From positions 124,001 through 188,000 of IMG/VR virus record IMGVR_UViG_3300045256_000050: DNA of 64,000 nt, one strand, 5' to 3'. Below are positions 1 to 64,000 of the stretch, piece by piece. The position numbers and the translations under genes are program-made. The number at the start of each line of letters is the position of its first letter. Positions within the stretch are counted from its first letter, which is position 1. The notes below the pieces were generated by a model that saw nothing but the letters and a program-made list of their open reading frames with translations, made no database searches and was not told the DNA's origin.

Positions 1-1
1 A

Positions 2-133
2 AGCCGTGAAACGAAGGAAATTGCTAAGAATGTGACTGTGAAAAATGAGAGCAGTCGCATAGATACCACCGTAATCAAAGAGACGTTGATCGCAGCCCTC
101 GGTGGGATCGTGAACTCAAAGGTTGCTGAATAA
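2..133 (+). CDS. 3' end of an upstream gene cut by the window edge (by synteny possibly prohead protease gp21)
   Basis: Open frame SRETKEIAKN...GIVNSKVAE* ending TAA 131-133 just before the scaffold gene; identity from T4 gene order only. Confidence 0.4.
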   Translation, partial: SRETKEIAKNVTVKNESSRIDTTVIKETLIAALGGIVNSKVAE

Positions 134-152
134 CATAGGCGAGGTTAACAAT

Positions 153-1076
153 ATGAACAAGGTACTAGAAGCTTTGAAGAAGATTCTGCCTGCCGAGCAT
201 GTGCAAGAAGTCGCAACGGCCGTTGAAGCCATGATCGCTGAAGCCGAGGCGAAGATCGAAGCTAAGAAGGAAAAGGAATTCAACGCTAAGCTCCTCGAAG
301 CTTACGACAAGGTTTCGGCTGAACTGCAAGAAGCAGAAGCAACGGCCGAGACGGGTTACAAGCAAGCTTTCGCTCACATTCAGGAGTTGACTCTGCGTCT
401 GGAACGCCAGCAGGAAGAGTTCGACAACCTGATGGACGAGGGCTTCAGCGAAGCATACGAGATGCTGGAGAAGGAACAGGCCAAGAACAACAATCTCGAA
501 GTCGAGATGTACGAAGAGTTCAACAACCGCCTGAAGCGGATGAAGGACATGTTCGTCGAGAAGTTCGACCAGTTCAGCCAAATCCAGTACGCCGAAATCT
601 ACGAAGCCGCTCGTCGGGACATCATGAATGACCCACGGATGGTGGAACACAAGGTCGCTCTGGACAAGATCATCGACATCGTTGGCAACTACGTTAGCGA
701 AGAAGACTTCGCTGGTGTAAACAGCACGAAGGTCAATGAGGCGTTCAAGGCGGTCGAAGACCTGAAGGGTCAAGTCCGGGTGCTGGAAGCCCGTAACGTG
801 CGTCTGTCCACTCAGAACAACAAGCTCAACGAGCAGGTTCGTGAGATGAACAACATGCTTACGGAAAGCACCAAAGTTGAAAAGCAAGAACGGAAGCGAG
901 TAGCAGGAACAGCAAGTGGGCGTGGAAGCAAGGTGCTTGGTGGTAAGGAGCAGATCATTGCCGAATACCACAATCCGCAGGCACAACAACAAGATGATGA
1001 CGGTCAATCGTTGGTTGAAAACAACGCAGCGTTGGAAGACCTGCTCGCTCTCGCCGGTTTGACGGAGCAAAAGTAA
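153..1076 (+). CDS. Prohead core/scaffolding protein (T4 gp22-like)
   Basis: Acidic coiled-coil protein directly upstream of the major capsid gene; GAGG RBS before ATG153. Confidence 0.7.
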   Translation: MNKVLEALKKILPAEHVQEVATAVEAMIAEAEAKIEAKKEKEFNAKLLEAYDKVSAELQEAEATAETGYKQAFAHIQELTLRLERQQEEFDNLMDEGFSEAYEMLEKEQAKNNNLEVEMYEEFNNRLKRMKDMFVEKFDQFSQIQYAEIYEAARRDIMNDPRMVEHKVALDKIIDIVGNYVSEEDFAGVNSTKVNEAFKAVEDLKGQVRVLEARNVRLSTQNNKLNEQVREMNNMLTESTKVEKQERKRVAGTASGRGSKVLGGKEQIIAEYHNPQAQQQDDDGQSLVENNAALEDLLALAGLTEQK

Positions 1077-1113
1077 GGTTCACTAACACTGAGAAATAAA
1101 GGAAACATAACCT

Positions 1114-2559
1114 ATGATGAATTCCCGATTCTTGAACGAAGCTAAGGCCATCGAACAAAAGTGGGCCAAGACTAAGCTTCTCAACAAGATTGAAGACCGC
1201 TTCACTCGTTCCGCCACTGCTGTTCTTCTGGAAAACCAGTGGTTGATGAATGAAGCGATGACGGATACGGGCGACATTGCCAGCTTCAAGCGTATTAGCA
1301 TTCCGCTGGTTCGCCGTATCTACCCGCAGTTGATTGCGAACAAGATTGTGTCGGTTCAGCCGCTTCTCGGCCCGACGGGTCTTGTGTACTACCTCCGCTT
1401 CCGCTACTCGTCCAACAAGGGCGGCATGCGTGGCGCAAGCCTCCAGGGCGGCTACCCGAGCGACGACGCAGCATCGCTGCAACAGTTGGCTTCCGGTGAC
1501 GGCAACCTGGAAATCTACTACACCCACCAGTTCGTACAGAACGAAGTTTCTTCGACGCATCCGGGTGGTAGCAGCGTAGCAGCAGTGTACGCACCGCTGG
1601 AACACACTCCGGTTCTTCCGGGTGCGTTCACCGGCACCGTGTACGACGGCAGCACCGCAATCCAGACCTTCATTGTGTCCACGTCTGGCGTGTTCACCTT
1701 CACGGACATCGGCACCCCGACCGTCAAGGCTCAGTCGAGCGGTTCGTCCATCGACCTGAACACCGGCGAAGTTGTTCTGCAATGGACCGGCGGCGATCCT
1801 GGTGACAACCACTTCGTTGCCTCCTACGAGTACAACATGGAGTGCAACCAAGACCTTCCTGAAGTCAACCTCGTCGTTGAGTCGGAAGAAATCGCAGCCA
1901 AGACCCGTAAGTTGAAGGCTGTGTGGAGCTACGAGGCTCAGCAAGACCTGCGTTCCCAGCACAACCTGGACGCCGAAGCTGAGTTGACGAGCGTCCTGGC
2001 TCAAGAAATTAACCTTGAAATCGACCGTGAAGTCCTCACCGACTTGCGTAACAACGCCGGTACGATTGCAGTGTGGGACTTCAACACCGCACTCGGCGAC
2101 ACGATCAAGGAAAAGTACGAGTCGCTGTACGTCAAGGTTGTGGAAGTTTCCAACGTCGTTCACCGTAAGACCCTCCGTGGCGGGTGCAACTGGCTCGTGA
2201 CTTCCCCGGAAGTTGCGTCCGTCTTCGAAACGGCAACCGCTGGTTTCGCACCGGCTCCTTCGGACACCTTCACGAGCAGCCTCGGCGTCCAGTACGTCGG
2301 CACCGTGAACAACCGTTGGCGTCTGTACAAAGACCCGCTGTTCCCGACGGGCCAAATCCTCATGGGTTACAAGGGCGACAGCTACATGGATAGCGGCTAC
2401 TTCTACTGCCCGTATGTTCCTCTTACGCAAACCCCGGTCGTTCTCGACCCGGAAAGCTTCTGCCCTCGGAAGGGTATCCTCACCCGGTACGGCAAGAAGT
2501 TGCTGCGTGAAGGGGCAAAATTCTACGCAAGAATGTCGATTGCCAACTTCGTTGTGTAA
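1114..2559 (+). CDS. g23: Major capsid protein, T4 gp23 family, with a ~100-aa inserted beta domain
   Basis: Motifs LVRRIYPQLIANKIVSVQP, AKTRKLKAVWSYEAQQDL, EINLEIDRE, GYKGDSYMDSGYFYCPYVPL, PRKGILTRY. Confidence 0.95.
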   Translation: MMNSRFLNEAKAIEQKWAKTKLLNKIEDRFTRSATAVLLENQWLMNEAMTDTGDIASFKRISIPLVRRIYPQLIANKIVSVQPLLGPTGLVYYLRFRYSSNKGGMRGASLQGGYPSDDAASLQQLASGDGNLEIYYTHQFVQNEVSSTHPGGSSVAAVYAPLEHTPVLPGAFTGTVYDGSTAIQTFIVSTSGVFTFTDIGTPTVKAQSSGSSIDLNTGEVVLQWTGGDPGDNHFVASYEYNMECNQDLPEVNLVVESEEIAAKTRKLKAVWSYEAQQDLRSQHNLDAEAELTSVLAQEINLEIDREVLTDLRNNAGTIAVWDFNTALGDTIKEKYESLYVKVVEVSNVVHRKTLRGGCNWLVTSPEVASVFETATAGFAPAPSDTFTSSLGVQYVGTVNNRWRLYKDPLFPTGQILMGYKGDSYMDSGYFYCPYVPLTQTPVVLDPESFCPRKGILTRYGKKLLREGAKFYARMSIANFVV

Positions 2560-2585
2560 TGCGATGGCTGCGTAGCAGCAAACTA

Positions 2586-2618
2586 AAGAACCCGGCCGAA
2601 AGGCCGGGTTTTCTTTTT
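2586..2618 (+). terminator. Rho-independent terminator after capsid gene
   Basis: AACCCGGCC-GAAA-GGCCGGGTT followed by TTCTTTTT. Confidence 0.85.
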
Positions 2619-2645
2619 GTAAGTTCTATGCCCGTGTGTTATCAT
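2617..2645 (+). promoter_or_regulatory. Sigma70-like promoter of the HNH gene
   Basis: TTGTAA-17 nt-TATCAT, 5 nt before ATG2651. Confidence 0.5.
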
Positions 2646-2650
2646 ATGGC

Positions 2651-3256
2651 ATGTCAAGACCCAAGTTCATTAAGATCACTGACGAAGATTTGAAGCAGTT
2701 CTGTGAATCAAAAGGCACGCAGTTCGTCCGTTCTTGGATTCAGAACAAGAAGACCCGTTTGGAGTACGTCTGCGGGTGCGGTCGGACGTGCGAGGCGTAC
2801 TGGACGAACTTCAAGAACTATCCGAACTGCAAGAAGTGCGGCTCGAAGAAGATTGCCGGGGTGAACTGCTACATGTACGACCCCGACCGTGAGGCGGTTG
2901 CACTGAGGAAAAGGTTCCGCAAGACCTGCGAGCGGCACATCCGCCGGTTCATGAAGGCCAGCGGCCAGAAGAAAACGAAGCACACCCACGAACTCCTCGG
3001 CTACACCCCGCAGCATCTTCAGGAACATATTTTGAACCACCCGGAGATGGCCCGGTGCGGAGAAGAGTGGCACATCGATCACATCTGGCCGATCCAGGCG
3101 TTCGTCGATCACGGGGTTTTCGACTTGAAATTAGTCAACTCGTTGAGTAACTTGAGGCCAATGCCCGGCAAGGAGAACCTTTCCAAAGCCGACAAGTACG
3201 ACGAAAAGGAGTTCGAGGCATGGATGCTGAAACAGCAGTGCAGGTTGCCGAACTAA
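2651..3256 (+). CDS. HNH homing endonuclease with N-terminal Cys motifs
   Basis: WHIDHIWPIQAF...NLRPMPGKENLSK; CGCG and CKKC motifs. Confidence 0.8.
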   Translation: MSRPKFIKITDEDLKQFCESKGTQFVRSWIQNKKTRLEYVCGCGRTCEAYWTNFKNYPNCKKCGSKKIAGVNCYMYDPDREAVALRKRFRKTCERHIRRFMKASGQKKTKHTHELLGYTPQHLQEHILNHPEMARCGEEWHIDHIWPIQAFVDHGVFDLKLVNSLSNLRPMPGKENLSKADKYDEKEFEAWMLKQQCRLPN

Positions 3257-3813
3257 ACAGGGTGGAGTCGAAGATCGCTCCAGTGGTTCTGGAGTTTTTC
3301 AATCAGCGAAGTCCTGGGTTCGAGTATCACATGGGCGATCTTCAGCAATACGTCGCCGCCAGAGCAGACATCTCACCTGATTCACCGAGCCGTATTCTCC
3401 GTGATCTGAAGCGAAAGGGTGAGATCAATTACGAGATCGTCAACCGGCGGCAGTCGCTTTACCGTTTCCTCGGTTTCATTGACGGTCGAAAGGAGAGGCC
3501 GCTTCACGAAATTCTTCGTGACATGGGTCTGGAAACACTGGATGAATACTACGTCACAGACGGCTGGGTTCAAAGACGGGAGCGGTATTTCGAAACTCAT
3601 GAGAGGCGATGCCGTCTTACAGGCCGAACAGACAACATCCAGCTTCACCACATTCGGTACACCAACCTCGGCAACGAACCGGACGCAGACCTTATGCCTC
3701 TCTGTGCTGAAGCACATGAGATGCTTCACTTGATCGTGAAGGAATACGGAGTTCCTTTAGAGAAAGCTCATCTCGTGTTCACCGCCATCAGGAACTTCAC
3801 CCTGGGTGCGTAA
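3220..3813 (+). CDS. HNH endonuclease with N-terminal helix-turn-helix-like region
   Basis: CRLTG...LHHIRY...LMPLCAEAHEMLH. Confidence 0.7.
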   Translation: MDAETAVQVAELNRVESKIAPVVLEFFNQRSPGFEYHMGDLQQYVAARADISPDSPSRILRDLKRKGEINYEIVNRRQSLYRFLGFIDGRKERPLHEILRDMGLETLDEYYVTDGWVQRRERYFETHERRCRLTGRTDNIQLHHIRYTNLGNEPDADLMPLCAEAHEMLHLIVKEYGVPLEKAHLVFTAIRNFTLGA

Positions 3814-3828
3814 AGCAGTGAAAACCAA

Positions 3829-3862
3829 CAACACCCGCCAGAAATGGCGGGTGTTTTCTTTT
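3829..3862 (+). terminator. Rho-independent terminator
   Basis: AACACCCGCCA-GAAA-TGGCGGGTGTT plus T-run. Confidence 0.85.
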
Positions 3863-3869
3863 ATAGGCT

Positions 3870-4160
3870 ATGACTCAACTCAAGTTCAAAGGCAAGTTCC
3901 AAGAAGCCTCCAACAAGCATCGTGGCCGCTGCTACCCCGACATGCTCCGACAATACTGTGCAGAGAAGCTGGAAAAGCTCGAACAGCGCAAGCCCCCGGT
4001 ACACGAAAACAAGCTGACGATGCGTCAGGTCTGGACGTGCCCGCTAACCGGCATTGACCACTACTGGCCGCATGACAAGGCTGAACCCGAACCGACATTC
4101 ACTAAATGTGTCAGATTCGCCTTCACCGGCGAGATCACCATCCCGAAGGACGAAGAATAA
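3870..4160 (+). CDS. Hypothetical protein
   Basis: 96-aa ORF, stop overlaps next ATG (TAATG). Confidence 0.55.
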   Translation: MTQLKFKGKFQEASNKHRGRCYPDMLRQYCAEKLEKLEQRKPPVHENKLTMRQVWTCPLTGIDHYWPHDKAEPEPTFTKCVRFAFTGEITIPKDEE

Positions 4161-4576
4161 TGGCATTACTCAAAGGCTTTCCACCCGCACAGCAGATCGG
4201 CTGCTTCATTCGGATCACGCCTCGTGATCTGGAATACACCCTGCTCCCACAGGACTTCACCTTCGTCAACGCCGGGCCACGGGGCTTCGTGTTCGACGTG
4301 GAGTGTAACCCAGGGCCGATGCAACTCGACCCGGACACCTGCGAACCGAGGTATCTCACCAGTCGGATCGTCATCACCAGGGACGAGCAACACATCTGGC
4401 CGATCTGGAGTCCGAATAAAGAACACATGGAGCGGGTACTGCACTCGGCCAAATACTTCCGTAAGGAGCTTAAGGAACGTGGCGAGAAGTACGAACGGTT
4501 CTACAACCACTGCAAGGCTCGTAAGCAGTGGGACCGACTTTACGTCGTCCCGGACTGCACCATCGTCATTGATTAA
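4160..4576 (+). CDS. Hypothetical protein
   Basis: ATG4160 coupled to upstream stop; phage-like codon bias. Confidence 0.55.
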   Translation: MALLKGFPPAQQIGCFIRITPRDLEYTLLPQDFTFVNAGPRGFVFDVECNPGPMQLDPDTCEPRYLTSRIVITRDEQHIWPIWSPNKEHMERVLHSAKYFRKELKERGEKYERFYNHCKARKQWDRLYVVPDCTIVID

Positions 4577-5031
4577 CTGTATTGCGGCCTGAGTTCGTCA
4601 GCATTCGGAACCGGAAGTTCCGGTTGTGACTCTTCCCACCCTTTCACGAAACCCAAGTACCATTGGTGGAAGTTGGATCGCATGTGGCGGCGCATGTTGC
4701 CGTAGACGTAGAACTGGCCGTTTTCGTCGGCGTGCTTACCGGCCTCGTAGCCGCTCATCGCTGCGTCGTTCTTCGGGATGAATGATTGCGTGCGACTCTT
4801 AAACTTGGACGGCCAGAGAGCTTGTGGCTTGCCAGAGCCTTGTGGGTGCGCAGTCGGCTGAGGTTGATTATCTTTGAAGTCGGCAAAATCATTCGGGCCT
4901 CGGATCACTGAATACCCAGGCGGAACTCTTTCGTCGTTCGGGAACTCCGTTGCGATTTCGGGAGTGCGTGTATGGAAACGGTTCTCCGGCTCTACCGCCA
5001 GTCTTTCCATGAATGATCGAAACGTAAGCAT
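4573..5031 (-). CDS. Hypothetical protein, candidate capsid-internal protein
   Basis: N-terminus MLTFRSFME; TAGATA 4 nt upstream. Confidence 0.6.
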   Translation of the reverse strand: MLTFRSFMERLAVEPENRFHTRTPEIATEFPNDERVPPGYSVIRGPNDFADFKDNQPQPTAHPQGSGKPQALWPSKFKSRTQSFIPKNDAAMSGYEAGKHADENGQFYVYGNMRRHMRSNFHQWYLGFVKGWEESQPELPVPNADELRPQYS

Positions 5032-5043
5032 GACGTATCTAGT

Positions 5044-5076
5044 AAAAAACCCGGCCAGTTGGCCGGGTTTTCTTTT
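5044..5076. terminator. Rho-independent terminator (T-runs on both strands)
   Basis: AAAACCCGGCC-AGTT-GGCCGGGTTTT. Confidence 0.8.
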
Positions 5077-5087
5077 AGTACACTACT

Positions 5088-5330
5088 TTACTTCTGGGCC
5101 GGGACGACCGGCGGTTGCAGCTTGTTCATGATCTTCTCTACTTCGGCTGCGAACTCAGCGACATCCAAAGCGATCTGCTTCGTGTCCGTTACAACCTCAG
5201 TGTAACGACCGGCCTTGATGTCGGCGATGATCTCCATCAAATCCTTGACGATATCTTCGCCTTCCTTCACAACAGGCACAACCTGTTCTGCCATTTGGGC
5301 TTTGCCCTTGATCCAACTCAAAATGCTCAT
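5088..5330 (-). CDS. Hypothetical helical protein
   Basis: GGAGGA RBS; TAGATA at 5359-5364 on minus strand. Confidence 0.6.
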   Translation of the reverse strand: MSILSWIKGKAQMAEQVVPVVKEGEDIVKDLMEIIADIKAGRYTEVVTDTKQIALDVAEFAAEVEKIMNKLQPPVVPAQK

Positions 5331-5363
5331 AAGTCCTCCTCAGACTTAAAGGATAACCTATCT

Positions 5364-5909
5364 ATGAATAACAACATTGTCTTCAAGCGGAAGTACCGCT
5401 ACACCCTCGAAGCCACCCTCCCAGGGGGCAACGTCGAACCCTTCTGGGTTAAGATCGGCTGTCGTCCCACAGACCCCATTGTCACCACGGGCGGGCACAG
5501 CGAACAACTCCACGTCATCGTCTACGAGATGGACTTAAACAACGAGTTCTGGAAGGTGATCCAGCCGTCGCTGCACGAGAATGTGCCGTTCGCCCCGGAA
5601 GACAAGCTCGGCACGTTTGTACTGAAGATGTACGACGGCTGCGGCATGCTGATGGAAACCCACACGATGAGCGAAGCCTACATCAGCAGTCTCGTCTTCG
5701 GTGACACTTACCCGGATGAATACGTCTGCTTCGAGTTCGACGTGCGATACCGCAAGTTGACATCCGTGCCGAACGGCGAGTACAAGTACATCCCGCCGAC
5801 GTTCGGTGGGCTGGGCCTTTGTGCAATACCGGCCCCGAAGACAAAGTGCCCGAACTGCCAGCACGAGTTCTTCGCCAGCCCGATCCCGAACCCCTCCATC
5901 ATTTACTGA
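5364..5909 (+). CDS. Diverged tail-tube (gp19-fold) paralog
   Basis: FKRKYRY and MYDGCG motifs shared with tube genes at 24-27 kb; C-terminal CPNC. Confidence 0.6.
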   Translation: MNNNIVFKRKYRYTLEATLPGGNVEPFWVKIGCRPTDPIVTTGGHSEQLHVIVYEMDLNNEFWKVIQPSLHENVPFAPEDKLGTFVLKMYDGCGMLMETHTMSEAYISSLVFGDTYPDEYVCFEFDVRYRKLTSVPNGEYKYIPPTFGGLGLCAIPAPKTKCPNCQHEFFASPIPNPSIIY

Positions 5910-6648
5910 TGAGGAAGTGGCCCTCGACTTCCTGAAGCCACGCCGCCTCGCCCATCATCTTCCTCATGTTCTCGTTGGCCCCTTCGTCCTTGTAGATCGG
6001 ATTCTCCCGGTAGTCGGCCTCGAACGCCTTGAAGTTGTTCGTGCCCTGTAAGGCACCACTCCAAGCCTGCTCGAACCAGTTGCCGATGCCGTTGGTCGTC
6101 GAAAGGGCGAAGCACTTGCCGTCCGTGGACAGCGTGGGGAAGACGCACGGCCACTTCTTGTCGAAGTCCTTAATGAACGCAACCTCGTCGATGATGAGAT
6201 GCGTCACCAGTCGCCCTCGGCACGCCTCCCATGTGTAGAAATCCATGCGGCTGTCGAGGGCGAACGTCTTCTCGTGCTTCGTGTTCTTCACCACCATCCG
6301 GGACATCCACTCCGGCAGGTTGTGGATCGCCCTGGAGACGAGTTCACTAACTTCCTCGGCCTCACGGTAGCTCGGCGACAGTACGAACACCCGCCTTTGC
6401 GGCTGGAAGATGCACTGCCACAGCCCGTACAGTGCCGACATGGTGAGGTAGCCAGCCGACCTGAATTTCTTCACTAACACAAATCTGTTTGTGTTATACG
6501 AGTCGAGCAGGCGGCGGTGGTAGTCGTGTAACTCGAAGGGCACCATGCCCAGCTTCGGGTGCATGATCTTCAGGTAATGCTGGCTGAAGTGGTCAAAGCT
6601 CATCGAGCAGTTGTAGCCCTCTTCCCAGATGGAGTGCGAGATTTTCAT
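5899..6648 (-). CDS. Stand-alone terminase-large-subunit-like ATPase domain, degenerate Walker A, no nuclease domain
   Basis: VPFELHDYH (adenine-binding), KKFRSAGYLT in place of KSRQxGKS/T, LIIDEVAF Walker B, STTNG; ends at WLQEVEGHF. Confidence 0.75.
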   Translation of the reverse strand: MKISHSIWEEGYNCSMSFDHFSQHYLKIMHPKLGMVPFELHDYHRRLLDSYNTNRFVLVKKFRSAGYLTMSALYGLWQCIFQPQRRVFVLSPSYREAEEVSELVSRAIHNLPEWMSRMVVKNTKHEKTFALDSRMDFYTWEACRGRLVTHLIIDEVAFIKDFDKKWPCVFPTLSTDGKCFALSTTNGIGNWFEQAWSGALQGTNNFKAFEADYRENPIYKDEGANENMRKMMGEAAWLQEVEGHFLISK

Positions 6649-6653
6649 ACCCT

Positions 6654-6708
6654 ATTGTAGTTTTACTTTTTTACTTCGCAGCAAAAAAGTAAACAAACAT
6701 CCTATAAT
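6654..6708. promoter_or_regulatory. Divergent -10 boxes flanking an inverted repeat
   Basis: Minus TACAAT-5 nt-ATG6648; plus TATAAT-5 nt-ATG6714; TTTACTTTTTT/AAAAAAGTAAA inverted repeat between. Confidence 0.5.
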
Positions 6709-6713
6709 ACGGT

Positions 6714-7064
6714 ATGACACTAGAAGAAACCATCACCGCCCTCCGGTCGCACCTGGAGGCGTGGTACGAGAAGCGTAAGACCCAGGCCCACGACGGCCGG
6801 GAAGTGCCCAAAGCCTACAACGGCATCCAGCCGATCAACCCTCGGGAGTTGAAGACGGCAGCCGACGAGTTCCTGAGCCAGCACCCGGAATGCAAGGAAC
6901 ACGAATTTGACTTGTACTACGACTTCGTGGTGAAGGACGAGAGCTTCACTCCGGGCTGTATCTGCGGGGACGGCTGTGACGTATTCGCCCACGTCACCAC
7001 GACCGGCGTGAGAGTTCAGGCGATGGATTGGGATAAGCTCGGTCGGCTAGGAGTCGGAGAATGA
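6714..7064 (+). CDS. Hypothetical protein
   Basis: 116-aa ORF coupled to next gene (ATGA). Confidence 0.55.
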   Translation: MTLEETITALRSHLEAWYEKRKTQAHDGREVPKAYNGIQPINPRELKTAADEFLSQHPECKEHEFDLYYDFVVKDESFTPGCICGDGCDVFAHVTTTGVRVQAMDWDKLGRLGVGE

Positions 7065-7831
7065 AGCTCGGCATCTCGTACCCCGTCTTCCACGGCGAGG
7101 AGTTTTTGGAATACACGGTCCGAAGCATCCGCAATCAGGTCGATTGGGTCGGGGTTGTCTACCAAGACTTGTCGTTCAATAGCAACCCAGCACGACCCGA
7201 GATGATCGAACACCTTCACCGACTCAAGGCCAGCGGTCTGATCGACTGCGTTGCCAAATACGACCCTGACTTTTCACTCCGTTACAAAGTCAACGAGGCC
7301 AATGCCAGGAACGTCGGACTGGACTGTGCCATAGCAGCAGGGTGTACGCACCACATCACGGCGGACGTGGACGAGATGTACCTGCCGCACCAGTTGGAGT
7401 ATGTGAAGAAGAACTTCGGGGATCACGATTGCTGTGTGGCCCACTGCGAGGGGTACTACAAGAAGCCGACCTGGAAGCTGGTGCCGCCACCGGACCAACT
7501 GATGCCTATCATTCACACGGTCAACACCCGCTGCGACGTGAACGCCACGTTCCCGGTGCCCCAGGACGACTCACGGAAGATGAAGACGGAGAAGTGTTGG
7601 ATTCTCCGGCGGGACGAGTTTGTTGTCCACCACATGAGCTACGTCAGGAAGAACCTCGTCGAGAAGATCGAGAACACCACCCACAAGTACAAGAGCCATG
7701 CGAAATTCGTGGAAGAGTTTCGTAAATACAACTTAGGAGATAGAGTGCGACTCGCCCCGGACTTCCTCAACCGAAGGACCGTGTTGGTAGAGAACACGTT
7801 CAACATTCCCGAGGAAGTATATGACAGCTAG
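7061..7831 (+). CDS. Glycosyltransferase, GT-A fold (family 2-like)
   Basis: ISYPVFHGEEFLEYTVRSIRNQVD; DxD-like TADVDEMY. Confidence 0.7.
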   Translation: MKLGISYPVFHGEEFLEYTVRSIRNQVDWVGVVYQDLSFNSNPARPEMIEHLHRLKASGLIDCVAKYDPDFSLRYKVNEANARNVGLDCAIAAGCTHHITADVDEMYLPHQLEYVKKNFGDHDCCVAHCEGYYKKPTWKLVPPPDQLMPIIHTVNTRCDVNATFPVPQDDSRKMKTEKCWILRRDEFVVHHMSYVRKNLVEKIENTTHKYKSHAKFVEEFRKYNLGDRVRLAPDFLNRRTVLVENTFNIPEEVYDS

Positions 7832-8183
7832 TTCTGTAACAGGAAAGGGACCGGGTTCATCCAACAAGCCGACGCTCGCCGACCTTTCGATTGCCGCCGG
7901 TGGCCCCCAGATCGTGATCGCCGACGTTCTTCACACCAGTGCGGTTGACAACGCCAGCCCGCCTGCGTCTGGCGGCACGGTCGTTTTCCCGACCCCGCTG
8001 CCCGGTGGTTCGGAGAAGTATGTGGTTAACTTGACGACCGTCAGCGGCGGCCTCGCCTATCTGGTTGATTTGGATGAAAACGATGACGGGGATTTCGTAG
8101 GGTTCAGCGTAATCGTCAATACCGAGTGCGATGTTCACTACATGGTGGCGAAGAAGGGCTACAAGCCGAGCGACGTTCGCTAA
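7821..8183 (+). CDS. Hypothetical, probably virion structural beta protein
   Basis: S/T/G/V-rich, MTASSVTGKGPGS start. Confidence 0.5.
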   Translation: MTASSVTGKGPGSSNKPTLADLSIAAGGPQIVIADVLHTSAVDNASPPASGGTVVFPTPLPGGSEKYVVNLTTVSGGLAYLVDLDENDDGDFVGFSVIVNTECDVHYMVAKKGYKPSDVR

Positions 8184-8449
8184 AGAAGGACGAAGGCGTC
8201 GGCCGGGACCATCCAGACGTAACCACGCTGTTCTTCAATGTTCAGCTTTGCGAAGCGGGCCTCTTCGGTCCGCTTCTTTGCTTTGCGGACCTTCATCGGC
8301 TCGGACCAGTCGAGGCTGGAGATTTCCAACTCCTCGCCCTCGTCGAACGTCCACTCCTCAAGGGTGTGCGGATCACCGTACTTGTCGTGATCGAGGCGAG
8401 CGAGCAACGTGATGCTCTTGGTGAATTTGACTCTCAAGTCTGGTCCCAC
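8180..8449 (-). CDS. Hypothetical protein
   Basis: 89-aa ORF convergent with 7821-8183. Confidence 0.45.
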   Translation of the reverse strand: MGPDLRVKFTKSITLLARLDHDKYGDPHTLEEWTFDEGEELEISSLDWSEPMKVRKAKKRTEEARFAKLNIEEQRGYVWMVPADAFVLL

Positions 8450-9081
8450 TTCAGGTGTTGAACTTGCTTGTACTGTTGTTTTAGATACTGTTCGACACGG
8501 GGCGAGATCACCCGGAACCTAGTATAGAATGGGCCGAACGAGGATGCAACAGCGGCCATTGTCGGGCTGACTTTCAGTTCTTCTGGTTTGATCTGGCCGA
8601 TGACCTGTCGGATGGCCTCCATCGCCTTCTGAACCGAACCGAAGTTCCGCAAGTCCAGGCGAGCCACCATCTCGGCGTTCTCGTGCTGGCTGTTGTTCAT
8701 CAAATTCTGGACGTTCGACAGGAACTTCTGGCCCAGGGCGACCACCGGCTTGAGGAGTCCGGCGAGGGCCGGGTGGTTCCGAGACGTGGTGATGTAAAGG
8801 TACGTCAACCAGTCGGGATCAGTTTCCGTCCCATGAGACTGTTCGGGGGACATGAAGTCCGGGGTTCCAGAGATGGCAGTACGGCCACGGTTACGGATGT
8901 ATGGGTCGAGTTGCTGTACAGCCGACACGATCTGCATCACCTTGTTGTTCAAGATCGCAGTCGGGGAGGCGTGGTAGGTCGTCGTGGCGGCGAACGCATC
9001 GGGTTGCTTCTCACCGTCATCCATGAAGACGTAAGATTTAGTTGCGGCGTCGTCCTGCTCTATGAAGTCTCTGAAACGCAT
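8434..9081 (-). CDS. Hypothetical protein, candidate capsid-internal protein
   Basis: N-terminus MRFRDFIEQ; TAGATA 5 nt upstream. Confidence 0.6.
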   Translation of the reverse strand: MRFRDFIEQDDAATKSYVFMDDGEKQPDAFAATTTYHASPTAILNNKVMQIVSAVQQLDPYIRNRGRTAISGTPDFMSPEQSHGTETDPDWLTYLYITTSRNHPALAGLLKPVVALGQKFLSNVQNLMNNSQHENAEMVARLDLRNFGSVQKAMEAIRQVIGQIKPEELKVSPTMAAVASSFGPFYTRFRVISPRVEQYLKQQYKQVQHLKWDQT

Positions 9082-9116
9082 CAGTCTATCTACGGTCCTC
9101 GTCACTCTTTTACTTC

Positions 9117-9467
9117 ATGACTACCACATTACCGACTTGCTACGGCTGTTTCGTTAACCAATCCTGGGTCACGCAACCCATCTATGACAACATCCCCGCC
9201 CCGCAGCAGACCCCGCTGGTTCACCCGCACCCGCTGTTTTTCATGAACTTCGGGGCGAGTCTGACCGAGGAAGAGAAAGAGATCGTCAACCTGCTGGCAC
9301 TGGCGTTCAACAAATTCGTGGCCCTGGGGGAGAAGCACCCGGCCGACGACTCCGAGTTCTGCACGGCGATCCACGATGCGCAGAAGACGGTGGCGATGCG
9401 GGTGGCCCGGCGGTGTAACCCTGATGTTTGGACACAATACCCGCAAGAGAGCGTAGATAACGTATGA
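9117..9467 (+). CDS. Hypothetical protein
   Basis: 116-aa ORF coupled to next gene. Confidence 0.5.
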   Translation: MTTTLPTCYGCFVNQSWVTQPIYDNIPAPQQTPLVHPHPLFFMNFGASLTEEEKEIVNLLALAFNKFVALGEKHPADDSEFCTAIHDAQKTVAMRVARRCNPDVWTQYPQESVDNV

Positions 9468-10486
9468 CCGAGAAATTAGCCAATAACGCCCAAACCACCC
9501 TCGTCGATGCGATCAACAACACCGATAACCCGGCCGTGTTTAACGTGGCCGTGGCTGATCGTTTTCCGTCGAGCGGGAACTTCCGTGTCATCATTGAAGG
9601 GGAAATCCTCCTGGTGACGGGTGTGAGCGGCAACCAGTTCACCGCCACCCGTGCCCAAGAAGGGACCGAGATCGCATCCCACGCTGCGGGGACGAAGATC
9701 ACTCACATCCTGACGGCCGGTGGCGCTCAGCAGTTCGTGGACGACCGCATCCTTCTTAGCGTTCCGTCGCAGACCGGGAACAACGGCAAGTTCTTGCAGA
9801 CCAACGGCACGACGACTTCGTGGAAGTTCGCCGGGTCACTGGCCGATGTGGTGCCAGATACTCCCGGCCTCTATGACGAGGAGTTCGACGGGACGCTCAA
9901 CACGCTCCCGACGGATTGGTCTTGGGTAGACACAACTGCACCAAGCGGTAGTGATGCGTGGTATGTTAACAAACCTTCCCTTCCAAGTTGGCTGTCGATT
10001 TATGGCGATGGCAGTGGCAATTATTACTTGAAACGAAGTAACTTCACCCCGTCGGGCGACTTCGGTATTTGGTGCAAGGTCATGGTGGGCACTGCCGTGG
10101 ACTCTGTGCGATGTGACTTCCGCATGTATGTCTACAACTCTGGTCGGTCGCAGGGCAGGGCTGTGGAAGTGTATCCACCCCAAAACGACCCTCGGGTGCG
10201 AGCGTTAACAACAAACGGCGGTGAATCAGCATGGTCGTCTGGTGCCGGTTACACAGTCGGTGCCGCAACCACCATTTACTACCTGGGCCTGACAAGATCG
10301 TCGAGCAACGTGTGGCGTGCTTGGGCAAGTACGAGTGGCATGAGCTACCATCAGATTGCCGCACCCGAATCCCACAGCTTCACTCCCGACCACATTCTTT
10401 TCAGCTTTAATACCTATACCATGAAGTGTTTGCTCGGCCTTGATTGGTTGAGGTATCGTAGCGATTTGGATTTCCCGGTTCACTAA
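9464..10486 (+). CDS. Tail fibre/receptor-binding-like protein, paralog A
   Basis: N-domain ANNAQTTL...EILLVT...RAQEGT...HILTAGG; fibre linker PSQTGNNGKFLQTNGTTTSW; beta-rich C-domain. Confidence 0.65.
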   Translation: MTEKLANNAQTTLVDAINNTDNPAVFNVAVADRFPSSGNFRVIIEGEILLVTGVSGNQFTATRAQEGTEIASHAAGTKITHILTAGGAQQFVDDRILLSVPSQTGNNGKFLQTNGTTTSWKFAGSLADVVPDTPGLYDEEFDGTLNTLPTDWSWVDTTAPSGSDAWYVNKPSLPSWLSIYGDGSGNYYLKRSNFTPSGDFGIWCKVMVGTAVDSVRCDFRMYVYNSGRSQGRAVEVYPPQNDPRVRALTTNGGESAWSSGAGYTVGAATTIYYLGLTRSSSNVWRAWASTSGMSYHQIAAPESHSFTPDHILFSFNTYTMKCLLGLDWLRYRSDLDFPVH

Positions 10487-11331
10487 TGAGTAACAACGAC
10501 GTGCTGGTGAAGTGGACCGGCAGCAAGCGGATTCAAGCCCCGAAGATTGTTGAACACTTCCCCGATGAGATCGACACCTACTACGAACCCTTCCTCGGTG
10601 GGGCGTCGGTCTTCTATTGCCTCGCCAACTCCGGCAAGAAGGTGAAGAAGTACGTCCTCAGTGACATCAACGCCTCCCTGATCGGCATCTACAAGCTCGT
10701 GGCCTCCGACCCGGATTCATTGATGGCGGACTACACAACCCGGTGGACGGAGTTGAAGAAGCAGGGGCAGGATTACTACTACGCCACCCGCACCGAGTTC
10801 AACAAGGACAAAGACCCGAAGAAGTTCTTCTTCCTTTTGCGGACCTGCCGCAACGGACTGGTTCGCCACAACAAGAAGGGCGAGTTCAACAGCGGCTTCC
10901 ACCAGAAGCGGGACGGCATGGTCCCAGCCACGCTCCAGAAAACCGTCAATTCCTGGCACAAGGCGTTCACTGAGAACAACGTCGAGATCAAGGTTGCGAG
11001 CTACGATCACGTCGTAACCACTGAAGGGGACTTGCTTTACATTGATCCGCCCTATGTCACCCCGGAAAACAGTTGGGCATATTTCGGAATGATTGATTTG
11101 GAGCGGATGTACGAGTGGTTACGAAATTCCCCAGGAAAACTCATATTTTCATTTAACGGTTTTAAGGACGGAATTGATTGCAGAATAAATATCCCTGGCG
11201 ACATCTACGACCGTGAGGTTCTGGTCTACAACGGGTTGAACAAGTTCGACCAATTGGCGACGAAAGCGAAGGTCATAGCGAAGGATGCACTCTACATTCG
11301 GGATGTCAGGAAAGGAGATAATTCTGCGTAA
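10486..11331 (+). CDS. dam: DNA adenine methyltransferase (Dam/D12 class)
   Basis: KWTGSK, YYEPFLGGASV (motif I), YIDPPY (motif IV). Confidence 0.9.
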   Translation: MSNNDVLVKWTGSKRIQAPKIVEHFPDEIDTYYEPFLGGASVFYCLANSGKKVKKYVLSDINASLIGIYKLVASDPDSLMADYTTRWTELKKQGQDYYYATRTEFNKDKDPKKFFFLLRTCRNGLVRHNKKGEFNSGFHQKRDGMVPATLQKTVNSWHKAFTENNVEIKVASYDHVVTTEGDLLYIDPPYVTPENSWAYFGMIDLERMYEWLRNSPGKLIFSFNGFKDGIDCRINIPGDIYDREVLVYNGLNKFDQLATKAKVIAKDALYIRDVRKGDNSA

Positions 11332-11339
11332 ATAGGGGA

Positions 11340-11625
11340 TCAGAGAGGATTCAGAAATATGTCATCAACTTCCGTTACGGGCGTCGGCCAGGGGGCAATG
11401 CGGCCTCGATCACGGCCTTCACGACCGAAGTGATGACCGCTCTGAACACACTTTCAACGGTGGTGTTCAATAACAGCGGTTCTCTCTGGTTTTGTCCGAG
11501 TTCGTGGTATAATCGTGAACGGGGCGACCCCAGGTACGGTGCAACTCCGGTTCGCCTCCGTTACCAACGGCCAGACCAGCACCATCCAGACGAACTCGTT
11601 CGTCAACTCGACTCGTCGAGCCTAA
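11340..11625 (+). pseudogene. Possible frameshifted remnant of a structural-protein C-terminal domain
   Basis: Protein-like text AASITAFTTEVMTALNTL in one frame continues as GFVRVRGIIVNGATPGTVQLRFASVTNGQTSTIQTNSFVNSTRRA* in another; no clear start. Confidence 0.3.
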
Positions 11626-11637
11626 AGAAAGGATAAC

Positions 11638-12357
11638 ATGAAGAAGTTCCTCGCTGTAGTCCTTCTCGCCCTGAGTGTTTCGACGCTCAGGGCCGAAGAC
11701 CCCTACAAACTCACCGACCAGGGCGATTACGAGAAGTCGGATGTTTTACTGAAGCAAATCCAGCCGAACTCGGACGAGTTCGCCAAGTACGCCTTCTACC
11801 GGGGCGTCAACGCCTTCGCCATGAACAACAAGGACGAGGCGAAGAAGTGGCTAGAGTTGGTGTTCGACTCGTTCGACAAAAACATCCCGACCCGCTACAA
11901 GAACACGGCGGGCATGATGTTGTACGACCTGGAGAACTGGAAGAAGGATGACCTGGGCGACATCGGCCGGGACATGGGCATTTCGGGCAACAAGTTGAAG
12001 AACAACTACGCCGGGGAGAAGACCCAACACGTCCAGAAGGAGATCGTCAACAAGCTCGACAAGATGATTAAGGAATTGGAGAACAAGGGCAAGGGCGGCG
12101 ACGGTCAGGCCAACGGGAAAGACTCGTTGCCGGGGCCGGGCGGGCAGGGACAACCGGCCCAGGACTCACACGTCATGGGTGGGTCGGGAGCGGGCAAGGT
12201 GGACGAGAAGAAGCTGCGTCAGGTGGCCGAGAATTGGGGGACGCTGCCTCCGGCTCGGCGGGCCGAGATTATTCAAGAGATCACCCGTGATCTTCCGCCA
12301 AAGTACAAGCCGATGATTGACGAGTATTTCAAAGCTCTCAACAGGACTCATAAATAA
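11638..12357 (+). CDS. Exported protein with signal peptide and C-terminal WGxLP...YF motif
   Basis: MKKFLAVVLLALSVSTLRA signal; TPR-like helices; ENWGTLPPARRAEIIQEITRDLPPKYKPMIDEYFKAL. Confidence 0.7.
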   Translation: MKKFLAVVLLALSVSTLRAEDPYKLTDQGDYEKSDVLLKQIQPNSDEFAKYAFYRGVNAFAMNNKDEAKKWLELVFDSFDKNIPTRYKNTAGMMLYDLENWKKDDLGDIGRDMGISGNKLKNNYAGEKTQHVQKEIVNKLDKMIKELENKGKGGDGQANGKDSLPGPGGQGQPAQDSHVMGGSGAGKVDEKKLRQVAENWGTLPPARRAEIIQEITRDLPPKYKPMIDEYFKALNRTHK

Positions 12358-12360
12358 AGT

Positions 12361-13323
12361 ATGTCTATTGAGCAGTATGCAAACAACGCCTCTACGACCC
12401 TGAACGGGTCCATCACGAGCGGAGCGACTTCCATCACTGTGTCGGGGTACAGCACGTTCCCGTCCTCGACACAATTCCGCATCAAGATTGATAACGAGAT
12501 CATGATCGTGACAGGCGGGGCGGGGACGACCACCTGGACTGTCACTCGTGGGGTTGAGGGTACAACCGCCCGGAGTCACGCCGACGGGGCGGTTGTAAAA
12601 CACATCCTGACGGCTGGCGGGCTGGTTCAGACTTTCGAGGACCGGATCAACTCTGGCTTGTTGGCTAACCGACCGACGGCTGGTACGCCGAAGCGGGTTT
12701 ACATTGCTCGTGACGGACGTGGCATTGATGTGGACGACGGATCGGTATGGAACACTCTGACCGGCCTTGCTTACTCGAAACCCCCGGTTCTTGCCAACTT
12801 CTCTTGGGTCAACCAGGGAACTGCGACGGCCACGCAGACCAATCACGGCATTGATTTCTTTATGCCGAACTCTGGGAGCGACCAGTTACGGTACTTGGCG
12901 AAAGCTCCTTCGACCACGCCGATTGACGTGACGATTAGCTTCCAGTCGTTGTTGAGCTTGAACAACTTCAACGCAGCCGGAATGTTTTTATTCAATAGCG
13001 GTGGCGCTCTGGTTATGAGCTACATGCAGGAGTTCAATAACACGGTTACTTACAAGAGATGGAATAGCGTTACCAGCTTCAACTCAGAGCCAAACGGTGC
13101 GGTGCGTGGTATTTCCTTCGGTGCCCAGATGTACCTGAGATACCAAGAAGACTTAACGACTCGTTACTTTAAGGTTTCGATTGACAATAACAACTGGTTG
13201 ACACTGCATTCCGAGAGTAACACAACATTCCTGACGGTGGATAGAATCGCCATTGGCATGCAGATGAACAGTGCTGGCGGAAACACGGCGTTCGCCAAGT
13301 TTGTCCACTTCGAAGAGAGATAA
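12361..13323 (+). CDS. Tail fibre/receptor-binding-like protein, paralog B
   Basis: Same N-domain as 9464 (ANNASTTL...EIMIVT...RGVEGT...HILTAGG), different C-domain. Confidence 0.65.
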   Translation: MSIEQYANNASTTLNGSITSGATSITVSGYSTFPSSTQFRIKIDNEIMIVTGGAGTTTWTVTRGVEGTTARSHADGAVVKHILTAGGLVQTFEDRINSGLLANRPTAGTPKRVYIARDGRGIDVDDGSVWNTLTGLAYSKPPVLANFSWVNQGTATATQTNHGIDFFMPNSGSDQLRYLAKAPSTTPIDVTISFQSLLSLNNFNAAGMFLFNSGGALVMSYMQEFNNTVTYKRWNSVTSFNSEPNGAVRGISFGAQMYLRYQEDLTTRYFKVSIDNNNWLTLHSESNTTFLTVDRIAIGMQMNSAGGNTAFAKFVHFEER

Positions 13324-13363
13324 AAAACACCCACGGAGAGCAAGGCGTGTGTCTCCGTGGGTG
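13322..13363. terminator. Hairpin between convergent genes
   Basis: CACCCACGGAGA...TCTCCGTGGGTG, T-run on minus strand. Confidence 0.65.
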
Positions 13364-13384
13364 CAAACCCAACTCGTGTTGAGT

Positions 13385-14299
13385 TTAGTCCATCGTGATC
13401 GGCAGCGGATCACCGTACCGGGTGATAAGCTGTTCCTCCCACTTCTGTTTCAGTTCCCAGCCCTTGTCTTTCATGTACTGGCCGTCGTTCTGCACGCCGC
13501 CCTGGATGCCAGGAATCTGCGTGTACTTACCCCGGATGTGACCGAGGATAATCATGGCGTGGGCCAGTGCGCCTTCACGGAGGGCTTGGTTGGCGTCTTT
13601 CCAGTCTTTACACTTCTGTAGGTAGTGAACCATGACCCGGCTGCACCGGCACGGGGTCGGGTACAGCTTGACGTAGCCCATGTCGCTGATCCACTCCCAG
13701 CCGCCGATGTTACTCGACACACGGCTGTACATCTGCTCGTATTGCTTGTAGAGAACCCATTCGCCCATACGGCCCCAGATCGGTTGGATCGGGTCGATGA
13801 GGCCACCCTGGATGGAGGCGTAGGCACCACCTGGGTAGAAGTATTCGACCGGAATAGCACCGTCCAAGTCGGACGCCTGGAAGGCGAAGGTGCCCTGTTC
13901 CTTGTAAAACACGTTGCGGATGATGCCCACGTCGTCCGGCATCTTGTAGACGGACTTACCGGCGGTTGTGTTGAAGACGTAGTAGTCGAAGAACTCCCGT
14001 GGGGCGTAGTCTTCGTAAATGTCGAACGCCTCGTCGATTGCGCAGTCCAAACCCTGTTCGTCCAACTCGATTTTCACGACCGGGGCACCGAGCTTCAGCA
14101 ATACATAATCCCGAAGCTTCTGGCGGGTTTCCTCCCGATACTTTCTTTTACTGAGGTTACGCTTGCCCGTGAAGGCGGTGCAGGAGCCGCCGTTGCCGCA
14201 AACCGTCGTGGCCGTAGCCTTTTCGCCGGTGGCACATGCCTTGTCAAAGCTCGCCTGGGACGGGCGACCGATGTTCATACTTCCTGATCCACAAGCCAT
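13385..14299 (-). CDS. g13: Neck protein gp13-like, with Cys-rich N-terminal extension
   Basis: KLRDYVLLKLGAPVVKIELDEQGLDCAIDEAFDIY matches the gp13 N-terminal pattern. Confidence 0.8.
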   Translation of the reverse strand: MACGSGSMNIGRPSQASFDKACATGEKATATTVCGNGGSCTAFTGKRNLSKRKYREETRQKLRDYVLLKLGAPVVKIELDEQGLDCAIDEAFDIYEDYAPREFFDYYVFNTTAGKSVYKMPDDVGIIRNVFYKEQGTFAFQASDLDGAIPVEYFYPGGAYASIQGGLIDPIQPIWGRMGEWVLYKQYEQMYSRVSSNIGGWEWISDMGYVKLYPTPCRCSRVMVHYLQKCKDWKDANQALREGALAHAMIILGHIRGKYTQIPGIQGGVQNDGQYMKDKGWELKQKWEEQLITRYGDPLPITMD

Positions 14300-14361
14300 G
14301 TTGTCTCCTCCAGATTTCGATGGTTCTGTCCCATATATACGTTAAGTTCGAGAGGGAAATA

Positions 14362-17300
14362 ATGCAAAGATTCAGCGATTACGTTAACAAGCGGCAGTTC
14401 AACTTGGTCGAATTCATGTTGGACGAAGGCGAAGGCCAGCAGTTCGGCGGGCAGCGATTCCCGATTCCGCTGAATCTCGCCATGTTGTTGTCATTGGTGC
14501 CGGGTGGCCCGAACATGCAGGGTCAGGCGTTGAAGTACATCATGACCGATGCCCTCTACCGGGCGGCGAAGGGTCGTCAGCAGATCGCCAAGCAGATGTC
14601 CGAGGATTTGGGCCGGGAGGTTAAGGAATACGAAGTGTTCTCCCCGGACATCCACGAGAAAGACCCCAACGTCAAGTTCCTTTGGGACCAGTACCAGAAG
14701 GAGTACGAGGACAAGTACGAGCCGAAGTACATCCGCCTGGATTACGGCGGCAACATCGGCGACGTGATGATCTCGATCCCGAAGCTGAACGGGGTTTTAC
14801 AACAACACGGCCTGCCGCCGGTTCAGTTCGGTGGCCCGCACGGTCTGGTGGAACTGATGGAATCCGGCCGTGGCTGGGCGAAGGGTAAGCCGTCGCTCCT
14901 CCCGGCCCACGGCGAGGGTGCGCACCACGAACGTAACGGTATCGACCTGTCCCACCCGAGACTTCACCGCTACGCCGACAAGCCGAACGAGCCTCGGGTG
15001 GCGTTCGGCTTCAGCCCGAACATGGACGCCGACAAGCGTGGCTTCCGTGAGCCGGGCTGGGAACCGTCCATTAACACAACCTACTACACCCGCCGTATGC
15101 ACCAGTGGCTCAGCCGCATGAGTGCGAAGGCAGAGCAACTGATGTCGGGCATCCCGGACGACGATCCGCAGAAAGAGCAACTTGCTCAAATCTTCGGTTC
15201 GATTGCGAAGGGCATGACCAAATCCAACACGTCGCTCCCGGACAAGACGTTCGGTCAGGGCGGTGGTGAGGTTGGGTTCGACGACATGCAGGGATACGAG
15301 GCCATTAAGAAGAAGGTGCGGGCGGCGTTCGACGCATTCAACGCAATGCCGCAAGAGGACCGCCAACTGGCCGGTGTGCCGTTGCGTCAGGCGTCCGAGG
15401 ACGAAATCAAGTCCATGATGAACAAGATTTTCCCGATGGTGGATGACGGGACGGGCAACCTCGTCCCGGCGACCGACCAGGACGGGAATATGATTGTACG
15501 TCAACAGGTTTCCGGCTTCGGCCCGTTCAACGACGCCGGGAAGGGCGGCAGCAAGATTCTGGTTAGCTCGCTGCTCAACTGGCTGCACCACAAGAAGATT
15601 AAGACGCCGAAGGGCGGCGACGATGCGGCCAACCCGGAGCGTGGCGACTTCAACCCTTACACCCTGCGGCAAGACCTGCCGGGCATGGACGACGTGTTCG
15701 AGAAGCCGAAGACCACGCAGAAGGTCTTGGGGCCGAACCTGAGCCACGACATTCTGAAACACGACTACGACGGCTACTTCCCGATGGACGACACGGAAGG
15801 CGACGTTGAAAGCAAAATCGCCATGAAGAAGCCGTTCTACCTGACGAACGGTGAGGACGAGATTGCGTTCCGCTTTGACAAGGAATCCGGGAACTGGATT
15901 GCAAGTCAAATGGCGGGCGGCGGCGACCCACACAGCGAGTTCCAGAAGTGGCGTCATCAGTCGATTGGGGCTGACCCGAAGAAGAAGGTGGGCGGGCGTA
16001 AGCCGCTCGAACCGTCGCCGGTCATCCTGCCGGGTAACGACCAGATGGGCTTCATCCGGCCGCACAACTTCGACCACATCCCGGTGTACGGTAAGAGTCG
16101 GCAGAAGTTGCTCGCCATGTGGGACAAGTTCGCCGCTGCAACGGGCGGCGACCGGGCCGAAGAAGCTGACATTGTGAAACGCAGTGCTGCGTCCCAGGTT
16201 AAGGGGCGTGGTGGCGAAACCGACTTCGACACCTACAAGGACGAGGCCGGGGACGCCTTTGAGGCGTTCGAGAAGTTGCTTGGCTCGCCGAAGTTCTTCT
16301 TCGGTGAACTCGGCCGTCACTTCGCCGCCCTGTTGGCTAAGAACAACTTCGACCCGCACGAGGCGATGGCGATCTCCAAGAAGGTCGAAGAGATGTTGAA
16401 CAAAGGAGAGCTTCCGTCGCCGGAGGCTCTGTCGGACGAGTTCGGCCCGGAAGGCAAGAACATTTACAACCTGCTGTTGCAGAACGGCAAGGGTTGGCGT
16501 ATCGGTGCGGCCACAGCTTTGCTGGCTGGTAACATCGCCCACGTCAAGAAGGTGCGTGGCAAGGAGCGGACCGGAGTCGGTTCGACGAACAAGGAAGGCG
16601 AACAGTCCGACGTGATGGCTAACGCCGGTGAAGACGCCGCTGCTAAGCGTCACGCTATGGGCCAGGACACGACTGCGGCAATCAGCGGTAAATTGAACCG
16701 GACCTTCTCCGGCCGTTCGACGTTGAGCGGCGGACAGGCTGATTTGAGTAAGGCGGCTGGTCACGTCGGCCAGTCTGCCGTGTACAAGTCCGAAGGGGAG
16801 CGGGAAGTCGGACCGACCAACAAGCCGACCTTCGACGAGTTCTACGGCAAGTTCTTCACTGCGTACAAGGGGATGTTCCGGCCCAACGACGTTGAGTCGT
16901 TGTGGCAAATCAATGGTCACATCAACAAGTTGCAGAACAGCCACCCGAACGGGGAGGTTATCCGGGCTGCCGGTAACGCCGCCGTCATGGACGTTCTCCA
17001 CGATGTTATCAAAGACTATGCCGCCTCCATCAAGCAGGACGACTCGAAGCGGGCACTGGCCCAGATTCTTTTCAACCTGTTCGCCAACCCGGACGGCGGG
17101 CTGAAGGAAATCTTGACTAGCGACGAGGAAGAAGAAAGCTCGGTCGATACCGGGCCGCTGATTCGCCAGATTCAGCCGCTCCTGGGTCACGACAAGCAGA
17201 TGAAGGTGTACTTCGACGCCTTGAAGGACGGCAAGTCGCTGGAGAGCATCCCGCCTGTCGAAGAGAAGCCACAGAAGGGGTTGAGCGTGGTCGGCACGCC

Positions 17301-17727
17301 GACTGCGGCTGCACCGAAGCCGACGTTCGGCGGTACGAGCGGTGGTGGTATGACCACCACGTCGCAACAGCCGGTGACGTTCCAGTTCAACGGCCGCACC
17401 TGGACGCCGGAGACGTTCAAGGCTCAGGTCTTGGACTTCCTCGAACCGGAAGACATCCACACGGAGTTGCCGCCGCAGTCGTGGTCGCAGTTCCCGGAGC
17501 CGGTTCGTCGGATGATCCAGGCTAAGGCCGGGCAGCAGAACTTGGCGAAGGCGGAATCGCTGCTCACCATCGACCAGTTCCTTACTATGCTAAGGGAAAC
17601 CGATGCGATCTTCGACGGGAGTAAGCCGACGACCTTCAACTGGTGGGGTGCCGTGGGCGACCCGCTCGGCAAGGTGATCGACGGCGACGTGCCCGTAAAG
17701 AAGAAAAAGAAGCATGCCCGAAAGTAA
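14362..17727 (+). CDS. Large (1121 aa) hypothetical protein, candidate internal/ejected virion protein
   Basis: GAGGG RBS; N-terminus MQRFSDYVNKR; TATATA upstream; strong codon bias. Confidence 0.75.
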   Translation: MQRFSDYVNKRQFNLVEFMLDEGEGQQFGGQRFPIPLNLAMLLSLVPGGPNMQGQALKYIMTDALYRAAKGRQQIAKQMSEDLGREVKEYEVFSPDIHEKDPNVKFLWDQYQKEYEDKYEPKYIRLDYGGNIGDVMISIPKLNGVLQQHGLPPVQFGGPHGLVELMESGRGWAKGKPSLLPAHGEGAHHERNGIDLSHPRLHRYADKPNEPRVAFGFSPNMDADKRGFREPGWEPSINTTYYTRRMHQWLSRMSAKAEQLMSGIPDDDPQKEQLAQIFGSIAKGMTKSNTSLPDKTFGQGGGEVGFDDMQGYEAIKKKVRAAFDAFNAMPQEDRQLAGVPLRQASEDEIKSMMNKIFPMVDDGTGNLVPATDQDGNMIVRQQVSGFGPFNDAGKGGSKILVSSLLNWLHHKKIKTPKGGDDAANPERGDFNPYTLRQDLPGMDDVFEKPKTTQKVLGPNLSHDILKHDYDGYFPMDDTEGDVESKIAMKKPFYLTNGEDEIAFRFDKESGNWIASQMAGGGDPHSEFQKWRHQSIGADPKKKVGGRKPLEPSPVILPGNDQMGFIRPHNFDHIPVYGKSRQKLLAMWDKFAAATGGDRAEEADIVKRSAASQVKGRGGETDFDTYKDEAGDAFEAFEKLLGSPKFFFGELGRHFAALLAKNNFDPHEAMAISKKVEEMLNKGELPSPEALSDEFGPEGKNIYNLLLQNGKGWRIGAATALLAGNIAHVKKVRGKERTGVGSTNKEGEQSDVMANAGEDAAAKRHAMGQDTTAAISGKLNRTFSGRSTLSGGQADLSKAAGHVGQSAVYKSEGEREVGPTNKPTFDEFYGKFFTAYKGMFRPNDVESLWQINGHINKLQNSHPNGEVIRAAGNAAVMDVLHDVIKDYAASIKQDDSKRALAQILFNLFANPDGGLKEILTSDEEEESSVDTGPLIRQIQPLLGHDKQMKVYFDALKDGKSLESIPPVEEKPQKGLSVVGTPTAAAPKPTFGGTSGGGMTTTSQQPVTFQFNGRTWTPETFKAQVLDFLEPEDIHTELPPQSWSQFPEPVRRMIQAKAGQQNLAKAESLLTIDQFLTMLRETDAIFDGSKPTTFNWWGAVGDPLGKVIDGDVPVKKKKKHARK

Positions 17728-18004
17728 GATGCTCAACTACATGGCGAACCCCCGCTCCTTCACCCTGAAGAAGTGGCTCGCCGAGTTGTTGAAAGAGAAG
17801 TACCCGCCACACGATCAGACCGCTGATCGTGTGGCGACGGCCCTCATCACCGAGAAAGACCTGGAAGCCTTCGGCAAGTTGATCGTCGAGGTTTACGAGA
17901 AGGGTTACTTTAAGGCCGTCTCAGACTACAAAGAGCAGTTCGAAAAGCTTGGCGTGAAGATCAACGTCGTCGCCGAGCGGCCTAATCCGACATGTCAGGG
18001 TTGA
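17714..18004 (+). CDS. Hypothetical protein
   Basis: 96-aa helical ORF overlapping upstream stop. Confidence 0.55.
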   Translation: MPESKMLNYMANPRSFTLKKWLAELLKEKYPPHDQTADRVATALITEKDLEAFGKLIVEVYEKGYFKAVSDYKEQFEKLGVKINVVAERPNPTCQG

Positions 18005-18638
18005 AGTCCGACACGATGGTGGTGACGATGTAGCCGCCTGAGTCGGCCTCCGACTTCTGCACCTGCCACCAACTGCTGTTCCGCTCGACCCCACCCTCGA
18101 ACACGATGGACCCGTTCTCCAACTTCGTCTTAGTCCAAAAGGTGAACATCAAGTCGTTGTTCTCCATCGGCACGCCGTAGAAGCTGAACTTCTTACCGAA
18201 CACCTGTTCCACGCTCTCGTCGCCGTAGAGTTCGTCCACCTTCTTCCGAAGGTGCATGGGCAAACAGGAGTAAGTCTTTTGCCGTAGTTCAATCCGCTCG
18301 TCTACCGTGACGACGGGCTGTTGGATTTCTTCCAATTCGACCCGAGGGCGTGGTTTGACAACCGGGGGTGGCGGCGGGGGCAGCGTGAAGGGTTCCGGTT
18401 CGGGCTTGGGTTCGACCTTCTTGGGCGGCGTGAAGGTGACTTCATTCGGTGAAAGCCGGGACATGAACTCGTCCAAGACCTTCATGGGTGTGACCTGTTG
18501 GTCTTTGTAAACGACTTCTTTCCACTCGCCGAAGTTGAGTAGTTCGACGGAATTGCGGTCCCAGAAGGACTGTTCCTTCATGATCTTGTTCGGGCCTTGC
18601 AGCCGGTACTCGGTGCCGTCACGGTTTTTAATTGGCAT
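17982..18638 (-). CDS. Diverged gp14-like neck paralog with Pro-rich linker
   Basis: MPIKNRDGTEYRLQG vs MPICNPDGTPYQLSG of 19729; VDELYGDE/VDPLYMED, DLMFTF/ELMFEF, NGSIVF/VGSRLF. Confidence 0.5.
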   Translation of the reverse strand: MPIKNRDGTEYRLQGPNKIMKEQSFWDRNSVELLNFGEWKEVVYKDQQVTPMKVLDEFMSRLSPNEVTFTPPKKVEPKPEPEPFTLPPPPPPVVKPRPRVELEEIQQPVVTVDERIELRQKTYSCLPMHLRKKVDELYGDESVEQVFGKKFSFYGVPMENNDLMFTFWTKTKLENGSIVFEGGVERNSSWWQVQKSEADSGGYIVTTIVSDFNPDMSD

Positions 18639-18975
18639 TGTACTTGTAGCTCACTTTCACTTCGGCTTCGCCCCCGAAGTTCAGCCCAGGCGTGGCCTTG
18701 TTGACGATCCTGGCGACCATTGATTGAGACACGCCGAACTTGGCGGCGATGTCCTTCTGGAGCCAGTGTTCCTCGAAGTAGAGGCGGCGGATTTCGGCCT
18801 CTTGTTCTTTATTGAGTTTGTGCGGGCGGTATCCCTTCTTCGTCAACCCGTGGGCACGGATGACCCGACTGAGGGTGGACTTGCTGACGTTGTACTTGGT
18901 GCAGATGTCCTCCCGGCTCATCGTGTTGAGGAGCTTCTGCACTTCGTCTTTGGTTAACGCCTTGAGGGTTCGCAT
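18628..18975 (-). CDS. Tandem helix-turn-helix DNA-binding protein
   Basis: SREDICTKYNVSKSTLSRVIR and LQKDIAAKFGVSQSMVARIVN. Confidence 0.75.
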   Translation of the reverse strand: MRTLKALTKDEVQKLLNTMSREDICTKYNVSKSTLSRVIRAHGLTKKGYRPHKLNKEQEAEIRRLYFEEHWLQKDIAAKFGVSQSMVARIVNKATPGLNFGGEAEVKVSYKYNAN

Positions 18976-19049
18976 TTTAGAACTTTGCCAGCCGGAAAAT
19001 ACTTTGTCACTGTTATATATGGGGAGAAGGTCTAAGTTAAGGAGCAAGC

Positions 19050-19451
19050 ATGGCACTTATTTGTCCCGATCAGAAGGGTGAGATTCTTCTGCTTCAGTAC
19101 ATCGTTGGGATGGTGGACGCCGGGAACCCGGTTCTTCACCTTTACCGCAACGACAACTTCACTCCGTCCGACTCGACGACGATCACCGACTTGCTGGAAG
19201 TAACCTCGTCCGGTTACGCCGCTATCACGTTGGTGTCCTCGAACTGGACGACGACGCAGACGGCCGGTGTGACCACGGCGGTGTACTCGGAGAAGACGTT
19301 CTCGTTCAACACGAACGCCACGGCGTATGGCTACTACGTCACCGACACGTCGAACCAGTTGTTGTGGTTCGAGCGGTTCAGCGGTGCCCCGTTCGAAATC
19401 CCGGACGGCGGTGGTTCGATCAGCATTACCGCAAAACTGACACTGAGCTAA
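19050..19451 (+). CDS. Virion structural protein (beta-rich)
   Basis: LHLYRND...GYAAITL...YGYYVTD...LLWFERF pattern; AGGAG RBS. Confidence 0.55.
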   Translation: MALICPDQKGEILLLQYIVGMVDAGNPVLHLYRNDNFTPSDSTTITDLLEVTSSGYAAITLVSSNWTTTQTAGVTTAVYSEKTFSFNTNATAYGYYVTDTSNQLLWFERFSGAPFEIPDGGGSISITAKLTLS

Positions 19452-19454
19452 GTT

Positions 19455-19712
19455 ATGGAAAGTTTCTTACAGATGTGGGACCGGGTGAACGGCGAGCCGT
19501 ACACTGACGGCGTGCCGCCCCCGGTCAAATACAACATGCCGACCTACGACGGCGTGGACATGAGTGCGGAGTTGAAGCCTCTCGATTACGTCGCCCGCCC
19601 GGCGACGGAAGAGGAGGTTGCCGCCAACTTGAGGAAGAAGGGCAACACGACCAAGCTCGGGCCGCAGATGACGGACGAGGAGTTGGCGAAGTTCTTCGGA
19701 CATAGTTGGTAA
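19455..19712 (+). CDS. Hypothetical protein
   Basis: 85-aa ORF in operon. Confidence 0.5.
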   Translation: MESFLQMWDRVNGEPYTDGVPPPVKYNMPTYDGVDMSAELKPLDYVARPATEEEVAANLRKKGNTTKLGPQMTDEELAKFFGHSW

Positions 19713-19728
19713 TAGGCATAGATAAGGT

Positions 19729-20295
19729 ATGCCTATTTGCAACCCTGACGGAACCCCGTACCAACTGTCGGGGTCACTGCAACAATTCGACCCTGAGAAC
19801 CCAGAGATTGACCTGTTCAACACCTGGGACCAGGAAGTCATTGAGATCGCCGGTACGCCGATCTACTACTACGAAGTGTTCATTCAGTCGAACACGGTAG
19901 ACCCGTTGTACATGGAAGACCGGGGCAAGCTCTACAGCACCAAGCCGATCTGCCTGTACGGGTTCTACAACCCAATCCCATCCCAGAACTTCATGTCCAC
20001 GTTCGGCGTAGACTCGCCGGACGAACTGATGTTCGAGTTCAACTACAAGGACGTGCTGAACCGGATCGGCCACCCGCCGAAGGTCGGCTCACGTCTCTTC
20101 ACTCCTCACCGCCGGGAGAACTGGAAGATTCTCCAGTGCAACGTCGAAGAGTTCAAGCTGTGGGGCGAGATGCGTCTTCAGGTCATGTGCGAGAAGTTCC
20201 AAGAGGACCGCAGCATTGGCGAGGGCAAGGTCACGCAGACGGCTCCGAACGTGGACCCGGAGGCGATTCGGAAGGACCGGATAAACATTCAGTAA
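19729..20295 (+). CDS. g14: Neck protein gp14-like
   Basis: EVIEIAGTPIYYY...DPLYMED...STFGVDSPDELMFEF...PKVGSRLF. Confidence 0.7.
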   Translation: MPICNPDGTPYQLSGSLQQFDPENPEIDLFNTWDQEVIEIAGTPIYYYEVFIQSNTVDPLYMEDRGKLYSTKPICLYGFYNPIPSQNFMSTFGVDSPDELMFEFNYKDVLNRIGHPPKVGSRLFTPHRRENWKILQCNVEEFKLWGEMRLQVMCEKFQEDRSIGEGKVTQTAPNVDPEAIRKDRINIQ

Positions 20296-20450
20296 CGAAC
20301 TCCGACTTCTGGGTTGGGTGACAGTTCTTGAACAACCGAAACGGAATCTTGTTCGGCGTCCTCAGTGGAGGAACGAGCTTGTACCGTTTCGGAAGTGGGT
20401 TTTTACACTTAATTATTCTGAGCATTTGATACCTACCCCATAGAGAAGTT

Positions 20451-21464
20451 ATGACCCAACCAGATTTGAACCCCTGCAACGAACCCGGCCCGATCAAGGA
20501 CGTGAACATCGAGTCGGCCCCGCCGTTCTGCGACCCGAAGGGTCCGGCCGAGTGTTGCGACGGGGACGAGGGCGTTAATAGTTCCCAGAAAGCAGTCTCC
20601 GGTCGCTTCTTCGACTGGCTCGACGAACCCACCCAAAAGAAGACCGGCATCGGCCACGAGGCCAACTGCGACCCGATGCAGGCCGGTCACATTATTAACG
20701 AACAACACGGCATGGGTGTGAACCCGGACCGTAGCACCTTGTACCGCTACTCGAAGGCACTTCGGGGTTGCGACGAGGCGATGCAGGACTTGTTCCGTGA
20801 TCTCGTCGTGATCGACGAGTGGGGCAAGGCCAACCCGGTGCCGATCATGTGGGCCACGCAAGAGAAGGCCGTCGCCATGTTGCTGCAAGAGAACGTTCGG
20901 AAAGATCGGAGTCTTGCGGTTGACCGGATCAAGCTGCCGGTGTTGGCGATCCACAACTCGGGCATGCAGTTCCAGCAGAGCCGGTACTGCTACCACAAGG
21001 CCATCGACTACTTGCGTGACTGGCGGCGTAATAACGCACCCGGTTTCACGACGAAGGAACGTTACGAACGGGACACTGTTTTCGGCGTGGCGAAGGGTCT
21101 TCCGGTCGATGTGGAATACACCTTGTTTGCCTGGACGATGCACCGTGAGGACATTAACCAGATTGTCGAACAAGTGATTCTGAAATTCAGCCCCCTGGCA
21201 TATATAAGGGTGCGTGGTGTTTCCTGGGAGATTGGTGTCAAGCTAAATTCTGTAGCTAATAACATCAACCTCGATCCGGGAGACAAGAAGGTGAACGTGT
21301 TCAAGTACCAGTTCACCATGACGGCTGAGACTTACATCCCGCAGCCGGTGGTCCGCAAGAAAGCCGTCCTCAAGACCAGGACGGAAATCGTTGATAGCGT
21401 CGAGGACGACAACGTGAACGAAGTGATCGCAAGATTGGAACAAGCTGTTAAGGAATTGCAATGA
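20451..21464 (+). CDS. g15: Tail terminator/sheath stabilizer gp15-like
   Basis: LFRDLVV...VPIMWATQEK...LPVLAI...PVDVEYTL...QIVEQVILKFSP. Confidence 0.8.
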   Translation: MTQPDLNPCNEPGPIKDVNIESAPPFCDPKGPAECCDGDEGVNSSQKAVSGRFFDWLDEPTQKKTGIGHEANCDPMQAGHIINEQHGMGVNPDRSTLYRYSKALRGCDEAMQDLFRDLVVIDEWGKANPVPIMWATQEKAVAMLLQENVRKDRSLAVDRIKLPVLAIHNSGMQFQQSRYCYHKAIDYLRDWRRNNAPGFTTKERYERDTVFGVAKGLPVDVEYTLFAWTMHREDINQIVEQVILKFSPLAYIRVRGVSWEIGVKLNSVANNINLDPGDKKVNVFKYQFTMTAETYIPQPVVRKKAVLKTRTEIVDSVEDDNVNEVIARLEQAVKELQ

Positions 21465-21685
21465 TCGAAATCAAGAACAAGAACAAAAGTCCCATTTCCG
21501 TAATAGTGCGATCCAAGAAAGCACCGAGGGCGTTTACGACCTTGCTGATTCCTGGGATCGGTGCGGGAAAGAATGTACGGCGCATACCGGACGAGATGAA
21601 CACCGAATATGTGGAGCGGTTGGAGAAATCGGGGCTTATCTCCACTAGATACATTCCAAATAACGAGGTTGAAAAGGGAGAATAA
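21461..21685 (+). CDS. Small hypothetical protein
   Basis: Coupled ATGA to gp15; contains TAGATA (21646) upstream of the sheath gene. Confidence 0.55.
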   Translation: MIEIKNKNKSPISVIVRSKKAPRAFTTLLIPGIGAGKNVRRIPDEMNTEYVERLEKSGLISTRYIPNNEVEKGE

Positions 21686-21688
21686 GTT

Positions 21689-24064
21689 ATGGCAATTTTA
21701 CGGGGCTTCCCGCCATCCAACACGATCTCGCCGAGTGTGCGTATCACCGAGAAGGACTTGAGCTTCATTGCTCCTGAACAATCTTTCCACCGGGCAGGTC
21801 TGGTTGGTTTCGCAAGCAAGGGGCCGATTAACGTTCCGACTTTGATCGCCACCCAACGTCAGTTGACCACGGTGTTTGGATATCCGCACCCGGAGTCGTC
21901 TGACCCATACATGCTCTACGCTGCTCAGCAATACCTGCTGATCGCTAACGAGTTGTGGATCGTGCGTGTCGCAGACGAAGATAACGTCAGCGACGAGCAG
22001 GCAACGACGGCTGAGGTAGATGTACCTTCGGCCGGTGGGCGTATCCAGATCGAGTCCGACGTGGCCGGTCCTTACACCTTCGACACTGACTCGTTCTTCC
22101 GTTGGCGGCTCAACGGCGTTCTCGCATCGAAGACGCTGGTTGTTCTCGCAGGCACCTACAGTGCTGCACAACTCGCCGAAGACCTGAACCTTCAGGTTGT
22201 GGGCGACATCGACGGCATCGAGTTCTATGTGACCGAAGACGACGAGATCGCCGTCATGACGACGTTCTCCTTCGGCCCGGACGCAGAACTGGAACTGGTT
22301 TCGGTACAGGACGCCATCTACGGTGGCCCGGCCGCAGCCCTCTTCCCGTCTGACCCGGAAGCGACCAACATCACTGGCCTCGGTACTGGTATGACCCGTG
22401 CCCGGCTGGTCGGTTCGAACGCTCAGTACCCGGAGTCTTACCAGACCGCCGGTGAGTACGACCTGACGGGCCTGACGAACCTTAACATCCAGATCGTCGT
22501 TGACGGCACCGACTCGGTGTTGATCGACAACGTGGTGCAGGTCATCGACCTTGCCGACCTGGAAGGTGCCGAGTGGACGGTTGACGAAATCGTTGACGAA
22601 ATCAACAGCCAGAAGGTCGAGAACGGCGGTTCGCTGCCGGGCGGCTGGACGGCATACGCCGAAGGCGACAACCTCGCTTTCCGCACCGACCACAGCGGCC
22701 GTGACGCCCGCATGTTGGTTAAGCCTGACTCGACGGCCCTCGACATCTTCGGTTTCGAGAGCGTGACGAAGGTTGGTACTTCTCCGATCCGTACCAGTGG
22801 CGACACTGACGTGGAAGTGGCTGGCCGTGTGAACGGTGACGCCAACGACACGGGGGCTGTGACCTTCACCTGTACCGCCGACTCGGCTGGTATCGACGGT
22901 AACAGCACTCAGATCGTGGTTGAGAACAACGTCCGTGAAGGTAACTTCCAGATCGCTGTCTACAACAACGGTGTGCAGGTCGAGTCGTTCGGTATGTTGA
23001 CGAAGGACGAGACGAGCCGGTTCTATGTGGAAACCTACATCGCCCTCGTGTCCGACTGGATTCGGGTTGTAGACAACACGGCTAACGCCGCCCCGCCGCT
23101 CGACGGCACCTACAGCCTGTCTGGTGGTTCTGACGGTATCCCGTCTGACCCGGACGACCAGGACGCATTGCTGATCGGTAATCAGTTGGCCTACACCGGC
23201 ATGTACGCTTTGAGCGAGCCGGAACAGATCGACCTTGACCTGATCGCCGCTCCGGGTCACTCCTCGACGAGCGTTGTGTTGGCCCTGCTCGATCTTTGCC
23301 AAAACGTCCGTATGGACTGCTTGGCGGTTATCGACTCGCCGTTCGGCATGACCGTGAACGAGATCATCGATTGGCAGAACGGTACTCACCCGTTGAACAC
23401 CACTCGGTTCGATTCCGACTTCGGTGCGCTCTACTGGCCGTGGGTTAAGATTCGTGACAACTTTAACAGAATCGACGTATGGGCACCGCCCTCGGGTTCT
23501 GTAATGGCAACCATCGCTCGCAGCGACCAGTTGTCGGCACCGTGGTTCGCACCGGCAGGTGTTAACCGTGGTACGGTCCCGAACATCATGGACGTGTTCT
23601 CCCGGCCGACGCTGGAAGAACGGGACTTGATGTACGGCTACCGCAACTGCATCAACCCGATTGTGCAGTTCGTGGACTTCGAAGGGTTCGTTGTCTGGGG
23701 TCAAAAGACCATGCAACGTCGCCCGACGGCCCTGGACCGTGTTAACGTTCGCCGCTTGATGTTCTACATCGAGAAGCGTATCCGTGCCGCCAGCCGCCAA
23801 CTGCTGTTCGATCCGCACGACGATGAACTCCGCTCGAAGTTCGTCCGTATCGCCACGGCGATCCTGACCGAAGTTCAAGTGGGTCGTGGTGTGACGGACT
23901 TCCGGGTGAAGTGCGACGAAGAGTTGAACCCGCCAGACGTAATTGACCGTAACGAACTGCGGGCACGCATCGGCGTCCAGCCGACCCGTGCTGCCGAGTT
24001 CATCTTCATCGAGTTCTCGATCCACCGGACGGGAAGCTTCGGCGAAGGTACTGACGCCTTCTAA
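21689..24064 (+). CDS. g18: Contractile tail sheath protein gp18
   Basis: SPSVRITEKDLS, GFASKGPIN, ALYWPWV, PWFAPAGVNRG, INPIV, WGQKT, LDRVNVRRL. Confidence 0.95.
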   Translation: MAILRGFPPSNTISPSVRITEKDLSFIAPEQSFHRAGLVGFASKGPINVPTLIATQRQLTTVFGYPHPESSDPYMLYAAQQYLLIANELWIVRVADEDNVSDEQATTAEVDVPSAGGRIQIESDVAGPYTFDTDSFFRWRLNGVLASKTLVVLAGTYSAAQLAEDLNLQVVGDIDGIEFYVTEDDEIAVMTTFSFGPDAELELVSVQDAIYGGPAAALFPSDPEATNITGLGTGMTRARLVGSNAQYPESYQTAGEYDLTGLTNLNIQIVVDGTDSVLIDNVVQVIDLADLEGAEWTVDEIVDEINSQKVENGGSLPGGWTAYAEGDNLAFRTDHSGRDARMLVKPDSTALDIFGFESVTKVGTSPIRTSGDTDVEVAGRVNGDANDTGAVTFTCTADSAGIDGNSTQIVVENNVREGNFQIAVYNNGVQVESFGMLTKDETSRFYVETYIALVSDWIRVVDNTANAAPPLDGTYSLSGGSDGIPSDPDDQDALLIGNQLAYTGMYALSEPEQIDLDLIAAPGHSSTSVVLALLDLCQNVRMDCLAVIDSPFGMTVNEIIDWQNGTHPLNTTRFDSDFGALYWPWVKIRDNFNRIDVWAPPSGSVMATIARSDQLSAPWFAPAGVNRGTVPNIMDVFSRPTLEERDLMYGYRNCINPIVQFVDFEGFVVWGQKTMQRRPTALDRVNVRRLMFYIEKRIRAASRQLLFDPHDDELRSKFVRIATAILTEVQVGRGVTDFRVKCDEELNPPDVIDRNELRARIGVQPTRAAEFIFIEFSIHRTGSFGEGTDAF

Positions 24065-24072
24065 AGAAACAA

Positions 24073-24110
24073 GGGGCACTCGCCCGCTGCGGCGGGTGCC
24101 CCTCTTCTTT
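24073..24110 (+). terminator. Rho-independent terminator after sheath
   Basis: GGGGCACTCGCC...GGCGGGTGCCCC then TCTTCTTT. Confidence 0.7.
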
Positions 24111-24143
24111 ATCACATCAAATCAAACTGAATAGGAGTAGAAG

Positions 24144-24686
24144 ATGCCGATGGGAATTGGTCGTGTCGGTGCGCCTGGAGTTATCTTCAAGCGTAAGTTC
24201 CGATGGACCCTACAAATCACGACTCCCTGCGGCTTCATTCCTGAGCATTACGTCAAGGTTGCAGCCCGCCCCAAGCTCAGCATTGAGAAGACGGAAGTGA
24301 ACTTCCTCAACGCAACGACGTGGATGCCTGGAAAAGCTAAGTGGGAACCGATCAATGTTACATATATAGATGTACCGGCCGCTGACATGGCTGGTCTGTG
24401 GAACTGGATCGCCACCGTCTACAACTTCACCGACCCGAACGGTTTGAGCCAGTCTGAGAAGGCCGGTTGGAATGGGGTGGGATTGTTAACCTTGTACGAC
24501 GGCTGCGGCAGTCCGCTGGAACGGTGGCTGTTGGGGTCGATGTTCCCGGAGTCGGTTGACTTCGGTGAGTTGGATTACTCGTCCTCGGATGAAGTGACTA
24601 TCGAATTGGGCTTGGTTTACTCCGACGTGCAATATCAGGGAATCTGTGGGCCTAACCCACAAGCATGCTGTAGAGGCTGCAACTAA
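24144..24686 (+). CDS. Tail tube protein gp19-like, copy 1
   Basis: FKRKFRW...VKVAARP...PGKAKWEPINVTYID...YDGCG...FGELDYSSS. Confidence 0.85.
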   Translation: MPMGIGRVGAPGVIFKRKFRWTLQITTPCGFIPEHYVKVAARPKLSIEKTEVNFLNATTWMPGKAKWEPINVTYIDVPAADMAGLWNWIATVYNFTDPNGLSQSEKAGWNGVGLLTLYDGCGSPLERWLLGSMFPESVDFGELDYSSSDEVTIELGLVYSDVQYQGICGPNPQACCRGCN

Positions 24687-24704
24687 CTCAGGAGCTTTAA
24701 CAAT

Positions 24705-25361
24705 ATGGCTACAAGAGATCGTAAGAATATGGGCATCGGGGTTATCGGCCGTCCCGATATGACCTTCAAGCGTAAGTTCCGGTGGACGTTCGAAATCGTT
24801 GGCTACTGCGACAACGAGAAGAACGTGATTCCTGAACACTTCGTCAAGGTCGCCGCTCGCCCGAACCTCAACATTGAGGAGACGGAAATCAACCACTTGA
24901 ACGCAAAAATGTGGATTCCGGGTAAGGGGTCGTGGGAAACCATCACCGTTACCTACATCGACGTTGCTCACGAAGAGATGCGTAACTTGTGGAACTGGCT
25001 CGCCACCGTGTACGACTTCACGGACCCGATCAAGCTGACCAACGCTGAGAAGCGGGATTGGGACGCTACCGGCGTTCTGAACATGTACGACGGCTGCGGC
25101 ACCCTACTGGAACAATGGCAGTTGCAGCACATGTGGCCGCAAGCCATCAACTTCGGCGACTTGGACTACTCGTCCTCGGAAGAAGCGACCATCGAACTGA
25201 CGCTGCGTTACAGCGACGTTCGTTACCGCTCGTACTGCCCGGACTTCACCCCGCAAGCTTGCTGCTCGCCGTGCGGCACTCGGGTCAAGAAGGTTCAGGG
25301 CAATGACTTTGGCTCGTTCGACCCGTCTCGGCAGGCCAACTTCAACGTGACCAGCGTCTAA
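24705..25361 (+). CDS. Tail tube protein gp19-like, copy 2
   Basis: Same motifs; WPQAINFGDLDYSSS. Confidence 0.85.
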   Translation: MATRDRKNMGIGVIGRPDMTFKRKFRWTFEIVGYCDNEKNVIPEHFVKVAARPNLNIEETEINHLNAKMWIPGKGSWETITVTYIDVAHEEMRNLWNWLATVYDFTDPIKLTNAEKRDWDATGVLNMYDGCGTLLEQWQLQHMWPQAINFGDLDYSSSEEATIELTLRYSDVRYRSYCPDFTPQACCSPCGTRVKKVQGNDFGSFDPSRQANFNVTSV

Positions 25362-25377
25362 GTGAACAGGAGAGATA

Positions 25378-26025
25378 ATGGCTGAAAAAATCCCGATGGG
25401 TATCGGAAACTTGGGCTTCTCGAACTTGATCTTCAAGCGTAAGTTCCGATTCACCTTTGAACTGCAAGATATTTGCGGCAATCAGAGTGTTCCGAAGCAC
25501 TATGTTAAGGTTGCGGCTCGTCCGAACCTTAACGTAGAAGAGGTTGAAGTCAACTTCCTCAACGCTACGACCTGGATTCCGGGTAAGGCTAAGTGGGAGA
25601 CGATGACCGTCACCTACATCGACGTGGCAACTGCGGAGATGGCCTCGTTGTACAACTGGCTCGCCAGCGTGTACAACTTCACCGACCCGATCCAACTCCA
25701 GATGGGTTCGCAGCGTAAGGACTACACTGCGACCGGCATCCTGAAGTTGTGGGACGGCTGTGGTCAGCTTCTCGAAACCTGGACGATGAAGGACGTGTGG
25801 CCGACGAACGTGAACTTCGGTGAACTCGACTACTCTTCTTCGGAAGAAGTGACCATTGAACTGACGCTCCGCTACAGCGACGTTAAGTACAAGAACGAGT
25901 GCCCTGGCTTCACGATTACGCCGTGCTGCTCGCCGTGTGGTGGGTCGAACCCGCCGCCTAACGGCAACACGCCGACTGGCCCAGGAACCGGCAACAAGAC
26001 TAACACGCCGGTCGCTGGCGTCTAA
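25378..26025 (+). CDS. Tail tube protein gp19-like, copy 3
   Basis: Same motifs; WPTNVNFGELDYSSS. Confidence 0.85.
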   Translation: MAEKIPMGIGNLGFSNLIFKRKFRFTFELQDICGNQSVPKHYVKVAARPNLNVEEVEVNFLNATTWIPGKAKWETMTVTYIDVATAEMASLYNWLASVYNFTDPIQLQMGSQRKDYTATGILKLWDGCGQLLETWTMKDVWPTNVNFGELDYSSSEEVTIELTLRYSDVKYKNECPGFTITPCCSPCGGSNPPPNGNTPTGPGTGNKTNTPVAGV

Positions 26026-26030
26026 GAGAC

Positions 26031-26060
26031 AAGAGGGCCGGAAACGGCCCTCTTACTTTT
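26031..26060 (+). terminator. Rho-independent terminator after tube cluster
   Basis: AAGAGGGCCG-GAAA-CGGCCCTCTT, ACTTTT. Confidence 0.8.
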
Positions 26061-26072
26061 TACAGGGGAACT

Positions 26073-26705
26073 ATGGGAAGACGAATGGGGATGGACTTCG
26101 GGTTGCCCGAACCGTTCAGCGGGAACTCGAAGCTCTGCAAGCGGAAGAACCGTTGGTTGTTCAAGATCGAAGGTCTGGTCGCCGACCAGAACCAGATCAA
26201 CTCGTTGCCGCCTCAGAAGTCGGCCCGCCCCGGCTTGCAGTTCAAGGAAATGGAAATCCGGCACCTGAACGAACACATCATGTACCCGCAGAAGCCGGAC
26301 TGGAAGCCGATCACACTCTCCCTCTACGACATCAAGACCAACGTCCTTCACCCGATCTTCGACTGGATCATGAAGGTGTACGAGCCGGACAAGACCGGCA
26401 AGTGGCATCCCGTGGTCAGGACCGGGCCGGTGTCGAATCGCTTCCTTCGGGACGGTATTCTGGAACTCTTCGACGGGTGCGGCAACGTACTTGAACGATG
26501 GACGTTCGAGCAGTGCTGGCCGCAGAACGTGGAATGGGGCGAGTTGGACATGGGCAGCAGTGAAGTGGTCATGTGCGACCTGACCCTGCGGTATGCTCGG
26601 GCCTACACCGAGGTTCTGCCGCCGCCACCGCCGGATCAGAACCAGAACAACGAAAATGGAGAGGGCCAACAGACCCTCTCCACTAACAGTTTGAACGAAC
26701 AATAA
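26073..26705 (+). CDS. Tail tube-fold protein, copy 4 (more diverged)
   Basis: KRKNRW...SARP...PDWKPITL...FDGCG...WPQNVEWGELD. Confidence 0.8.
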   Translation: MGRRMGMDFGLPEPFSGNSKLCKRKNRWLFKIEGLVADQNQINSLPPQKSARPGLQFKEMEIRHLNEHIMYPQKPDWKPITLSLYDIKTNVLHPIFDWIMKVYEPDKTGKWHPVVRTGPVSNRFLRDGILELFDGCGNVLERWTFEQCWPQNVEWGELDMGSSEVVMCDLTLRYARAYTEVLPPPPPDQNQNNENGEGQQTLSTNSLNEQ

Positions 26706-26711
26706 GTTCGA

Positions 26712-27026
26712 TTAGACTTTCTTGGCTTTGCGACCGACGCTTTTCTTGGACTTCTTCTTCTCGACCTTCGGCTGAGACTCTTCATCGGGATCGGCCAGGG
26801 CGAGTTCTGGAAGAAGTTCTCTCATTTTGCGGAGGGCGTCTTCCAGTTCTTTGCTCTTGATGCCCAACTCACGACACGTCGCCGATTTGTTGAGTCGATC
26901 CTTCTTGGTGTAACACTTATTCTCGTTGAGAAGCATGCACTCGATGATTTCCCCGTAACCGGCGGCGATCAACTTGTCGATTAGTTCCTGCGTCTCCATC
27001 ATGGCAATGGGATTGCTGCGTAACAT
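26712..27026 (-). CDS. Hypothetical protein, basic C-terminus, possible HTH
   Basis: LNKSATCRELGIKSKELEDAL. Confidence 0.55.
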   Translation of the reverse strand: MLRSNPIAMMETQELIDKLIAAGYGEIIECMLLNENKCYTKKDRLNKSATCRELGIKSKELEDALRKMRELLPELALADPDEESQPKVEKKKSKKSVGRKAKKV

Positions 27027-27596
27027 TTAACTCCAGTTGTCTATGTGGCCTTCAACTGGAACGTCGAAAGTCCGGCCTCCTCCCAGGGCACTCCCCCGCA
27101 AGACAGCGGACTCGAACCGTTCCTGTAAATGGTTCAGGTACTTGCGCTTCAATTCGTTGTAGTTCTTGATGCTGCGGTAGAGTTGTCGGTAGTGGTTTAG
27201 TATGCAGGTAGTCATGTAGTTGAACGCCTTACCCTTCCGAGGATCAAATCTATCAATTTTCTCGAAACAAATCAAGACCCCTTCTTGAACAGCGTCCTCA
27301 CTGTCGATCCCGCTGTAACGGGCGTAGTAATTGGCGATGTTCTCGCTGAGGATGTAGAAGGCGTAAGCCAACTGTTCCTGGTAGTCCTTGTACGAGCCGC
27401 AGATTCGACCGTACTCAGATTCGGCCTCCGTCATGAGGCCCAAGCGTTCTTCGTCGTTGTACTTCTTCTTCCTTCGCTGGTAAGTTTCTTTTACGTCTGC
27501 CAGCTTCAATTCATGACGCATCTTGGCTCGCTTGAAGCCTTGAAAGGCGTCGATAATCGCTTCGAATGTCTTGTTGTTAAGGTATTCGTTCGCCAT
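27027..27596 (-). CDS. g55: Late-transcription sigma factor gp55-like
   Basis: YLNNKTF...EDAVQEGVLICFEKIDRFDPRKGKAFNYMTT; AGGAG RBS. Confidence 0.75.
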   Translation of the reverse strand: MANEYLNNKTFEAIIDAFQGFKRAKMRHELKLADVKETYQRRKKKYNDEERLGLMTEAESEYGRICGSYKDYQEQLAYAFYILSENIANYYARYSGIDSEDAVQEGVLICFEKIDRFDPRKGKAFNYMTTCILNHYRQLYRSIKNYNELKRKYLNHLQERFESAVLRGSALGGGRTFDVPVEGHIDNWS

Positions 27597-27698
27597 CGCA
27601 CTCCTGTTCAAACCCGGAAAAAAGGGTGAAGGTATATCTGCGTCCGTGCGAAAGAATTCCCTGGAAAACTTCCTGTTTTCCTCTACTCCTATTAAAGT

Positions 27699-27944
27699 AT
27701 GAATCTGGCAAGACTTGTCGCCGACATCCAGCTTCAGCCAAGATCGGTGAGGCCGTACCGGGAGATGGCTGAACTCCTTAGAAAACAAGGCAAAACACAC
27801 GAGGCGAACGTATTCGAGGAACTGGCCGAGCATGTTAACAGCACACGTCGTCACCAAGAACAACATCAAGAGCATCCAGCAGACTCTCGACTCAGTGAAG
27901 CCCCTCCAGTGCCCGGTCAAGATCATCGACCTGGGCAGCAGTGA
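27699..27944 (+). CDS. Small TPR-like hypothetical protein
   Basis: PYREMAELLRKQGKTHEA; overlaps next gene by 113 nt. Confidence 0.35.
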   Translation: MNLARLVADIQLQPRSVRPYREMAELLRKQGKTHEANVFEELAEHVNSTRRHQEQHQEHPADSRLSEAPPVPGQDHRPGQQ

Positions 27945-28761
27945 CGGCACGCCGTCACTCGTCCGACGACTCGGTTACGAGATAGAACACATGGAGGCCG
28001 ACGGTCGTGACGTTGCCCTCAGTAAAACAACATCGTCACCAGGGTGGCACTTCCTCATCCGCCCCGGCGAAGTCCTCGCCGAAGGCCACCGTGCCCTCCA
28101 GACGTTCCGTGGCACCGCCGCCAACGTCCGCCTGATTCGTGACTCGTTCATCTCCTACGAGGTTAGAGTGTGGACCGGGGACACACGGTTCGCCAACCCC
28201 GTGTGGCCGTACCCCGTCATCGAGTCCGACAAGCTCATCGGTGTTAACCTATTCGGCTCCGACAACAATCCTCATGCGTTGGAGGAAGTGGCGGCGTGGC
28301 AGAATCGTAGCCCGACGTTGGGTGAGCCACGATTCTGTAAGGCCATGATCCTCTTCGCCCAGGGTAAGTACAAGGACTTCATGCACGAGGCCGAGCAGTA
28401 CATCTTCGTCGAAAAGCAAGGCCGGTCGGTGACGATGGCCCGGTATTATCACGCCGTCGCCAACATCCTGACCGGGGGCAAGGCCCAGGACTCACTGAAG
28501 CAACTCAATCTGTGCGTGTGCGCCGCCCCGCTCATGGCCGAGTTCTGGTGTGCGATGGGGGACGTGTACTACCACAAGCTGAGTCGGTTCGAGGACGCCG
28601 CCCAGATGTACGAGAACGCCATGTTCGTCGGTGCGAAAAGAAAGTCCACCGACCTGTGGCCGATGGACATCGTGAAGTACCAAGAGTACCCGGAGACGAT
28701 GATCGAGAGTTGCCGCAAGATCATCGCCCACCGGGCTATTTACAAAGTTCAGCCATCTTAG
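27832..28761 (+). CDS. Glycosyltransferase family 2-like with C-terminal TPRs
   Basis: VVTKNN...TLDSV...IIDLGSSDGT; TPR AEFWCAMGDVYY...AAQMYENA. Confidence 0.7.
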   Translation: MLTAHVVTKNNIKSIQQTLDSVKPLQCPVKIIDLGSSDGTPSLVRRLGYEIEHMEADGRDVALSKTTSSPGWHFLIRPGEVLAEGHRALQTFRGTAANVRLIRDSFISYEVRVWTGDTRFANPVWPYPVIESDKLIGVNLFGSDNNPHALEEVAAWQNRSPTLGEPRFCKAMILFAQGKYKDFMHEAEQYIFVEKQGRSVTMARYYHAVANILTGGKAQDSLKQLNLCVCAAPLMAEFWCAMGDVYYHKLSRFEDAAQMYENAMFVGAKRKSTDLWPMDIVKYQEYPETMIESCRKIIAHRAIYKVQPS

Positions 28762-29539
28762 CGTCAAGCTGGGCAGACACGCTCTGCATCTTGAACAGGT
28801 TACTTTCCGTCATTTCCTCGATCTTCTTCTCCATCTCCTTGTGCTGGGTGATGTCGATCAGGGTGCCCTCGATGCATTTGCCGTTGCAGTTCATGTGCAG
28901 GTGGGCGGATACCCAGATGTGACGACCGTCCTTCAGCTTCAGTTCAACCTCGTAGCCTTCGACCCGGCCGGACTTCCGCAACTTGTTCAGGAGCTTCTTC
29001 CGCTGGCCCTTATCGACGTAGAGATCGGATGTCTTCTCCTCGGCCATCAACTCTTTCACCGAGTTGTAGCCCAGCAGACCGGCACACGCCTTGTTCGCCA
29101 TCATGAACTTGCCCGACTCGATCTCCGTCCGTAGGAACGCCACCGGCGTGTCCTCGAAGAAGTTGATGTAGTTGGGGTTGTCTAGGAAGGATAGGTCGTT
29201 CTGCACGCCGATGAAGTGGGTGCATTCGCCGTTCTCGTAGAAGGGGAAGACGTGGAGTTCGATCCGTAGGTTCGTCCCGTCTTTGTGCTTATTCACCATC
29301 TCGACGACCACGGGCAACTTTTCGTCTAGGGCCGTCTTGATCTTTGCTTTCTGTTCGGTATGGTCAAAATCCTCCGAACGGAGGAAGTTGGCGTTGCGAC
29401 CCTGGGCTTCCTCTAGGGAGTAGCCGTTGAGTTCGGTAAACGCAGGGTTGACGTAGATGATTGGGTAGCCCGGACCAGTCGTCGTAATGATGATCGACTG
29501 GTATGCGGACTCGGCGTTAGTGATGAAGTCTTTTAACAT
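28736..29539 (-). CDS. Tandem PAS protein: Cys-less LOV-type domain, second PAS, coiled coil
   Basis: PIIYVNPAFTELNGYSLEEAQGRNANFL...NKHKDG...THFIGVQND; second PAS ANKA...LLGY...KDGRHIWV...DITQHK. Confidence 0.85.
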   Translation of the reverse strand: MLKDFITNAESAYQSIIITTTGPGYPIIYVNPAFTELNGYSLEEAQGRNANFLRSEDFDHTEQKAKIKTALDEKLPVVVEMVNKHKDGTNLRIELHVFPFYENGECTHFIGVQNDLSFLDNPNYINFFEDTPVAFLRTEIESGKFMMANKACAGLLGYNSVKELMAEEKTSDLYVDKGQRKKLLNKLRKSGRVEGYEVELKLKDGRHIWVSAHLHMNCNGKCIEGTLIDITQHKEMEKKIEEMTESNLFKMQSVSAQLDAKMAELCK

Positions 29540-29568
29540 ACCTTGCCCTTAAATGGTGGACAAGGTAT

Positions 29569-29955
29569 TTATGATTCCAGTTCTAGTTCGTTGATGATAA
29601 CCGTGACCTGATCTTGGAATCTAGCTACCTCAACCTGCTTCCGGCCAGGAGGGAGTTTCTGAAGGCGACTCTGGAGTTCGTCGATGTGGCAGTTGATGAC
29701 CGTCCACTCATTCCTTGCCACCTTGTTCATTTCCGCCTCCGGTGCCGCCTCCTTGCCCGGATAGTAGGCGAGCAATTGGGCTTTCGCTACCTGCAAAACC
29801 TTGCGGTATATCGGGTGGTTGCACGCACACCCCGGATTGCTCAGAAACTTCTGCACGTCCGTCAGCAGTTCCTCGGGCAAGGTACTCCTGAATCGCTGAT
29901 CCAGCAGGGCGGATTTCACGTCGGTCAACGATATTCTTCTTGATGATGCTTTCAT
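29569..29955 (-). CDS. Hypothetical protein
   Basis: 128-aa ORF, CACNH motif. Confidence 0.6.
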   Translation of the reverse strand: MKASSRRISLTDVKSALLDQRFRSTLPEELLTDVQKFLSNPGCACNHPIYRKVLQVAKAQLLAYYPGKEAAPEAEMNKVARNEWTVINCHIDELQSRLQKLPPGRKQVEVARFQDQVTVIINELELES

Positions 29956-30307
29956 TCTCTTGCTTCACTTCCGTGTGGTTACTCTCTGGGACGGCGAAGC
30001 CACGGACCGTTAGGCCACGCCCGCACTTCGGGCACTTCACCATCTTCGGCCTCGGCAGTGCCGGGCGGTTTTCCGCCTTACCTGCGGGGGACATTTTCGG
30101 AACCCCACCCGGCACGTTCGCCAACGGCACTCGGGTCATCTGTTGCAGATTGAACCCGATGTCTACCTTCTGCTTGCCGCAGCTATCGCAGTAGACGACG
30201 TACTTCTTAGGCGGTGGGCCTTTCGCCACCGGACCCATCTCCGACAGCTTCATCCCCTCCGATTGTGGCGGTGGTGTCGTGTGCATCCAAGAACTCCTTT
30301 TGAACAA
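29708..30307 (-). CDS. Zinc-ribbon hypothetical protein
   Basis: CDSC and CPKC pairs; long 3' overlap with next gene makes its extent doubtful. Confidence 0.45.
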   Translation of the reverse strand: MFKRSSWMHTTPPPQSEGMKLSEMGPVAKGPPPKKYVVYCDSCGKQKVDIGFNLQQMTRVPLANVPGGVPKMSPAGKAENRPALPRPKMVKCPKCGRGLTVRGFAVPESNHTEVKQENESIIKKNIVDRREIRPAGSAIQEYLARGTADGRAEVSEQSGVCVQPPDIPQGFAGSESPIARLLSGQGGGTGGGNEQGGKE

Positions 30308-30731
30308 GCTCGACCTTATACGACATGTATCTAGTCAGGAAGTTGCCCAAAGGTGCGAGGAACGCACCGGCCCCGCCGCTCAGCATGACGACCCAAACGT
30401 TCTCGGTCAGGAACAACGCCCCGACGAAGAAGCCGAGGAACGTGGCGGCGACCACCAACTTCGGGTGGTACTTCTTCAAGAACTTCCAGCCAACGACTGC
30501 ACCAACGGTGGCGGTGAGCAGGGTAATGGTCGTGCCCCAGAAGCCGGTGTTGAGGACGAGGCCGCAGCCCAGCCCGACCCAGGTGCCCATGCACTGATGG
30601 CAGGTGAACACGTCGAAGACTTCTTCCGGCAGCTTCGTCGCCAGCCAGTCTCGTACTTCATCAAAGACGGTGCCGTCAACGATGATGGCGGTGATGCCGA
30701 TCACGGCGAGGCAGAATAAGAATGCGGTCAT
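30207..30731 (-). CDS. Membrane protein, DUF1360-like
   Basis: VFTCHQCMGTWVG motif plus 3-4 hydrophobic segments. Confidence 0.6.
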   Translation of the reverse strand: MTAFLFCLAVIGITAIIVDGTVFDEVRDWLATKLPEEVFDVFTCHQCMGTWVGLGCGLVLNTGFWGTTITLLTATVGAVVGWKFLKKYHPKLVVAATFLGFFVGALFLTENVWVVMLSGGAGAFLAPLGNFLTRYMSYKVELVQKEFLDAHDTTATIGGDEAVGDGSGGERPTA

Positions 30732-30994
30732 TAGTCCTCCTGGGTTTCTTTATCTTCCGGGTCGATCTTCGTCGAGTTCGGAACGAAGCGTGGGAACGGA
30801 GCGTCGAAGTCCACCTTCTCGACCCGGCTCGCCTCCTTCGTGGTCGGCACGAACATCACGTCGTACTCCCCGTCAGCTTTCAACTGATCGAGCAACGCCT
30901 TGTTCTGGTTGCGGATCAGGGTGATGGTTTCGTCCACGTTCTGCCCCTGCTCGGGGAAGAAGTTGATGTAGAAGACGATGAATCCTTTTTTCAT
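30731..30994 (-). CDS. Hypothetical protein
   Basis: Coupled TAATG; GAGG RBS. Confidence 0.55.
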   Translation of the reverse strand: MKKGFIVFYINFFPEQGQNVDETITLIRNQNKALLDQLKADGEYDVMFVPTTKEASRVEKVDFDAPFPRFVPNSTKIDPEDKETQED

Positions 30995-31009
30995 TTTTGC
31001 CTCGTAGAA

Positions 31010-31378
31010 TTAACGCCAGAAGGATATGTAAAGGTACTGGTCATCTCGCCAAGTTGCACAATAATCAAACCCGATTACTTCGCAGAGTTCATCGCACAAC
31101 TTGTCGAGCGGTATCCTTACGTTACGCACGATATCATAGTGTAACTTCTCCACGAACACCCGTTCTCCGAAGAACTCCTCTAACTTCTGGATGTCTTCCG
31201 GCCGAAGGCTGTTCATGAAATCGAGCATTGCCGCCTTCCCCATCTGTCGCATGAATGGGAACTGCTTGGCGATCCGCCACTGCTCGTAGTAGCTAAACAA
31301 CTCGGGATTCAGGGAGTTTACCAGTTCCCTGTCCGACAAAATTAGTTCTTCGACGTTCGAGAAATTGACTTCGATCAT
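31010..31378 (-). CDS. Hypothetical protein
   Basis: GAGG RBS, 122 aa. Confidence 0.55.
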   Translation of the reverse strand: MIEVNFSNVEELILSDRELVNSLNPELFSYYEQWRIAKQFPFMRQMGKAAMLDFMNSLRPEDIQKLEEFFGERVFVEKLHYDIVRNVRIPLDKLCDELCEVIGFDYCATWRDDQYLYISFWR

Positions 31379-31422
31379 ACTTGATTACCTCAGACCTTCC
31401 ATAAGAATAGTAAGGAGAGTAC

Positions 31423-32601
31423 ATGGCAGACGACGTTTTCCGTCAGACTCGCAGAAAGATCACTGCGGATGAAGCTCGGCTACAGCAGCAACAACCGCCC
31501 GTTCCCCAGCAGCCTGTTGCGCCGCCGATGGGCGATGCGGCAGGTGTGAATCCGATGGATCGCATCCGCCAGATTCAGGAAGAAATGGCAGCAGACGGTG
31601 GTGAAGAACAGGTCGAGAAGTTCCAGCAGACCCCGTTCCGTCAGAACCCGGACTCCGGGTTCCAGATGTCCGGCAACATCCCGCCGGGCCTCCAAGAAGC
31701 CTTCGCCCGTCGTGGGCAACAAGCCCCGCCGTCCGCAGCACCGACTCCGGGCAACGTGAGTAAGAAGGGGCCGCAGCCTCGGGTCATCCCGATGAACCAG
31801 AACAGCGACCCGAACAGTGACGCCCTGGAAGCCTTGCTCGAACAGCTTGGCGGCAGCCTCACCTGGGATAAGGTCGAACTCCCGTCGAAGGGCAAGTTCT
31901 ACGACGGCATCCCCGGCACGCTGCACATCCGCCCGATGACGGGTGAAGAAGAACAAATCTTGGCGACCCCTCGGCACGTCCGTCGTGGTAAGGCCATCGA
32001 CATGATCTTCCAGAAGTGTATCAAGGAGAACATCGACACGGAGCAGTTGTTGTCTATGGACCGCACCTACCTGTTGATCTTCCTTCGTGGTATCTCCTAC
32101 ACCCCTGAGTACGACGTTGAAGTGAAGTGTCCCGAGTGTGCCACCAAGTTCAACACGATGATCGACCTGAACGCCATCGAAGTCGATGGGTGCCCGGCCG
32201 ACTTCGGCGTTGAGCAACTGCAAGGCGTACTCCCGACGACCGGGTTCCGGTTCAAGTACCGTCTCTCGACGGGTAAGGACGAACTGGCCGTCAACAAGTA
32301 CCGTGAGGATCGGGTCAAGATGTTCGGCGACCAGAGCGAGGACGACACGCTGCTGTACCGGACGGCTCTCATGCTCGAAGAGATCGAGGGCGTGACCGAC
32401 ACCCGTGAGATCAAGTTCCTGTTGGCGAAGCTGCCGATCAACGACGTGGCTCACCTTCGGAACGTCGTGTCCGACCCGCCGTTCGGCGTGGACACGGCCA
32501 TCGGGATGTCCTGCCCGGCCTGCACCGCTGAGTTCGAGGTAGACCTGCCTCTCGAAGCAAATTTTTTCTTCCCCAGGAAGAAGAAGCAGACCCATCAGTA
32601 A
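31423..32601 (+). CDS. g26: Baseplate hub assembly protein gp26-like with disordered Q/P-rich N-terminus
   Basis: VELPSKGKFY...IRPMTGEEEQIL...DRTYLLIFLRGISY...CPEC...CPAC...LEANFFF. Confidence 0.75.
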   Translation: MADDVFRQTRRKITADEARLQQQQPPVPQQPVAPPMGDAAGVNPMDRIRQIQEEMAADGGEEQVEKFQQTPFRQNPDSGFQMSGNIPPGLQEAFARRGQQAPPSAAPTPGNVSKKGPQPRVIPMNQNSDPNSDALEALLEQLGGSLTWDKVELPSKGKFYDGIPGTLHIRPMTGEEEQILATPRHVRRGKAIDMIFQKCIKENIDTEQLLSMDRTYLLIFLRGISYTPEYDVEVKCPECATKFNTMIDLNAIEVDGCPADFGVEQLQGVLPTTGFRFKYRLSTGKDELAVNKYREDRVKMFGDQSEDDTLLYRTALMLEEIEGVTDTREIKFLLAKLPINDVAHLRNVVSDPPFGVDTAIGMSCPACTAEFEVDLPLEANFFFPRKKKQTHQ

Positions 32602-32618
32602 TACTGTGGCAAACGCTC

Positions 32619-32777
32619 ATGGAGGAGCTATTTTTCTTCCAGTACCATATGCACATGAGCAAGAAAGACTGCATGACGCTGCCTGTGCATGAACGAAAGT
32701 GGTTGATCCAACGCTTCATCGACCAGAAGAAAAAGGAGAATGAGGCAATCGAGAAGGCGAAGCGAAAGAAGAAGTAA
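32619..32777 (+). CDS. gp51-like small ORF in the -1 frame of gp26 (not in the ORF track)
   Basis: MEELFFFQYHMHMSKKDCMTLPVHERKWLIQRFIDQKKKENE resembles the gp51 pattern; frame open back to slippery site at 32559. Confidence 0.65.
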   Translation: MEELFFFQYHMHMSKKDCMTLPVHERKWLIQRFIDQKKKENEAIEKAKRKKK

Positions 32778-33184
32778 TGTGTGACTGTTGGTTTAGCTGT
32801 AACGGATGTAATCGAGGATACGTCCCGAATATCACAGACGTTTTCGACTGCCCCTCCAAAGAGGAGCGGGAGTTGATGTCTGAAGGAGTCCGTTTGTTTA
32901 AGAACCGCAACGTCTGGCTGCGAAAGCACAACCAGAGAAAGTTTAACCAGCGTATGAAGTGGTACGAGGAGATGGAGAAGACCGGCGAAATGCCGGACGC
33001 CATGATCCAAGACATGCAAGACGCTGCCCACCGTAACGCAGGCCACGAGCCGGAACCCGCTTGTAACAAGCGATGGACGAGGATGGAAGTGATGTCGCAA
33101 CCCGGCACGTCCTTCCTCTACCGGACCGACGCTGGTCTGTCATTTCTGAACCACCCTCCAGGGTGGGATAACTCCCTGATTTGA
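32777..33184 (+). CDS. Hypothetical protein with N-terminal Cys cluster
   Basis: MCDC...CNGCN; coupled TAATG. Confidence 0.5.
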   Translation: MCDCWFSCNGCNRGYVPNITDVFDCPSKEERELMSEGVRLFKNRNVWLRKHNQRKFNQRMKWYEEMEKTGEMPDAMIQDMQDAAHRNAGHEPEPACNKRWTRMEVMSQPGTSFLYRTDAGLSFLNHPPGWDNSLI

Positions 33185-33215
33185 AAGTCGGAAAGACTCG
33201 AAAGGAACGAAAGCA

Positions 33216-33953
33216 ATGGCAAGAAAGCAAAGATACCAGAACCCTGCCGTGGGCGACCAGATTGAACTTCGGATGCTCACGTTCAACTCTAACAACCTCG
33301 CCGACGTTACAGTTGAGCAGGTGGACGTATACTACCTCGATCCGCAAGCCAAGACCGCTGACAATCCTGACGGGAGACGACTCCTCGATACGATCTCCGG
33401 GGACGCTGTTACGGCCGAGGACACGGGGCAGTATATGTTCATCCTCTCTGCTGACTCCCCGAAGTATTTGATCGGGAAGTACATTGACGTATGGACGATT
33501 CGCACGTCGCAGGACATGCCTGCGTCCACGATCAATAACTACTTTGAAATCTTTCCCCAATTGTGGTACACTTCGCCTGTACCGATTGTTTACGATTTCA
33601 GTTTTCACTTCCAACCAAATCGTCTGCGGCAGGGTTCTCGGCAATATCTCATGGTCGAAGTGATCCCGAACGTTCCACGTTCGACCGATCTCGCCCGATA
33701 CTACACCAACCTCGCCATCGGTGCTGATCTCAGCATCACCATTGAACAACAATGCGGCGACTGCGTGCCGAAGGAGCGTGATCTGCGGGTCGTTGTAGAC
33801 GATGAGCCACTGACGCACCGAGAGAAGTGTTTCGGGTACTACCAGTTGGACACGGAAGAGATGGAATGTGGCATCTACGACGTTACGTTCAAGATGGAGT
33901 TCGGCGGGAACGTATACCTCTCGGACCGTATGCAACTCCAAATCTACAAGTAA
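33216..33953 (+). CDS. Hypothetical beta-rich, probably baseplate/structural protein
   Basis: AAGGA RBS; Ig-like strand pattern; structural context. Confidence 0.55.
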   Translation: MARKQRYQNPAVGDQIELRMLTFNSNNLADVTVEQVDVYYLDPQAKTADNPDGRRLLDTISGDAVTAEDTGQYMFILSADSPKYLIGKYIDVWTIRTSQDMPASTINNYFEIFPQLWYTSPVPIVYDFSFHFQPNRLRQGSRQYLMVEVIPNVPRSTDLARYYTNLAIGADLSITIEQQCGDCVPKERDLRVVVDDEPLTHREKCFGYYQLDTEEMECGIYDVTFKMEFGGNVYLSDRMQLQIYK

Positions 33954-33954
33954 C

Positions 33955-34566
33955 ATGGCAAAGAAAACAAACCCCAAGTCCGAGATGAGGAAGCTGAAGA
34001 AGGCTCTCCTCGAACCGACCAACACCGTCTTGGTCGAGAACTGTAAGCCGGTCAACGGCCGAAGCATGGGCATCGGTCGCAAGGGCGACCCCTGTATCAC
34101 GTTCGCACGGAAGTTCCGCTGGACGCTGGCGAGCGAAGGGCTGCCCGAACACTTCTTCAACAAGGTGAAGATCGACTACAAGAATAAGACCATCGACTTC
34201 GATTACCTGGACGTGACGGACGGCAAGGAGGGCTTCCACGCCCATGCCTGGGCCGACAACCTGGACAACCGGCCGCAAACCACCCTGACCCTGAAGACTT
34301 ACGACGGCTGCGGCCGGACGCTGTACACCGTTGTGTTCAAACAGTTGAGGTTGTTGGGGTTCAAGGCCGATTTCGACTACGCAGTCAGCGACCCTTCCGA
34401 GAGCAAGATCAGTGTCGCTTACAACACACTAATACGAGAGGTTCATCATGAAGAAGGGAACGATAACAAGGAAAGTGGATGTGACGGTTTCACCTGCGAA
34501 GAACAGCGGCCTGTCACTGAAGGACTCAAAGTGGATAAGCCCCGAGCCAAAGGTCGTCGAGGTTAA
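33955..34566 (+). CDS. Diverged tail tube-fold paralog
   Basis: MGIG...TFARKFRW...LKTYDGCG. Confidence 0.6.
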   Translation: MAKKTNPKSEMRKLKKALLEPTNTVLVENCKPVNGRSMGIGRKGDPCITFARKFRWTLASEGLPEHFFNKVKIDYKNKTIDFDYLDVTDGKEGFHAHAWADNLDNRPQTTLTLKTYDGCGRTLYTVVFKQLRLLGFKADFDYAVSDPSESKISVAYNTLIREVHHEEGNDNKESGCDGFTCEEQRPVTEGLKVDKPRAKGRRG

Positions 34567-35035
34567 TGAGGCGAACACGCCCAACACGGATCGTTACTTG
34601 GTAATTCCTAAGTCCGCTCCGAATCTTCAGTCACACATCCGGGCCGGTGCCTGGGACGTGATGAACAAGACACTCAGCGTGTCTATCACTGAGACAAAAG
34701 ACTTGTTCGTCCTCGAATGGCTCGCCGCCGTGAACAGCCGCCGCAAGGCAGCAGAGAAGAGTCCGTTCCCCGACTTCGAGTACGACCAGATCGCCCTCGT
34801 CTTCCTCACCGGAGACGGTGGCCGGATCGTCGGCTTGAAGCTGAAGGGGATCGAACTGGTGAGCCACACAAGCTCCTTCGGCGGGGCACCGAGGAACCTG
34901 ACCCACGAAGTCCTCTTCAAGTATGAGAAGACGGAGAAGATCGTCTTCAACGTCGAAGACAAACCCCTCCCGCCAGACAACGAACTGGCCGACGAGGAGT
35001 GGTCAACGGTCGAACTAGAACCCAAGACCAAGTAA
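34448..35035 (+). CDS. Hypothetical protein, possibly a highly diverged tube-fold protein
   Basis: TLSVSITETKDLFVLEWL...IALVFL pattern resembles the gp19 core; weak. Confidence 0.4.
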   Translation: MKKGTITRKVDVTVSPAKNSGLSLKDSKWISPEPKVVEVNEANTPNTDRYLVIPKSAPNLQSHIRAGAWDVMNKTLSVSITETKDLFVLEWLAAVNSRRKAAEKSPFPDFEYDQIALVFLTGDGGRIVGLKLKGIELVSHTSSFGGAPRNLTHEVLFKYEKTEKIVFNVEDKPLPPDNELADEEWSTVELEPKTK

Positions 35036-35040
35036 ACGAA

Positions 35041-35071
35041 GAAGCCGGGCATTGCCCGGCTTCCTTTATTT
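35041..35071. terminator. Terminator between convergent genes
   Basis: GAAGCCGGGC-ATT-GCCCGGCTTC then CTTTATTT. Confidence 0.75.
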
Positions 35072-35410
35072 CGTGATCTTCCCTGGCCGGGGACGAGATA
35101 CGGTGTGAACTTCGTGGGTGCCGTCGAAGTCATCCGGGCAGGTGAACTCCCAACACCACTGCGGGTAGTAGTTGGTCGGGATCGTGCCCTCAATGAAGTA
35201 CCCGAAGTGGTGGTTGCACCGCCACTTCACGTCGTTAACGAACCACACCTTAACCACAACCCGGTCGCCGGGGCTGACCTTGATCGAGAACGTCGTGTCC
35301 TCGTTGCACACCTTCGTGTGGGTGGTTTCGTTGTTGATCTTCGTGTAAACGCAGCGGTGGCAGTTTCCGACCGGCGGCAGGTCGGGCAAATCGATGGTGA
35401 ACGTGTACAT
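35066..35410 (-). CDS. Hypothetical protein
   Basis: GGAGGGAG RBS; 114 aa. Confidence 0.55.
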   Translation of the reverse strand: MYTFTIDLPDLPPVGNCHRCVYTKINNETTHTKVCNEDTTFSIKVSPGDRVVVKVWFVNDVKWRCNHHFGYFIEGTIPTNYYPQWCWEFTCPDDFDGTHEVHTVSRPRPGKITK

Positions 35411-35455
35411 TTTCTCCCTCCGATTTTATGTATGCGAAGCTTACTCTATTAGTTC

Positions 35456-36013
35456 ATGACCGAATTCAACTCTGACGATTTCGAAGTAGACGACCTGATG
35501 GCGGAACAGGCCAAGAAGAAAAAGAAGCTCAACTCCAAGAAGAAGGGCAACCGGGTGGAGTTGGGGCTGTGTAAGGTACTGACCGAACATTTCGGTTGTT
35601 CCTTCTCCCGTAGCGTAGGCTCGGGGAACGGCTGGGGCCGTGGTGTTAATCTACCGTCCCACGCCAAGACGACGTTCACGGGCGACATCTGCCCGCCCGA
35701 GGGCTTCCTGTGGGTGATCGAATCCAAAGGCGGCTACGAGGACGACATTGACCTGAACGCCATTATCGGCGAGAATAACAGCCAACTCCAGAAGTTCATC
35801 AATCAGGTGATGGACGACCACGGGCGGTGCGGCCGTAAGCCCATCGTCGTTTGGAAACGCTCCCGTAAGCCCGCCCTGGCTATGATCCAACAACAGGAAC
35901 TCCCGGCCGGGTACGACAAGGACCGGATGTTCTGGAACGGCTGGGTCATCGTCAACCTCGTTGATCTTCTGCAAGGCACACCACGAACCTACTGGTTCGA
36001 AGAGGGAAAGTAA
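35456..36013 (+). CDS. Holliday junction resolvase-like PD-(D/E)xK nuclease
   Basis: SKKKGNRVE...SVGSG...GDI...VIESK. Confidence 0.75.
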   Translation: MTEFNSDDFEVDDLMAEQAKKKKKLNSKKKGNRVELGLCKVLTEHFGCSFSRSVGSGNGWGRGVNLPSHAKTTFTGDICPPEGFLWVIESKGGYEDDIDLNAIIGENNSQLQKFINQVMDDHGRCGRKPIVVWKRSRKPALAMIQQQELPAGYDKDRMFWNGWVIVNLVDLLQGTPRTYWFEEGK

Positions 36014-37053
36014 TGAATCTCAAAGGGCGTCTGATCGCCGTCGATTTCGATGGCACTATTGTCGAACACGAATTCCCGAGGATCGGGAAGCCGAAGCCTG
36101 GGGCCATTGAAACCCTCAAGGCGTTGATGGCCGCAGGGGCGAAGCTCATCCTGAACACTTGCCGTGAAGACGAAGGCAACAAGAAGTTTCTGACCGAAGC
36201 TGTTGACTTCTGTAAGAAACACGGCGTCGAGTTCGTCAGCGTGAATGAGAACCGCCTGGAGGACGACTTCCGGGACGACGAGCGTTACCTGCGTCGGAAG
36301 CCCTACGCCCACATCTACATCGACGACCGGAACTTCGGCGGCTTCCCCGGCTGGGACGTGATCGGCAAGGTGTTGTTGCAGGACTACGTTTACTCCGGCA
36401 CGCTCAACGACGTGGAGACGCAGAAGCGATGGAAACAGATTGACGAACAAGCTGGCGTCGGCGAAACCAAGAAGGCATACGCCCACCGGCTGCGGGACGG
36501 GTGGTTCGAGAAGTACGCCCCGGAGGATCAGCCGGGCATCGACATCGGCTGCCAGCACGACCCGCTCAACCAGACGTTCCGCCGGTACGACCTGATCTTC
36601 GGCGACTCGGACGCCCAGCAGATGTTCGGGGTGCCCGACGAGAGCTTCTTCACCGTGTACGCCAGCCACGTTCTTGAACACATCAAGAACCCGGCCGAAG
36701 CTCTCCAGAACTGGTGGCGGATTCTGAAGCCGGGAGGCCACCTGATCGTCATGGTGCCGCACCGGGACCGCTACGAGAAGAAGAAGGAACTGCCGAGCTA
36801 CTGGAACCACGACCACAAGTGGTTCTTCATGCCCACGGAGAGCGAAGCCCCATGCACCATCGGCGTCCTGCCGTTGTTGATGAAGACCATCCCAGGGGGC
36901 GAACTGGTTTCACTGACGGTACTGGACGAGGGCTGGGTGGAAACCCCGCCGGACCAGCACGCCGTCGGCGAGTTCTCCATCGAAGCGATCATCCGCAAGC
37001 CGCTGCCCCAGGTCGCACAAAAGGACCGTCAAATCATCCCGATGAGCCGCTAA
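36013..37053 (+). CDS. Fusion of a HAD-family phosphatase and a class I SAM methyltransferase
   Basis: IAVDFDGT...LNTCRE...RKPYAHIYIDDR; GIDIGC...ASHVLEH...WWRILKPGG. Confidence 0.8.
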   Translation: MNLKGRLIAVDFDGTIVEHEFPRIGKPKPGAIETLKALMAAGAKLILNTCREDEGNKKFLTEAVDFCKKHGVEFVSVNENRLEDDFRDDERYLRRKPYAHIYIDDRNFGGFPGWDVIGKVLLQDYVYSGTLNDVETQKRWKQIDEQAGVGETKKAYAHRLRDGWFEKYAPEDQPGIDIGCQHDPLNQTFRRYDLIFGDSDAQQMFGVPDESFFTVYASHVLEHIKNPAEALQNWWRILKPGGHLIVMVPHRDRYEKKKELPSYWNHDHKWFFMPTESEAPCTIGVLPLLMKTIPGGELVSLTVLDEGWVETPPDQHAVGEFSIEAIIRKPLPQVAQKDRQIIPMSR

Positions 37054-37060
37054 ATAGCGT

Positions 37061-37627
37061 ATGCTCACGTTCAAGAAGTTCATGATGGCTGAGGCAAACC
37101 CCATTGCGGCGATGCCTCAGCCCGGTGTTAAAGCAACTCAGCTAGACCCAGCCTCCATGAAGGCTATCACCAACTACCTGTCGCAGATCGAGGCGGCAGG
37201 TTATCGTCTTCTTGTTCACCAAACCGACTACGAGACGGCCCACAAGATCACCCAGGGCCAAACCTTCGGCCACATGGGCGTCCACGGCACGGCTCTGTTC
37301 ACAAACTCGGCCAAGCTGGCGGCACAGATTCAGGGCATGAACGCCGCCCACACGGCCGGACAGGCTGGGGATTGGGACACCTACCGCCACCACGCAGGTA
37401 CAAACAACATCCACAAGGGGTCAGACGCCATCGTGGTGATGGCGATCCCGGTAAAGTCGGCAAAGGGGTCTACGATGGGCCTGGACGACGTGTTGGCAGA
37501 TTTGTTCGGAGCAGGCAAGATCAAGCAGGTTGGAGTACCCAACAACTACATCGTTGGGTACTGGAACACGTTGACGGGGCAGTTCGCAGGCAACGCTCGG
37601 TTCAAGCCGGACGGGACTCTTCCGTAA
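37061..37627 (+). CDS. Hypothetical protein, candidate capsid-internal protein
   Basis: N-terminus MLTFKKFMMAE; TAAATA 4 nt upstream. Confidence 0.65.
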   Translation: MLTFKKFMMAEANPIAAMPQPGVKATQLDPASMKAITNYLSQIEAAGYRLLVHQTDYETAHKITQGQTFGHMGVHGTALFTNSAKLAAQIQGMNAAHTAGQAGDWDTYRHHAGTNNIHKGSDAIVVMAIPVKSAKGSTMGLDDVLADLFGAGKIKQVGVPNNYIVGYWNTLTGQFAGNARFKPDGTLP

Positions 37628-37829
37628 CAGGCTCGAACCCGCCGTGCTTGCCGCTGGTAAAGACTTCTTCGCCAACGAGATCGTCGTAGAATTTGGACTC
37701 TACGCTCTCGTCGTCAACGAACGTCACTTCCACGATCTTCCCGAGCATCCTCGGGTGGCAGTTACCGACGACCTTGACCTTCTGGCCCACGGTCGGCCGG
37801 AAGCCGTTGTTCATCGGGGTCGTGTTCAC
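37602..37829 (-). CDS. Small KOW/SH3-like hypothetical protein
   Basis: PTVGQKVKVVG...GKIVEV; GGGGAG RBS before GTG. Confidence 0.45.
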   Translation of the reverse strand: MNTTPMNNGFRPTVGQKVKVVGNCHPRMLGKIVEVTFVDDESVESKFYDDLVGEEVFTSGKHGGFEPVTEESRPA

Positions 37830-38491
37830 GCTGGCGTCTCCCCTACAAGGTCTTCTTCCAGAATCCGCTCCCAATCCATCGGCTTCCGCTTCCGCAGTTC
37901 CTCGAAGTAGGCGTGGCACTTGATCTTCGCCATCCACAGGTCGTGCCCCTTCCCGCCTTTGACGATCATCCCTTCCGGGACTTCCGTCTTGATCGGGTAC
38001 TTGGACACGAAGTCGTACTTCGACTCTTTGACGGCGGCGATGATCTCTTCGTTCAGGTTGCCCTGGTAGATCATCTCGGCGACTTGAAGGTGGCCGAACT
38101 CGTCCAAGAACTCCTTCGGCCCGAGCATGCCCTTCGTGATCGGGTTCACGTCGAACAGAACGATGTCCTTCGGATCGCCGTCCTCGTGCTGACCGGCGAA
38201 GCTTTTTGCGCCAAACCACTCGGCGAAGACGATCACCCGGTCCACGCCCCGGAACATCTTCGACTTCTTGAAGACGGCTTCCAGGTCGTCCCCGTACTTC
38301 TGCTTGAAGAGGGGGATGGCCGGGCCGAACATGCTCGTCTCGTCGAACAGCAGGTTGCGGGTGCCGAACTTGTGCCAGCCCCGCTTCTTGCTCCACTCGA
38401 AACGAAGGTTCGACCCGTCGTACTTGACGAAGCCGTAGCAGGGCTGCCGTGGTGCCTTGCTCGAATTGTTGATGCTGGGGTAGCTTTTCAT
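37826..38491 (-). CDS. RNA ligase-like nucleotidyltransferase (Rnl2-type core)
   Basis: Motif I KYDGSN, III FAEW, IIIa LFDV, IV EGMIVK. Confidence 0.7.
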   Translation of the reverse strand: MKSYPSINNSSKAPRQPCYGFVKYDGSNLRFEWSKKRGWHKFGTRNLLFDETSMFGPAIPLFKQKYGDDLEAVFKKSKMFRGVDRVIVFAEWFGAKSFAGQHEDGDPKDIVLFDVNPITKGMLGPKEFLDEFGHLQVAEMIYQGNLNEEIIAAVKESKYDFVSKYPIKTEVPEGMIVKGGKGHDLWMAKIKCHAYFEELRKRKPMDWERILEEDLVGETPA

Positions 38492-38497
38492 GCGATC

Positions 38498-38525
38498 AGT
38501 ATACCGGCAGGACAGTCGGTGTAAA
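38498..38525 (-). promoter_or_regulatory. Early-type promoter TTTACA-16-TATACT
   Basis: Same architecture at 52483-52506, 56328-56355 and 60394-60422. Confidence 0.55.
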
Positions 38526-38528
38526 AGA

Positions 38529-38555
38529 GAAAGGGGCGGTTTCCCGCCCCTTTTT
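38529..38555 (-). terminator. Terminator hairpin
   Basis: AAAGGGGCGG-TTTC-CCGCCCCTTT. Confidence 0.7.
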
Positions 38556-38557
38556 GC

Positions 38558-39508
38558 TTACTCGGCCTGAGCCTTCTTCTTGGCTCGTGCCAGTTTCTTC
38601 TTCAGTTTCTCGTTCTCGATCTCGGCGAGTTGCTGACGGAGCTTTTCGTTCTCCTCTTCCAAGTCGGCAATCTGCTTGGACTTGGCGGAAACTTTCTTCG
38701 GTGAAGGAGCGGCCACAGCTTCCGGCTTTTTCTCGAAGCCCTGGAGGAACACCTTCAGTTGGACGTAATCCGTCTCGGCCTCGAATGCGACCGTGCGGAA
38801 CGTCTGACCCGTCGTGTTCCCTTCCACCGTACAGCCGTCTTGAAGTGCCAGCTTCTCCAGCGGGTGTCCGCCGAAGGCCGACGTTTCGGGAGCGGCGTTG
38901 AACGAGGCTTCCAGGCTGCACGGGGCAACGCTGGCATCGTTCTGGAACGAGGCGAGCTTAGCCATCCCGGCGTCGTTGCTGACGCTGTTGGTGGCGTGGC
39001 AGCTAGAACCGCCCGCTGTCGTCATCCGCCGCTGCATCGTGTTGCGAACACCCCAATACGGCTGCGGGTAGATCGGCCACGGCTGCGGCCGAGGGCGTGG
39101 GTAGTGGTGGTGATGGTGGTGATGTTCGACAACCGGGGTATGTACCCACTTGTTCTCTTTCTCCAGGTAGAACTTGGCCTCGACCAAGCCTTTCACCTTG
39201 TCTTCGTTCGGCCCGTTCTTGCCGAAGTCCACGGCGTCCGGGGAATCCAGGGATACGAACTTGAAGCCAACGTCCTTGTCCCAATGGCGGCGGATGTCAA
39301 CGTGGCTGTTGGCGTCGATGATGTAGCCGTCGCCGGACACGTTCTCACCGTCGATGGTGAACTTCACCATCGCACGCCGGTTGTTTTTGTTACGGAATCG
39401 CAGGACGTACTCCGCACCGAAGGGGAGCTTCACGACGCCGTTTGCTAGTTCTTTTTGGGGTTCGCCGTTCAGAAGAACGGACATGACGAATTTGTTACTG
39501 TAAACCAT
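38558..39508 (-). CDS. Hypothetical protein with Ig-like N-domain, poly-His/Pro linker and C-terminal coiled coil
   Basis: YVLRFRN...IDGENV; HHHHHHHYPRP. Confidence 0.7.
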   Translation of the reverse strand: MVYSNKFVMSVLLNGEPQKELANGVVKLPFGAEYVLRFRNKNNRRAMVKFTIDGENVSGDGYIIDANSHVDIRRHWDKDVGFKFVSLDSPDAVDFGKNGPNEDKVKGLVEAKFYLEKENKWVHTPVVEHHHHHHHYPRPRPQPWPIYPQPYWGVRNTMQRRMTTAGGSSCHATNSVSNDAGMAKLASFQNDASVAPCSLEASFNAAPETSAFGGHPLEKLALQDGCTVEGNTTGQTFRTVAFEAETDYVQLKVFLQGFEKKPEAVAAPSPKKVSAKSKQIADLEEENEKLRQQLAEIENEKLKKKLARAKKKAQAE

Positions 39509-39632
39509 GACTAAACCTAATCCTTTTGTAAACCCCCATCCTCACTCGGGCACTGGTTTGGTGTCTAGGTCACGACACCGAGGAATTGATTTATATACTA
39601 GCTCGCAGTTGAAAAATGCGCAAGATAATTTT

Positions 39633-40655
39633 TCAAGATTGTAGCTTGACGCCGAACGACGCTGCGTTGACGGCCGAGTCCACCCAGGCAACGTTGCCGT
39701 CGGGGTTTCTCTCGAAGATGCCGGTACGGTAAGCGAACCCGGCCCCGGCGTACTTGTCGCCGGATTCCGACGTGCTGCCGTTGGAGCTACACTGCAATCG
39801 GAGTGGGCGGGCCGAGCCGTTCGCCACCTGGGTGTAGGCGCTCACCTGGATGCCGTAGATGTTACCGGCATCTTGTGAAACCGTCAGGAAGCGGTAGTTG
39901 TCAATGTCCCCGGCGTTCGACGTGTAGTTGTAGTCGGTGGTGTTGGCGGGCCACTCGTCTACGTTCTGGTAGTTCGAGGCCGTGCTGGGCGTCCAGTTGT
40001 TCGTGATGCCGTTACTCGTAACGGCACTCGACACCACCTTCACGTCACCGAGGAAGTCGTTGTTGTACGAGCCGGTCGTGTCCGCCATGTAGATGTCGTC
40101 GAACCGCATGGTGCCGTTCGCCAAGACGAACAGGTTCCACGCCCGAGCGTCGTTGGTATCGGAGACGGTGTTGACGCCGGTTACGTTAAGGTACTGAGTT
40201 CCGTTGACCCGCACCTGAATCGAACCGCTCGTTCCGGTCCCGATCACCACCTTAGCCTCGATGTAGTACCAAGTGTTAGACGGACTCAACGTGAGCGTCG
40301 AGTCGGAGCCTAGCTGCGTGTTGGCCCGAGTGGCGTATATCTTGCCGGTAGACGCCCGAATCCCGAAGTCACACAAGCCGTTGTTGTATTCGTTGCAGAC
40401 GTAGAAAATCCGGTCGTCCTGTGCCGGAAGGGACGACATGAAGAGGCCGCAACCGAAGATGACGGTGGTGACTCCGTTCCAGATCGTCTGAGGGCTGCGA
40501 TAGTTGCCGTCGTTGGTGAACGAGAGGGAGTAGCCGTTCCCCGACGCCCGAGGCGACTGCTGAAAGGTGACGTTGTTACTGAGTGAAACACCCCGCAGCG
40601 CAGCATCGGCTACGCTCGTGTAGTAATCCATTCCGTCCAGCCAAACGAGAGCCAT
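39633..40655 (-). CDS. LamG/ConA-like virion protein, array copy 4
   Basis: MALVWLDGMD...WYYIEAKV...FDDIY...GDVKV...NYQNVDE...NAASFGVK. Confidence 0.7.
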   Translation of the reverse strand: MALVWLDGMDYYTSVADAALRGVSLSNNVTFQQSPRASGNGYSLSFTNDGNYRSPQTIWNGVTTVIFGCGLFMSSLPAQDDRIFYVCNEYNNGLCDFGIRASTGKIYATRANTQLGSDSTLTLSPSNTWYYIEAKVVIGTGTSGSIQVRVNGTQYLNVTGVNTVSDTNDARAWNLFVLANGTMRFDDIYMADTTGSYNNDFLGDVKVVSSAVTSNGITNNWTPSTASNYQNVDEWPANTTDYNYTSNAGDIDNYRFLTVSQDAGNIYGIQVSAYTQVANGSARPLRLQCSSNGSTSESGDKYAGAGFAYRTGIFERNPDGNVAWVDSAVNAASFGVKLQS

Positions 40656-40663
40656 CCTTCTCC

Positions 40664-42469
40664 TTACCGATACAACGTTGTGTTAGAGCGTTTCGTAACG
40701 GGCTTCACGAATCTCTTCGTGATCTGCCCTTCGAAGTTGCTGTAAGACTTTTTCTTGTATTTACGCAGGCGGCACACGGCTACTGCGGCCAACTTCCCTT
40801 CCACCTGCCCGTTACTCAGTGAAATGTCCGTTACCTCGAACCTCGTGTCGTCCGGCTTTCGCACACAGCACATGTTGTCGTCGTCCTGACGGCAAGCACC
40901 ACGATTCTTGACCTTCCGGGTGTTCAACAAGCTGCGAGGCCGAACAACCGCACCGCCAGTGCCAGGGAAATAGTAGAACTGGTTGATCGTGTTGCCACCG
41001 TTAAGCACCGCACCGCCTGAAGCGACGAACCCGATGTCAATCGGGGCCACGCCCCCACACACCACCCCGCCAGAGGCGTTGATGTTTGTGAGAATGCGCC
41101 CCACACCGGCAGTACCGGCACAAACCGCCCCGCCCTGGCCGAACAACCAAAGCTGGATGTCCACCCGGCCGTTACAGACTGCCCCGCCCGTTCCAGGGAA
41201 GTAGTAGAACTGGTTGATTCGGTGAGAGCCGCCACAGACTGCCCCACCAGAGCCGGTGTTCGATACAATCCGACCGATGATGGCGATTCCGCCACAGACT
41301 GCCCCGCCAGAGCCGGTGTTCGATACAATGCGACCGACTCGGGCCGTACCGCCTCCCAACGACCCGCCACTGACAGAAGAAACGAAGTCGTCGATGCCGT
41401 GGCCCGCTACGACAACCCCGCCGATGATCGGGATGATGCGTGTTACGTTAACACGGGCCAGACCGGCACAGTTCACGCCGCCGAAGCCGATGTAGTCCGG
41501 GGTTGGCGAGAGGGCTTGCCCGCCCGGCGTAGCACCGCCAGTGCCGTTGATTCGGTATACCATCCGAATCGTCGCCGTGCTACCGCCTCGCACACCGCCT
41601 CGTGGGTCGAAGTCGGCGAAGACTCTAGCCGTGCCGCCACCACGAACACCCGCCCCGACGAGGACGACGCTCTGTACGCCGAATTTATCTGCCAATCCAC
41701 CGACGACGGCACCGCCGAACGTCGGTGTGATCTGTTGTTGCGGAACGCTACCGCCGCCGACCACACCGCCCGAGGCCCGTGGTCCCCAGATGAAGGTGCG
41801 GATGGACGTGCCGCCCGCTTTAACCCCTGCCGTTGGTAAAGGAATGTACTGAACGGGTGCCGTGCCGCCACCCTTTACGCCGCCAGATGTCGTAAGACCC
41901 TGGAAGCCGCCGACGGTCGATGTGCCACCGCCGACCACACCACCGGACGTGAACTGCGAGAACAGTAGGACGGCCGAGCCTCCCGGCCGGGCACCGCCGC
42001 TAGTCGTCTGGTTCCAGAAGTTGTTACGAAGGATCGCACCACCGGGCCGGGCACCGCCCTGGCCGGTGAAGAAGTACCGCTGTAGCAACGCACCAGAACC
42101 GCCGACCAACGCACCCTGGCTGAGCGGGGTGTAGTTGGCGTAAATCTTTCGGACGGGGTTAGCCGCACCGCCGCCTTTGATACCACCACGGGCGACGATC
42201 AGGTTGATGTTGTCGGCCAGCATCTCGAAGAAGACCTGACTGACCTGAGCCTGACCGGGAGCGGATTGGGCCGTAACCTGAAGTTGTACCGAGGAAACCC
42301 GAGCGGGAGGATTTGGGTGGTTGGCAGCAACATTCAGTGTGGCCTGCGACATCCGCACCACACCCGTCGTCGCCAGACCCAGGACTTCGATACGAGCCTG
42401 CGTCAACCGAACCGTTGACGGTTCGGTGCCCAGGCTTTTGACGACGACTTGTGTTACTCTTGCTGTCAT
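40664..42469 (-). CDS. Gly-rich repetitive fibre-like protein
   Basis: N-terminal ARVTQ-like repeats, many (S/T)GG(A/V)xxGG units, Cys-containing C-terminus. Confidence 0.75.
   Translation of the reverse strand: MTARVTQVVVKSLGTEPSTVRLTQARIEVLGLATTGVVRMSQATLNVAANHPNPPARVSSVQLQVTAQSAPGQAQVSQVFFEMLADNINLIVARGGIKGGGAANPVRKIYANYTPLSQGALVGGSGALLQRYFFTGQGGARPGGAILRNNFWNQTTSGGARPGGSAVLLFSQFTSGGVVGGGTSTVGGFQGLTTSGGVKGGGTAPVQYIPLPTAGVKAGGTSIRTFIWGPRASGGVVGGGSVPQQQITPTFGGAVVGGLADKFGVQSVVLVGAGVRGGGTARVFADFDPRGGVRGGSTATIRMVYRINGTGGATPGGQALSPTPDYIGFGGVNCAGLARVNVTRIIPIIGGVVVAGHGIDDFVSSVSGGSLGGGTARVGRIVSNTGSGGAVCGGIAIIGRIVSNTGSGGAVCGGSHRINQFYYFPGTGGAVCNGRVDIQLWLFGQGGAVCAGTAGVGRILTNINASGGVVCGGVAPIDIGFVASGGAVLNGGNTINQFYYFPGTGGAVVRPRSLLNTRKVKNRGACRQDDDNMCCVRKPDDTRFEVTDISLSNGQVEGKLAAVAVCRLRKYKKKSYSNFEGQITKRFVKPVTKRSNTTLYR
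41215..41340 (-). repeat. Near-tandem ~60-bp coding duplication
   Basis: CCGCCACAGACTGCCCC(A/G)CCAGAGCCGGTGTTCGATACAAT twice = RIVSNTGSGGAVCGG x2; INQFYYFPGTGGAV also twice in the gene. Confidence 0.75.
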
Positions 42470-42479
42470 TGATTATCTT

Positions 42480-43487
42480 TCACGCTTGGACTTTCACGCC
42501 GAAGGTGGCTGCGTTAATTGTGGCGTCCGTCCAGGCCACGTTTCCATCCGGGTTTCTTTCGAACATGCCGAAGAATGTTTGGTAAGTATCCGACACATAC
42601 TTGTCGCCGCTCTCGCTCAGGTTCGAGTTCGACATCGCTTGCAATCGCAAGCTCCTGACGTAAGCATCCGTTTTCCGGGCGTAGCCGTTAACCATGACCC
42701 CCTTCATGTTCCCGGATTCGCTGAGGGTAGTGAAGAAGTAGCGGTCGGCGTTGCTGACCGTCGATGTTTCCACATAGTCCGTGTCGTCGTTCGGCGTGGC
42801 TTCATCAACACACTGGTAGTTCGACCCGGTGCTGGCGGTCCAGCTATTCACGTCGCCGTTGGCCCGAGGCAACAACTGGTAGACCTTCACGTCGCCCATG
42901 AAGTCGTTGTTCACTGATCCGGTCGTGTCCCACATCACCAGATCGTCGAGGAAGTTGTTGTTCGCCGACGATAGGAACCGGAGTTGAGAAACCCCGGTGC
43001 CGGTGCCCTGGGCCTGTGTGTTCTGTCCGGTCAGGTTTAAGACTGTCTGGCCGTCCAGTTTCACAACAACCGACCCGCTGGTGCCCGAGGCGATGACGAC
43101 TTTGCATTCGATGTAGTGCCAAGTGTCCAACGCAAAAGCCACGTCGCTGCCAAGCTGCGTACCAGCACGGGTCACATACAGAACGCCCGACGCTTTGGTT
43201 GAGATCGTGATCTGGTTGCCGGTGTTCGACGAGTTGAACCACCAAACGTGGTCGTTTTGCAAGCCGCTCGATCCGCAGTACCAACCCGCCCCGAACCCGA
43301 CGGTCGTGGCCTCGTTCCAAAGCCCCATCGGGGACTTCCACTCGCAGTCCGTCTGGAACTTGATGGAACTCCCCGTCCCGGAGATACGAGGCGTCTGGCC
43401 GGTGATCGGGCTGAGTAGATAAACACCCTTCTGGGCTGCGTTGGCAACGGACGTGTAGTCCATGCCGTCCATAAACAATAGTGCCAT
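42480..43487 (-). CDS. LamG/ConA-like virion protein, array copy 3
   Basis: MALLFMDGMD...same conserved motifs. Confidence 0.7.
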   Translation of the reverse strand: MALLFMDGMDYTSVANAAQKGVYLLSPITGQTPRISGTGSSIKFQTDCEWKSPMGLWNEATTVGFGAGWYCGSSGLQNDHVWWFNSSNTGNQITISTKASGVLYVTRAGTQLGSDVAFALDTWHYIECKVVIASGTSGSVVVKLDGQTVLNLTGQNTQAQGTGTGVSQLRFLSSANNNFLDDLVMWDTTGSVNNDFMGDVKVYQLLPRANGDVNSWTASTGSNYQCVDEATPNDDTDYVETSTVSNADRYFFTTLSESGNMKGVMVNGYARKTDAYVRSLRLQAMSNSNLSESGDKYVSDTYQTFFGMFERNPDGNVAWTDATINAATFGVKVQA

Positions 43488-44485
43488 TATGACTCCAGTT
43501 TGATGCCAAAGTAAGCCGCATTGACCCCGCTCTGCGTCCACGCCACCGACGTACTCGGGTCCGTCTCGAACACGGTCAGGTGCGGGTAGTAGCTGTTAAA
43601 GGTCTGCTGGGCCGACCCGGTGGCCTCGACCCCACCGGATTTCGCAATCGCCCGGATTGATTTCAGTTCAACGTCAGTCTGGATTGCGACCAGATATACC
43701 GCTACGCCTTTGATGTCGGCGAAGTTGCTGACCGTCTGGAAGGTGTAGTTATCCTTGTTACCCACGCCTGTTGTCGAAACGTAGTCGGTTGTGTTGTAAG
43801 GCGGCGTGTCGTCAACGCACTGGTAGTTCGACCCGGTGCTGGCGGTCCAGTTGTTCGTGTCGCCGTTGGCCGTCGGCAGGAAGTATCTTACTTTACACGG
43901 GCCGAGGAAGTCGTTGTTCGTACTCCCGTTGCCGTCACAGATGTAGATGTCGTCGAAGAGGTTGCCGCTGAACCTCACGTCGTCGTAACCGAGGAACCGG
44001 ACCGAACCGACCCCGGTCGTGCCGGTGTTCACGTTCCCCGTGTCGATCACCTGTGACCCGTCGATGCGCACCACTACCCGCCCCACGGTTGCACTGACGA
44101 TGAACTTGACTTCGAAATAGTGCCAACCTTCATTGATTAAGGTTGGTGCGGGGCTGTAGGTCGTGGAACCGACGGTGAATCTCGGACTGGTGTCGAACCA
44201 CTGGAACTGGAACAAAACACCCGCCGTCTGGCTCAACAGCCGAAGGAAAGTCCGGTTGTCCCGCTGGATGATCGTGGGGTACATGGCGAACCCAACGATG
44301 AGCGTGGTCGGGGTGTTGTCCAGAGGGTAGGCGATGTACCGGCCGAATGGGATGCGGATCGACGACCCCACGCTGAATCGGCCCGTTTGCGCAACGGTGA
44401 CGCCGCCGTTGGAAACCTGCCAAGTCGATTTCATGTCGGCGTTCGTGGTGTAAGTGTCGAATCCGTCTGCGAGCAGTAGTGTCAT
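43487..44485 (-). CDS. LamG/ConA-like virion protein, array copy 2
   Basis: MTLLLADGFD...same motifs; TAATG coupling. Confidence 0.7.
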   Translation of the reverse strand: MTLLLADGFDTYTTNADMKSTWQVSNGGVTVAQTGRFSVGSSIRIPFGRYIAYPLDNTPTTLIVGFAMYPTIIQRDNRTFLRLLSQTAGVLFQFQWFDTSPRFTVGSTTYSPAPTLINEGWHYFEVKFIVSATVGRVVVRIDGSQVIDTGNVNTGTTGVGSVRFLGYDDVRFSGNLFDDIYICDGNGSTNNDFLGPCKVRYFLPTANGDTNNWTASTGSNYQCVDDTPPYNTTDYVSTTGVGNKDNYTFQTVSNFADIKGVAVYLVAIQTDVELKSIRAIAKSGGVEATGSAQQTFNSYYPHLTVFETDPSTSVAWTQSGVNAAYFGIKLES

Positions 44486-45516
44486 TATGCCTCCAGCTTC
44501 ACGCCGAACTCGGCTGCGTTGATGTTCGTGCCCGTCCAGTCGATGTTGCCGTTCGGGTCTTTATCAAAGGCGTAACCGAAATAGCCGTAGACCGACTGAG
44601 TGGGACTGAGGACGCCGCTCGTGGCGTCCGACGCACTGGAGTGGGCCTGGAGTCTGATCTGCCGGGTGCCCGCAATCGTCTTTTCCGCCGAACACTCGAC
44701 CCACACGGCTTTGCCCGAGAGGCCGGTCGGCACGTTGGTCACGTCGTACAGGTCAACGTGCCCTGCGGTGCTGTCTTCAACGTAGTCGGTGTTACCGTTG
44801 GCGACGGCCGTCTCGTCTACGCACTGGTAGTTGCTCGCCGCACCGACGGGCGTCCACTGGTTCGTCGAGCCGTTGCCGATGGGGTTGCTGGTCAGAACCT
44901 TGATCGAGCCGAGGAAGTCGTTGTTGAAGCTCCCGGTGTTGTCTGCGATGTACCAGTCGTCGAACCAGCCGGGGAAGTTGTCGGCTGCCAGGGCGACCTT
45001 CGTCACGTTCGCAGAAGCCGCTTGCTGCGTGTTCACGTTGGTCAGGTTCAACACGGTCTGGCCGTTGACCTTGACCAGCACCGAGCCGGTGCTGCTGTTA
45101 ATCACTACCTTTGCCTCAACCCAGAACCAAGTCCCGTTGTTCGGGACGCCGATGGTCCCGATGCTTCCGAGTAGGGTGCCACCCGCCCTAGAAGCGAAGA
45201 AGTGGCCCGATTGCGTCAACGAGATAGTGAGTTGCAGTGTCGTGGCGTTATAGAAGTAGAGCAGGAAGCCGCTGCCGACGTTCTGCGTGTTCTGGTCGTC
45301 GATCTTGTAGGCGAAGCCGGTAATAACCGTGGGGGAAGCCAGGATGTTGTCCGGTGTGGTCAGAATGCGGTCGTCGGCGAAATAGCAGGACGTGCCGGTG
45401 CCGAGCCTGCCGGTCTGTCCGAACTGGAAGTTCGTGCCGTTAATCGTGTAGCCACGGGCCGTGAAGTCCGAGCTTTGCGTGTAGTTTTCAAAACCTTCAA
45501 CCCAGACGAGTGCCAT
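44485..45516 (-). CDS. LamG/ConA-like virion protein, array copy 1
   Basis: MALVWVEGFE...same motifs; GGAGG RBS. Confidence 0.7.
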   Translation of the reverse strand: MALVWVEGFENYTQSSDFTARGYTINGTNFQFGQTGRLGTGTSCYFADDRILTTPDNILASPTVITGFAYKIDDQNTQNVGSGFLLYFYNATTLQLTISLTQSGHFFASRAGGTLLGSIGTIGVPNNGTWFWVEAKVVINSSTGSVLVKVNGQTVLNLTNVNTQQAASANVTKVALAADNFPGWFDDWYIADNTGSFNNDFLGSIKVLTSNPIGNGSTNQWTPVGAASNYQCVDETAVANGNTDYVEDSTAGHVDLYDVTNVPTGLSGKAVWVECSAEKTIAGTRQIRLQAHSSASDATSGVLSPTQSVYGYFGYAFDKDPNGNIDWTGTNINAAEFGVKLEA

Positions 45517-45555
45517 AGACGGGAAACCTCCTTGATACGTCTATATACCCGTAGG

Positions 45556-46026
45556 ATGAGTACATTTAGTGATTGGCTGGATAACGCAGAACTGAGCGAG
45601 GGGACGACCCGCTACTCGGTCGAAGTGAACTTCCGCACGAAGCTGCCGGAGGTACTGGACGGGTATGCGAAGATCGCCCTGGGCTTCGTTTCGGCTGCAC
45701 TGAAGCAAGCCGACTTCCACGTCAAGCAGGTCTTCGACGACGGCTTGATCCGTATCCTCGTCTCAACCCGGAATTGGGACGACGGTGAGTGGGTCGTGGT
45801 TCTGTCTTGGAACCCGCACCACAAGGCGTTCGTCATGACGCCTGGGCACTACAACACGCTCAACAAGTCCGTTTCCTTCAAGAAGCACGCCTCCACCCTG
45901 CTGAAGTCCGACAACCCTAGCGAGTTGACCAAGCTGGTGAAGGATGCGATGGACAAACTGAAGAACGTCCCAGACCGCCACGTCGAAAAGCTCAAAAAGG
46001 TGCCTCTCAAACGGGGACCGAAGTAA
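45556..46026 (+). CDS. Hypothetical protein, candidate capsid-targeted protein
   Basis: N-terminus MSTFSDWLDNAELSE; TATATA upstream. Confidence 0.65.
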   Translation: MSTFSDWLDNAELSEGTTRYSVEVNFRTKLPEVLDGYAKIALGFVSAALKQADFHVKQVFDDGLIRILVSTRNWDDGEWVVVLSWNPHHKAFVMTPGHYNTLNKSVSFKKHASTLLKSDNPSELTKLVKDAMDKLKNVPDRHVEKLKKVPLKRGPK

Positions 46027-46449
46027 AAGTTTTCCGATCAAATTTGGCCGCAAGGCACCCTATTCGCAGATTATCCCTACAGACGCAGGCGGGTTCTCAG
46101 CGAGTTCTCAGGAATTTGTGGAAATCCGTTAAGACCGGCCTCTAGGGTACGGTATCTGCAAGTAAGTGCAGTGCGTAGGGACTACCCCGGTCACTTTGGA
46201 AAAAGTGATAATTTCCCTTGACGGGACGGGGATGGACAGGATGAAATGGATGCTTGAGGGTACGCCTTCCCCGGCCTCCTCCTGTCCGGCCTCAATCCGA
46301 ATCGTGTCGGGTTGAGGTTTCAAGGACGATGAACCGAGGTCTGAAACCCCAGGATGGGGCAACTTCAGGCCAAAACTCCCAGAAAAAGCCGGGGGTTTGC
46401 TGTGGGGACCACGTTTCCGTTCTACTCCAGGGCGAAGCAGGCACTTGTG

Positions 46450-46662
46450 GTGGCTGAACGCTGCGAATGCGGCCATCTCAAGTCAGAACACGGCAGCAAG
46501 CTGACACGTTTGCCGAACGGGCAAATGTATCGGCAGTACCAGCACGGCTCGTGCTGCGAAGATGACTGCCCGTGCGACCAGTACACCTTCGCCGAGTATG
46601 TGACCGAAGAAGAGGCCGTCGAACACCTGTTGCAGTGCCGACGCCTGAAAGTCGTGGCCTGA
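46450..46662 (+). CDS. Small Cys-rich zinc-binding protein
   Basis: CECGH...H...CCEDDCPC. Confidence 0.45.
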   Translation: MAERCECGHLKSEHGSKLTRLPNGQMYRQYQHGSCCEDDCPCDQYTFAEYVTEEEAVEHLLQCRRLKVVA

Positions 46663-46845
46663 GCAAGTCGCCCAACGCTGGGAAATGACTACGCCGAGCG
46701 GAATGTCCCGCTCGGCGTCGTACTTTGTGGTCGGAAGTGAGCATCCTGCTTTCCAACTCGGGTGGGTCTGCTTCTCAACTACCTCTATGACGCTCCAGGC
46801 GGTTGAGAAGTTCACCACGAATCCTGAGAAATTCCCTTCTCGCTC

Positions 46846-48528
46846 CTACTTTCTGACCTTGATCGAATAGAGTTTCTTGCCCTGGAAGAACATGACTTGG
46901 GAGTCCCGAGCGGTCAAGATCATGTCGCCTTCCGTCACCGGATCGTCGATCTCTTTGACGCTCGGATGATCGACACGGAAAATCTCGACGTTTTCCTGCT
47001 CATTCATCAGCACGCCGATGCCCGTTGGAAGCCCTACGAAGTTCAGGGAGGGCACGGAAACGTCCGAGACGGTCCTGATCTCGTAGCTCCAGTCGGCAGC
47101 GAACCGCAGCGTGTGGCGAGCGTACTTGCCCGTCCGGTCCACGGTGATGATGCCCAACAGCCGGTTGTGGTAGCGGGCGTCCACCACCTGAAGCCCGTTA
47201 AGCTCCTTGATGGCGATCTGCCGGTTCTCCCGGCTGTTCGGGAAGATCGACGCAATCGTGGCGTCGAACAGGGTTTGGATCAAGCAGCCCTCGAAAACCT
47301 TCGTGGACTGTGGGATGTATGTCCCAACGACAGTGGTCCCGGCGAGAACTTTACTTCCCAGACCAGTGAAGGTAAGTTCCAGAACGTTCCCGCCGAGGAG
47401 GACGTACACCCGGTCGCCAGAGGTAAACACCTTCTCGGCGTTGCAGGTAATGGGAATCTTGTCGCCCGTCAGGATGTTCTGGATGTTCAGCGTGCCGTGA
47501 TCGGTCCACACGGCCAGCGGGGTAGCACCCAGGAATCCGATCTGGACGGGGTGTGCGAGTGCGACACGTCTGCCGTTCACATATGCGCATCCCTGGCACA
47601 GCACCACTTCCGTGCCCTGGCTGTAGCGGTAGCCGACGATCTCCTCGTCCAACTCCCGCAGCAGTTCGATGTCGAAGTTGTTGCTGCCCTTGATCGTCTT
47701 GACGGTCGTGATGACGGCGAGTTTGGCGACCAGATCGAACGGCGGCGGCACCCGCATCCCACGGTCCAGAACGGCCTCGTACCACTTCAGGTACACGTCT
47801 GGGATGACGGAGAGCGGCTGGCAGACGGCCTTCGGGTAGGTCACGTCGGGGTTGAGGACGGAGATGTTGGCCTTCATGCGGCCGTCCATCGCCGTGTTCT
47901 TGTCCGTGAACTTCGGGTGGTTCCCCTTGTAGGGGTGAATCCCGATGAACATCTGGAACGTGACGACGGCGAACGAGAACCAGTCCGTTCCTTCAGTGAA
48001 CTTGTTGTTACAGTGGCGGTCCCGGATGGACTCCATGATCGCCGTGGCCGGGTAGCTCGGCGTCTGGTACGAGTTCACGTCGATGAAGAACACGTTCTCA
48101 AGGGGAGCGTCCAGAAGGAAGTTCAACTCGTTCAGGTCTACGAGCAGAACCTTCTTCGAGTGGATGAAGCCGGTGGTCGCCTGCATCTGGCGGACCAGCT
48201 TCAGCACCATGTCCGGGGTGACGTTGTTCCGGGTGCGGAACGCCTTCGTGAACAACTGGCAGAGGGTGTAGGCGTCGGGCACGAGCTTCATCGTGTACCC
48301 GACATCGACGCCCTTCGTGTCCACGAGGATGTCTTCCGGCCGAATGATGTGCGGCTCGTCGAGGACGGCGAGTTCCTTGAACTTCTGCTCCGGGATCATC
48401 TTCCCCGGTTCGCAGACTTTGTAAACCACGCCGCCCTTCGAGTAAACCTCACCTTCCCCGCCTTTGGCGAGGAAGTTCCTCTTGTCGAGGTTCACTTCGA
48501 GACGCTTCCCCTTGAGAGTGAGCTTCAT
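46846..48528 (-). CDS. Ser/Thr protein kinase-like (TerY-P triad type) with C-terminal beta domain
   Basis: KGGEGEVY, VYK, HSKKVLLVDLNELN, FIDVNSYQ, DWFSFAV. Confidence 0.8.
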   Translation of the reverse strand: MKLTLKGKRLEVNLDKRNFLAKGGEGEVYSKGGVVYKVCEPGKMIPEQKFKELAVLDEPHIIRPEDILVDTKGVDVGYTMKLVPDAYTLCQLFTKAFRTRNNVTPDMVLKLVRQMQATTGFIHSKKVLLVDLNELNFLLDAPLENVFFIDVNSYQTPSYPATAIMESIRDRHCNNKFTEGTDWFSFAVVTFQMFIGIHPYKGNHPKFTDKNTAMDGRMKANISVLNPDVTYPKAVCQPLSVIPDVYLKWYEAVLDRGMRVPPPFDLVAKLAVITTVKTIKGSNNFDIELLRELDEEIVGYRYSQGTEVVLCQGCAYVNGRRVALAHPVQIGFLGATPLAVWTDHGTLNIQNILTGDKIPITCNAEKVFTSGDRVYVLLGGNVLELTFTGLGSKVLAGTTVVGTYIPQSTKVFEGCLIQTLFDATIASIFPNSRENRQIAIKELNGLQVVDARYHNRLLGIITVDRTGKYARHTLRFAADWSYEIRTVSDVSVPSLNFVGLPTGIGVLMNEQENVEIFRVDHPSVKEIDDPVTEGDMILTARDSQVMFFQGKKLYSIKVRK

Positions 48529-48540
48529 GTTGCCCTCGGG

Positions 48541-49026
48541 TTACTTGACTTCTTCCAGGGCCAGGATGCGGCTGCTGACCTGACGCCGCATCTTCCGGCT
48601 CATGGCTTCCACGTCCTTGTCCTTGAACTCGCCAGCCGTGGCGATCAGCTTGTCCAGGTCGGCTTCCAGCTTCTCCAGCATCCCGCCGACCGGACTCTCC
48701 GGGGGCGTGCCGGGGATGACCGTCGCCTGCTTGATGACCAGCTTCTTCTTCGGCTTTGGCCCCGGCTTCTTCTTGACCGGCTGAACCGTCCCCGTCGCCG
48801 CCGGGGTGCCGTGGGCGTGGGCCGGGCTGGCGAGCGGCTTGGCCTTCGCCTTCTTGTCCCGCCACGTCTTCCGGGCGTACTGGAAGAGTTGGTTGTTCGG
48901 CACGTCCATCCGGGTCGGGTGCTTCTCCTTGAACTGCCGCACCATCTCCTCGAAGGAGATGTTCTCGTTCTCCTCGAACATCTTGTGGATCAGAGCCGTC
49001 GCCGATTCTCGCTTCGTCGTGTCCAA
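48541..49026 (-). CDS. Basic hypothetical protein, possibly DNA-binding
   Basis: TTG start with GAGGG RBS; K/P-rich linker. Confidence 0.5.
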   Translation of the reverse strand: MDTTKRESATALIHKMFEENENISFEEMVRQFKEKHPTRMDVPNNQLFQYARKTWRDKKAKAKPLASPAHAHGTPAATGTVQPVKKKPGPKPKKKLVIKQATVIPGTPPESPVGGMLEKLEADLDKLIATAGEFKDKDVEAMSRKMRRQVSSRILALEEVK

Positions 49027-49036
49027 GATCGTGCCC

Positions 49037-49618
49037 TCAGTAGAGGTTGTTTGCCTGGACGTAGAGGTAAGTGTCGTGGAGGACAAGCTTGGCTGCCTCC
49101 GGGTCGTGTGCCTCGTACATCCGGCGGAAGTCAGAAGACGCCACTTGCAGGTTCGCACCGGCGAGGTACTTGTGGGGAGGGCGATGCCACCACTCGTTAC
49201 CACGGGTGTAACCGGCTCTGTCAAATACTACAAACGGCACCACGTCCAGTAAAGCAGGATAGCCAACCCACTTCTCGATTTTCAGGGCGTTGTCCATCCC
49301 GATCATCAGGTGGAATTGATACTGCGGATAAGCATCCCGCAGCAGTTCGTAGACCCCCATCGTCGGGAGTTGAAGCTGGTGCTTGATCTCGAAGTCGCTG
49401 GCTTTGGCCCACGGGCCGAGATGATCCACCATCAGTTCGCACATGCGAAGCCGATGGAACGGGTCAGACATGACCTTGCCGAACATGTGCTTGTAGCAGG
49501 GCATCACCCACACTTCGTCGAAGTGCGGGCGAGCCAGACACATGAGTTGCTGGTGTCCGATAGTCGGCGGGTCGGCTGCCGTGCCTAGAACTGCGACCGT
49601 CCTGGTCTTATCCGTCAT
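49037..49618 (-). CDS. nadD: Nicotinate-nucleotide adenylyltransferase
   Basis: DPPTIGH, DEVWVMP, LMIGMDN, VASSDFR. Confidence 0.85.
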   Translation of the reverse strand: MTDKTRTVAVLGTAADPPTIGHQQLMCLARPHFDEVWVMPCYKHMFGKVMSDPFHRLRMCELMVDHLGPWAKASDFEIKHQLQLPTMGVYELLRDAYPQYQFHLMIGMDNALKIEKWVGYPALLDVVPFVVFDRAGYTRGNEWWHRPPHKYLAGANLQVASSDFRRMYEAHDPEAAKLVLHDTYLYVQANNLY

Positions 49619-50414
49619 ATACCACTCCTATTCCGAAGTCATCTTCGTTGATGTAGTTGTATTCCTTGAACTTCTCGAACGCCTTGTGGCAACGCCTGCG
49701 AACGAACGTCCCAGCGTAACCCTTGAAAGCCATCACTTCGTTCAGGATGGAGTCGATCTCCACCGTGTTCTTCGTGATCGAGGTTGCGTTCTTCACCTTC
49801 TCGGTGAAGTGGCTCAGCCCGTCGGTGATGAGGGCCACCATGTCGTACTCGGCACGGGAGAAGGAGAACGCCCATCCGCTCAACCCGTACTCGATACCCA
49901 TCTCGTTGACACTCACGTCGTCGTCAATGGTCGTGACGACGAACTTCCCCCAGCCGAGCTTCTTCAGGTACTCCTCCCGGTCGCCGGGGGTGAAGCCGTA
50001 CTTCAAGTAGTACGGTCCGCCCGACGTGAACTCGACGGTCACGACCTGGAGTTTGCCGCTGCGGTGACGGGCGATGATGTTGCCGTCACCGTACAGGCAC
50101 CCGCCGAAGTTCGGATCGTTCTTCCTCATCGTCACCCACCCCAGAGTCGCCAGGAGCGAGTTCGGATCGAGTTCCAGACCGTGCCGGTGCAGGTCTGCGG
50201 CCTTGAACACCGCTTCACCGATTACACCCCCGGTCCGCTTCAGCGAGAGTTCGGCGGACTTCGCCAGCAACCGTGCGCCCCAATCCGTGTCCGGGGCCGA
50301 GGAACAGCCGTCGCAGATCACTGCGTAGGCCATGTCCTCAGTCAAACCCGACAGGGCGTAGTCCTGGCAGACTGCGTGCGTCGAACCGATGGTGTAGAAG
50401 GCGTCGGCGTTCAT
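49608..50414 (-). CDS. PP2C-family protein phosphatase
   Basis: GSTHAVCQDY, ICDGCSS, ITDGL, EDD. Confidence 0.8.
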   Translation of the reverse strand: MNADAFYTIGSTHAVCQDYALSGLTEDMAYAVICDGCSSAPDTDWGARLLAKSAELSLKRTGGVIGEAVFKAADLHRHGLELDPNSLLATLGWVTMRKNDPNFGGCLYGDGNIIARHRSGKLQVVTVEFTSGGPYYLKYGFTPGDREEYLKKLGWGKFVVTTIDDDVSVNEMGIEYGLSGWAFSFSRAEYDMVALITDGLSHFTEKVKNATSITKNTVEIDSILNEVMAFKGYAGTFVRRRCHKAFEKFKEYNYINEDDFGIGVVYDG

Positions 50415-52462
50415 TCAGGAACTCCAGAGAGCCACAGTGCGGGTAACACGTCAGACGGGGCACGCCAGTCGCCCCGTGGCGACAGGCCGACAGAACCGAC
50501 CTTCGGGCCGTCCGGGACACAGTTCCGCTTGAACTGGTTCTGAACGAACCGAGCCAGGAACGTCCGCAGGGCGTTCTTCTTCTCGCCCTCGGTGTAGTCT
50601 ATCGAGAACTTCGCCTTCGTCATGAGGTAGGCGATCTTCTCCGGCGGGAACTGGTTCCGCAGGAAGTTGAACAGGATGAAGTCGTGGAGTTCATACGCCC
50701 CCAGGACGCTCTCCGTCTTCTGGACGTGCTGGCCGTCCTTACCCACCGGCAGAAGTTCCGGGGATACAGGCGTTGCCACGATATCGTAGAGGACGCTGGC
50801 GAGCTTGTCCCGCTTCTCGTTACCGCCCTCTATCACGAAGTCGTCGATGCACTCGTCGGCGATGTACTTGACCACGAACTTCACGAGCGTCTTCGGCACG
50901 GTGCAGTTCGGGTTGTAGTTGCTCATGTGGTCGCCGTTGTAGGTACACCACCCCAGAGCCGCCTCCGAGAGATCACCCGTACCGACCACGAACCCCTTCG
51001 AGAAGAGTAACAGGGTCCGCAGACGGGCCTGGACGTTCTCGAACGTCAGGTCTTTCAGTTCTTCGGCGGGCGTCTCTTCGATGAGCTTGTTGATCCACTG
51101 GAACATCCCGTAGCCGTAAGGCTGTTCCTGACCGAATGGGGCATGACGGATCAGCGTCATCACGTCGCTGGTCAGGTGCGTGATCGGCATCGTGGACTGC
51201 GTGATGCCCAGCAGACGCATCAGTTCCAGGGCGTTCCCCTTCGTCCGCTCGGTCGTACCGAACCCCGGCATCGTTGCCCCGTGGATTCGGGTGTGCGGGA
51301 TGCCCAACTCGTCGCAGGCACGGACCACCGCCAGCAGGGCCAGCGTGGAGTCCAGGCCACCGGAGACGCCGATGACAAGCGGCGTACTCGGCTGGAGTTG
51401 TTCGATCCGCCTGCACAGACCGTGCGTCTGAATGCCGAAGATGTCCGAGCAGCGGGCCTGAAGCGTGGTCGGGTCACTCGGCACGAACGGGGCTGGGGCG
51501 ACGTACCGCAGCAGGTCCGTCCTGGGCGTCTCCGTGACCTGGAACCAGACCGGGATGTGGCGGTACTGGTGGTAGTCGTGCCGCCTCGACTGAGTGAAGG
51601 TGTTGGACTTCGCCCGGTCGTTGTTGAGCTTCATCAAGTCCACGTCGGCACGGGCGTAGGCGACTTCCTTGTACTTCAGCCCCTTGCCGACCCGCTTGGA
51701 CTCGTTGAGCAGGTTGCCGTTCTCGGCGATGATGCAGTGCCCGCCGAACACGACATCGCTGCTGCTTTCGGTGGAACCGGCCGAAGAGTAGGCGTAAGCC
51801 GCCACGCACCGGGCCGACTGGTTCTTCACCAAGTCCATCCGGTACTCGCTCTTGGCGACGAGTTCGTTGCTGGCCGAGAGGTTGACGAGAATTTGCGCCC
51901 CGTGGATGGCGGCGTGGGAGGAAGGCGGGATGGGCATCCACATGTCTTCGCAGATTTCGGCGAAGATGCGGACATCGTGGCCCGGCCGTCGGTCGTCGGC
52001 GAACATCAGGTCCGGGCCGAACGGGATGACCCCGCCTGCGAAGTAGACTTCGGTCGGACAGTTCGCATTCCAGGGCGAGAAGTGACGGCCCTCGTAGAAC
52101 TCGCCGTAGTTCGGCATGTACGTCTTCGGGACGATGCCGATGAGCTTCCGGTCTTGGAACGCCAGGGCACAGTTGTAAAGCGCACCTTCCACCCGGACCG
52201 GACAGCCCACGAAGACGAGGGGCGTGGTCGGCAGGTGCTTCCAGAGTTCGATGACGGCCTGTTCGGCGGCGTCGATCAGGTGCTTGTGGCCGAAGTAGTC
52301 GCCGCAGGTGTAGCCGGTGACGGCGAGTTCGGGAAAGACGATCAGGTCGGCGTCGGCTTGGGCCTGTGCCGCTTCGATGATGGATTTGGCGTTCATCGCC
52401 GGGTCGGTGACGTAGACCCTGGGCGAAACGGCCGCAATGCGGAAAAAGCCGAACTTGTCCAT
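50411..52462 (-). CDS. nadE: Glutamine-dependent NAD+ synthetase
   Basis: Nitrilase triad FPEL / PKTY / EICED plus SGGLDST, ENVQARLR, GTGDLSE. Confidence 0.95.
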   Translation of the reverse strand: MDKFGFFRIAAVSPRVYVTDPAMNAKSIIEAAQAQADADLIVFPELAVTGYTCGDYFGHKHLIDAAEQAVIELWKHLPTTPLVFVGCPVRVEGALYNCALAFQDRKLIGIVPKTYMPNYGEFYEGRHFSPWNANCPTEVYFAGGVIPFGPDLMFADDRRPGHDVRIFAEICEDMWMPIPPSSHAAIHGAQILVNLSASNELVAKSEYRMDLVKNQSARCVAAYAYSSAGSTESSSDVVFGGHCIIAENGNLLNESKRVGKGLKYKEVAYARADVDLMKLNNDRAKSNTFTQSRRHDYHQYRHIPVWFQVTETPRTDLLRYVAPAPFVPSDPTTLQARCSDIFGIQTHGLCRRIEQLQPSTPLVIGVSGGLDSTLALLAVVRACDELGIPHTRIHGATMPGFGTTERTKGNALELMRLLGITQSTMPITHLTSDVMTLIRHAPFGQEQPYGYGMFQWINKLIEETPAEELKDLTFENVQARLRTLLLFSKGFVVGTGDLSEAALGWCTYNGDHMSNYNPNCTVPKTLVKFVVKYIADECIDDFVIEGGNEKRDKLASVLYDIVATPVSPELLPVGKDGQHVQKTESVLGAYELHDFILFNFLRNQFPPEKIAYLMTKAKFSIDYTEGEKKNALRTFLARFVQNQFKRNCVPDGPKVGSVGLSPRGDWRAPSDVLPALWLSGVPE

Positions 52463-52508
52463 GATGTCCTCCTTGACACTAGGATACCGTTGGGAGCGTA
52501 GTTGTAAA

Positions 52509-53276
52509 TCAGGGCAGGGTCAAAATCTCCACGCCTTTCTCAGTAACGAGAACCGTGTGTTCGTACTGAGCGGATAGCTTACCGTCCGCCGTCCGAGCCG
52601 TCCAATTGTCGGCGTCGATCCGACAGTGCGGCGTACCGGCGTTAATCATCGGTTCGATGGTGAAGATCATACCCGGCTTCATGACCGGGCCGTGATTCTT
52701 CTTTGTCATGTAGTGATTGACTTCCGGGGCTTCGTGGAATTTCAACCCGACCCCGTGACCGGCGAAGTTGTACACGACGGAGTGGCCGTGAGTCAGTGCG
52801 TACTTGGTGATGGCGAAACCGATGTTGCCGAAGTAGTTACCCGGTCGGACTTCCTTAATGCCGACTTCCAGGCACTTCTTGGCGACTTCCATTACCTGAG
52901 CGGCGTGACGGCTGATCGGCCCGACGGCGAACATCGTGGACGTGTCGCCGAAGTAGCCGTCGAGGATCGTGGACACGTCCACGTTCACGATGTCACCTTC
53001 CTTCAGAATGGTTGTCTCTGAAGGAATGCCGTGGCAGATGACTTCGTTGATGGAGATGCAGCACTCCTTCGGGTAGCCACGGTAGTTGAGCGTGGCCGGA
53101 GTGCCGCCGTGATCCTGCGTGAACTGGATGACGAGTTGGTTAATCGCCTCCGTGCTGACGCCTGGAACAACGTGTGGCCGGATGAAATCGAGGGTTTGGG
53201 CCGTCAGCTTACATGCTTTTCGGATACCCTCGATCTGCTCCGGCGTTTTGATGATGATTTCTTCTGTTACGGTCAT
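52509..53276 (-). CDS. map: Methionine aminopeptidase type I
   Basis: CISINEVICHGIP, GDIVNVD, GYFGDTS, GHGVG, FTIEPMIN, SAQYEHT. Confidence 0.95.
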   Translation of the reverse strand: MTVTEEIIIKTPEQIEGIRKACKLTAQTLDFIRPHVVPGVSTEAINQLVIQFTQDHGGTPATLNYRGYPKECCISINEVICHGIPSETTILKEGDIVNVDVSTILDGYFGDTSTMFAVGPISRHAAQVMEVAKKCLEVGIKEVRPGNYFGNIGFAITKYALTHGHSVVYNFAGHGVGLKFHEAPEVNHYMTKKNHGPVMKPGMIFTIEPMINAGTPHCRIDADNWTARTADGKLSAQYEHTVLVTEKGVEILTLP

Positions 53277-53302
53277 TGTGCCTTCCCTGGCATAATGTAG
53301 TC

Positions 53303-54535
53303 TTACAAGTCTCTCTTTAGGCCAAGCCGCTTGGCGAATGTCCATTTCGCCACCTTGACGGCTTCGGGGTCGCCGGTCGCCTTCGTGTCCACGTCGCTGA
53401 TCTTCACCACCGGCATCCCGTTGACGGTCGCCAGCTTCATGACGATATTCATCGCCTTCGTGCCGCCGAAGGGAACGAAGTCGTTGGTGAAGTTCGTCCC
53501 GATCCCCGCTCCGACGGACTTGAAGCAGTTCTTGTAGAGATCGTACAGTTCGACCGCCTGCCCGGCGTTCAGGCCGTCGCTGAACGTGATCCCCTTCGTC
53601 TTGGGGTCGATCCCCAGCTTGCGGTAGTGGCTGAGAATCTTGTTGGCGAACGCCCGTGGGCAGCCGCTATCCTGCCGCACGGCGTCGTACTCATTTGCCA
53701 AGTGCTTGTCGAAGTCCAGCAGGAACACGTCCGTGCCGAACGTGTCAGGCAGGGCGAGCTTCGGCAAGCCGAGCGGCAGGTGCTTCAGCCACAGGTTGAG
53801 GGCGTGCTTGTTGGCGTGGCTCAGCCCTTCGAGGGCTGAGACGCCCATGTACCACTCGTGGGCGACGGTGCCCAGCGGGGCCATGTTGTACTTCTTGGCG
53901 AGGTAGACGTTGCTCGTGCCGAGGCAGTTGTTGTGCTTCTTGAACTCGGCGACCACGGCGTCCTGAATCTCGAAGCTCCGACGACGACGGGTGCCGAACT
54001 CAGAGAACTTGCACTCGCCCATGAACGTCGCCTTCGCCCCCTGGGCGGCGGCGTAACCGGCGACCAGCGATCCGGTCTTTCGCTTCAGGTTGGTCGTTTC
54101 GGCGGCGAAGGTCAACTCGCTGACGAGGGCGAGTAGTGGAACTTCCCACATGATCGCCGTCTTCCACGGGCCGGACACGGTGATCTTCAGGTTGCCCTGC
54201 GGGTCTTCACCAATGGCAACCTCTTCCGGGTTGTAGAAGAAGTTTTGGAGGAAGTCGATGTAGTTCCTCGGGAAGCCGAGGTTGGAGAGGTAGGCGAGTT
54301 CGTGGTCTTCCAACTTCAGCTTCGCCATGCTCTTGATGGCCTGCTGGAGCTTGTAAGGGATGACGCCGTGCTTGAAGCCGTCGGGCCGGGTGCTGCCCCG
54401 GTCGATGAACTTGTACGTCACCTGGGCGTCCGGGTATTCCTGAAAGACGGCGTTGCCCATCAGGAACTTGTACCAGTCGTTGTCCAAGATGGACGGGATG
54501 ATCTTGCATTCCGGGTCGATGTATTCCGTTGTCAT
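53303..54535 (-). CDS. pncB: Nicotinate phosphoribosyltransferase
   Basis: DNDWYK, EFGTRRR, GTSNV, GTVAHEW, RQDSG, FSDGL, GIGTN (PncB-type, not NAMPT-type). Confidence 0.9.
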   Translation of the reverse strand: MTTEYIDPECKIIPSILDNDWYKFLMGNAVFQEYPDAQVTYKFIDRGSTRPDGFKHGVIPYKLQQAIKSMAKLKLEDHELAYLSNLGFPRNYIDFLQNFFYNPEEVAIGEDPQGNLKITVSGPWKTAIMWEVPLLALVSELTFAAETTNLKRKTGSLVAGYAAAQGAKATFMGECKFSEFGTRRRRSFEIQDAVVAEFKKHNNCLGTSNVYLAKKYNMAPLGTVAHEWYMGVSALEGLSHANKHALNLWLKHLPLGLPKLALPDTFGTDVFLLDFDKHLANEYDAVRQDSGCPRAFANKILSHYRKLGIDPKTKGITFSDGLNAGQAVELYDLYKNCFKSVGAGIGTNFTNDFVPFGGTKAMNIVMKLATVNGMPVVKISDVDTKATGDPEAVKVAKWTFAKRLGLKRDL

Positions 54536-54632
54536 GGCTTTCTCCTCTTGTTATCCCATGATACCATCTTCGGGCAAAAAAGTAAGCCGTGGATTTCTCC
54601 ACGGCTTGCGCTTTCCTGGTTAAGACCCCGTG

Positions 54633-55427
54633 TTAGAACACGAGGCTCTGGCTCGGCCCCTTCGTGCCGAGCGCCTGGGACTGGCTGCTGATCGACTGGC
54701 TGACGAACTTCGCCAGCTTCGCCAGGGTCTTCTCGCTGGCGTCGTTCAGCGACAGGTAGGGGACTTCCGTCTCCTTCCCGCTGGCGTCCTTGACCTTGAC
54801 CGGGGTGAACCCGGCCTTCTGGGCGAACTCGGTCAGGTAGGCGTGCAGCCGGGGGTCGTTGACGTTCACCCCGATCAGGATCGCCACCAGGGACTCCATC
54901 GCCTCGGACTGCACCGCCTCCTTCAGCGCCTCGCCGACGTTGACCGCCGTGAGCAGCGAGGCGTTGTCGTCACCGTCGGTGATGACGAACACGATCCCGT
55001 TGCACAGGAAGTCGTTGGCCGACAGTTGCTTGGCGTAGGCGTTCGACGCCTTGATGGCGTTGTGGCTGCTGTCGAACAGGGCGGTCGTCGCCCCGTTGCC
55101 GGACTTCCCGTAGAAGCCCTGGTAGTCGGCCACGTTGCAGTTTTCGAGCAGCTTGAACCCGTGGAACTCGCTCATCTTCGTGCCGAACACGACGGTGCGG
55201 AGCATCAGGTTGTCGGCACGGGGGCTGTGGCGGCAGGACTTCACGATCTCCTGCGTGGCCTTCTCCATCTCCCCGGCGAACCCGGCCGTCGAACCGGACT
55301 CGTCGAACACGACGGTCGCCAGGGTGTACTCGGTCGCCTGGAGATCGCCGATCTTCGCAGCGGAGAATCCGTAGTGCGAGTTCGGGATGTTGAAGTTCTC
55401 CAGGTCGTCGTCGCCTACGAGGGGCAT
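54633..55427 (-). CDS. von Willebrand factor A protein, TerY-like
   Basis: MIDAS DESGS...TALFD...VITDGDDN. Confidence 0.8.
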   Translation of the reverse strand: MPLVGDDDLENFNIPNSHYGFSAAKIGDLQATEYTLATVVFDESGSTAGFAGEMEKATQEIVKSCRHSPRADNLMLRTVVFGTKMSEFHGFKLLENCNVADYQGFYGKSGNGATTALFDSSHNAIKASNAYAKQLSANDFLCNGIVFVITDGDDNASLLTAVNVGEALKEAVQSEAMESLVAILIGVNVNDPRLHAYLTEFAQKAGFTPVKVKDASGKETEVPYLSLNDASEKTLAKLAKFVSQSISSQSQALGTKGPSQSLVF

Positions 55428-55456
55428 GGTATTCTCCTGTGTCTTGTTTGAGTGAA

Positions 55457-55475
55457 GGGGCGGGTTTCCCGCCCC
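55457..55475. terminator. GC hairpin between pncA and the vWA gene
   Basis: GGGGCGGG-TTT-CCCGCCCC; no clear U-tract. Confidence 0.4.
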
Positions 55476-55487
55476 GTGGGTGTTGGG

Positions 55488-56291
55488 TTACGCCAGGAAG
55501 TCCGTCGTGGTCGTGGTCTTCATGCCACGGGCCACCATCTCCTTGATGAAGTCGTCCTGGTTCTTCTCGAACCCAGGGACCGGCGACGTGGCGTCGGTCA
55601 GCAGGACGAGCTTCTTCACGAAGCTGTCGTCCGGGAAGTAGTTCACCATGTCCCGGCCGGTGTTGGCGAGGCAGTGGCTCCCGGCCTCCCCGGCGAGCAG
55701 CACGATGTCCGCCTCGTTCACGGTCTGGAGGAACCCGGTGTTGATCTGGGTGCCTGGGTCGCTCGGGTCCGGCACGTCGGCCTGGATCGCCGAGTAGTGT
55801 TCGGTCAGGATGTTGCTGCCCTTCGTCACGAAGTCGATGCTGCCGAACCGCTGGTTCGACCAGTCCATCAGCTTCTCGTACAGGGCGGGCCAGACCCCGT
55901 GCCCCCACGACCCGATCAGGCAGTGCGGGGGCCAGATGCACAGCGGGTAGCGGCTGTTCTTCTCCAGCCCCTCGACGTAGGCGAGCGCCCGCTTGTACAG
56001 GCCCGGCTTGCTGGTCGTCCACGTCCCGTTCCGCACGTCGGCAGCGGAGATGATCGTGAACGGGTTCGGGTGCTGCCCGGCCGAGTTCTTCCAGAAGACC
56101 GGGTGGGCGATGTGGATCGCTTGGTGGCTGTCGAGGGTGACGTGGATGTCGTGCAGCTTGTCCCGCAGCCGCCCGACCATCGTCGCCAGCCGGTTCATGT
56201 CCTTGTCGGACCCGTTGACGTAGAGTGCCCCCTTCGGGTCGCAGAAGTCGTTCTGCGGGTCGATCACGATCAGGTGTGCCTTGTTCGCCAT
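55488..56291 (-). CDS. pncA: Nicotinamidase (isochorismatase family)
   Basis: IDPQNDF, LDSH, WPPHC, TKG, GEAGSHC (D-K-C triad). Confidence 0.85.
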   Translation of the reverse strand: MANKAHLIVIDPQNDFCDPKGALYVNGSDKDMNRLATMVGRLRDKLHDIHVTLDSHQAIHIAHPVFWKNSAGQHPNPFTIISAADVRNGTWTTSKPGLYKRALAYVEGLEKNSRYPLCIWPPHCLIGSWGHGVWPALYEKLMDWSNQRFGSIDFVTKGSNILTEHYSAIQADVPDPSDPGTQINTGFLQTVNEADIVLLAGEAGSHCLANTGRDMVNYFPDDSFVKKLVLLTDATSPVPGFEKNQDDFIKEMVARGMKTTTTTDFLA

Positions 56292-56330
56292 GTCAGCCTC
56301 CGGTAAAGGTTCGGTCTGTTCACCAGGATT

Positions 56331-56945
56331 TTACAGTGGTGCTTCGGGTTGTAAAGCAGCTTTTTCAGCCGCCTCACGCATCGCCAGGATCACGGGTTGC
56401 AGGTCCGCCCACACGTCGGCCTTCGCTGCGGGCGTCCTCAACAAATACGAGGGGTGGTAGGTGCAAATGACCCGCTTCCCCTTGTATTCGTGTTCACCAC
56501 GCAAACTACCCATCGACCGTTCCTCTGGCTTGCCCAGCAGGTAGATCGATGCCGTCTTGCCGAGACAGATGATCCACTTGGGGTCAACGACCTTGATCTG
56601 GAGATCGAGGAACGGGCGGCAGTTGGCCGCTTCTTCCTTCGTGGGCGTCCGGTTGAACGGAGGGCGGCACTTGAGGATGTTGCAGATGAAGATGTGTTCC
56701 CGCTTCCACCCTGCGGCGGCGATGAGCTTGTCGAGAAGCTGACCGGCTTTACCGACGAAAGGTCGCCCGGACCACGCCTCGTCCTCTCCCGGAGCTTCAC
56801 CGAGGATAAGGATGTCGGCGTTCGGGTGGCCCTCGCCGGGGACGTATTTGTACTCGAAGTGATTCCGGTACTCCGAAAGACCACTGCACTTGTTACATGC
56901 AGTGATCTTGGTGTTGATGACTTCTAACGCTTGCGACTTGAGCAT
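56331..56945 (-). CDS. udg: Uracil-DNA glycosylase family 4 (Fe-S type)
   Basis: CNKC, GEAPG, GRPFVGKAG, NILKCRPP, TYHPS. Confidence 0.9.
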   Translation of the reverse strand: MLKSQALEVINTKITACNKCSGLSEYRNHFEYKYVPGEGHPNADILILGEAPGEDEAWSGRPFVGKAGQLLDKLIAAAGWKREHIFICNILKCRPPFNRTPTKEEAANCRPFLDLQIKVVDPKWIICLGKTASIYLLGKPEERSMGSLRGEHEYKGKRVICTYHPSYLLRTPAAKADVWADLQPVILAMREAAEKAALQPEAPL

Positions 56946-56952
56946 CCTGCCC

Positions 56953-57168
56953 TCAATCCTGGTAGTCCTTGTCGAAGTCGGGCTTTTTGCCCTCGTTCCA
57001 CCAGTAGGTGTTTTTCTGGTCGTCTTCGGTCTTGGCGTTCGTTGTCTTCACCAACTTGTTCAGACAGAGACAGCCGACGATGACGGTTCCCAGAATCCCG
57101 CAGACGATCCCCATCCAGAAGTCCGGCGAGTTCATGACCCCGCCGGACCCGTAGGTTGCGAACAGCAT
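56953..57168 (-). CDS. Small single-pass membrane protein
   Basis: FWMGIVCGILGTVIVGCLCL. Confidence 0.5.
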   Translation of the reverse strand: MLFATYGSGGVMNSPDFWMGIVCGILGTVIVGCLCLNKLVKTTNAKTEDDQKNTYWWNEGKKPDFDKDYQD

Positions 57169-57169
57169 C

Positions 57170-57777
57170 TCACTCCTCCTGAGTAACTGGTTCCGACTCC
57201 GTTTTGAGAACCGGGGTGGCCCCCTCGAACATTACCTCTTCCCGGTTGGCGATCCGCTTGAGCGGCGGGATGTCCAACGCCACCACTTCCTGACGGGTGA
57301 TGGTGAGGTTCGGGTTCTTCCGGGCGGCGTGCATCGGCGGGAGCTTGTCCAACTCCTCGGTGCTGAACGGCCGCTCGGTCTTCCGTCGAGCGAGGTAGGT
57401 GCCCCGCTTGAAGAAGTCCGGGTAGTTGTTCCAGTTGACCCCGTGGGTCTGGAACATCATCTCCTGCATCATGCTGCTCGACTTGTTCTGCAACTCCTTG
57501 TGCGAGAACATCGACTGAGCCGCCATGCTGACGCTGTTCCGGGTGGCATCCATCTCCCGCCAGATCAGGTAGTTGGTCGCCTCCCAATCCGTCGGCACGT
57601 TGTACACCCGTGCGTCGAACAGGGGCATCCGGTCGGCCTTCTCTGGGAGGTAGTCCTTCAGGTTGCGGTTGAAAAACGCCGTGGTCATCGACGCCAACAC
57701 GGAAGTCATCTTCAACAACTTGGCGTCGAAGAAGTGTTCGGCGTCGATCTCGTCGGAGTACCACACGAGCGAGATTT
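57170..57777 (-). CDS. thg1: tRNA-His guanylyltransferase (Thg1-like), exon 2
   Basis: EISLVWY...KMTSVLAS...FDARV...YLIWREMDATRNS...FKRGT. Confidence 0.85.
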
Positions 57778-60136
57778 GTCGGGTAAGGGCGGAACATCGC
57801 TGCCCGCCCTCCCCTAAGAACCGTGCGTGTAAGTTTCCCTTCACACGGCTCAAGCAATCGGCTTAGCCACCAATCACGCCTTCTTCCCGTGCTTTGCCAG
57901 ATGGCAGTACAAGTGAAGAATGCGGAGGTTTGCGAGGCTGTCGTCCCCACCTTCCGAACGAGGCTTCACATGATGCTCATGTAACTCCTCGCCGTTGTTG
58001 AGGCTTTCGCCGCACTCAGGACACAAGAAGTTCTGTTGTTTGGCGACCTGACGCTTCTTGACAGTCAAGAGGTCGGACGCCTTTTCAGCGTCCCGCTCCT
58101 CCCAATACTGTTCAAGGGCGGGGTCGTCCCAGCAGGCGAACCGCTGGACAACAACGTGCCTCTTGATGAGAACCCAAGAAGGTTTCATCATGTAGCATTC
58201 GGACGTGCCGAACACCCATTTTGCACCCTTCCGGTAGTTCCCCCAATACCGCTTCAGCCACCCCCAACTCTTGTTGGCGTGACGCCGCCTGACCCAACGG
58301 TATTGCAGTTGGACCAGATAGTTGTCGAGGCCGTCAAAAGTTCGGGACGCCACCGAGCATCGGAAGTAGTTGCACCACCCACGGATGATCGGGTTCACTC
58401 TGGAGATCAGTTCTTCCAAAGGTCGCCCGTCATACTTGCGGAAGGTTTCCTTCAGCTTCTGCTTGATGGCCTTCACGGACTTCTTGCTGGGCTTGATGAA
58501 GAGCTTGTCGCCCTTCTTCGAGGTCAGCGTCTTGTACCTCCTGATGTTGAACCCAAGGAAGTCGAAACCTTCGTCCAGATGGGTGATACGGGTCTTTTCC
58601 TCAGAGAGTTCCAGACCACGTTCCTTCAACCAGACAACTAGCTTCGCCCGAATTGCTTCGGCTTCCTCCTTGGAGTGACACAACACCACGAAGTCGTCGG
58701 CGTACCTGACCAGCCCAACCGAGTTCGGAGCCAGTTCGTAGGTGGTCTTCCCGGTCCCCTTGCGGGTGTTTTTCCGGTACTTGACGCCCAGAACCTCCTC
58801 CATTCCGTGAAGAGCGATATTCGCCAACAAGGGACTAATCACTCCACCTTGCGGCGTACCCGCATGGGTGTCGTGGTAGCTGCCGTCGAATTCGACGTAA
58901 CCCGCCTTCAGCCATTGCCGGATCAATTCCCTTGCGGGAAAATTCCCGATCAACTGCATCAGCTTGTCGTGGTCGATGTTGTCGAAGGCTCCCTTGATGT
59001 CAGCGTCCAGCACCCACAATTTCCCACCTTGGCTGGTGAGTTTGAAGATGCGAGCGATGGCATCTTGGCAAGAGCGTTTCGGTCGGAAACCGTAGGACGA
59101 GTCCTCGAACTTCGCTTCCCAGAACGGTTCCAGTGCGTTAAGCACCATCGCCTGAACAGCACGGTTCGTGATGTCAGGGATGCCCAAAGGACGGAGCTTG
59201 CCGTTGGCTTTCGGTATATAAATCCGTCGTGCGGGACACTTCTTGGCGAGTTGGTATTCAGCCAACTCGTCCACGAGGCGTCCCCTTGCTTCGGGGGTTT
59301 TGACAACGATCTTGTCCACCCCCGGCGTCGTCCTCCCTTTGTTCAACTGCGTCACCCGTCGAACCGCCAGACAGCGGTTCTCGTAGCTCCGCAGCATAAC
59401 ATGCTGAAGACTTCGCACCCTCTTGAGGTTTCCCTCTTTGGCGGCACGGAAAATCTCTTGGCGAAGGCGGCGTACAAAAGTGACGACGTGGGACCAGTCA
59501 ATGCTGTTCCAGTCGCACTTTTGCTGGGAACTTACGCTTTGCTTTTCGTTCTCCATTTATCCCTCCTTCCCTTGAAATCTTCCGTCCGATCACCTGTCGG
59601 AATTCAGCACCCTTTCGGGTCGGGCATTACCCTATCCAGCCGGTTATGGATTCCCGTTGCCTTTCGGCTGCTGGCATTCGCTTGATCCGACATCCTTTAC
59701 CTGCTGGGGAGTCCAGTGTTGCTCACGCTTCACTTGCTTTCGGGCCGAAACCTTCAAGACCCCAACAGGCTTAACACGTTCCGCAGAACCGAAGGTACGA
59801 CTGCCGTAGGTAGTTCCTATACGCCGGGGATCGGAGGGGTGTTACTGGCCGTTGCCAGACGAAGACAGCCAGCCCTTCTGTGATCCCAGATAACCCGGCG
59901 TCAATTGCATTGCCGAGCCTACTCATCACGACGCTTCAAATGGAACTTCGCTTTCGCTTACCGTAGCAGTCTTTCCCCCGCCCCGGCTTTCTCCCGCAAT
60001 TTGGGTACTCGCCGTTGGGCATTCTTGCTCCCAGCTTCACACGCCTCCGTTGCCAGAGACGCATGTGGGATGGGGAAAAGGTTTAACACAAACCTTGGAG
60101 TTACCTCCACTTCAGTTCAGCGACCTCGTGTCGCAC
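57778..60136 (-). mobile_element. Group II intron (IIB, probably chloroplast-like class) inserted in thg1
   Basis: 5' end GTGCG at 60136; domain V GAGCCGTGTGAAGGGAAACTTACACGCACGGTTC at 57851-57818; 3' end ...TACCCGAC at 57778; excision restores the frame. Confidence 0.92.
57874..59556 (-). CDS. ltrA: Intron-encoded reverse transcriptase/maturase with HNH endonuclease domain
   Basis: TPGVD, LRPLGIP, PQGGVISPLLAN, RYADD, RGWCNYF, CPEC...HHVKPRSEGG...N...H..CH. Confidence 0.95.
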   Translation of the reverse strand: MENEKQSVSSQQKCDWNSIDWSHVVTFVRRLRQEIFRAAKEGNLKRVRSLQHVMLRSYENRCLAVRRVTQLNKGRTTPGVDKIVVKTPEARGRLVDELAEYQLAKKCPARRIYIPKANGKLRPLGIPDITNRAVQAMVLNALEPFWEAKFEDSSYGFRPKRSCQDAIARIFKLTSQGGKLWVLDADIKGAFDNIDHDKLMQLIGNFPARELIRQWLKAGYVEFDGSYHDTHAGTPQGGVISPLLANIALHGMEEVLGVKYRKNTRKGTGKTTYELAPNSVGLVRYADDFVVLCHSKEEAEAIRAKLVVWLKERGLELSEEKTRITHLDEGFDFLGFNIRRYKTLTSKKGDKLFIKPSKKSVKAIKQKLKETFRKYDGRPLEELISRVNPIIRGWCNYFRCSVASRTFDGLDNYLVQLQYRWVRRRHANKSWGWLKRYWGNYRKGAKWVFGTSECYMMKPSWVLIKRHVVVQRFACWDDPALEQYWEERDAEKASDLLTVKKRQVAKQQNFLCPECGESLNNGEELHEHHVKPRSEGGDDSLANLRILHLYCHLAKHGKKA

Positions 60137-60368
60137 CGTCGCTCTGGGTGTAACCGACCCGTGCGTTCGTCTCTTGGACGAGGAACTTGGTGGTCGCCAC
60201 CATGAGCCGGGACAGCCGCTCGTCGAACGGCCGCTTCAGACCCGCAGTGAAGGTGTGGAACGCCTTGCCGTCCATCCGGGCCACGATGGGAATGAGCGGA
60301 AGGAGTTGTTGGCCTGAGTATTGGAACTCGTAGCCCTTCATGCGGTCGCCGAGACTGTCCTTCTTCAT
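60137..60368 (-). CDS. thg1: Thg1-like protein, exon 1
   Basis: LGDRMKGYE...ARMDGKAFHTFT...RPFD...YTQSD. Confidence 0.88.
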
Positions 60369-60393
60369 GTCTTCTCCCTGTTTCAGTTCGATC

Positions 60394-60422
60394 AGTCTAC
60401 CTCGGAGTTTTCCCGCTGTAAA
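60394..60422 (-). promoter_or_regulatory. Early-type promoter of thg1
   Basis: TTTACA-17 nt-TAGACT. Confidence 0.55.
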
Positions 60423-60481
60423 CCACTTCTGTCCTAAAATTGCGTCCGAAATGCCAGTACATACGGGTGGAGGAACTACCC

Positions 60482-60778
60482 ATGATTATTTGTATTCTGG
60501 CACCCAACGACAAGGTTGAAGTGGTGCGGGAGCGGGCTAAGCAAATCCCCAAGTTTGCCAACCACACCGCCCTGTCGGTCCCCGTTTCGGCAACCGGCGA
60601 TCTCCCGGCGACTCATTGGTTCTGCACTTTCAGCACAGACGAGGAGTTGTACGCACAGATCAAAGCCCTACAGGAATTCAGTGAGGTTGTCGAGGCCGAC
60701 CCGAAGGCGTTCCTCGAAGGCAAGAAGCTTAAGCCAATTCCGCTACGCAAGGTCATCGCCGCTGGAAAGGTACAGTAA
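60482..60778 (+). CDS. Hypothetical protein
   Basis: GGAGG RBS; TACATA upstream; coupled to next gene. Confidence 0.6.
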   Translation: MIICILAPNDKVEVVRERAKQIPKFANHTALSVPVSATGDLPATHWFCTFSTDEELYAQIKALQEFSEVVEADPKAFLEGKKLKPIPLRKVIAAGKVQ

Positions 60779-61395
60779 TGAAGTTTGTCGTGCAGCCCGA
60801 CTTCATCACGCAAGATGAAGTCGGGATCATCAAGTCGTATGAGAAGCCGCAGATCGGCGAAATCCAGAACTACCACATCAAGTCTGTGAACGATGCGGCT
60901 CGGGGCTGGACGATCATGAAGGACTTCAGCCGGACCGACGCCTCGAAGGAAGTCACCCGCTTCCAGGGCGACGGCACGCTCGTCGAAGAAGTGCCGGTCT
61001 ACTTCAAAGACCTGGGCCACAGGATCGCTCGGGCCGTTGGCGTGAGCGACGAACACATGTTCTTCCAGTACATCGTGATTGGTCCCGGCGGCGAGATTCG
61101 CAAACACTACGACGCCGGGAAACCGGGTTACATCACTTACAAGTGCAACGTGTGCGTCGAAGGCCCAGCCGACGACTTCATCTACGTCGGCGACGACGTG
61201 CTGTCGGCCAAGCCACTCGGCCTGTACTGCTTCGAGGCCAACCTGTATAAGCACTGGATGGACACGAGCGACGTGACCCGCATCGTCTTAAGCTACGGGT
61301 TCCTCGTCCCCTACGACTCCCTGGGATGGGCCGAGGACAGCCCCCGCATCCGGTTGAGCAACCGCATCTGGCAGGCTTACATCGGTCGGGGCTAA
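60778..61395 (+). CDS. 2OG-Fe(II) oxygenase
   Basis: HYD...H(WM)...R(IVLS) facial-triad pattern. Confidence 0.75.
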   Translation: MKFVVQPDFITQDEVGIIKSYEKPQIGEIQNYHIKSVNDAARGWTIMKDFSRTDASKEVTRFQGDGTLVEEVPVYFKDLGHRIARAVGVSDEHMFFQYIVIGPGGEIRKHYDAGKPGYITYKCNVCVEGPADDFIYVGDDVLSAKPLGLYCFEANLYKHWMDTSDVTRIVLSYGFLVPYDSLGWAEDSPRIRLSNRIWQAYIGRG

Positions 61396-61698
61396 GAACT
61401 TGGTCTTGAACTCGTGGTAAGCAAGGATGGCGGGGTTGAGGATGGCACAGTCCGCCCCCGTCAGGTACTTGCAGGTCATGAACGTCGGGTAGTCCTTGAC
61501 CTTGTGCCTAGACGCCTTGTCGATGTACTCGTACATGCACCAAACGTCTTCTGGCAGCTTCTCTCCCGCCTGCTTGAATGCCAGGGGCAGGAAGATCACC
61601 GCCAGGAGACGCTTGTCGTCTTCGGGAATCATCCAACTCCCGAAGACCTTGCCGTCTACGACATCAACCGCCAGTTGTTTGAGTTCCGCTTCGGTCAT
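61288..61698 (-). CDS. Hypothetical protein
   Basis: AAGGA RBS; convergent overlap with the oxygenase gene. Confidence 0.5.
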   Translation of the reverse strand: MTEAELKQLAVDVVDGKVFGSWMIPEDDKRLLAVIFLPLAFKQAGEKLPEDVWCMYEYIDKASRHKVKDYPTFMTCKYLTGADCAILNPAILAYHEFKTKFLAPTDVSLPDAVAQPDAGAVLGPSQGVVGDEEPVA

Positions 61699-61942
61699 CC
61701 GATTCCTTCGGTAGTGGCGGGCACGGGTTGCCGTCCTCGTCCACGAATCCTGTCTTGTAAAAGTCGTACTCGATGTAGCCGCAGAAGCCAAGTCCGCAGA
61801 ACTTCCAGTCGTCCTTGAACTGCTGGGGCACGTCCACCTTCACCCCATTCTCGTACAACTCAACCTCATGGACATTGAGGTTCTGCATCTCCCGGTACTT
61901 CTGGATCAGTGCCCGGACTTCTTCTACGTCTACTCGGATCAT
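61664..61942 (-). CDS. Hypothetical protein
   Basis: Coupled to Nudix stop. Confidence 0.5.
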   Translation of the reverse strand: MIRVDVEEVRALIQKYREMQNLNVHEVELYENGVKVDVPQQFKDDWKFCGLGFCGYIEYDFYKTGFVDEDGNPCPPLPKESDDRSGTQTTGG

Positions 61943-62592
61943 GTGGGTGGCAACATGTAAGAGGTTGAGATACGGCCCATCTGCCGGATCATGTACAGCA
62001 TGGGCCACGCCTTCGCAGCGATCACCACGCCCTCGAACTCGTCGGTCCGGTCGCAGAGCCGCTTGACGCCCTCGTAGTCGAGTAGCATCGGCTCGATGAT
62101 TTCTTCTTCTTCGTGGCCTTCCACGTCGAGCTTGCCGCTCGCCAGACAGAAGACCATCTGCACCGACTCGTCGCTCAGCCCGGCGGACGACACGATGGGC
62201 GGGCTGACTTGCAGCACACGCTCCAGCGTCAGCCCGGCCTCTTCTTTCAGTTCACGACGGGCGGCTTCGACCGGACCCTCGTCGCCGTCGATCAGTCCCG
62301 CAACGAACCCATACTCGAAGTTCTGGATCGGGTGCCGCCACTCCTTCGTGACGAGCAGCTTGAGTTCGTCCTGGCCTTCGACTGCGACGAAGGCCATGCA
62401 GATCACGGCGTCCGGTTGGATGTTCTGGAAGCTCTTGGAGAGGGCCGGGAGCTTCTTGCGGGAAGCCATCAGCCACGAACCCTTCTTCAACGTCCCGTTG
62501 CCTTCATCCCCGGTCTGGTAGTCCATCCGGTAGACGTTGAGCCAGGGGGTGTTGAGCAGGGTTTCCATCCCGGTGAGGGTCGTCGGCTTCAT
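61939..62592 (-). CDS. Nudix hydrolase, ADP-ribose pyrophosphatase-like
   Basis: Nudix box AGLIDGDEGPVEAARRELKEEAGL; EWRHP...YGFVAG; SAGLSDE. Confidence 0.8.
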   Translation of the reverse strand: MKPTTLTGMETLLNTPWLNVYRMDYQTGDEGNGTLKKGSWLMASRKKLPALSKSFQNIQPDAVICMAFVAVEGQDELKLLVTKEWRHPIQNFEYGFVAGLIDGDEGPVEAARRELKEEAGLTLERVLQVSPPIVSSAGLSDESVQMVFCLASGKLDVEGHEEEEIIEPMLLDYEGVKRLCDRTDEFEGVVIAAKAWPMLYMIRQMGRISTSYMLPPT

Positions 62593-62593
62593 C

Positions 62594-62821
62594 TCAGTCG
62601 TCTCCGAAAAGTTTGCGGGCATTAGCGATGGCGGGCACGAGGAGATCGAAAGCCTTCTTCTGGCTCTCGATCTCACGCTCGTGCCCGTCAGTGACGACCC
62701 CCGTCGGCGTCAGTACGCCGACGGTGCCGTAGGTATCAAGGTGCTTGTAAGCGTGTTCCGCCGCCTCCAGCAGCTTCAGGAACACAACGTCGTCACCCAC
62801 GTTCTTCTGTTGCTTAGGCAT
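62594..62821 (-). CDS. Hypothetical protein
   Basis: AAGGAG RBS, 75 aa. Confidence 0.55.
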   Translation of the reverse strand: MPKQQKNVGDDVVFLKLLEAAEHAYKHLDTYGTVGVLTPTGVVTDGHEREIESQKKAFDLLVPAIANARKLFGDD

Positions 62822-62836
62822 CCTTGCCGCTCCTTC

Positions 62837-63934
62837 TTAGTGGAACTCGGTCCCACCCTTCCGCTCGTGGTAGTCCACCGAGATCGACTTCAGGATAACA
62901 CGCCCGAAGTTCGGCAGCAACTCGGAATACCGTTCCTTAACAGGCGTGACCACCACGCCCTCCCGGCCCTTGAACTTACTGGTGTTCTCCTCGGCCGAGC
63001 AGACGGTCGTCGTGCCGTCCGTGTGCTGCGTCAGCACGTCCATACTGAACGGCCCACGGTACAGGATCGGCACCATGTCGATCCCGTGCTTCTTGAACAA
63101 CTCCACTTTCACGTCGAAATCCAGGTACTTGCCGTTCACGGCGATGTCGAACGCCCGGTAGGCGGCGGTCTTCACCCCGTAGGCCATGTCCTGAATGCCC
63201 GGTCCGTAGATTTCTCCGTACACCACCACGTTGTTCTGGTGGGCACAGAGTTCCACGAGCAGGTTCTTCATGTTGTCGGTCATCGGCAGCCAGTAGAGCG
63301 ACTTCACGCCCTTGTCGTTCTGCGGCTTCCGACGGGTGCCGTGCGAACCGGCGACGAACGTCCACTCCATGCTGCCGTCCGTGTCGTTCGGCTGCTGGAC
63401 GATCCCGACCCGGCTGTTGGTGCCGTGCAGCTTCTCCGTGAAGATCACTTCCTCGCCGTCCACCAGCACGCCGGGGAAGTTCCCGATGTTCTCGATGTCG
63501 GTGTAGGCGTGGAACGTCCCGATGGGCGGGGCGGCATCGCCGTCCATCGCCTTGACCGGCGGCTCGTACTTCTTCACGCCCCAGGCTTCGACCATGCTCG
63601 TCCCGACGGGGAGGCTCTGGTCGTCGAGCGGGGCGAGGAACCCCTGCGACCGCTCACCCCGGAGGCGGGCCGCACGGATACGCTGGCCCGGTGGCCGGGT
63701 GCCGTCGATCTGCTTGGCGAGCGGGGCGGTGTACTTCGTGATGCCCCACTTGTCCGTCAGAGCTTCACTGACGACAGAATCGGGCGGCAGGTACACGCCT
63801 TTCTGGCCGACCTGCCAGTTGCCGGTCCCGCTGATGACCCACCAGTTTTTGACCCGAACGAGTTCGAGTCGGTCGGCACCGGGGTGCTTCTTGACTTCTT
63901 CGACCTGAACTACGTCAACGATCAGGGTACTCAT
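62837..63934 (-). CDS. RNA ligase, DRB0094-type (N-terminal OB-like domain plus Rnl2 core)
   Basis: HPGADRLE, RLRGERSQG, EKLHGTN, YGEIYG, AFDI, REGVVV, LKSIS. Confidence 0.85.
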   Translation of the reverse strand: MSTLIVDVVQVEEVKKHPGADRLELVRVKNWWVISGTGNWQVGQKGVYLPPDSVVSEALTDKWGITKYTAPLAKQIDGTRPPGQRIRAARLRGERSQGFLAPLDDQSLPVGTSMVEAWGVKKYEPPVKAMDGDAAPPIGTFHAYTDIENIGNFPGVLVDGEEVIFTEKLHGTNSRVGIVQQPNDTDGSMEWTFVAGSHGTRRKPQNDKGVKSLYWLPMTDNMKNLLVELCAHQNNVVVYGEIYGPGIQDMAYGVKTAAYRAFDIAVNGKYLDFDVKVELFKKHGIDMVPILYRGPFSMDVLTQHTDGTTTVCSAEENTSKFKGREGVVVTPVKERYSELLPNFGRVILKSISVDYHERKGGTEFH

Positions 63935-64000
63935 CGTGCCCTCCTTTCGGCAGTAAGACACTGCCCAGGAGGGCAGGTTCACATCTTGAAGGAATCGCCC

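What the first reader, a model, noticed from the sequence alone, without database searches (positions are those of the whole stretch)
46846..56291. Phage operon with a complete four-step Preiss-Handler NAD+ reconstitution pathway interleaved with a vWA-PP2C-kinase triad
Seen: one minus-strand run pncA - vWA - pncB - map - nadE - PP2C - nadD - basic protein - kinase. nadE/PP2C share an ATGA overlap and PP2C/nadD overlap by 11 nt, so the two gene sets are translationally coupled, not just adjacent. Established: PncA, PncB, NadD and Gln-dependent NadE turn nicotinamide into NAD+. Nicotinamide is what SIR2/TIR-type NADase defences release, and the described phage counter-pathways NARP1 (Adps+Namat) and NARP2 (Nampt+Nmnat) use different enzymes. 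Inference: this is a third, deamidating NAD+ reconstitution route, possibly switched by phosphorylation through the embedded triad.
Basis: partly seen in the sequence, partly recalled or inferred. Interest (0 to 1): 0.88.

Follow-up and report, generated by a model that had tools for sequence, protein, structure and literature searches.

The report
Nicotinamidase phospho-switch cassette with NAD genes
A huge uncultured phage carries all four enzymes that turn nicotinamide back into NAD+, but the conserved unit is an undescribed four-gene cassette (nicotinamidase, vWA protein, PP2C phosphatase, kinase) that also sits in many bacterial chromosomes and that this phage has filled with extra NAD genes.

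Summary
The gene run is real. Nine minus-strand genes lie at 46846-56291, with the stated ATGA and 11-nt overlaps. PncB, Gln-dependent NadE, Map and PP2C pass curated HMM cut-offs. NadD, the nicotinamidase, the vWA protein and the kinase are divergent, but motifs, PDB profile hits or AlphaFold/Foldseek support them.

The interpretation needs re-centring. A survey of 160 related loci shows an invariant four-gene order: nicotinamidase, vWA, PP2C, kinase with a beta-propeller. It is present in 65 of 77 informative viral contigs (mostly 30-485 kb) and 21 of 49 bacterial loci, including complete Armatimonadota chromosomes. PncB, NadE and NadD are variable additions placed between or around these genes. 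All four enzymes lie near the cassette on only 8 of 80 viral loci, two of them being the window's own contigs.

So the triad is not embedded in an NAD operon. NAD genes were recruited into a nicotinamidase phospho-switch cassette of bacterial type.

Phage Preiss-Handler clusters (pncB-nadD-nadE) were already reported in jumbo phages in 2024, and "NARP3" now names PnuC+NadR. I found no description of the four-gene cassette. Its function, probably regulated nicotinamide recycling during NAD+ depletion, is inferred and untested.

The parts
55488..56291 (-). Divergent nicotinamidase (PncA-like, 267 aa) with an extra segment of about 50 aa. First gene of the conserved cassette.
   Evidence: Family alignment A1: IDPQxDFC (D11), DSH (D54, H56), WPPHC (H123), TKG (K157) and SHC (C207) are invariant. 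Profile against the PDB: yeast Pnc1 2h0r E 1.4e-6, Mtb PncA 3pl1. AF2 pLDDT 81.9, and the top 11 Foldseek PDB hits are nicotinamidases. HMM hits alone fall below the cut-offs.
54633..55427 (-). TerY/YegL-like vWA protein (264 aa) with a complete MIDAS motif and a conserved Ser-rich C-terminal tail.
   Evidence: D42-x-S44-x-S46, T115 and D151 are invariant or nearly so in 19 relatives. The tail is FVSxSISSQSQALG, with S243, S245 and S250 invariant. JGI names relatives 'YegL'. Of 19 relatives, 7 hit VWA_2 and 6 hit VWA. The window protein has no Pfam hit and the family profile has no PDB hit by sequence.
54584..54607 (-). Terminator-like hairpin (10-bp stem followed by a T run) between vWA and pncB.
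   Evidence: Consensus scan. The region is not enriched in such sites over shuffles, so this is a lead only.
53303..54535 (-). PncB, nicotinate phosphoribosyltransferase (410 aa).
   Evidence: TIGR01514 384 bits (cut-off 269.55), NF003704 392.8 bits (cut-off 379), and Pfam NAPRTase plus NAPRTase_N.
52509..53345 (-). Type I methionine aminopeptidase. The start is probably ATG 53276. It is a passenger gene seen only in this phage sub-lineage.
   Evidence: TIGR00500 311 bits. RBS GGAAGG lies before ATG 53276. Found at this position only in the window's own contigs (L087/L088), L094 and L003.
50411..52462 (-). Glutamine-dependent NAD+ synthetase NadE (683 aa).
   Evidence: NF002730 747.7 bits (cut-off 473) over the full length, with CN_hydrolase and NAD_synthase domains.
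49608..50414 (-). PP2C-family phosphatase (268 aa). Third gene of the conserved cassette.
   Evidence: PF13672 PP2C_2 38.6 bits (cut-off 24). D18, D35-G36, D110-G111, D198-G199 and D258-D259 are invariant in 18 relatives. ATGA overlap with nadE.
49037..49618 (-). NadD-like nicotinate-mononucleotide adenylyltransferase (193 aa).
   Evidence: TIGR00482 81.7 bits, below the 112 cut-off. Best PDB hits are all NadD, full length. TIGH and SSDFRR motifs are present. 11-nt overlap with PP2C.
48541..49026 (-). Lys/Pro-rich basic protein (about 161 aa) of unknown function. It is an insertion specific to this phage.
   Evidence: No hit in Pfam, NCBIfam, PADLOC or PHROGs. Among 166 loci, homologues occur only in the window's own contigs.
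46846..48528 (-). Protein-kinase-fold enzyme (residues 1-255) fused to a C-terminal beta-propeller-like domain (residues 285-560). Fourth gene of the conserved cassette.
   Evidence: GGEG loop; K37, D131, N136 and D150 are invariant, as are DWFS and GIHPYKG. Profile against the PDB: CDPK, Nek2 and NleH kinases. AF2 pLDDT 88.1. Foldseek: LRRK2 (kinase plus WD40), AMPK, CDK2 and IRAK4, plus the propellers Hsv2, Nup133 and PALB2.
56328..56355 (-). Sigma-70-like promoter match (10 of 12) upstream of the nicotinamidase gene.
   Evidence: Consensus scan. Four sites found against 2.3 +/- 1.7 expected, so this is a lead only.

Best explanation
The functional core is a four-gene cassette that bacteria and huge phages share. 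It has a fixed order:
1. a metal-dependent nicotinamidase;
2. a TerY/YegL-like vWA protein with an intact MIDAS site and a Ser-rich tail;
3. a PP2C phosphatase;
4. a protein kinase fused to a beta-propeller.

I read it as a phosphorylation switch. The propeller would sense a signal. The kinase and PP2C would set the phosphorylation state of the vWA tail, or of the nicotinamidase itself. The vWA protein would then bind or release the nicotinamidase. The net effect is to gate the first step of nicotinamide recycling.

In this phage lineage pncB, map, nadE, nadD and a small basic ORF were inserted between the cassette genes. The phage therefore carries a self-contained route: nicotinamide to nicotinate to NaMN to NaAD to NAD+, consuming PRPP, ATP and glutamine. 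The most likely use is to keep NAD+ available during infection, including when host NADase defences cleave it to nicotinamide and ADP-ribose.

Shown: the genes, their intact catalytic motifs, the conserved order, the distribution, and the repeated recruitment of NAD genes. Inferred: who phosphorylates what, the signal that is sensed, and the counter-defence role.
For: Cassette order and spread. The order is PncA-vWA-PP2C-Kin on one strand in 65 of 77 viral loci and 21 of 49 bacterial loci with at least 5 kb of downstream sequence. Eight more bacterial loci show PncA-vWA-Kin. The order is never permuted. The bacterial cassettes are compact, with a median span of 4.3 kb.

Truly chromosomal. In a 4.38-Mb Capsulimonadaceae chromosome the cassette plus PncB sits beside ilvC, leuA and leuB.

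Link to NAD. PncB lies within 10 kb in 37 of 160 loci, NadE in 22 and NadD in 11. These genes appear in at least five different arrangements, some flanking a compact cassette (L145, L139, L164, L134) and some interleaved (window, L091, L147, L003). The NadE of L003 occupies the same slot but is only 25% identical to the window's, which indicates non-orthologous replacement. Several triad-less loci pair this nicotinamidase directly with PncB. No other gene family recurs around the cassette.

Active sites. They are intact in all four cassette proteins.

Tight packing. Overlaps of 4 and 11 nt in the window, and of 8 and 4 nt in L003.
Against: There are no experimental data of any kind.

In LR756511-like phages and several others the four genes are spread over 7-10 kb with many small ORFs between them. 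Translational coupling is therefore not required.

Twelve loci lack the triad, so the nicotinamidase can work without it.

The only residue that tracks triad presence is Thr156, next to the catalytic Lys157 (104 of 114 linked copies against 3 of 12 triad-less). This is not significant once phylogeny is taken into account (5 independent pairs, median p 0.25).

The vWA and PP2C proteins do not match PADLOC's models of known and candidate defence systems, where TerY-P models would be expected. The analogy to that triad is therefore architectural only.

The substrate of the nicotinamidase is inferred from fold and motifs. Its extra segment and unusually high conservation (50-75% identity across phyla) could reflect a different amide substrate.
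Confidence: 0.5

Rival explanations
1. Nicotinamide clearance rather than NAD+ rebuilding. The regulated nicotinamidase removes nicotinamide, which inhibits Sir2-type, ART and PARP enzymes as their product. This keeps phage or bacterial NAD+-consuming enzymes active, as Pnc1 does for Sir2 in yeast. PncB, NadD and NadE merely dispose of the nicotinate.
For: Most viral loci (43 of 77) carry the cassette with no NAD gene in the 10 kb downstream, so the nicotinamidase step alone is what is conserved. A PARP/WGR gene lies near the cassette in L006. T4-like phages are known to use ADP-ribosyltransferases (my own knowledge).
Against: PncB, NadE and NadD were recruited repeatedly, and NadE was replaced by a non-orthologous gene at the same slot. 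That points to selection for the whole route to NAD+. No NAD+-consuming enzyme recurs near the cassette.
Confidence: 0.15
2. The cassette is a TerY-P-type conflict system. The triad senses infection, or a competing phage, and switches on the nicotinamidase as an effector. This removes nicotinamide so that rival phages cannot rebuild NAD+ through NARP1 or NARP2.
For: The vWA + PP2C + kinase architecture equals the TerY-P triad, and stand-alone versions of that triad defend against phage (Gao 2020, as cited in PMC11090510). One bacterial locus sits beside restriction-modification-like and UvrD/PDDEXK genes. NARP1 and NARP2 both need nicotinamide.
Against: PADLOC gives no hit for the vWA or PP2C proteins. 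The kinase carries a beta-propeller, not the OB fold or zinc ribbon of the described triads. In L005 the cassette sits among housekeeping genes. Its linkage to PncB, NadD and NadE, which rebuild NAD+, is the opposite of what a depletion effector would need.
Confidence: 0.1
3. There is no functional coupling. The triad acts on unrelated host or phage targets. The nicotinamidase and the other NAD genes are ordinary auxiliary metabolic genes that sit in the same early-gene region, and the shared order is inherited synteny.
For: In many huge phages unrelated ORFs separate the four genes. Map and the basic ORF show that this region accepts insertions. The T156 association is not significant.
Against: The same four genes occur in the same order and tightly packed in distantly related bacterial phyla and in phages. 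The nicotinamidase tree interleaves bacterial and viral sequences (17 label changes, at least 6 forced by supported branches). Inherited synteny alone cannot explain this. No other family is conserved alongside the cassette.
Confidence: 0.15

Closest known systems
Preiss-Handler clusters of 'NAD-jumbo phages' (pncB-nadD-nadE, e.g. Kuafu_71; Microbiome 2024, PMC11662467)
   Same: Phage-encoded, clustered PncB, NadD and NadE on very large phage genomes, proposed to supply NAD+ and possibly to counter NAD+ depletion.
   Different: That paper describes three genes starting from nicotinate. It mentions phage pncA only in passing and does not mention a vWA, PP2C or kinase partner. Here a nicotinamidase heads the cluster, and the NAD genes are additions to a four-gene cassette.
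NARP1 (Adps+Namat), NARP2 (Nampt+Nmnat) and NARP3 (PnuC+NadR) phage NAD+ reconstitution pathways
   Same: Phage genes that rebuild NAD+ from its breakdown products or precursors, shown to overcome NADase defences.
   Different: The enzymes and chemistry differ: a deamidating four-step route through nicotinate and NaAD that needs glutamine, with an attached phospho-signalling triad. There is no experimental evidence for it here. The Osterman preprint does not mention nicotinamidase, PncA or NadE.
TerY-P triad (TerY-like vWA + PP2C + Ser/Thr kinase; Anantharaman 2012; defence system of Gao 2020) and E. coli YegL/YegK/YegI
   Same: The same three domain types in one operon. JGI names relatives of the vWA protein 'YegL'. 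The MIDAS motif is intact. [quoted passage not shown]
   Different: PADLOC gives no hit for the vWA or PP2C proteins. The kinase carries a C-terminal beta-propeller instead of an OB fold or zinc ribbon. A nicotinamidase is the constant fourth partner. The cassette is common in lytic huge phages.
Canonical bacterial PncA-PncB nicotinamide salvage
   Same: The catalytic Asp-Lys-Cys and the metal-binding Asp-His-His of nicotinamidases are conserved. Some loci show direct PncA-PncB adjacency.
   Different: The protein is about 50 aa longer and falls below the curated PncA HMM cut-offs (30 bits against 174). It is far more conserved than its partners, and it is usually followed by the triad.

Membership tests
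Deamidating (PncA + Preiss-Handler) NAD+ salvage pathway | Nicotinamidase with catalytic Asp-Lys-Cys and an Asp-His-His metal site | tested here: met
   D11, K157, C207 and D54, H56, H123 are invariant. These segments align to Pnc1 and Mtb PncA. Foldseek's top 11 hits are nicotinamidases. Curated HMM cut-offs are not reached.
Deamidating (PncA + Preiss-Handler) NAD+ salvage pathway | Nicotinate (not nicotinamide) phosphoribosyltransferase | tested here: met
   TIGR01514 384 bits and NF003704 392.8 bits, both above their cut-offs. No NAMPT family is among the hits.
Deamidating (PncA + Preiss-Handler) NAD+ salvage pathway | NaMN adenylyltransferase (NadD) | tested here: inconclusive
   Best family is TIGR00482 at 81.7 bits, below the 112 cut-off. 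All the best PDB hits are NadD. (T/H)xGH and SxxxxR-type motifs are present. Preference for NaMN over NMN cannot be read from the sequence.
Deamidating (PncA + Preiss-Handler) NAD+ salvage pathway | NAD+ synthetase with a glutaminase domain | tested here: met
   NF002730 747.7 bits (cut-off 473), with CN_hydrolase and NAD_synthase domains.
Deamidating (PncA + Preiss-Handler) NAD+ salvage pathway | NAD+ is formed from nicotinamide | not testable with these tools
   Needs enzyme assays.
TerY-P triad / TerY-P defence system | vWA (MIDAS) + PP2C + Ser/Thr kinase encoded together | tested here: met
   All three are present and co-directional, with intact motifs. The order is conserved in 86 of 126 informative loci.
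TerY-P triad / TerY-P defence system | Sequence membership in the defence-system models (PADLOC) | tested here: not met
   No PADLOC hit for the vWA or PP2C proteins. The kinase gives only weak hits to mad6 and PD-T4-6.
TerY-P triad / TerY-P defence system | Kinase fused to a C-terminal OB fold (defence type) or zinc ribbon (CoCoNuT type) | tested here: not met
   The C-terminal 275 residues are all-beta and match propellers (Hsv2, Nup133, PALB2, LRRK2 WD40). The definition of the feature comes from PMC11090510.
TerY-P triad / TerY-P defence system | Protects against phage | not testable with these tools
   Needs infection assays.
Phage NAD+ reconstitution pathways (NARP) | Restores NAD+ and rescues the phage from NADase defence | not testable with these tools
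   No cultured phage in the INPHARED collection carries the cassette.
Eukaryote-like protein kinase superfamily | Gly-rich loop, catalytic Lys, catalytic Asp..Asn, Mg-binding Asp, kinase fold | tested here: met
   GGEG, K37, D131, N136 and D150 are invariant. Foldseek probability is 1.0 to many kinases. Pfam Pkinase scores 27.6 bits, below the 31.7 cut-off. The catalytic loop reads D-L-N-E-x-N, not HRD-L-K-x-x-N.

The most novel reading that the evidence does not exclude
Nicotinamidase-vWA-PP2C-kinase(beta-propeller) is an undescribed, ancient NAD+-conflict module exchanged between bacteria and huge phages. Its triad senses NAD+ breakdown or infection and gates nicotinamide recycling by phosphorylation. 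Candidate phosphorylation sites are the Ser-rich vWA tail and Thr156 beside the catalytic lysine. Huge phages that add PncB, NadD and NadE to it own a regulated, host-independent fourth kind of NAD+ reconstitution pathway against Sir2/TIR-type defences.
Probability: 0.3. Interest if true: 0.85.

Novelty: new variant of a known kind. Interest (0 to 1): 0.66.

Why it matters
NAD+ depletion is a major theme in bacterial immunity, and phage routes that rebuild NAD+ are being found one after another. The enzyme route in this window was already noted in jumbo phages, so it is not the new point.

What is new is that the nicotinamide-removing step is nearly always wired to a vWA-phosphatase-kinase switch. 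The same wiring is found in at least 564 loci from bacterial species genomes (one from an archaeal MAG) and at least 217 viral contigs.

If the switch controls the enzyme, this would be the first known case of post-translational control of NAD+ salvage in prokaryotes and phages. It would give a TerY-P-like triad a defined metabolic output. It would also explain why huge phages keep this cassette.

The idea can be tested directly with a few recombinant proteins and laboratory E. coli strains.

Tried and rejected
- Near-identity DNA search of the operon against GenBank phages found nothing. tblastn of NadE and PncB found only relatives at 44% identity or less.
- PADLOC gave no TerY-P membership.
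- Sequence-profile searches of the vWA and PP2C families against the PDB gave no useful hit. For these two I rely on motifs and Pfam.
- An apparent vWA-PP2C fusion protein of 612 aa in L006 would have been Rosetta-stone evidence. I rejected it because the two halves of the vWA gene lie in different reading frames, so it is probably a frameshift artefact.
- I looked for nicotinamidase residues that track presence of the triad. Only Thr156 stood out, and the phylogenetically independent-pairs test is not significant.
- I looked for a fifth conserved neighbour. There is none beyond PncB, NadE and NadD. The other large clusters are antisense shadow ORFs.
- Literature searches combining vWA or TerY, PP2C and nicotinamidase, and searches for NARP4 or 'phage nicotinamidase', found no description of the cassette. 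The virus NAD+ survey PMC9503650 does not mention it.
- I could not read de Souza & Aravind 2012 (one search failed) and did not look up Anantharaman 2012, so prior mention there is not excluded.
- The 'PncA-like' gp275 of phage G did not match the window nicotinamidase at E <= 1e-5 in tblastn.
- The sigma-70 promoter and terminator scan is not enriched over shuffles.

Full report
**What is in the window.** The 64-kb window is part of a very large T4-like myovirus. It encodes a Gp23-type major capsid protein (1114-2559), a tail sheath (21689-24064), a gp15-like sheath stabiliser and a baseplate hub. Its capsid protein is 75% identical to that of the 595-kb uncultured phage LR756511. The region is 100% identical to IMG/VR contig 3300045256_000050 of 244,986 bp. 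No tRNA genes are present.

Nine co-directional minus-strand ORFs fill 46846-56291.
- PncB, NadE, Map and PP2C pass curated HMM cut-offs.
- NadD is below its cut-off, but it aligns over its full length to solved NadD structures and has the nucleotidyltransferase motifs.
- The nicotinamidase is only faintly seen by HMMs. An alignment of relatives has every catalytic and metal-binding residue of nicotinamidases invariant. Its profile finds Pnc1 and Mtb PncA first in the PDB. Its AlphaFold model (pLDDT 81.9) has nicotinamidases as its 11 best structural matches.
- The vWA protein has no Pfam hit itself. Its family has an invariant MIDAS motif, several members hit VWA models, and JGI calls relatives YegL.
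- The kinase has an invariant Gly loop, Lys, Asp..Asn and Mg-binding Asp. Its confident model (pLDDT 88.1) is a kinase domain followed by a beta-propeller, and its best structural match is LRRK2, itself a kinase with a WD40 propeller.
- I read the ATGA overlap (nadE/PP2C) and the 11-nt overlap (PP2C/nadD) directly from the sequence.
- Corrections: Map most likely starts at 53276 and does not overlap pncB. The basic ORF most likely starts at 49026. A terminator-like hairpin lies between vWA and pncB.

**What changes the picture.** The nicotinamidase has thousands of close relatives at 50-75% identity, and so does the vWA protein. The two often sit on the same contigs.

Looking up the contigs showed the run nicotinamidase, 247-aa vWA protein, PP2C, 552-aa kinase, NAPRTase in a 4.38-Mb Capsulimonadaceae chromosome, next to ilvC, leuA and leuB. 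A similar set occurs in a 1-Mb contig.

I then scanned two collections with the nicotinamidase alignment. In GTDB species genomes at least 564 loci encode a relative, from Armatimonadota, Acidobacteriota, Myxococcota, Desulfobacterales, Rhodoferax, Planctomycetota and others. In IMG/VR 217 loci do, many on contigs of 200-485 kb.

**The survey.** I took the 160 loci fetched from those two scans and located all window proteins with tblastn and iterated HMM searches.
- The order nicotinamidase, vWA, PP2C, kinase on one strand is found in 65 of 77 viral loci and 21 of 49 bacterial loci that have enough downstream sequence. Eight more bacterial loci lack only PP2C.
- The order is never permuted.
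- Bacterial cassettes are compact, with a median of 4.3 kb from first start to last stop.
- No other gene family recurs around the cassette.
- PncB is near it in 37 loci, NadE in 22 and NadD in 11; Map is near it in 3.
- All four NAD enzymes lie within 10 kb on 8 of the 80 viral loci, two of which (L087, L088) are the window's own contigs. The layouts differ: some flank a compact cassette (L145, L139, L164, L134) and some are interleaved with it (window, L091, L147). The Logan contig L003, which is not among the 80, is also interleaved.
- In L003, the closest relative with the window's layout, NadE occupies the same slot but is only 25% identical to the window's.
- Some triad-less loci, including Armatimonadota ones, have nicotinamidase directly followed by PncB.
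- The nicotinamidase tree interleaves viral and bacterial sequences, with 17 label changes, at least 6 of them forced by supported branches.

**Reading.** The comparative data show the reverse. A nicotinamidase-plus-triad cassette is the conserved unit. It has moved repeatedly between bacteria and huge phages. In some phages it has attracted the remaining enzymes of the route to NAD+.

This repeated, differently arranged recruitment is good contextual evidence that the cassette works in nicotinamide and NAD+ metabolism. So are the direct nicotinamidase-PncB pairs. Both also support the view that the 267-aa enzyme really makes nicotinate.

The triad has the architecture of the TerY-P triad, which has been proposed as a metal-sensing phosphorylation switch. 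Stand-alone versions of that triad defend against phage (PMC11090510). The window's triad is not a sequence member of that family, and its kinase has a different C-terminal domain.

My best mechanism has four inferred steps:
1. The propeller senses a signal.
2. The kinase and PP2C set the phosphorylation state of the vWA protein's invariant Ser-rich tail, or of the nicotinamidase.
3. The MIDAS-bearing vWA protein binds or releases the nicotinamidase.
4. Nicotinamide recycling is thereby gated.

One residue hints at direct control. Thr156, next to the catalytic Lys157, is kept in 104 of 114 triad-linked copies but in only 3 of 12 triad-less ones. With 5 independent contrasts this is not significant.

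**Comparison with the literature.**
- NARP1 and NARP2 use other enzymes.
- NARP3 is PnuC plus NadR.
- Complete Preiss-Handler clusters (pncB, nadD, nadE) in jumbo phages were reported in 2024 and linked to NAD+ supply. A 2026 phage paper lists pncB, nadD and nadE as auxiliary genes that may counter NAD+ depletion.

The enzyme route as such is therefore already known at the bioinformatic level, although nobody has tested it.

I found no paper that links a nicotinamidase to a vWA-PP2C-kinase triad. Two older comparative-genomics papers were not read: one look-up failed and the other was not attempted.

No cultured phage in the GenBank phage collection carries this nicotinamidase family. Only four uncultured records do.

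**Verdict.** The thing worth following is the four-gene cassette and its repeated association with NAD+ synthesis genes, not the claim of a new 'third' pathway. The function is inferred from context and intact active sites only.

Noticed in passing
window 57170-60368 (minus strand): A group II intron splits a Thg1-like (tRNA-His guanylyltransferase family) gene. The intron is marked by Rfam D1-D4 at 60097-60019, domain V/VI at 57853-57778, and an RT-maturase-HNH ORF at 57874-59556. Exon 1 is about 60368-60117 and exon 2 about 57775-57170. The related phage contig L003 has the gene uninterrupted (271 aa).
   Followed up: partly
window 56331-63982 (minus strand); L003 5724-9957: A conserved block lies upstream of the cassette: RNA ligase, NUDIX hydrolase, Thg1-like gene and a UDG-superfamily protein. 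It looks like an RNA/tRNA repair and nucleotide-housekeeping island adjoining the NAD genes. L167 even has the RNA ligase inserted between the nicotinamidase and vWA genes.
   Followed up: partly
window 39633-45516 (minus strand): Four tandem paralogues (332-353 aa) of PHROG family 2448, function unknown, lie just downstream of the operon. A 601-aa ORF with no useful hit sits among them at 40664-42469.
   Followed up: no
L003 14591-16381 compared with window 50411-52462: The NadE of the closest syntenic relative is 596 aa and only 25% identical to the window's 683-aa NadE, yet it sits at the same position. This suggests non-orthologous replacement.
   Followed up: partly
window 55824-55826 (Thr156 codon of the nicotinamidase): Thr156, next to the catalytic Lys157, is conserved in 91% of triad-linked copies and 25% of triad-less copies. 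It is a candidate regulatory phosphorylation site, but the association is not significant after phylogenetic correction.
   Followed up: yes
window 54633-54710 (C-terminal tail of the vWA protein): The tail FVSxSISSQSQALGTxGPSQSL is highly conserved and Ser/Gln-rich, with three invariant serines. It is a plausible target of the kinase and PP2C.
   Followed up: partly
window 14236-17727 (plus strand): An 1163-aa ORF in the structural-gene region has no Pfam or PHROG match at all.
   Followed up: no
window 36013-37053 (plus strand): This ORF combines a phosphoheptose-isomerase-like N-terminal part (PHROG 1238) with a class I SAM methyltransferase C-terminal part.
   Followed up: no
L006 10914-12752: A gene was called here as a 612-aa vWA-PP2C fusion. 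The two halves of the vWA part lie in different reading frames, so it is probably an assembly frameshift and not a real fusion.
   Followed up: yes
L054 (contig binned as a Promethearchaeota MAG, 31 kb): The full cassette lies on a contig binned as Asgard archaeon. Its nicotinamidase groups with viral sequences (L104, L138), so the contig may be a mis-binned phage or a virus of that host.
   Followed up: no
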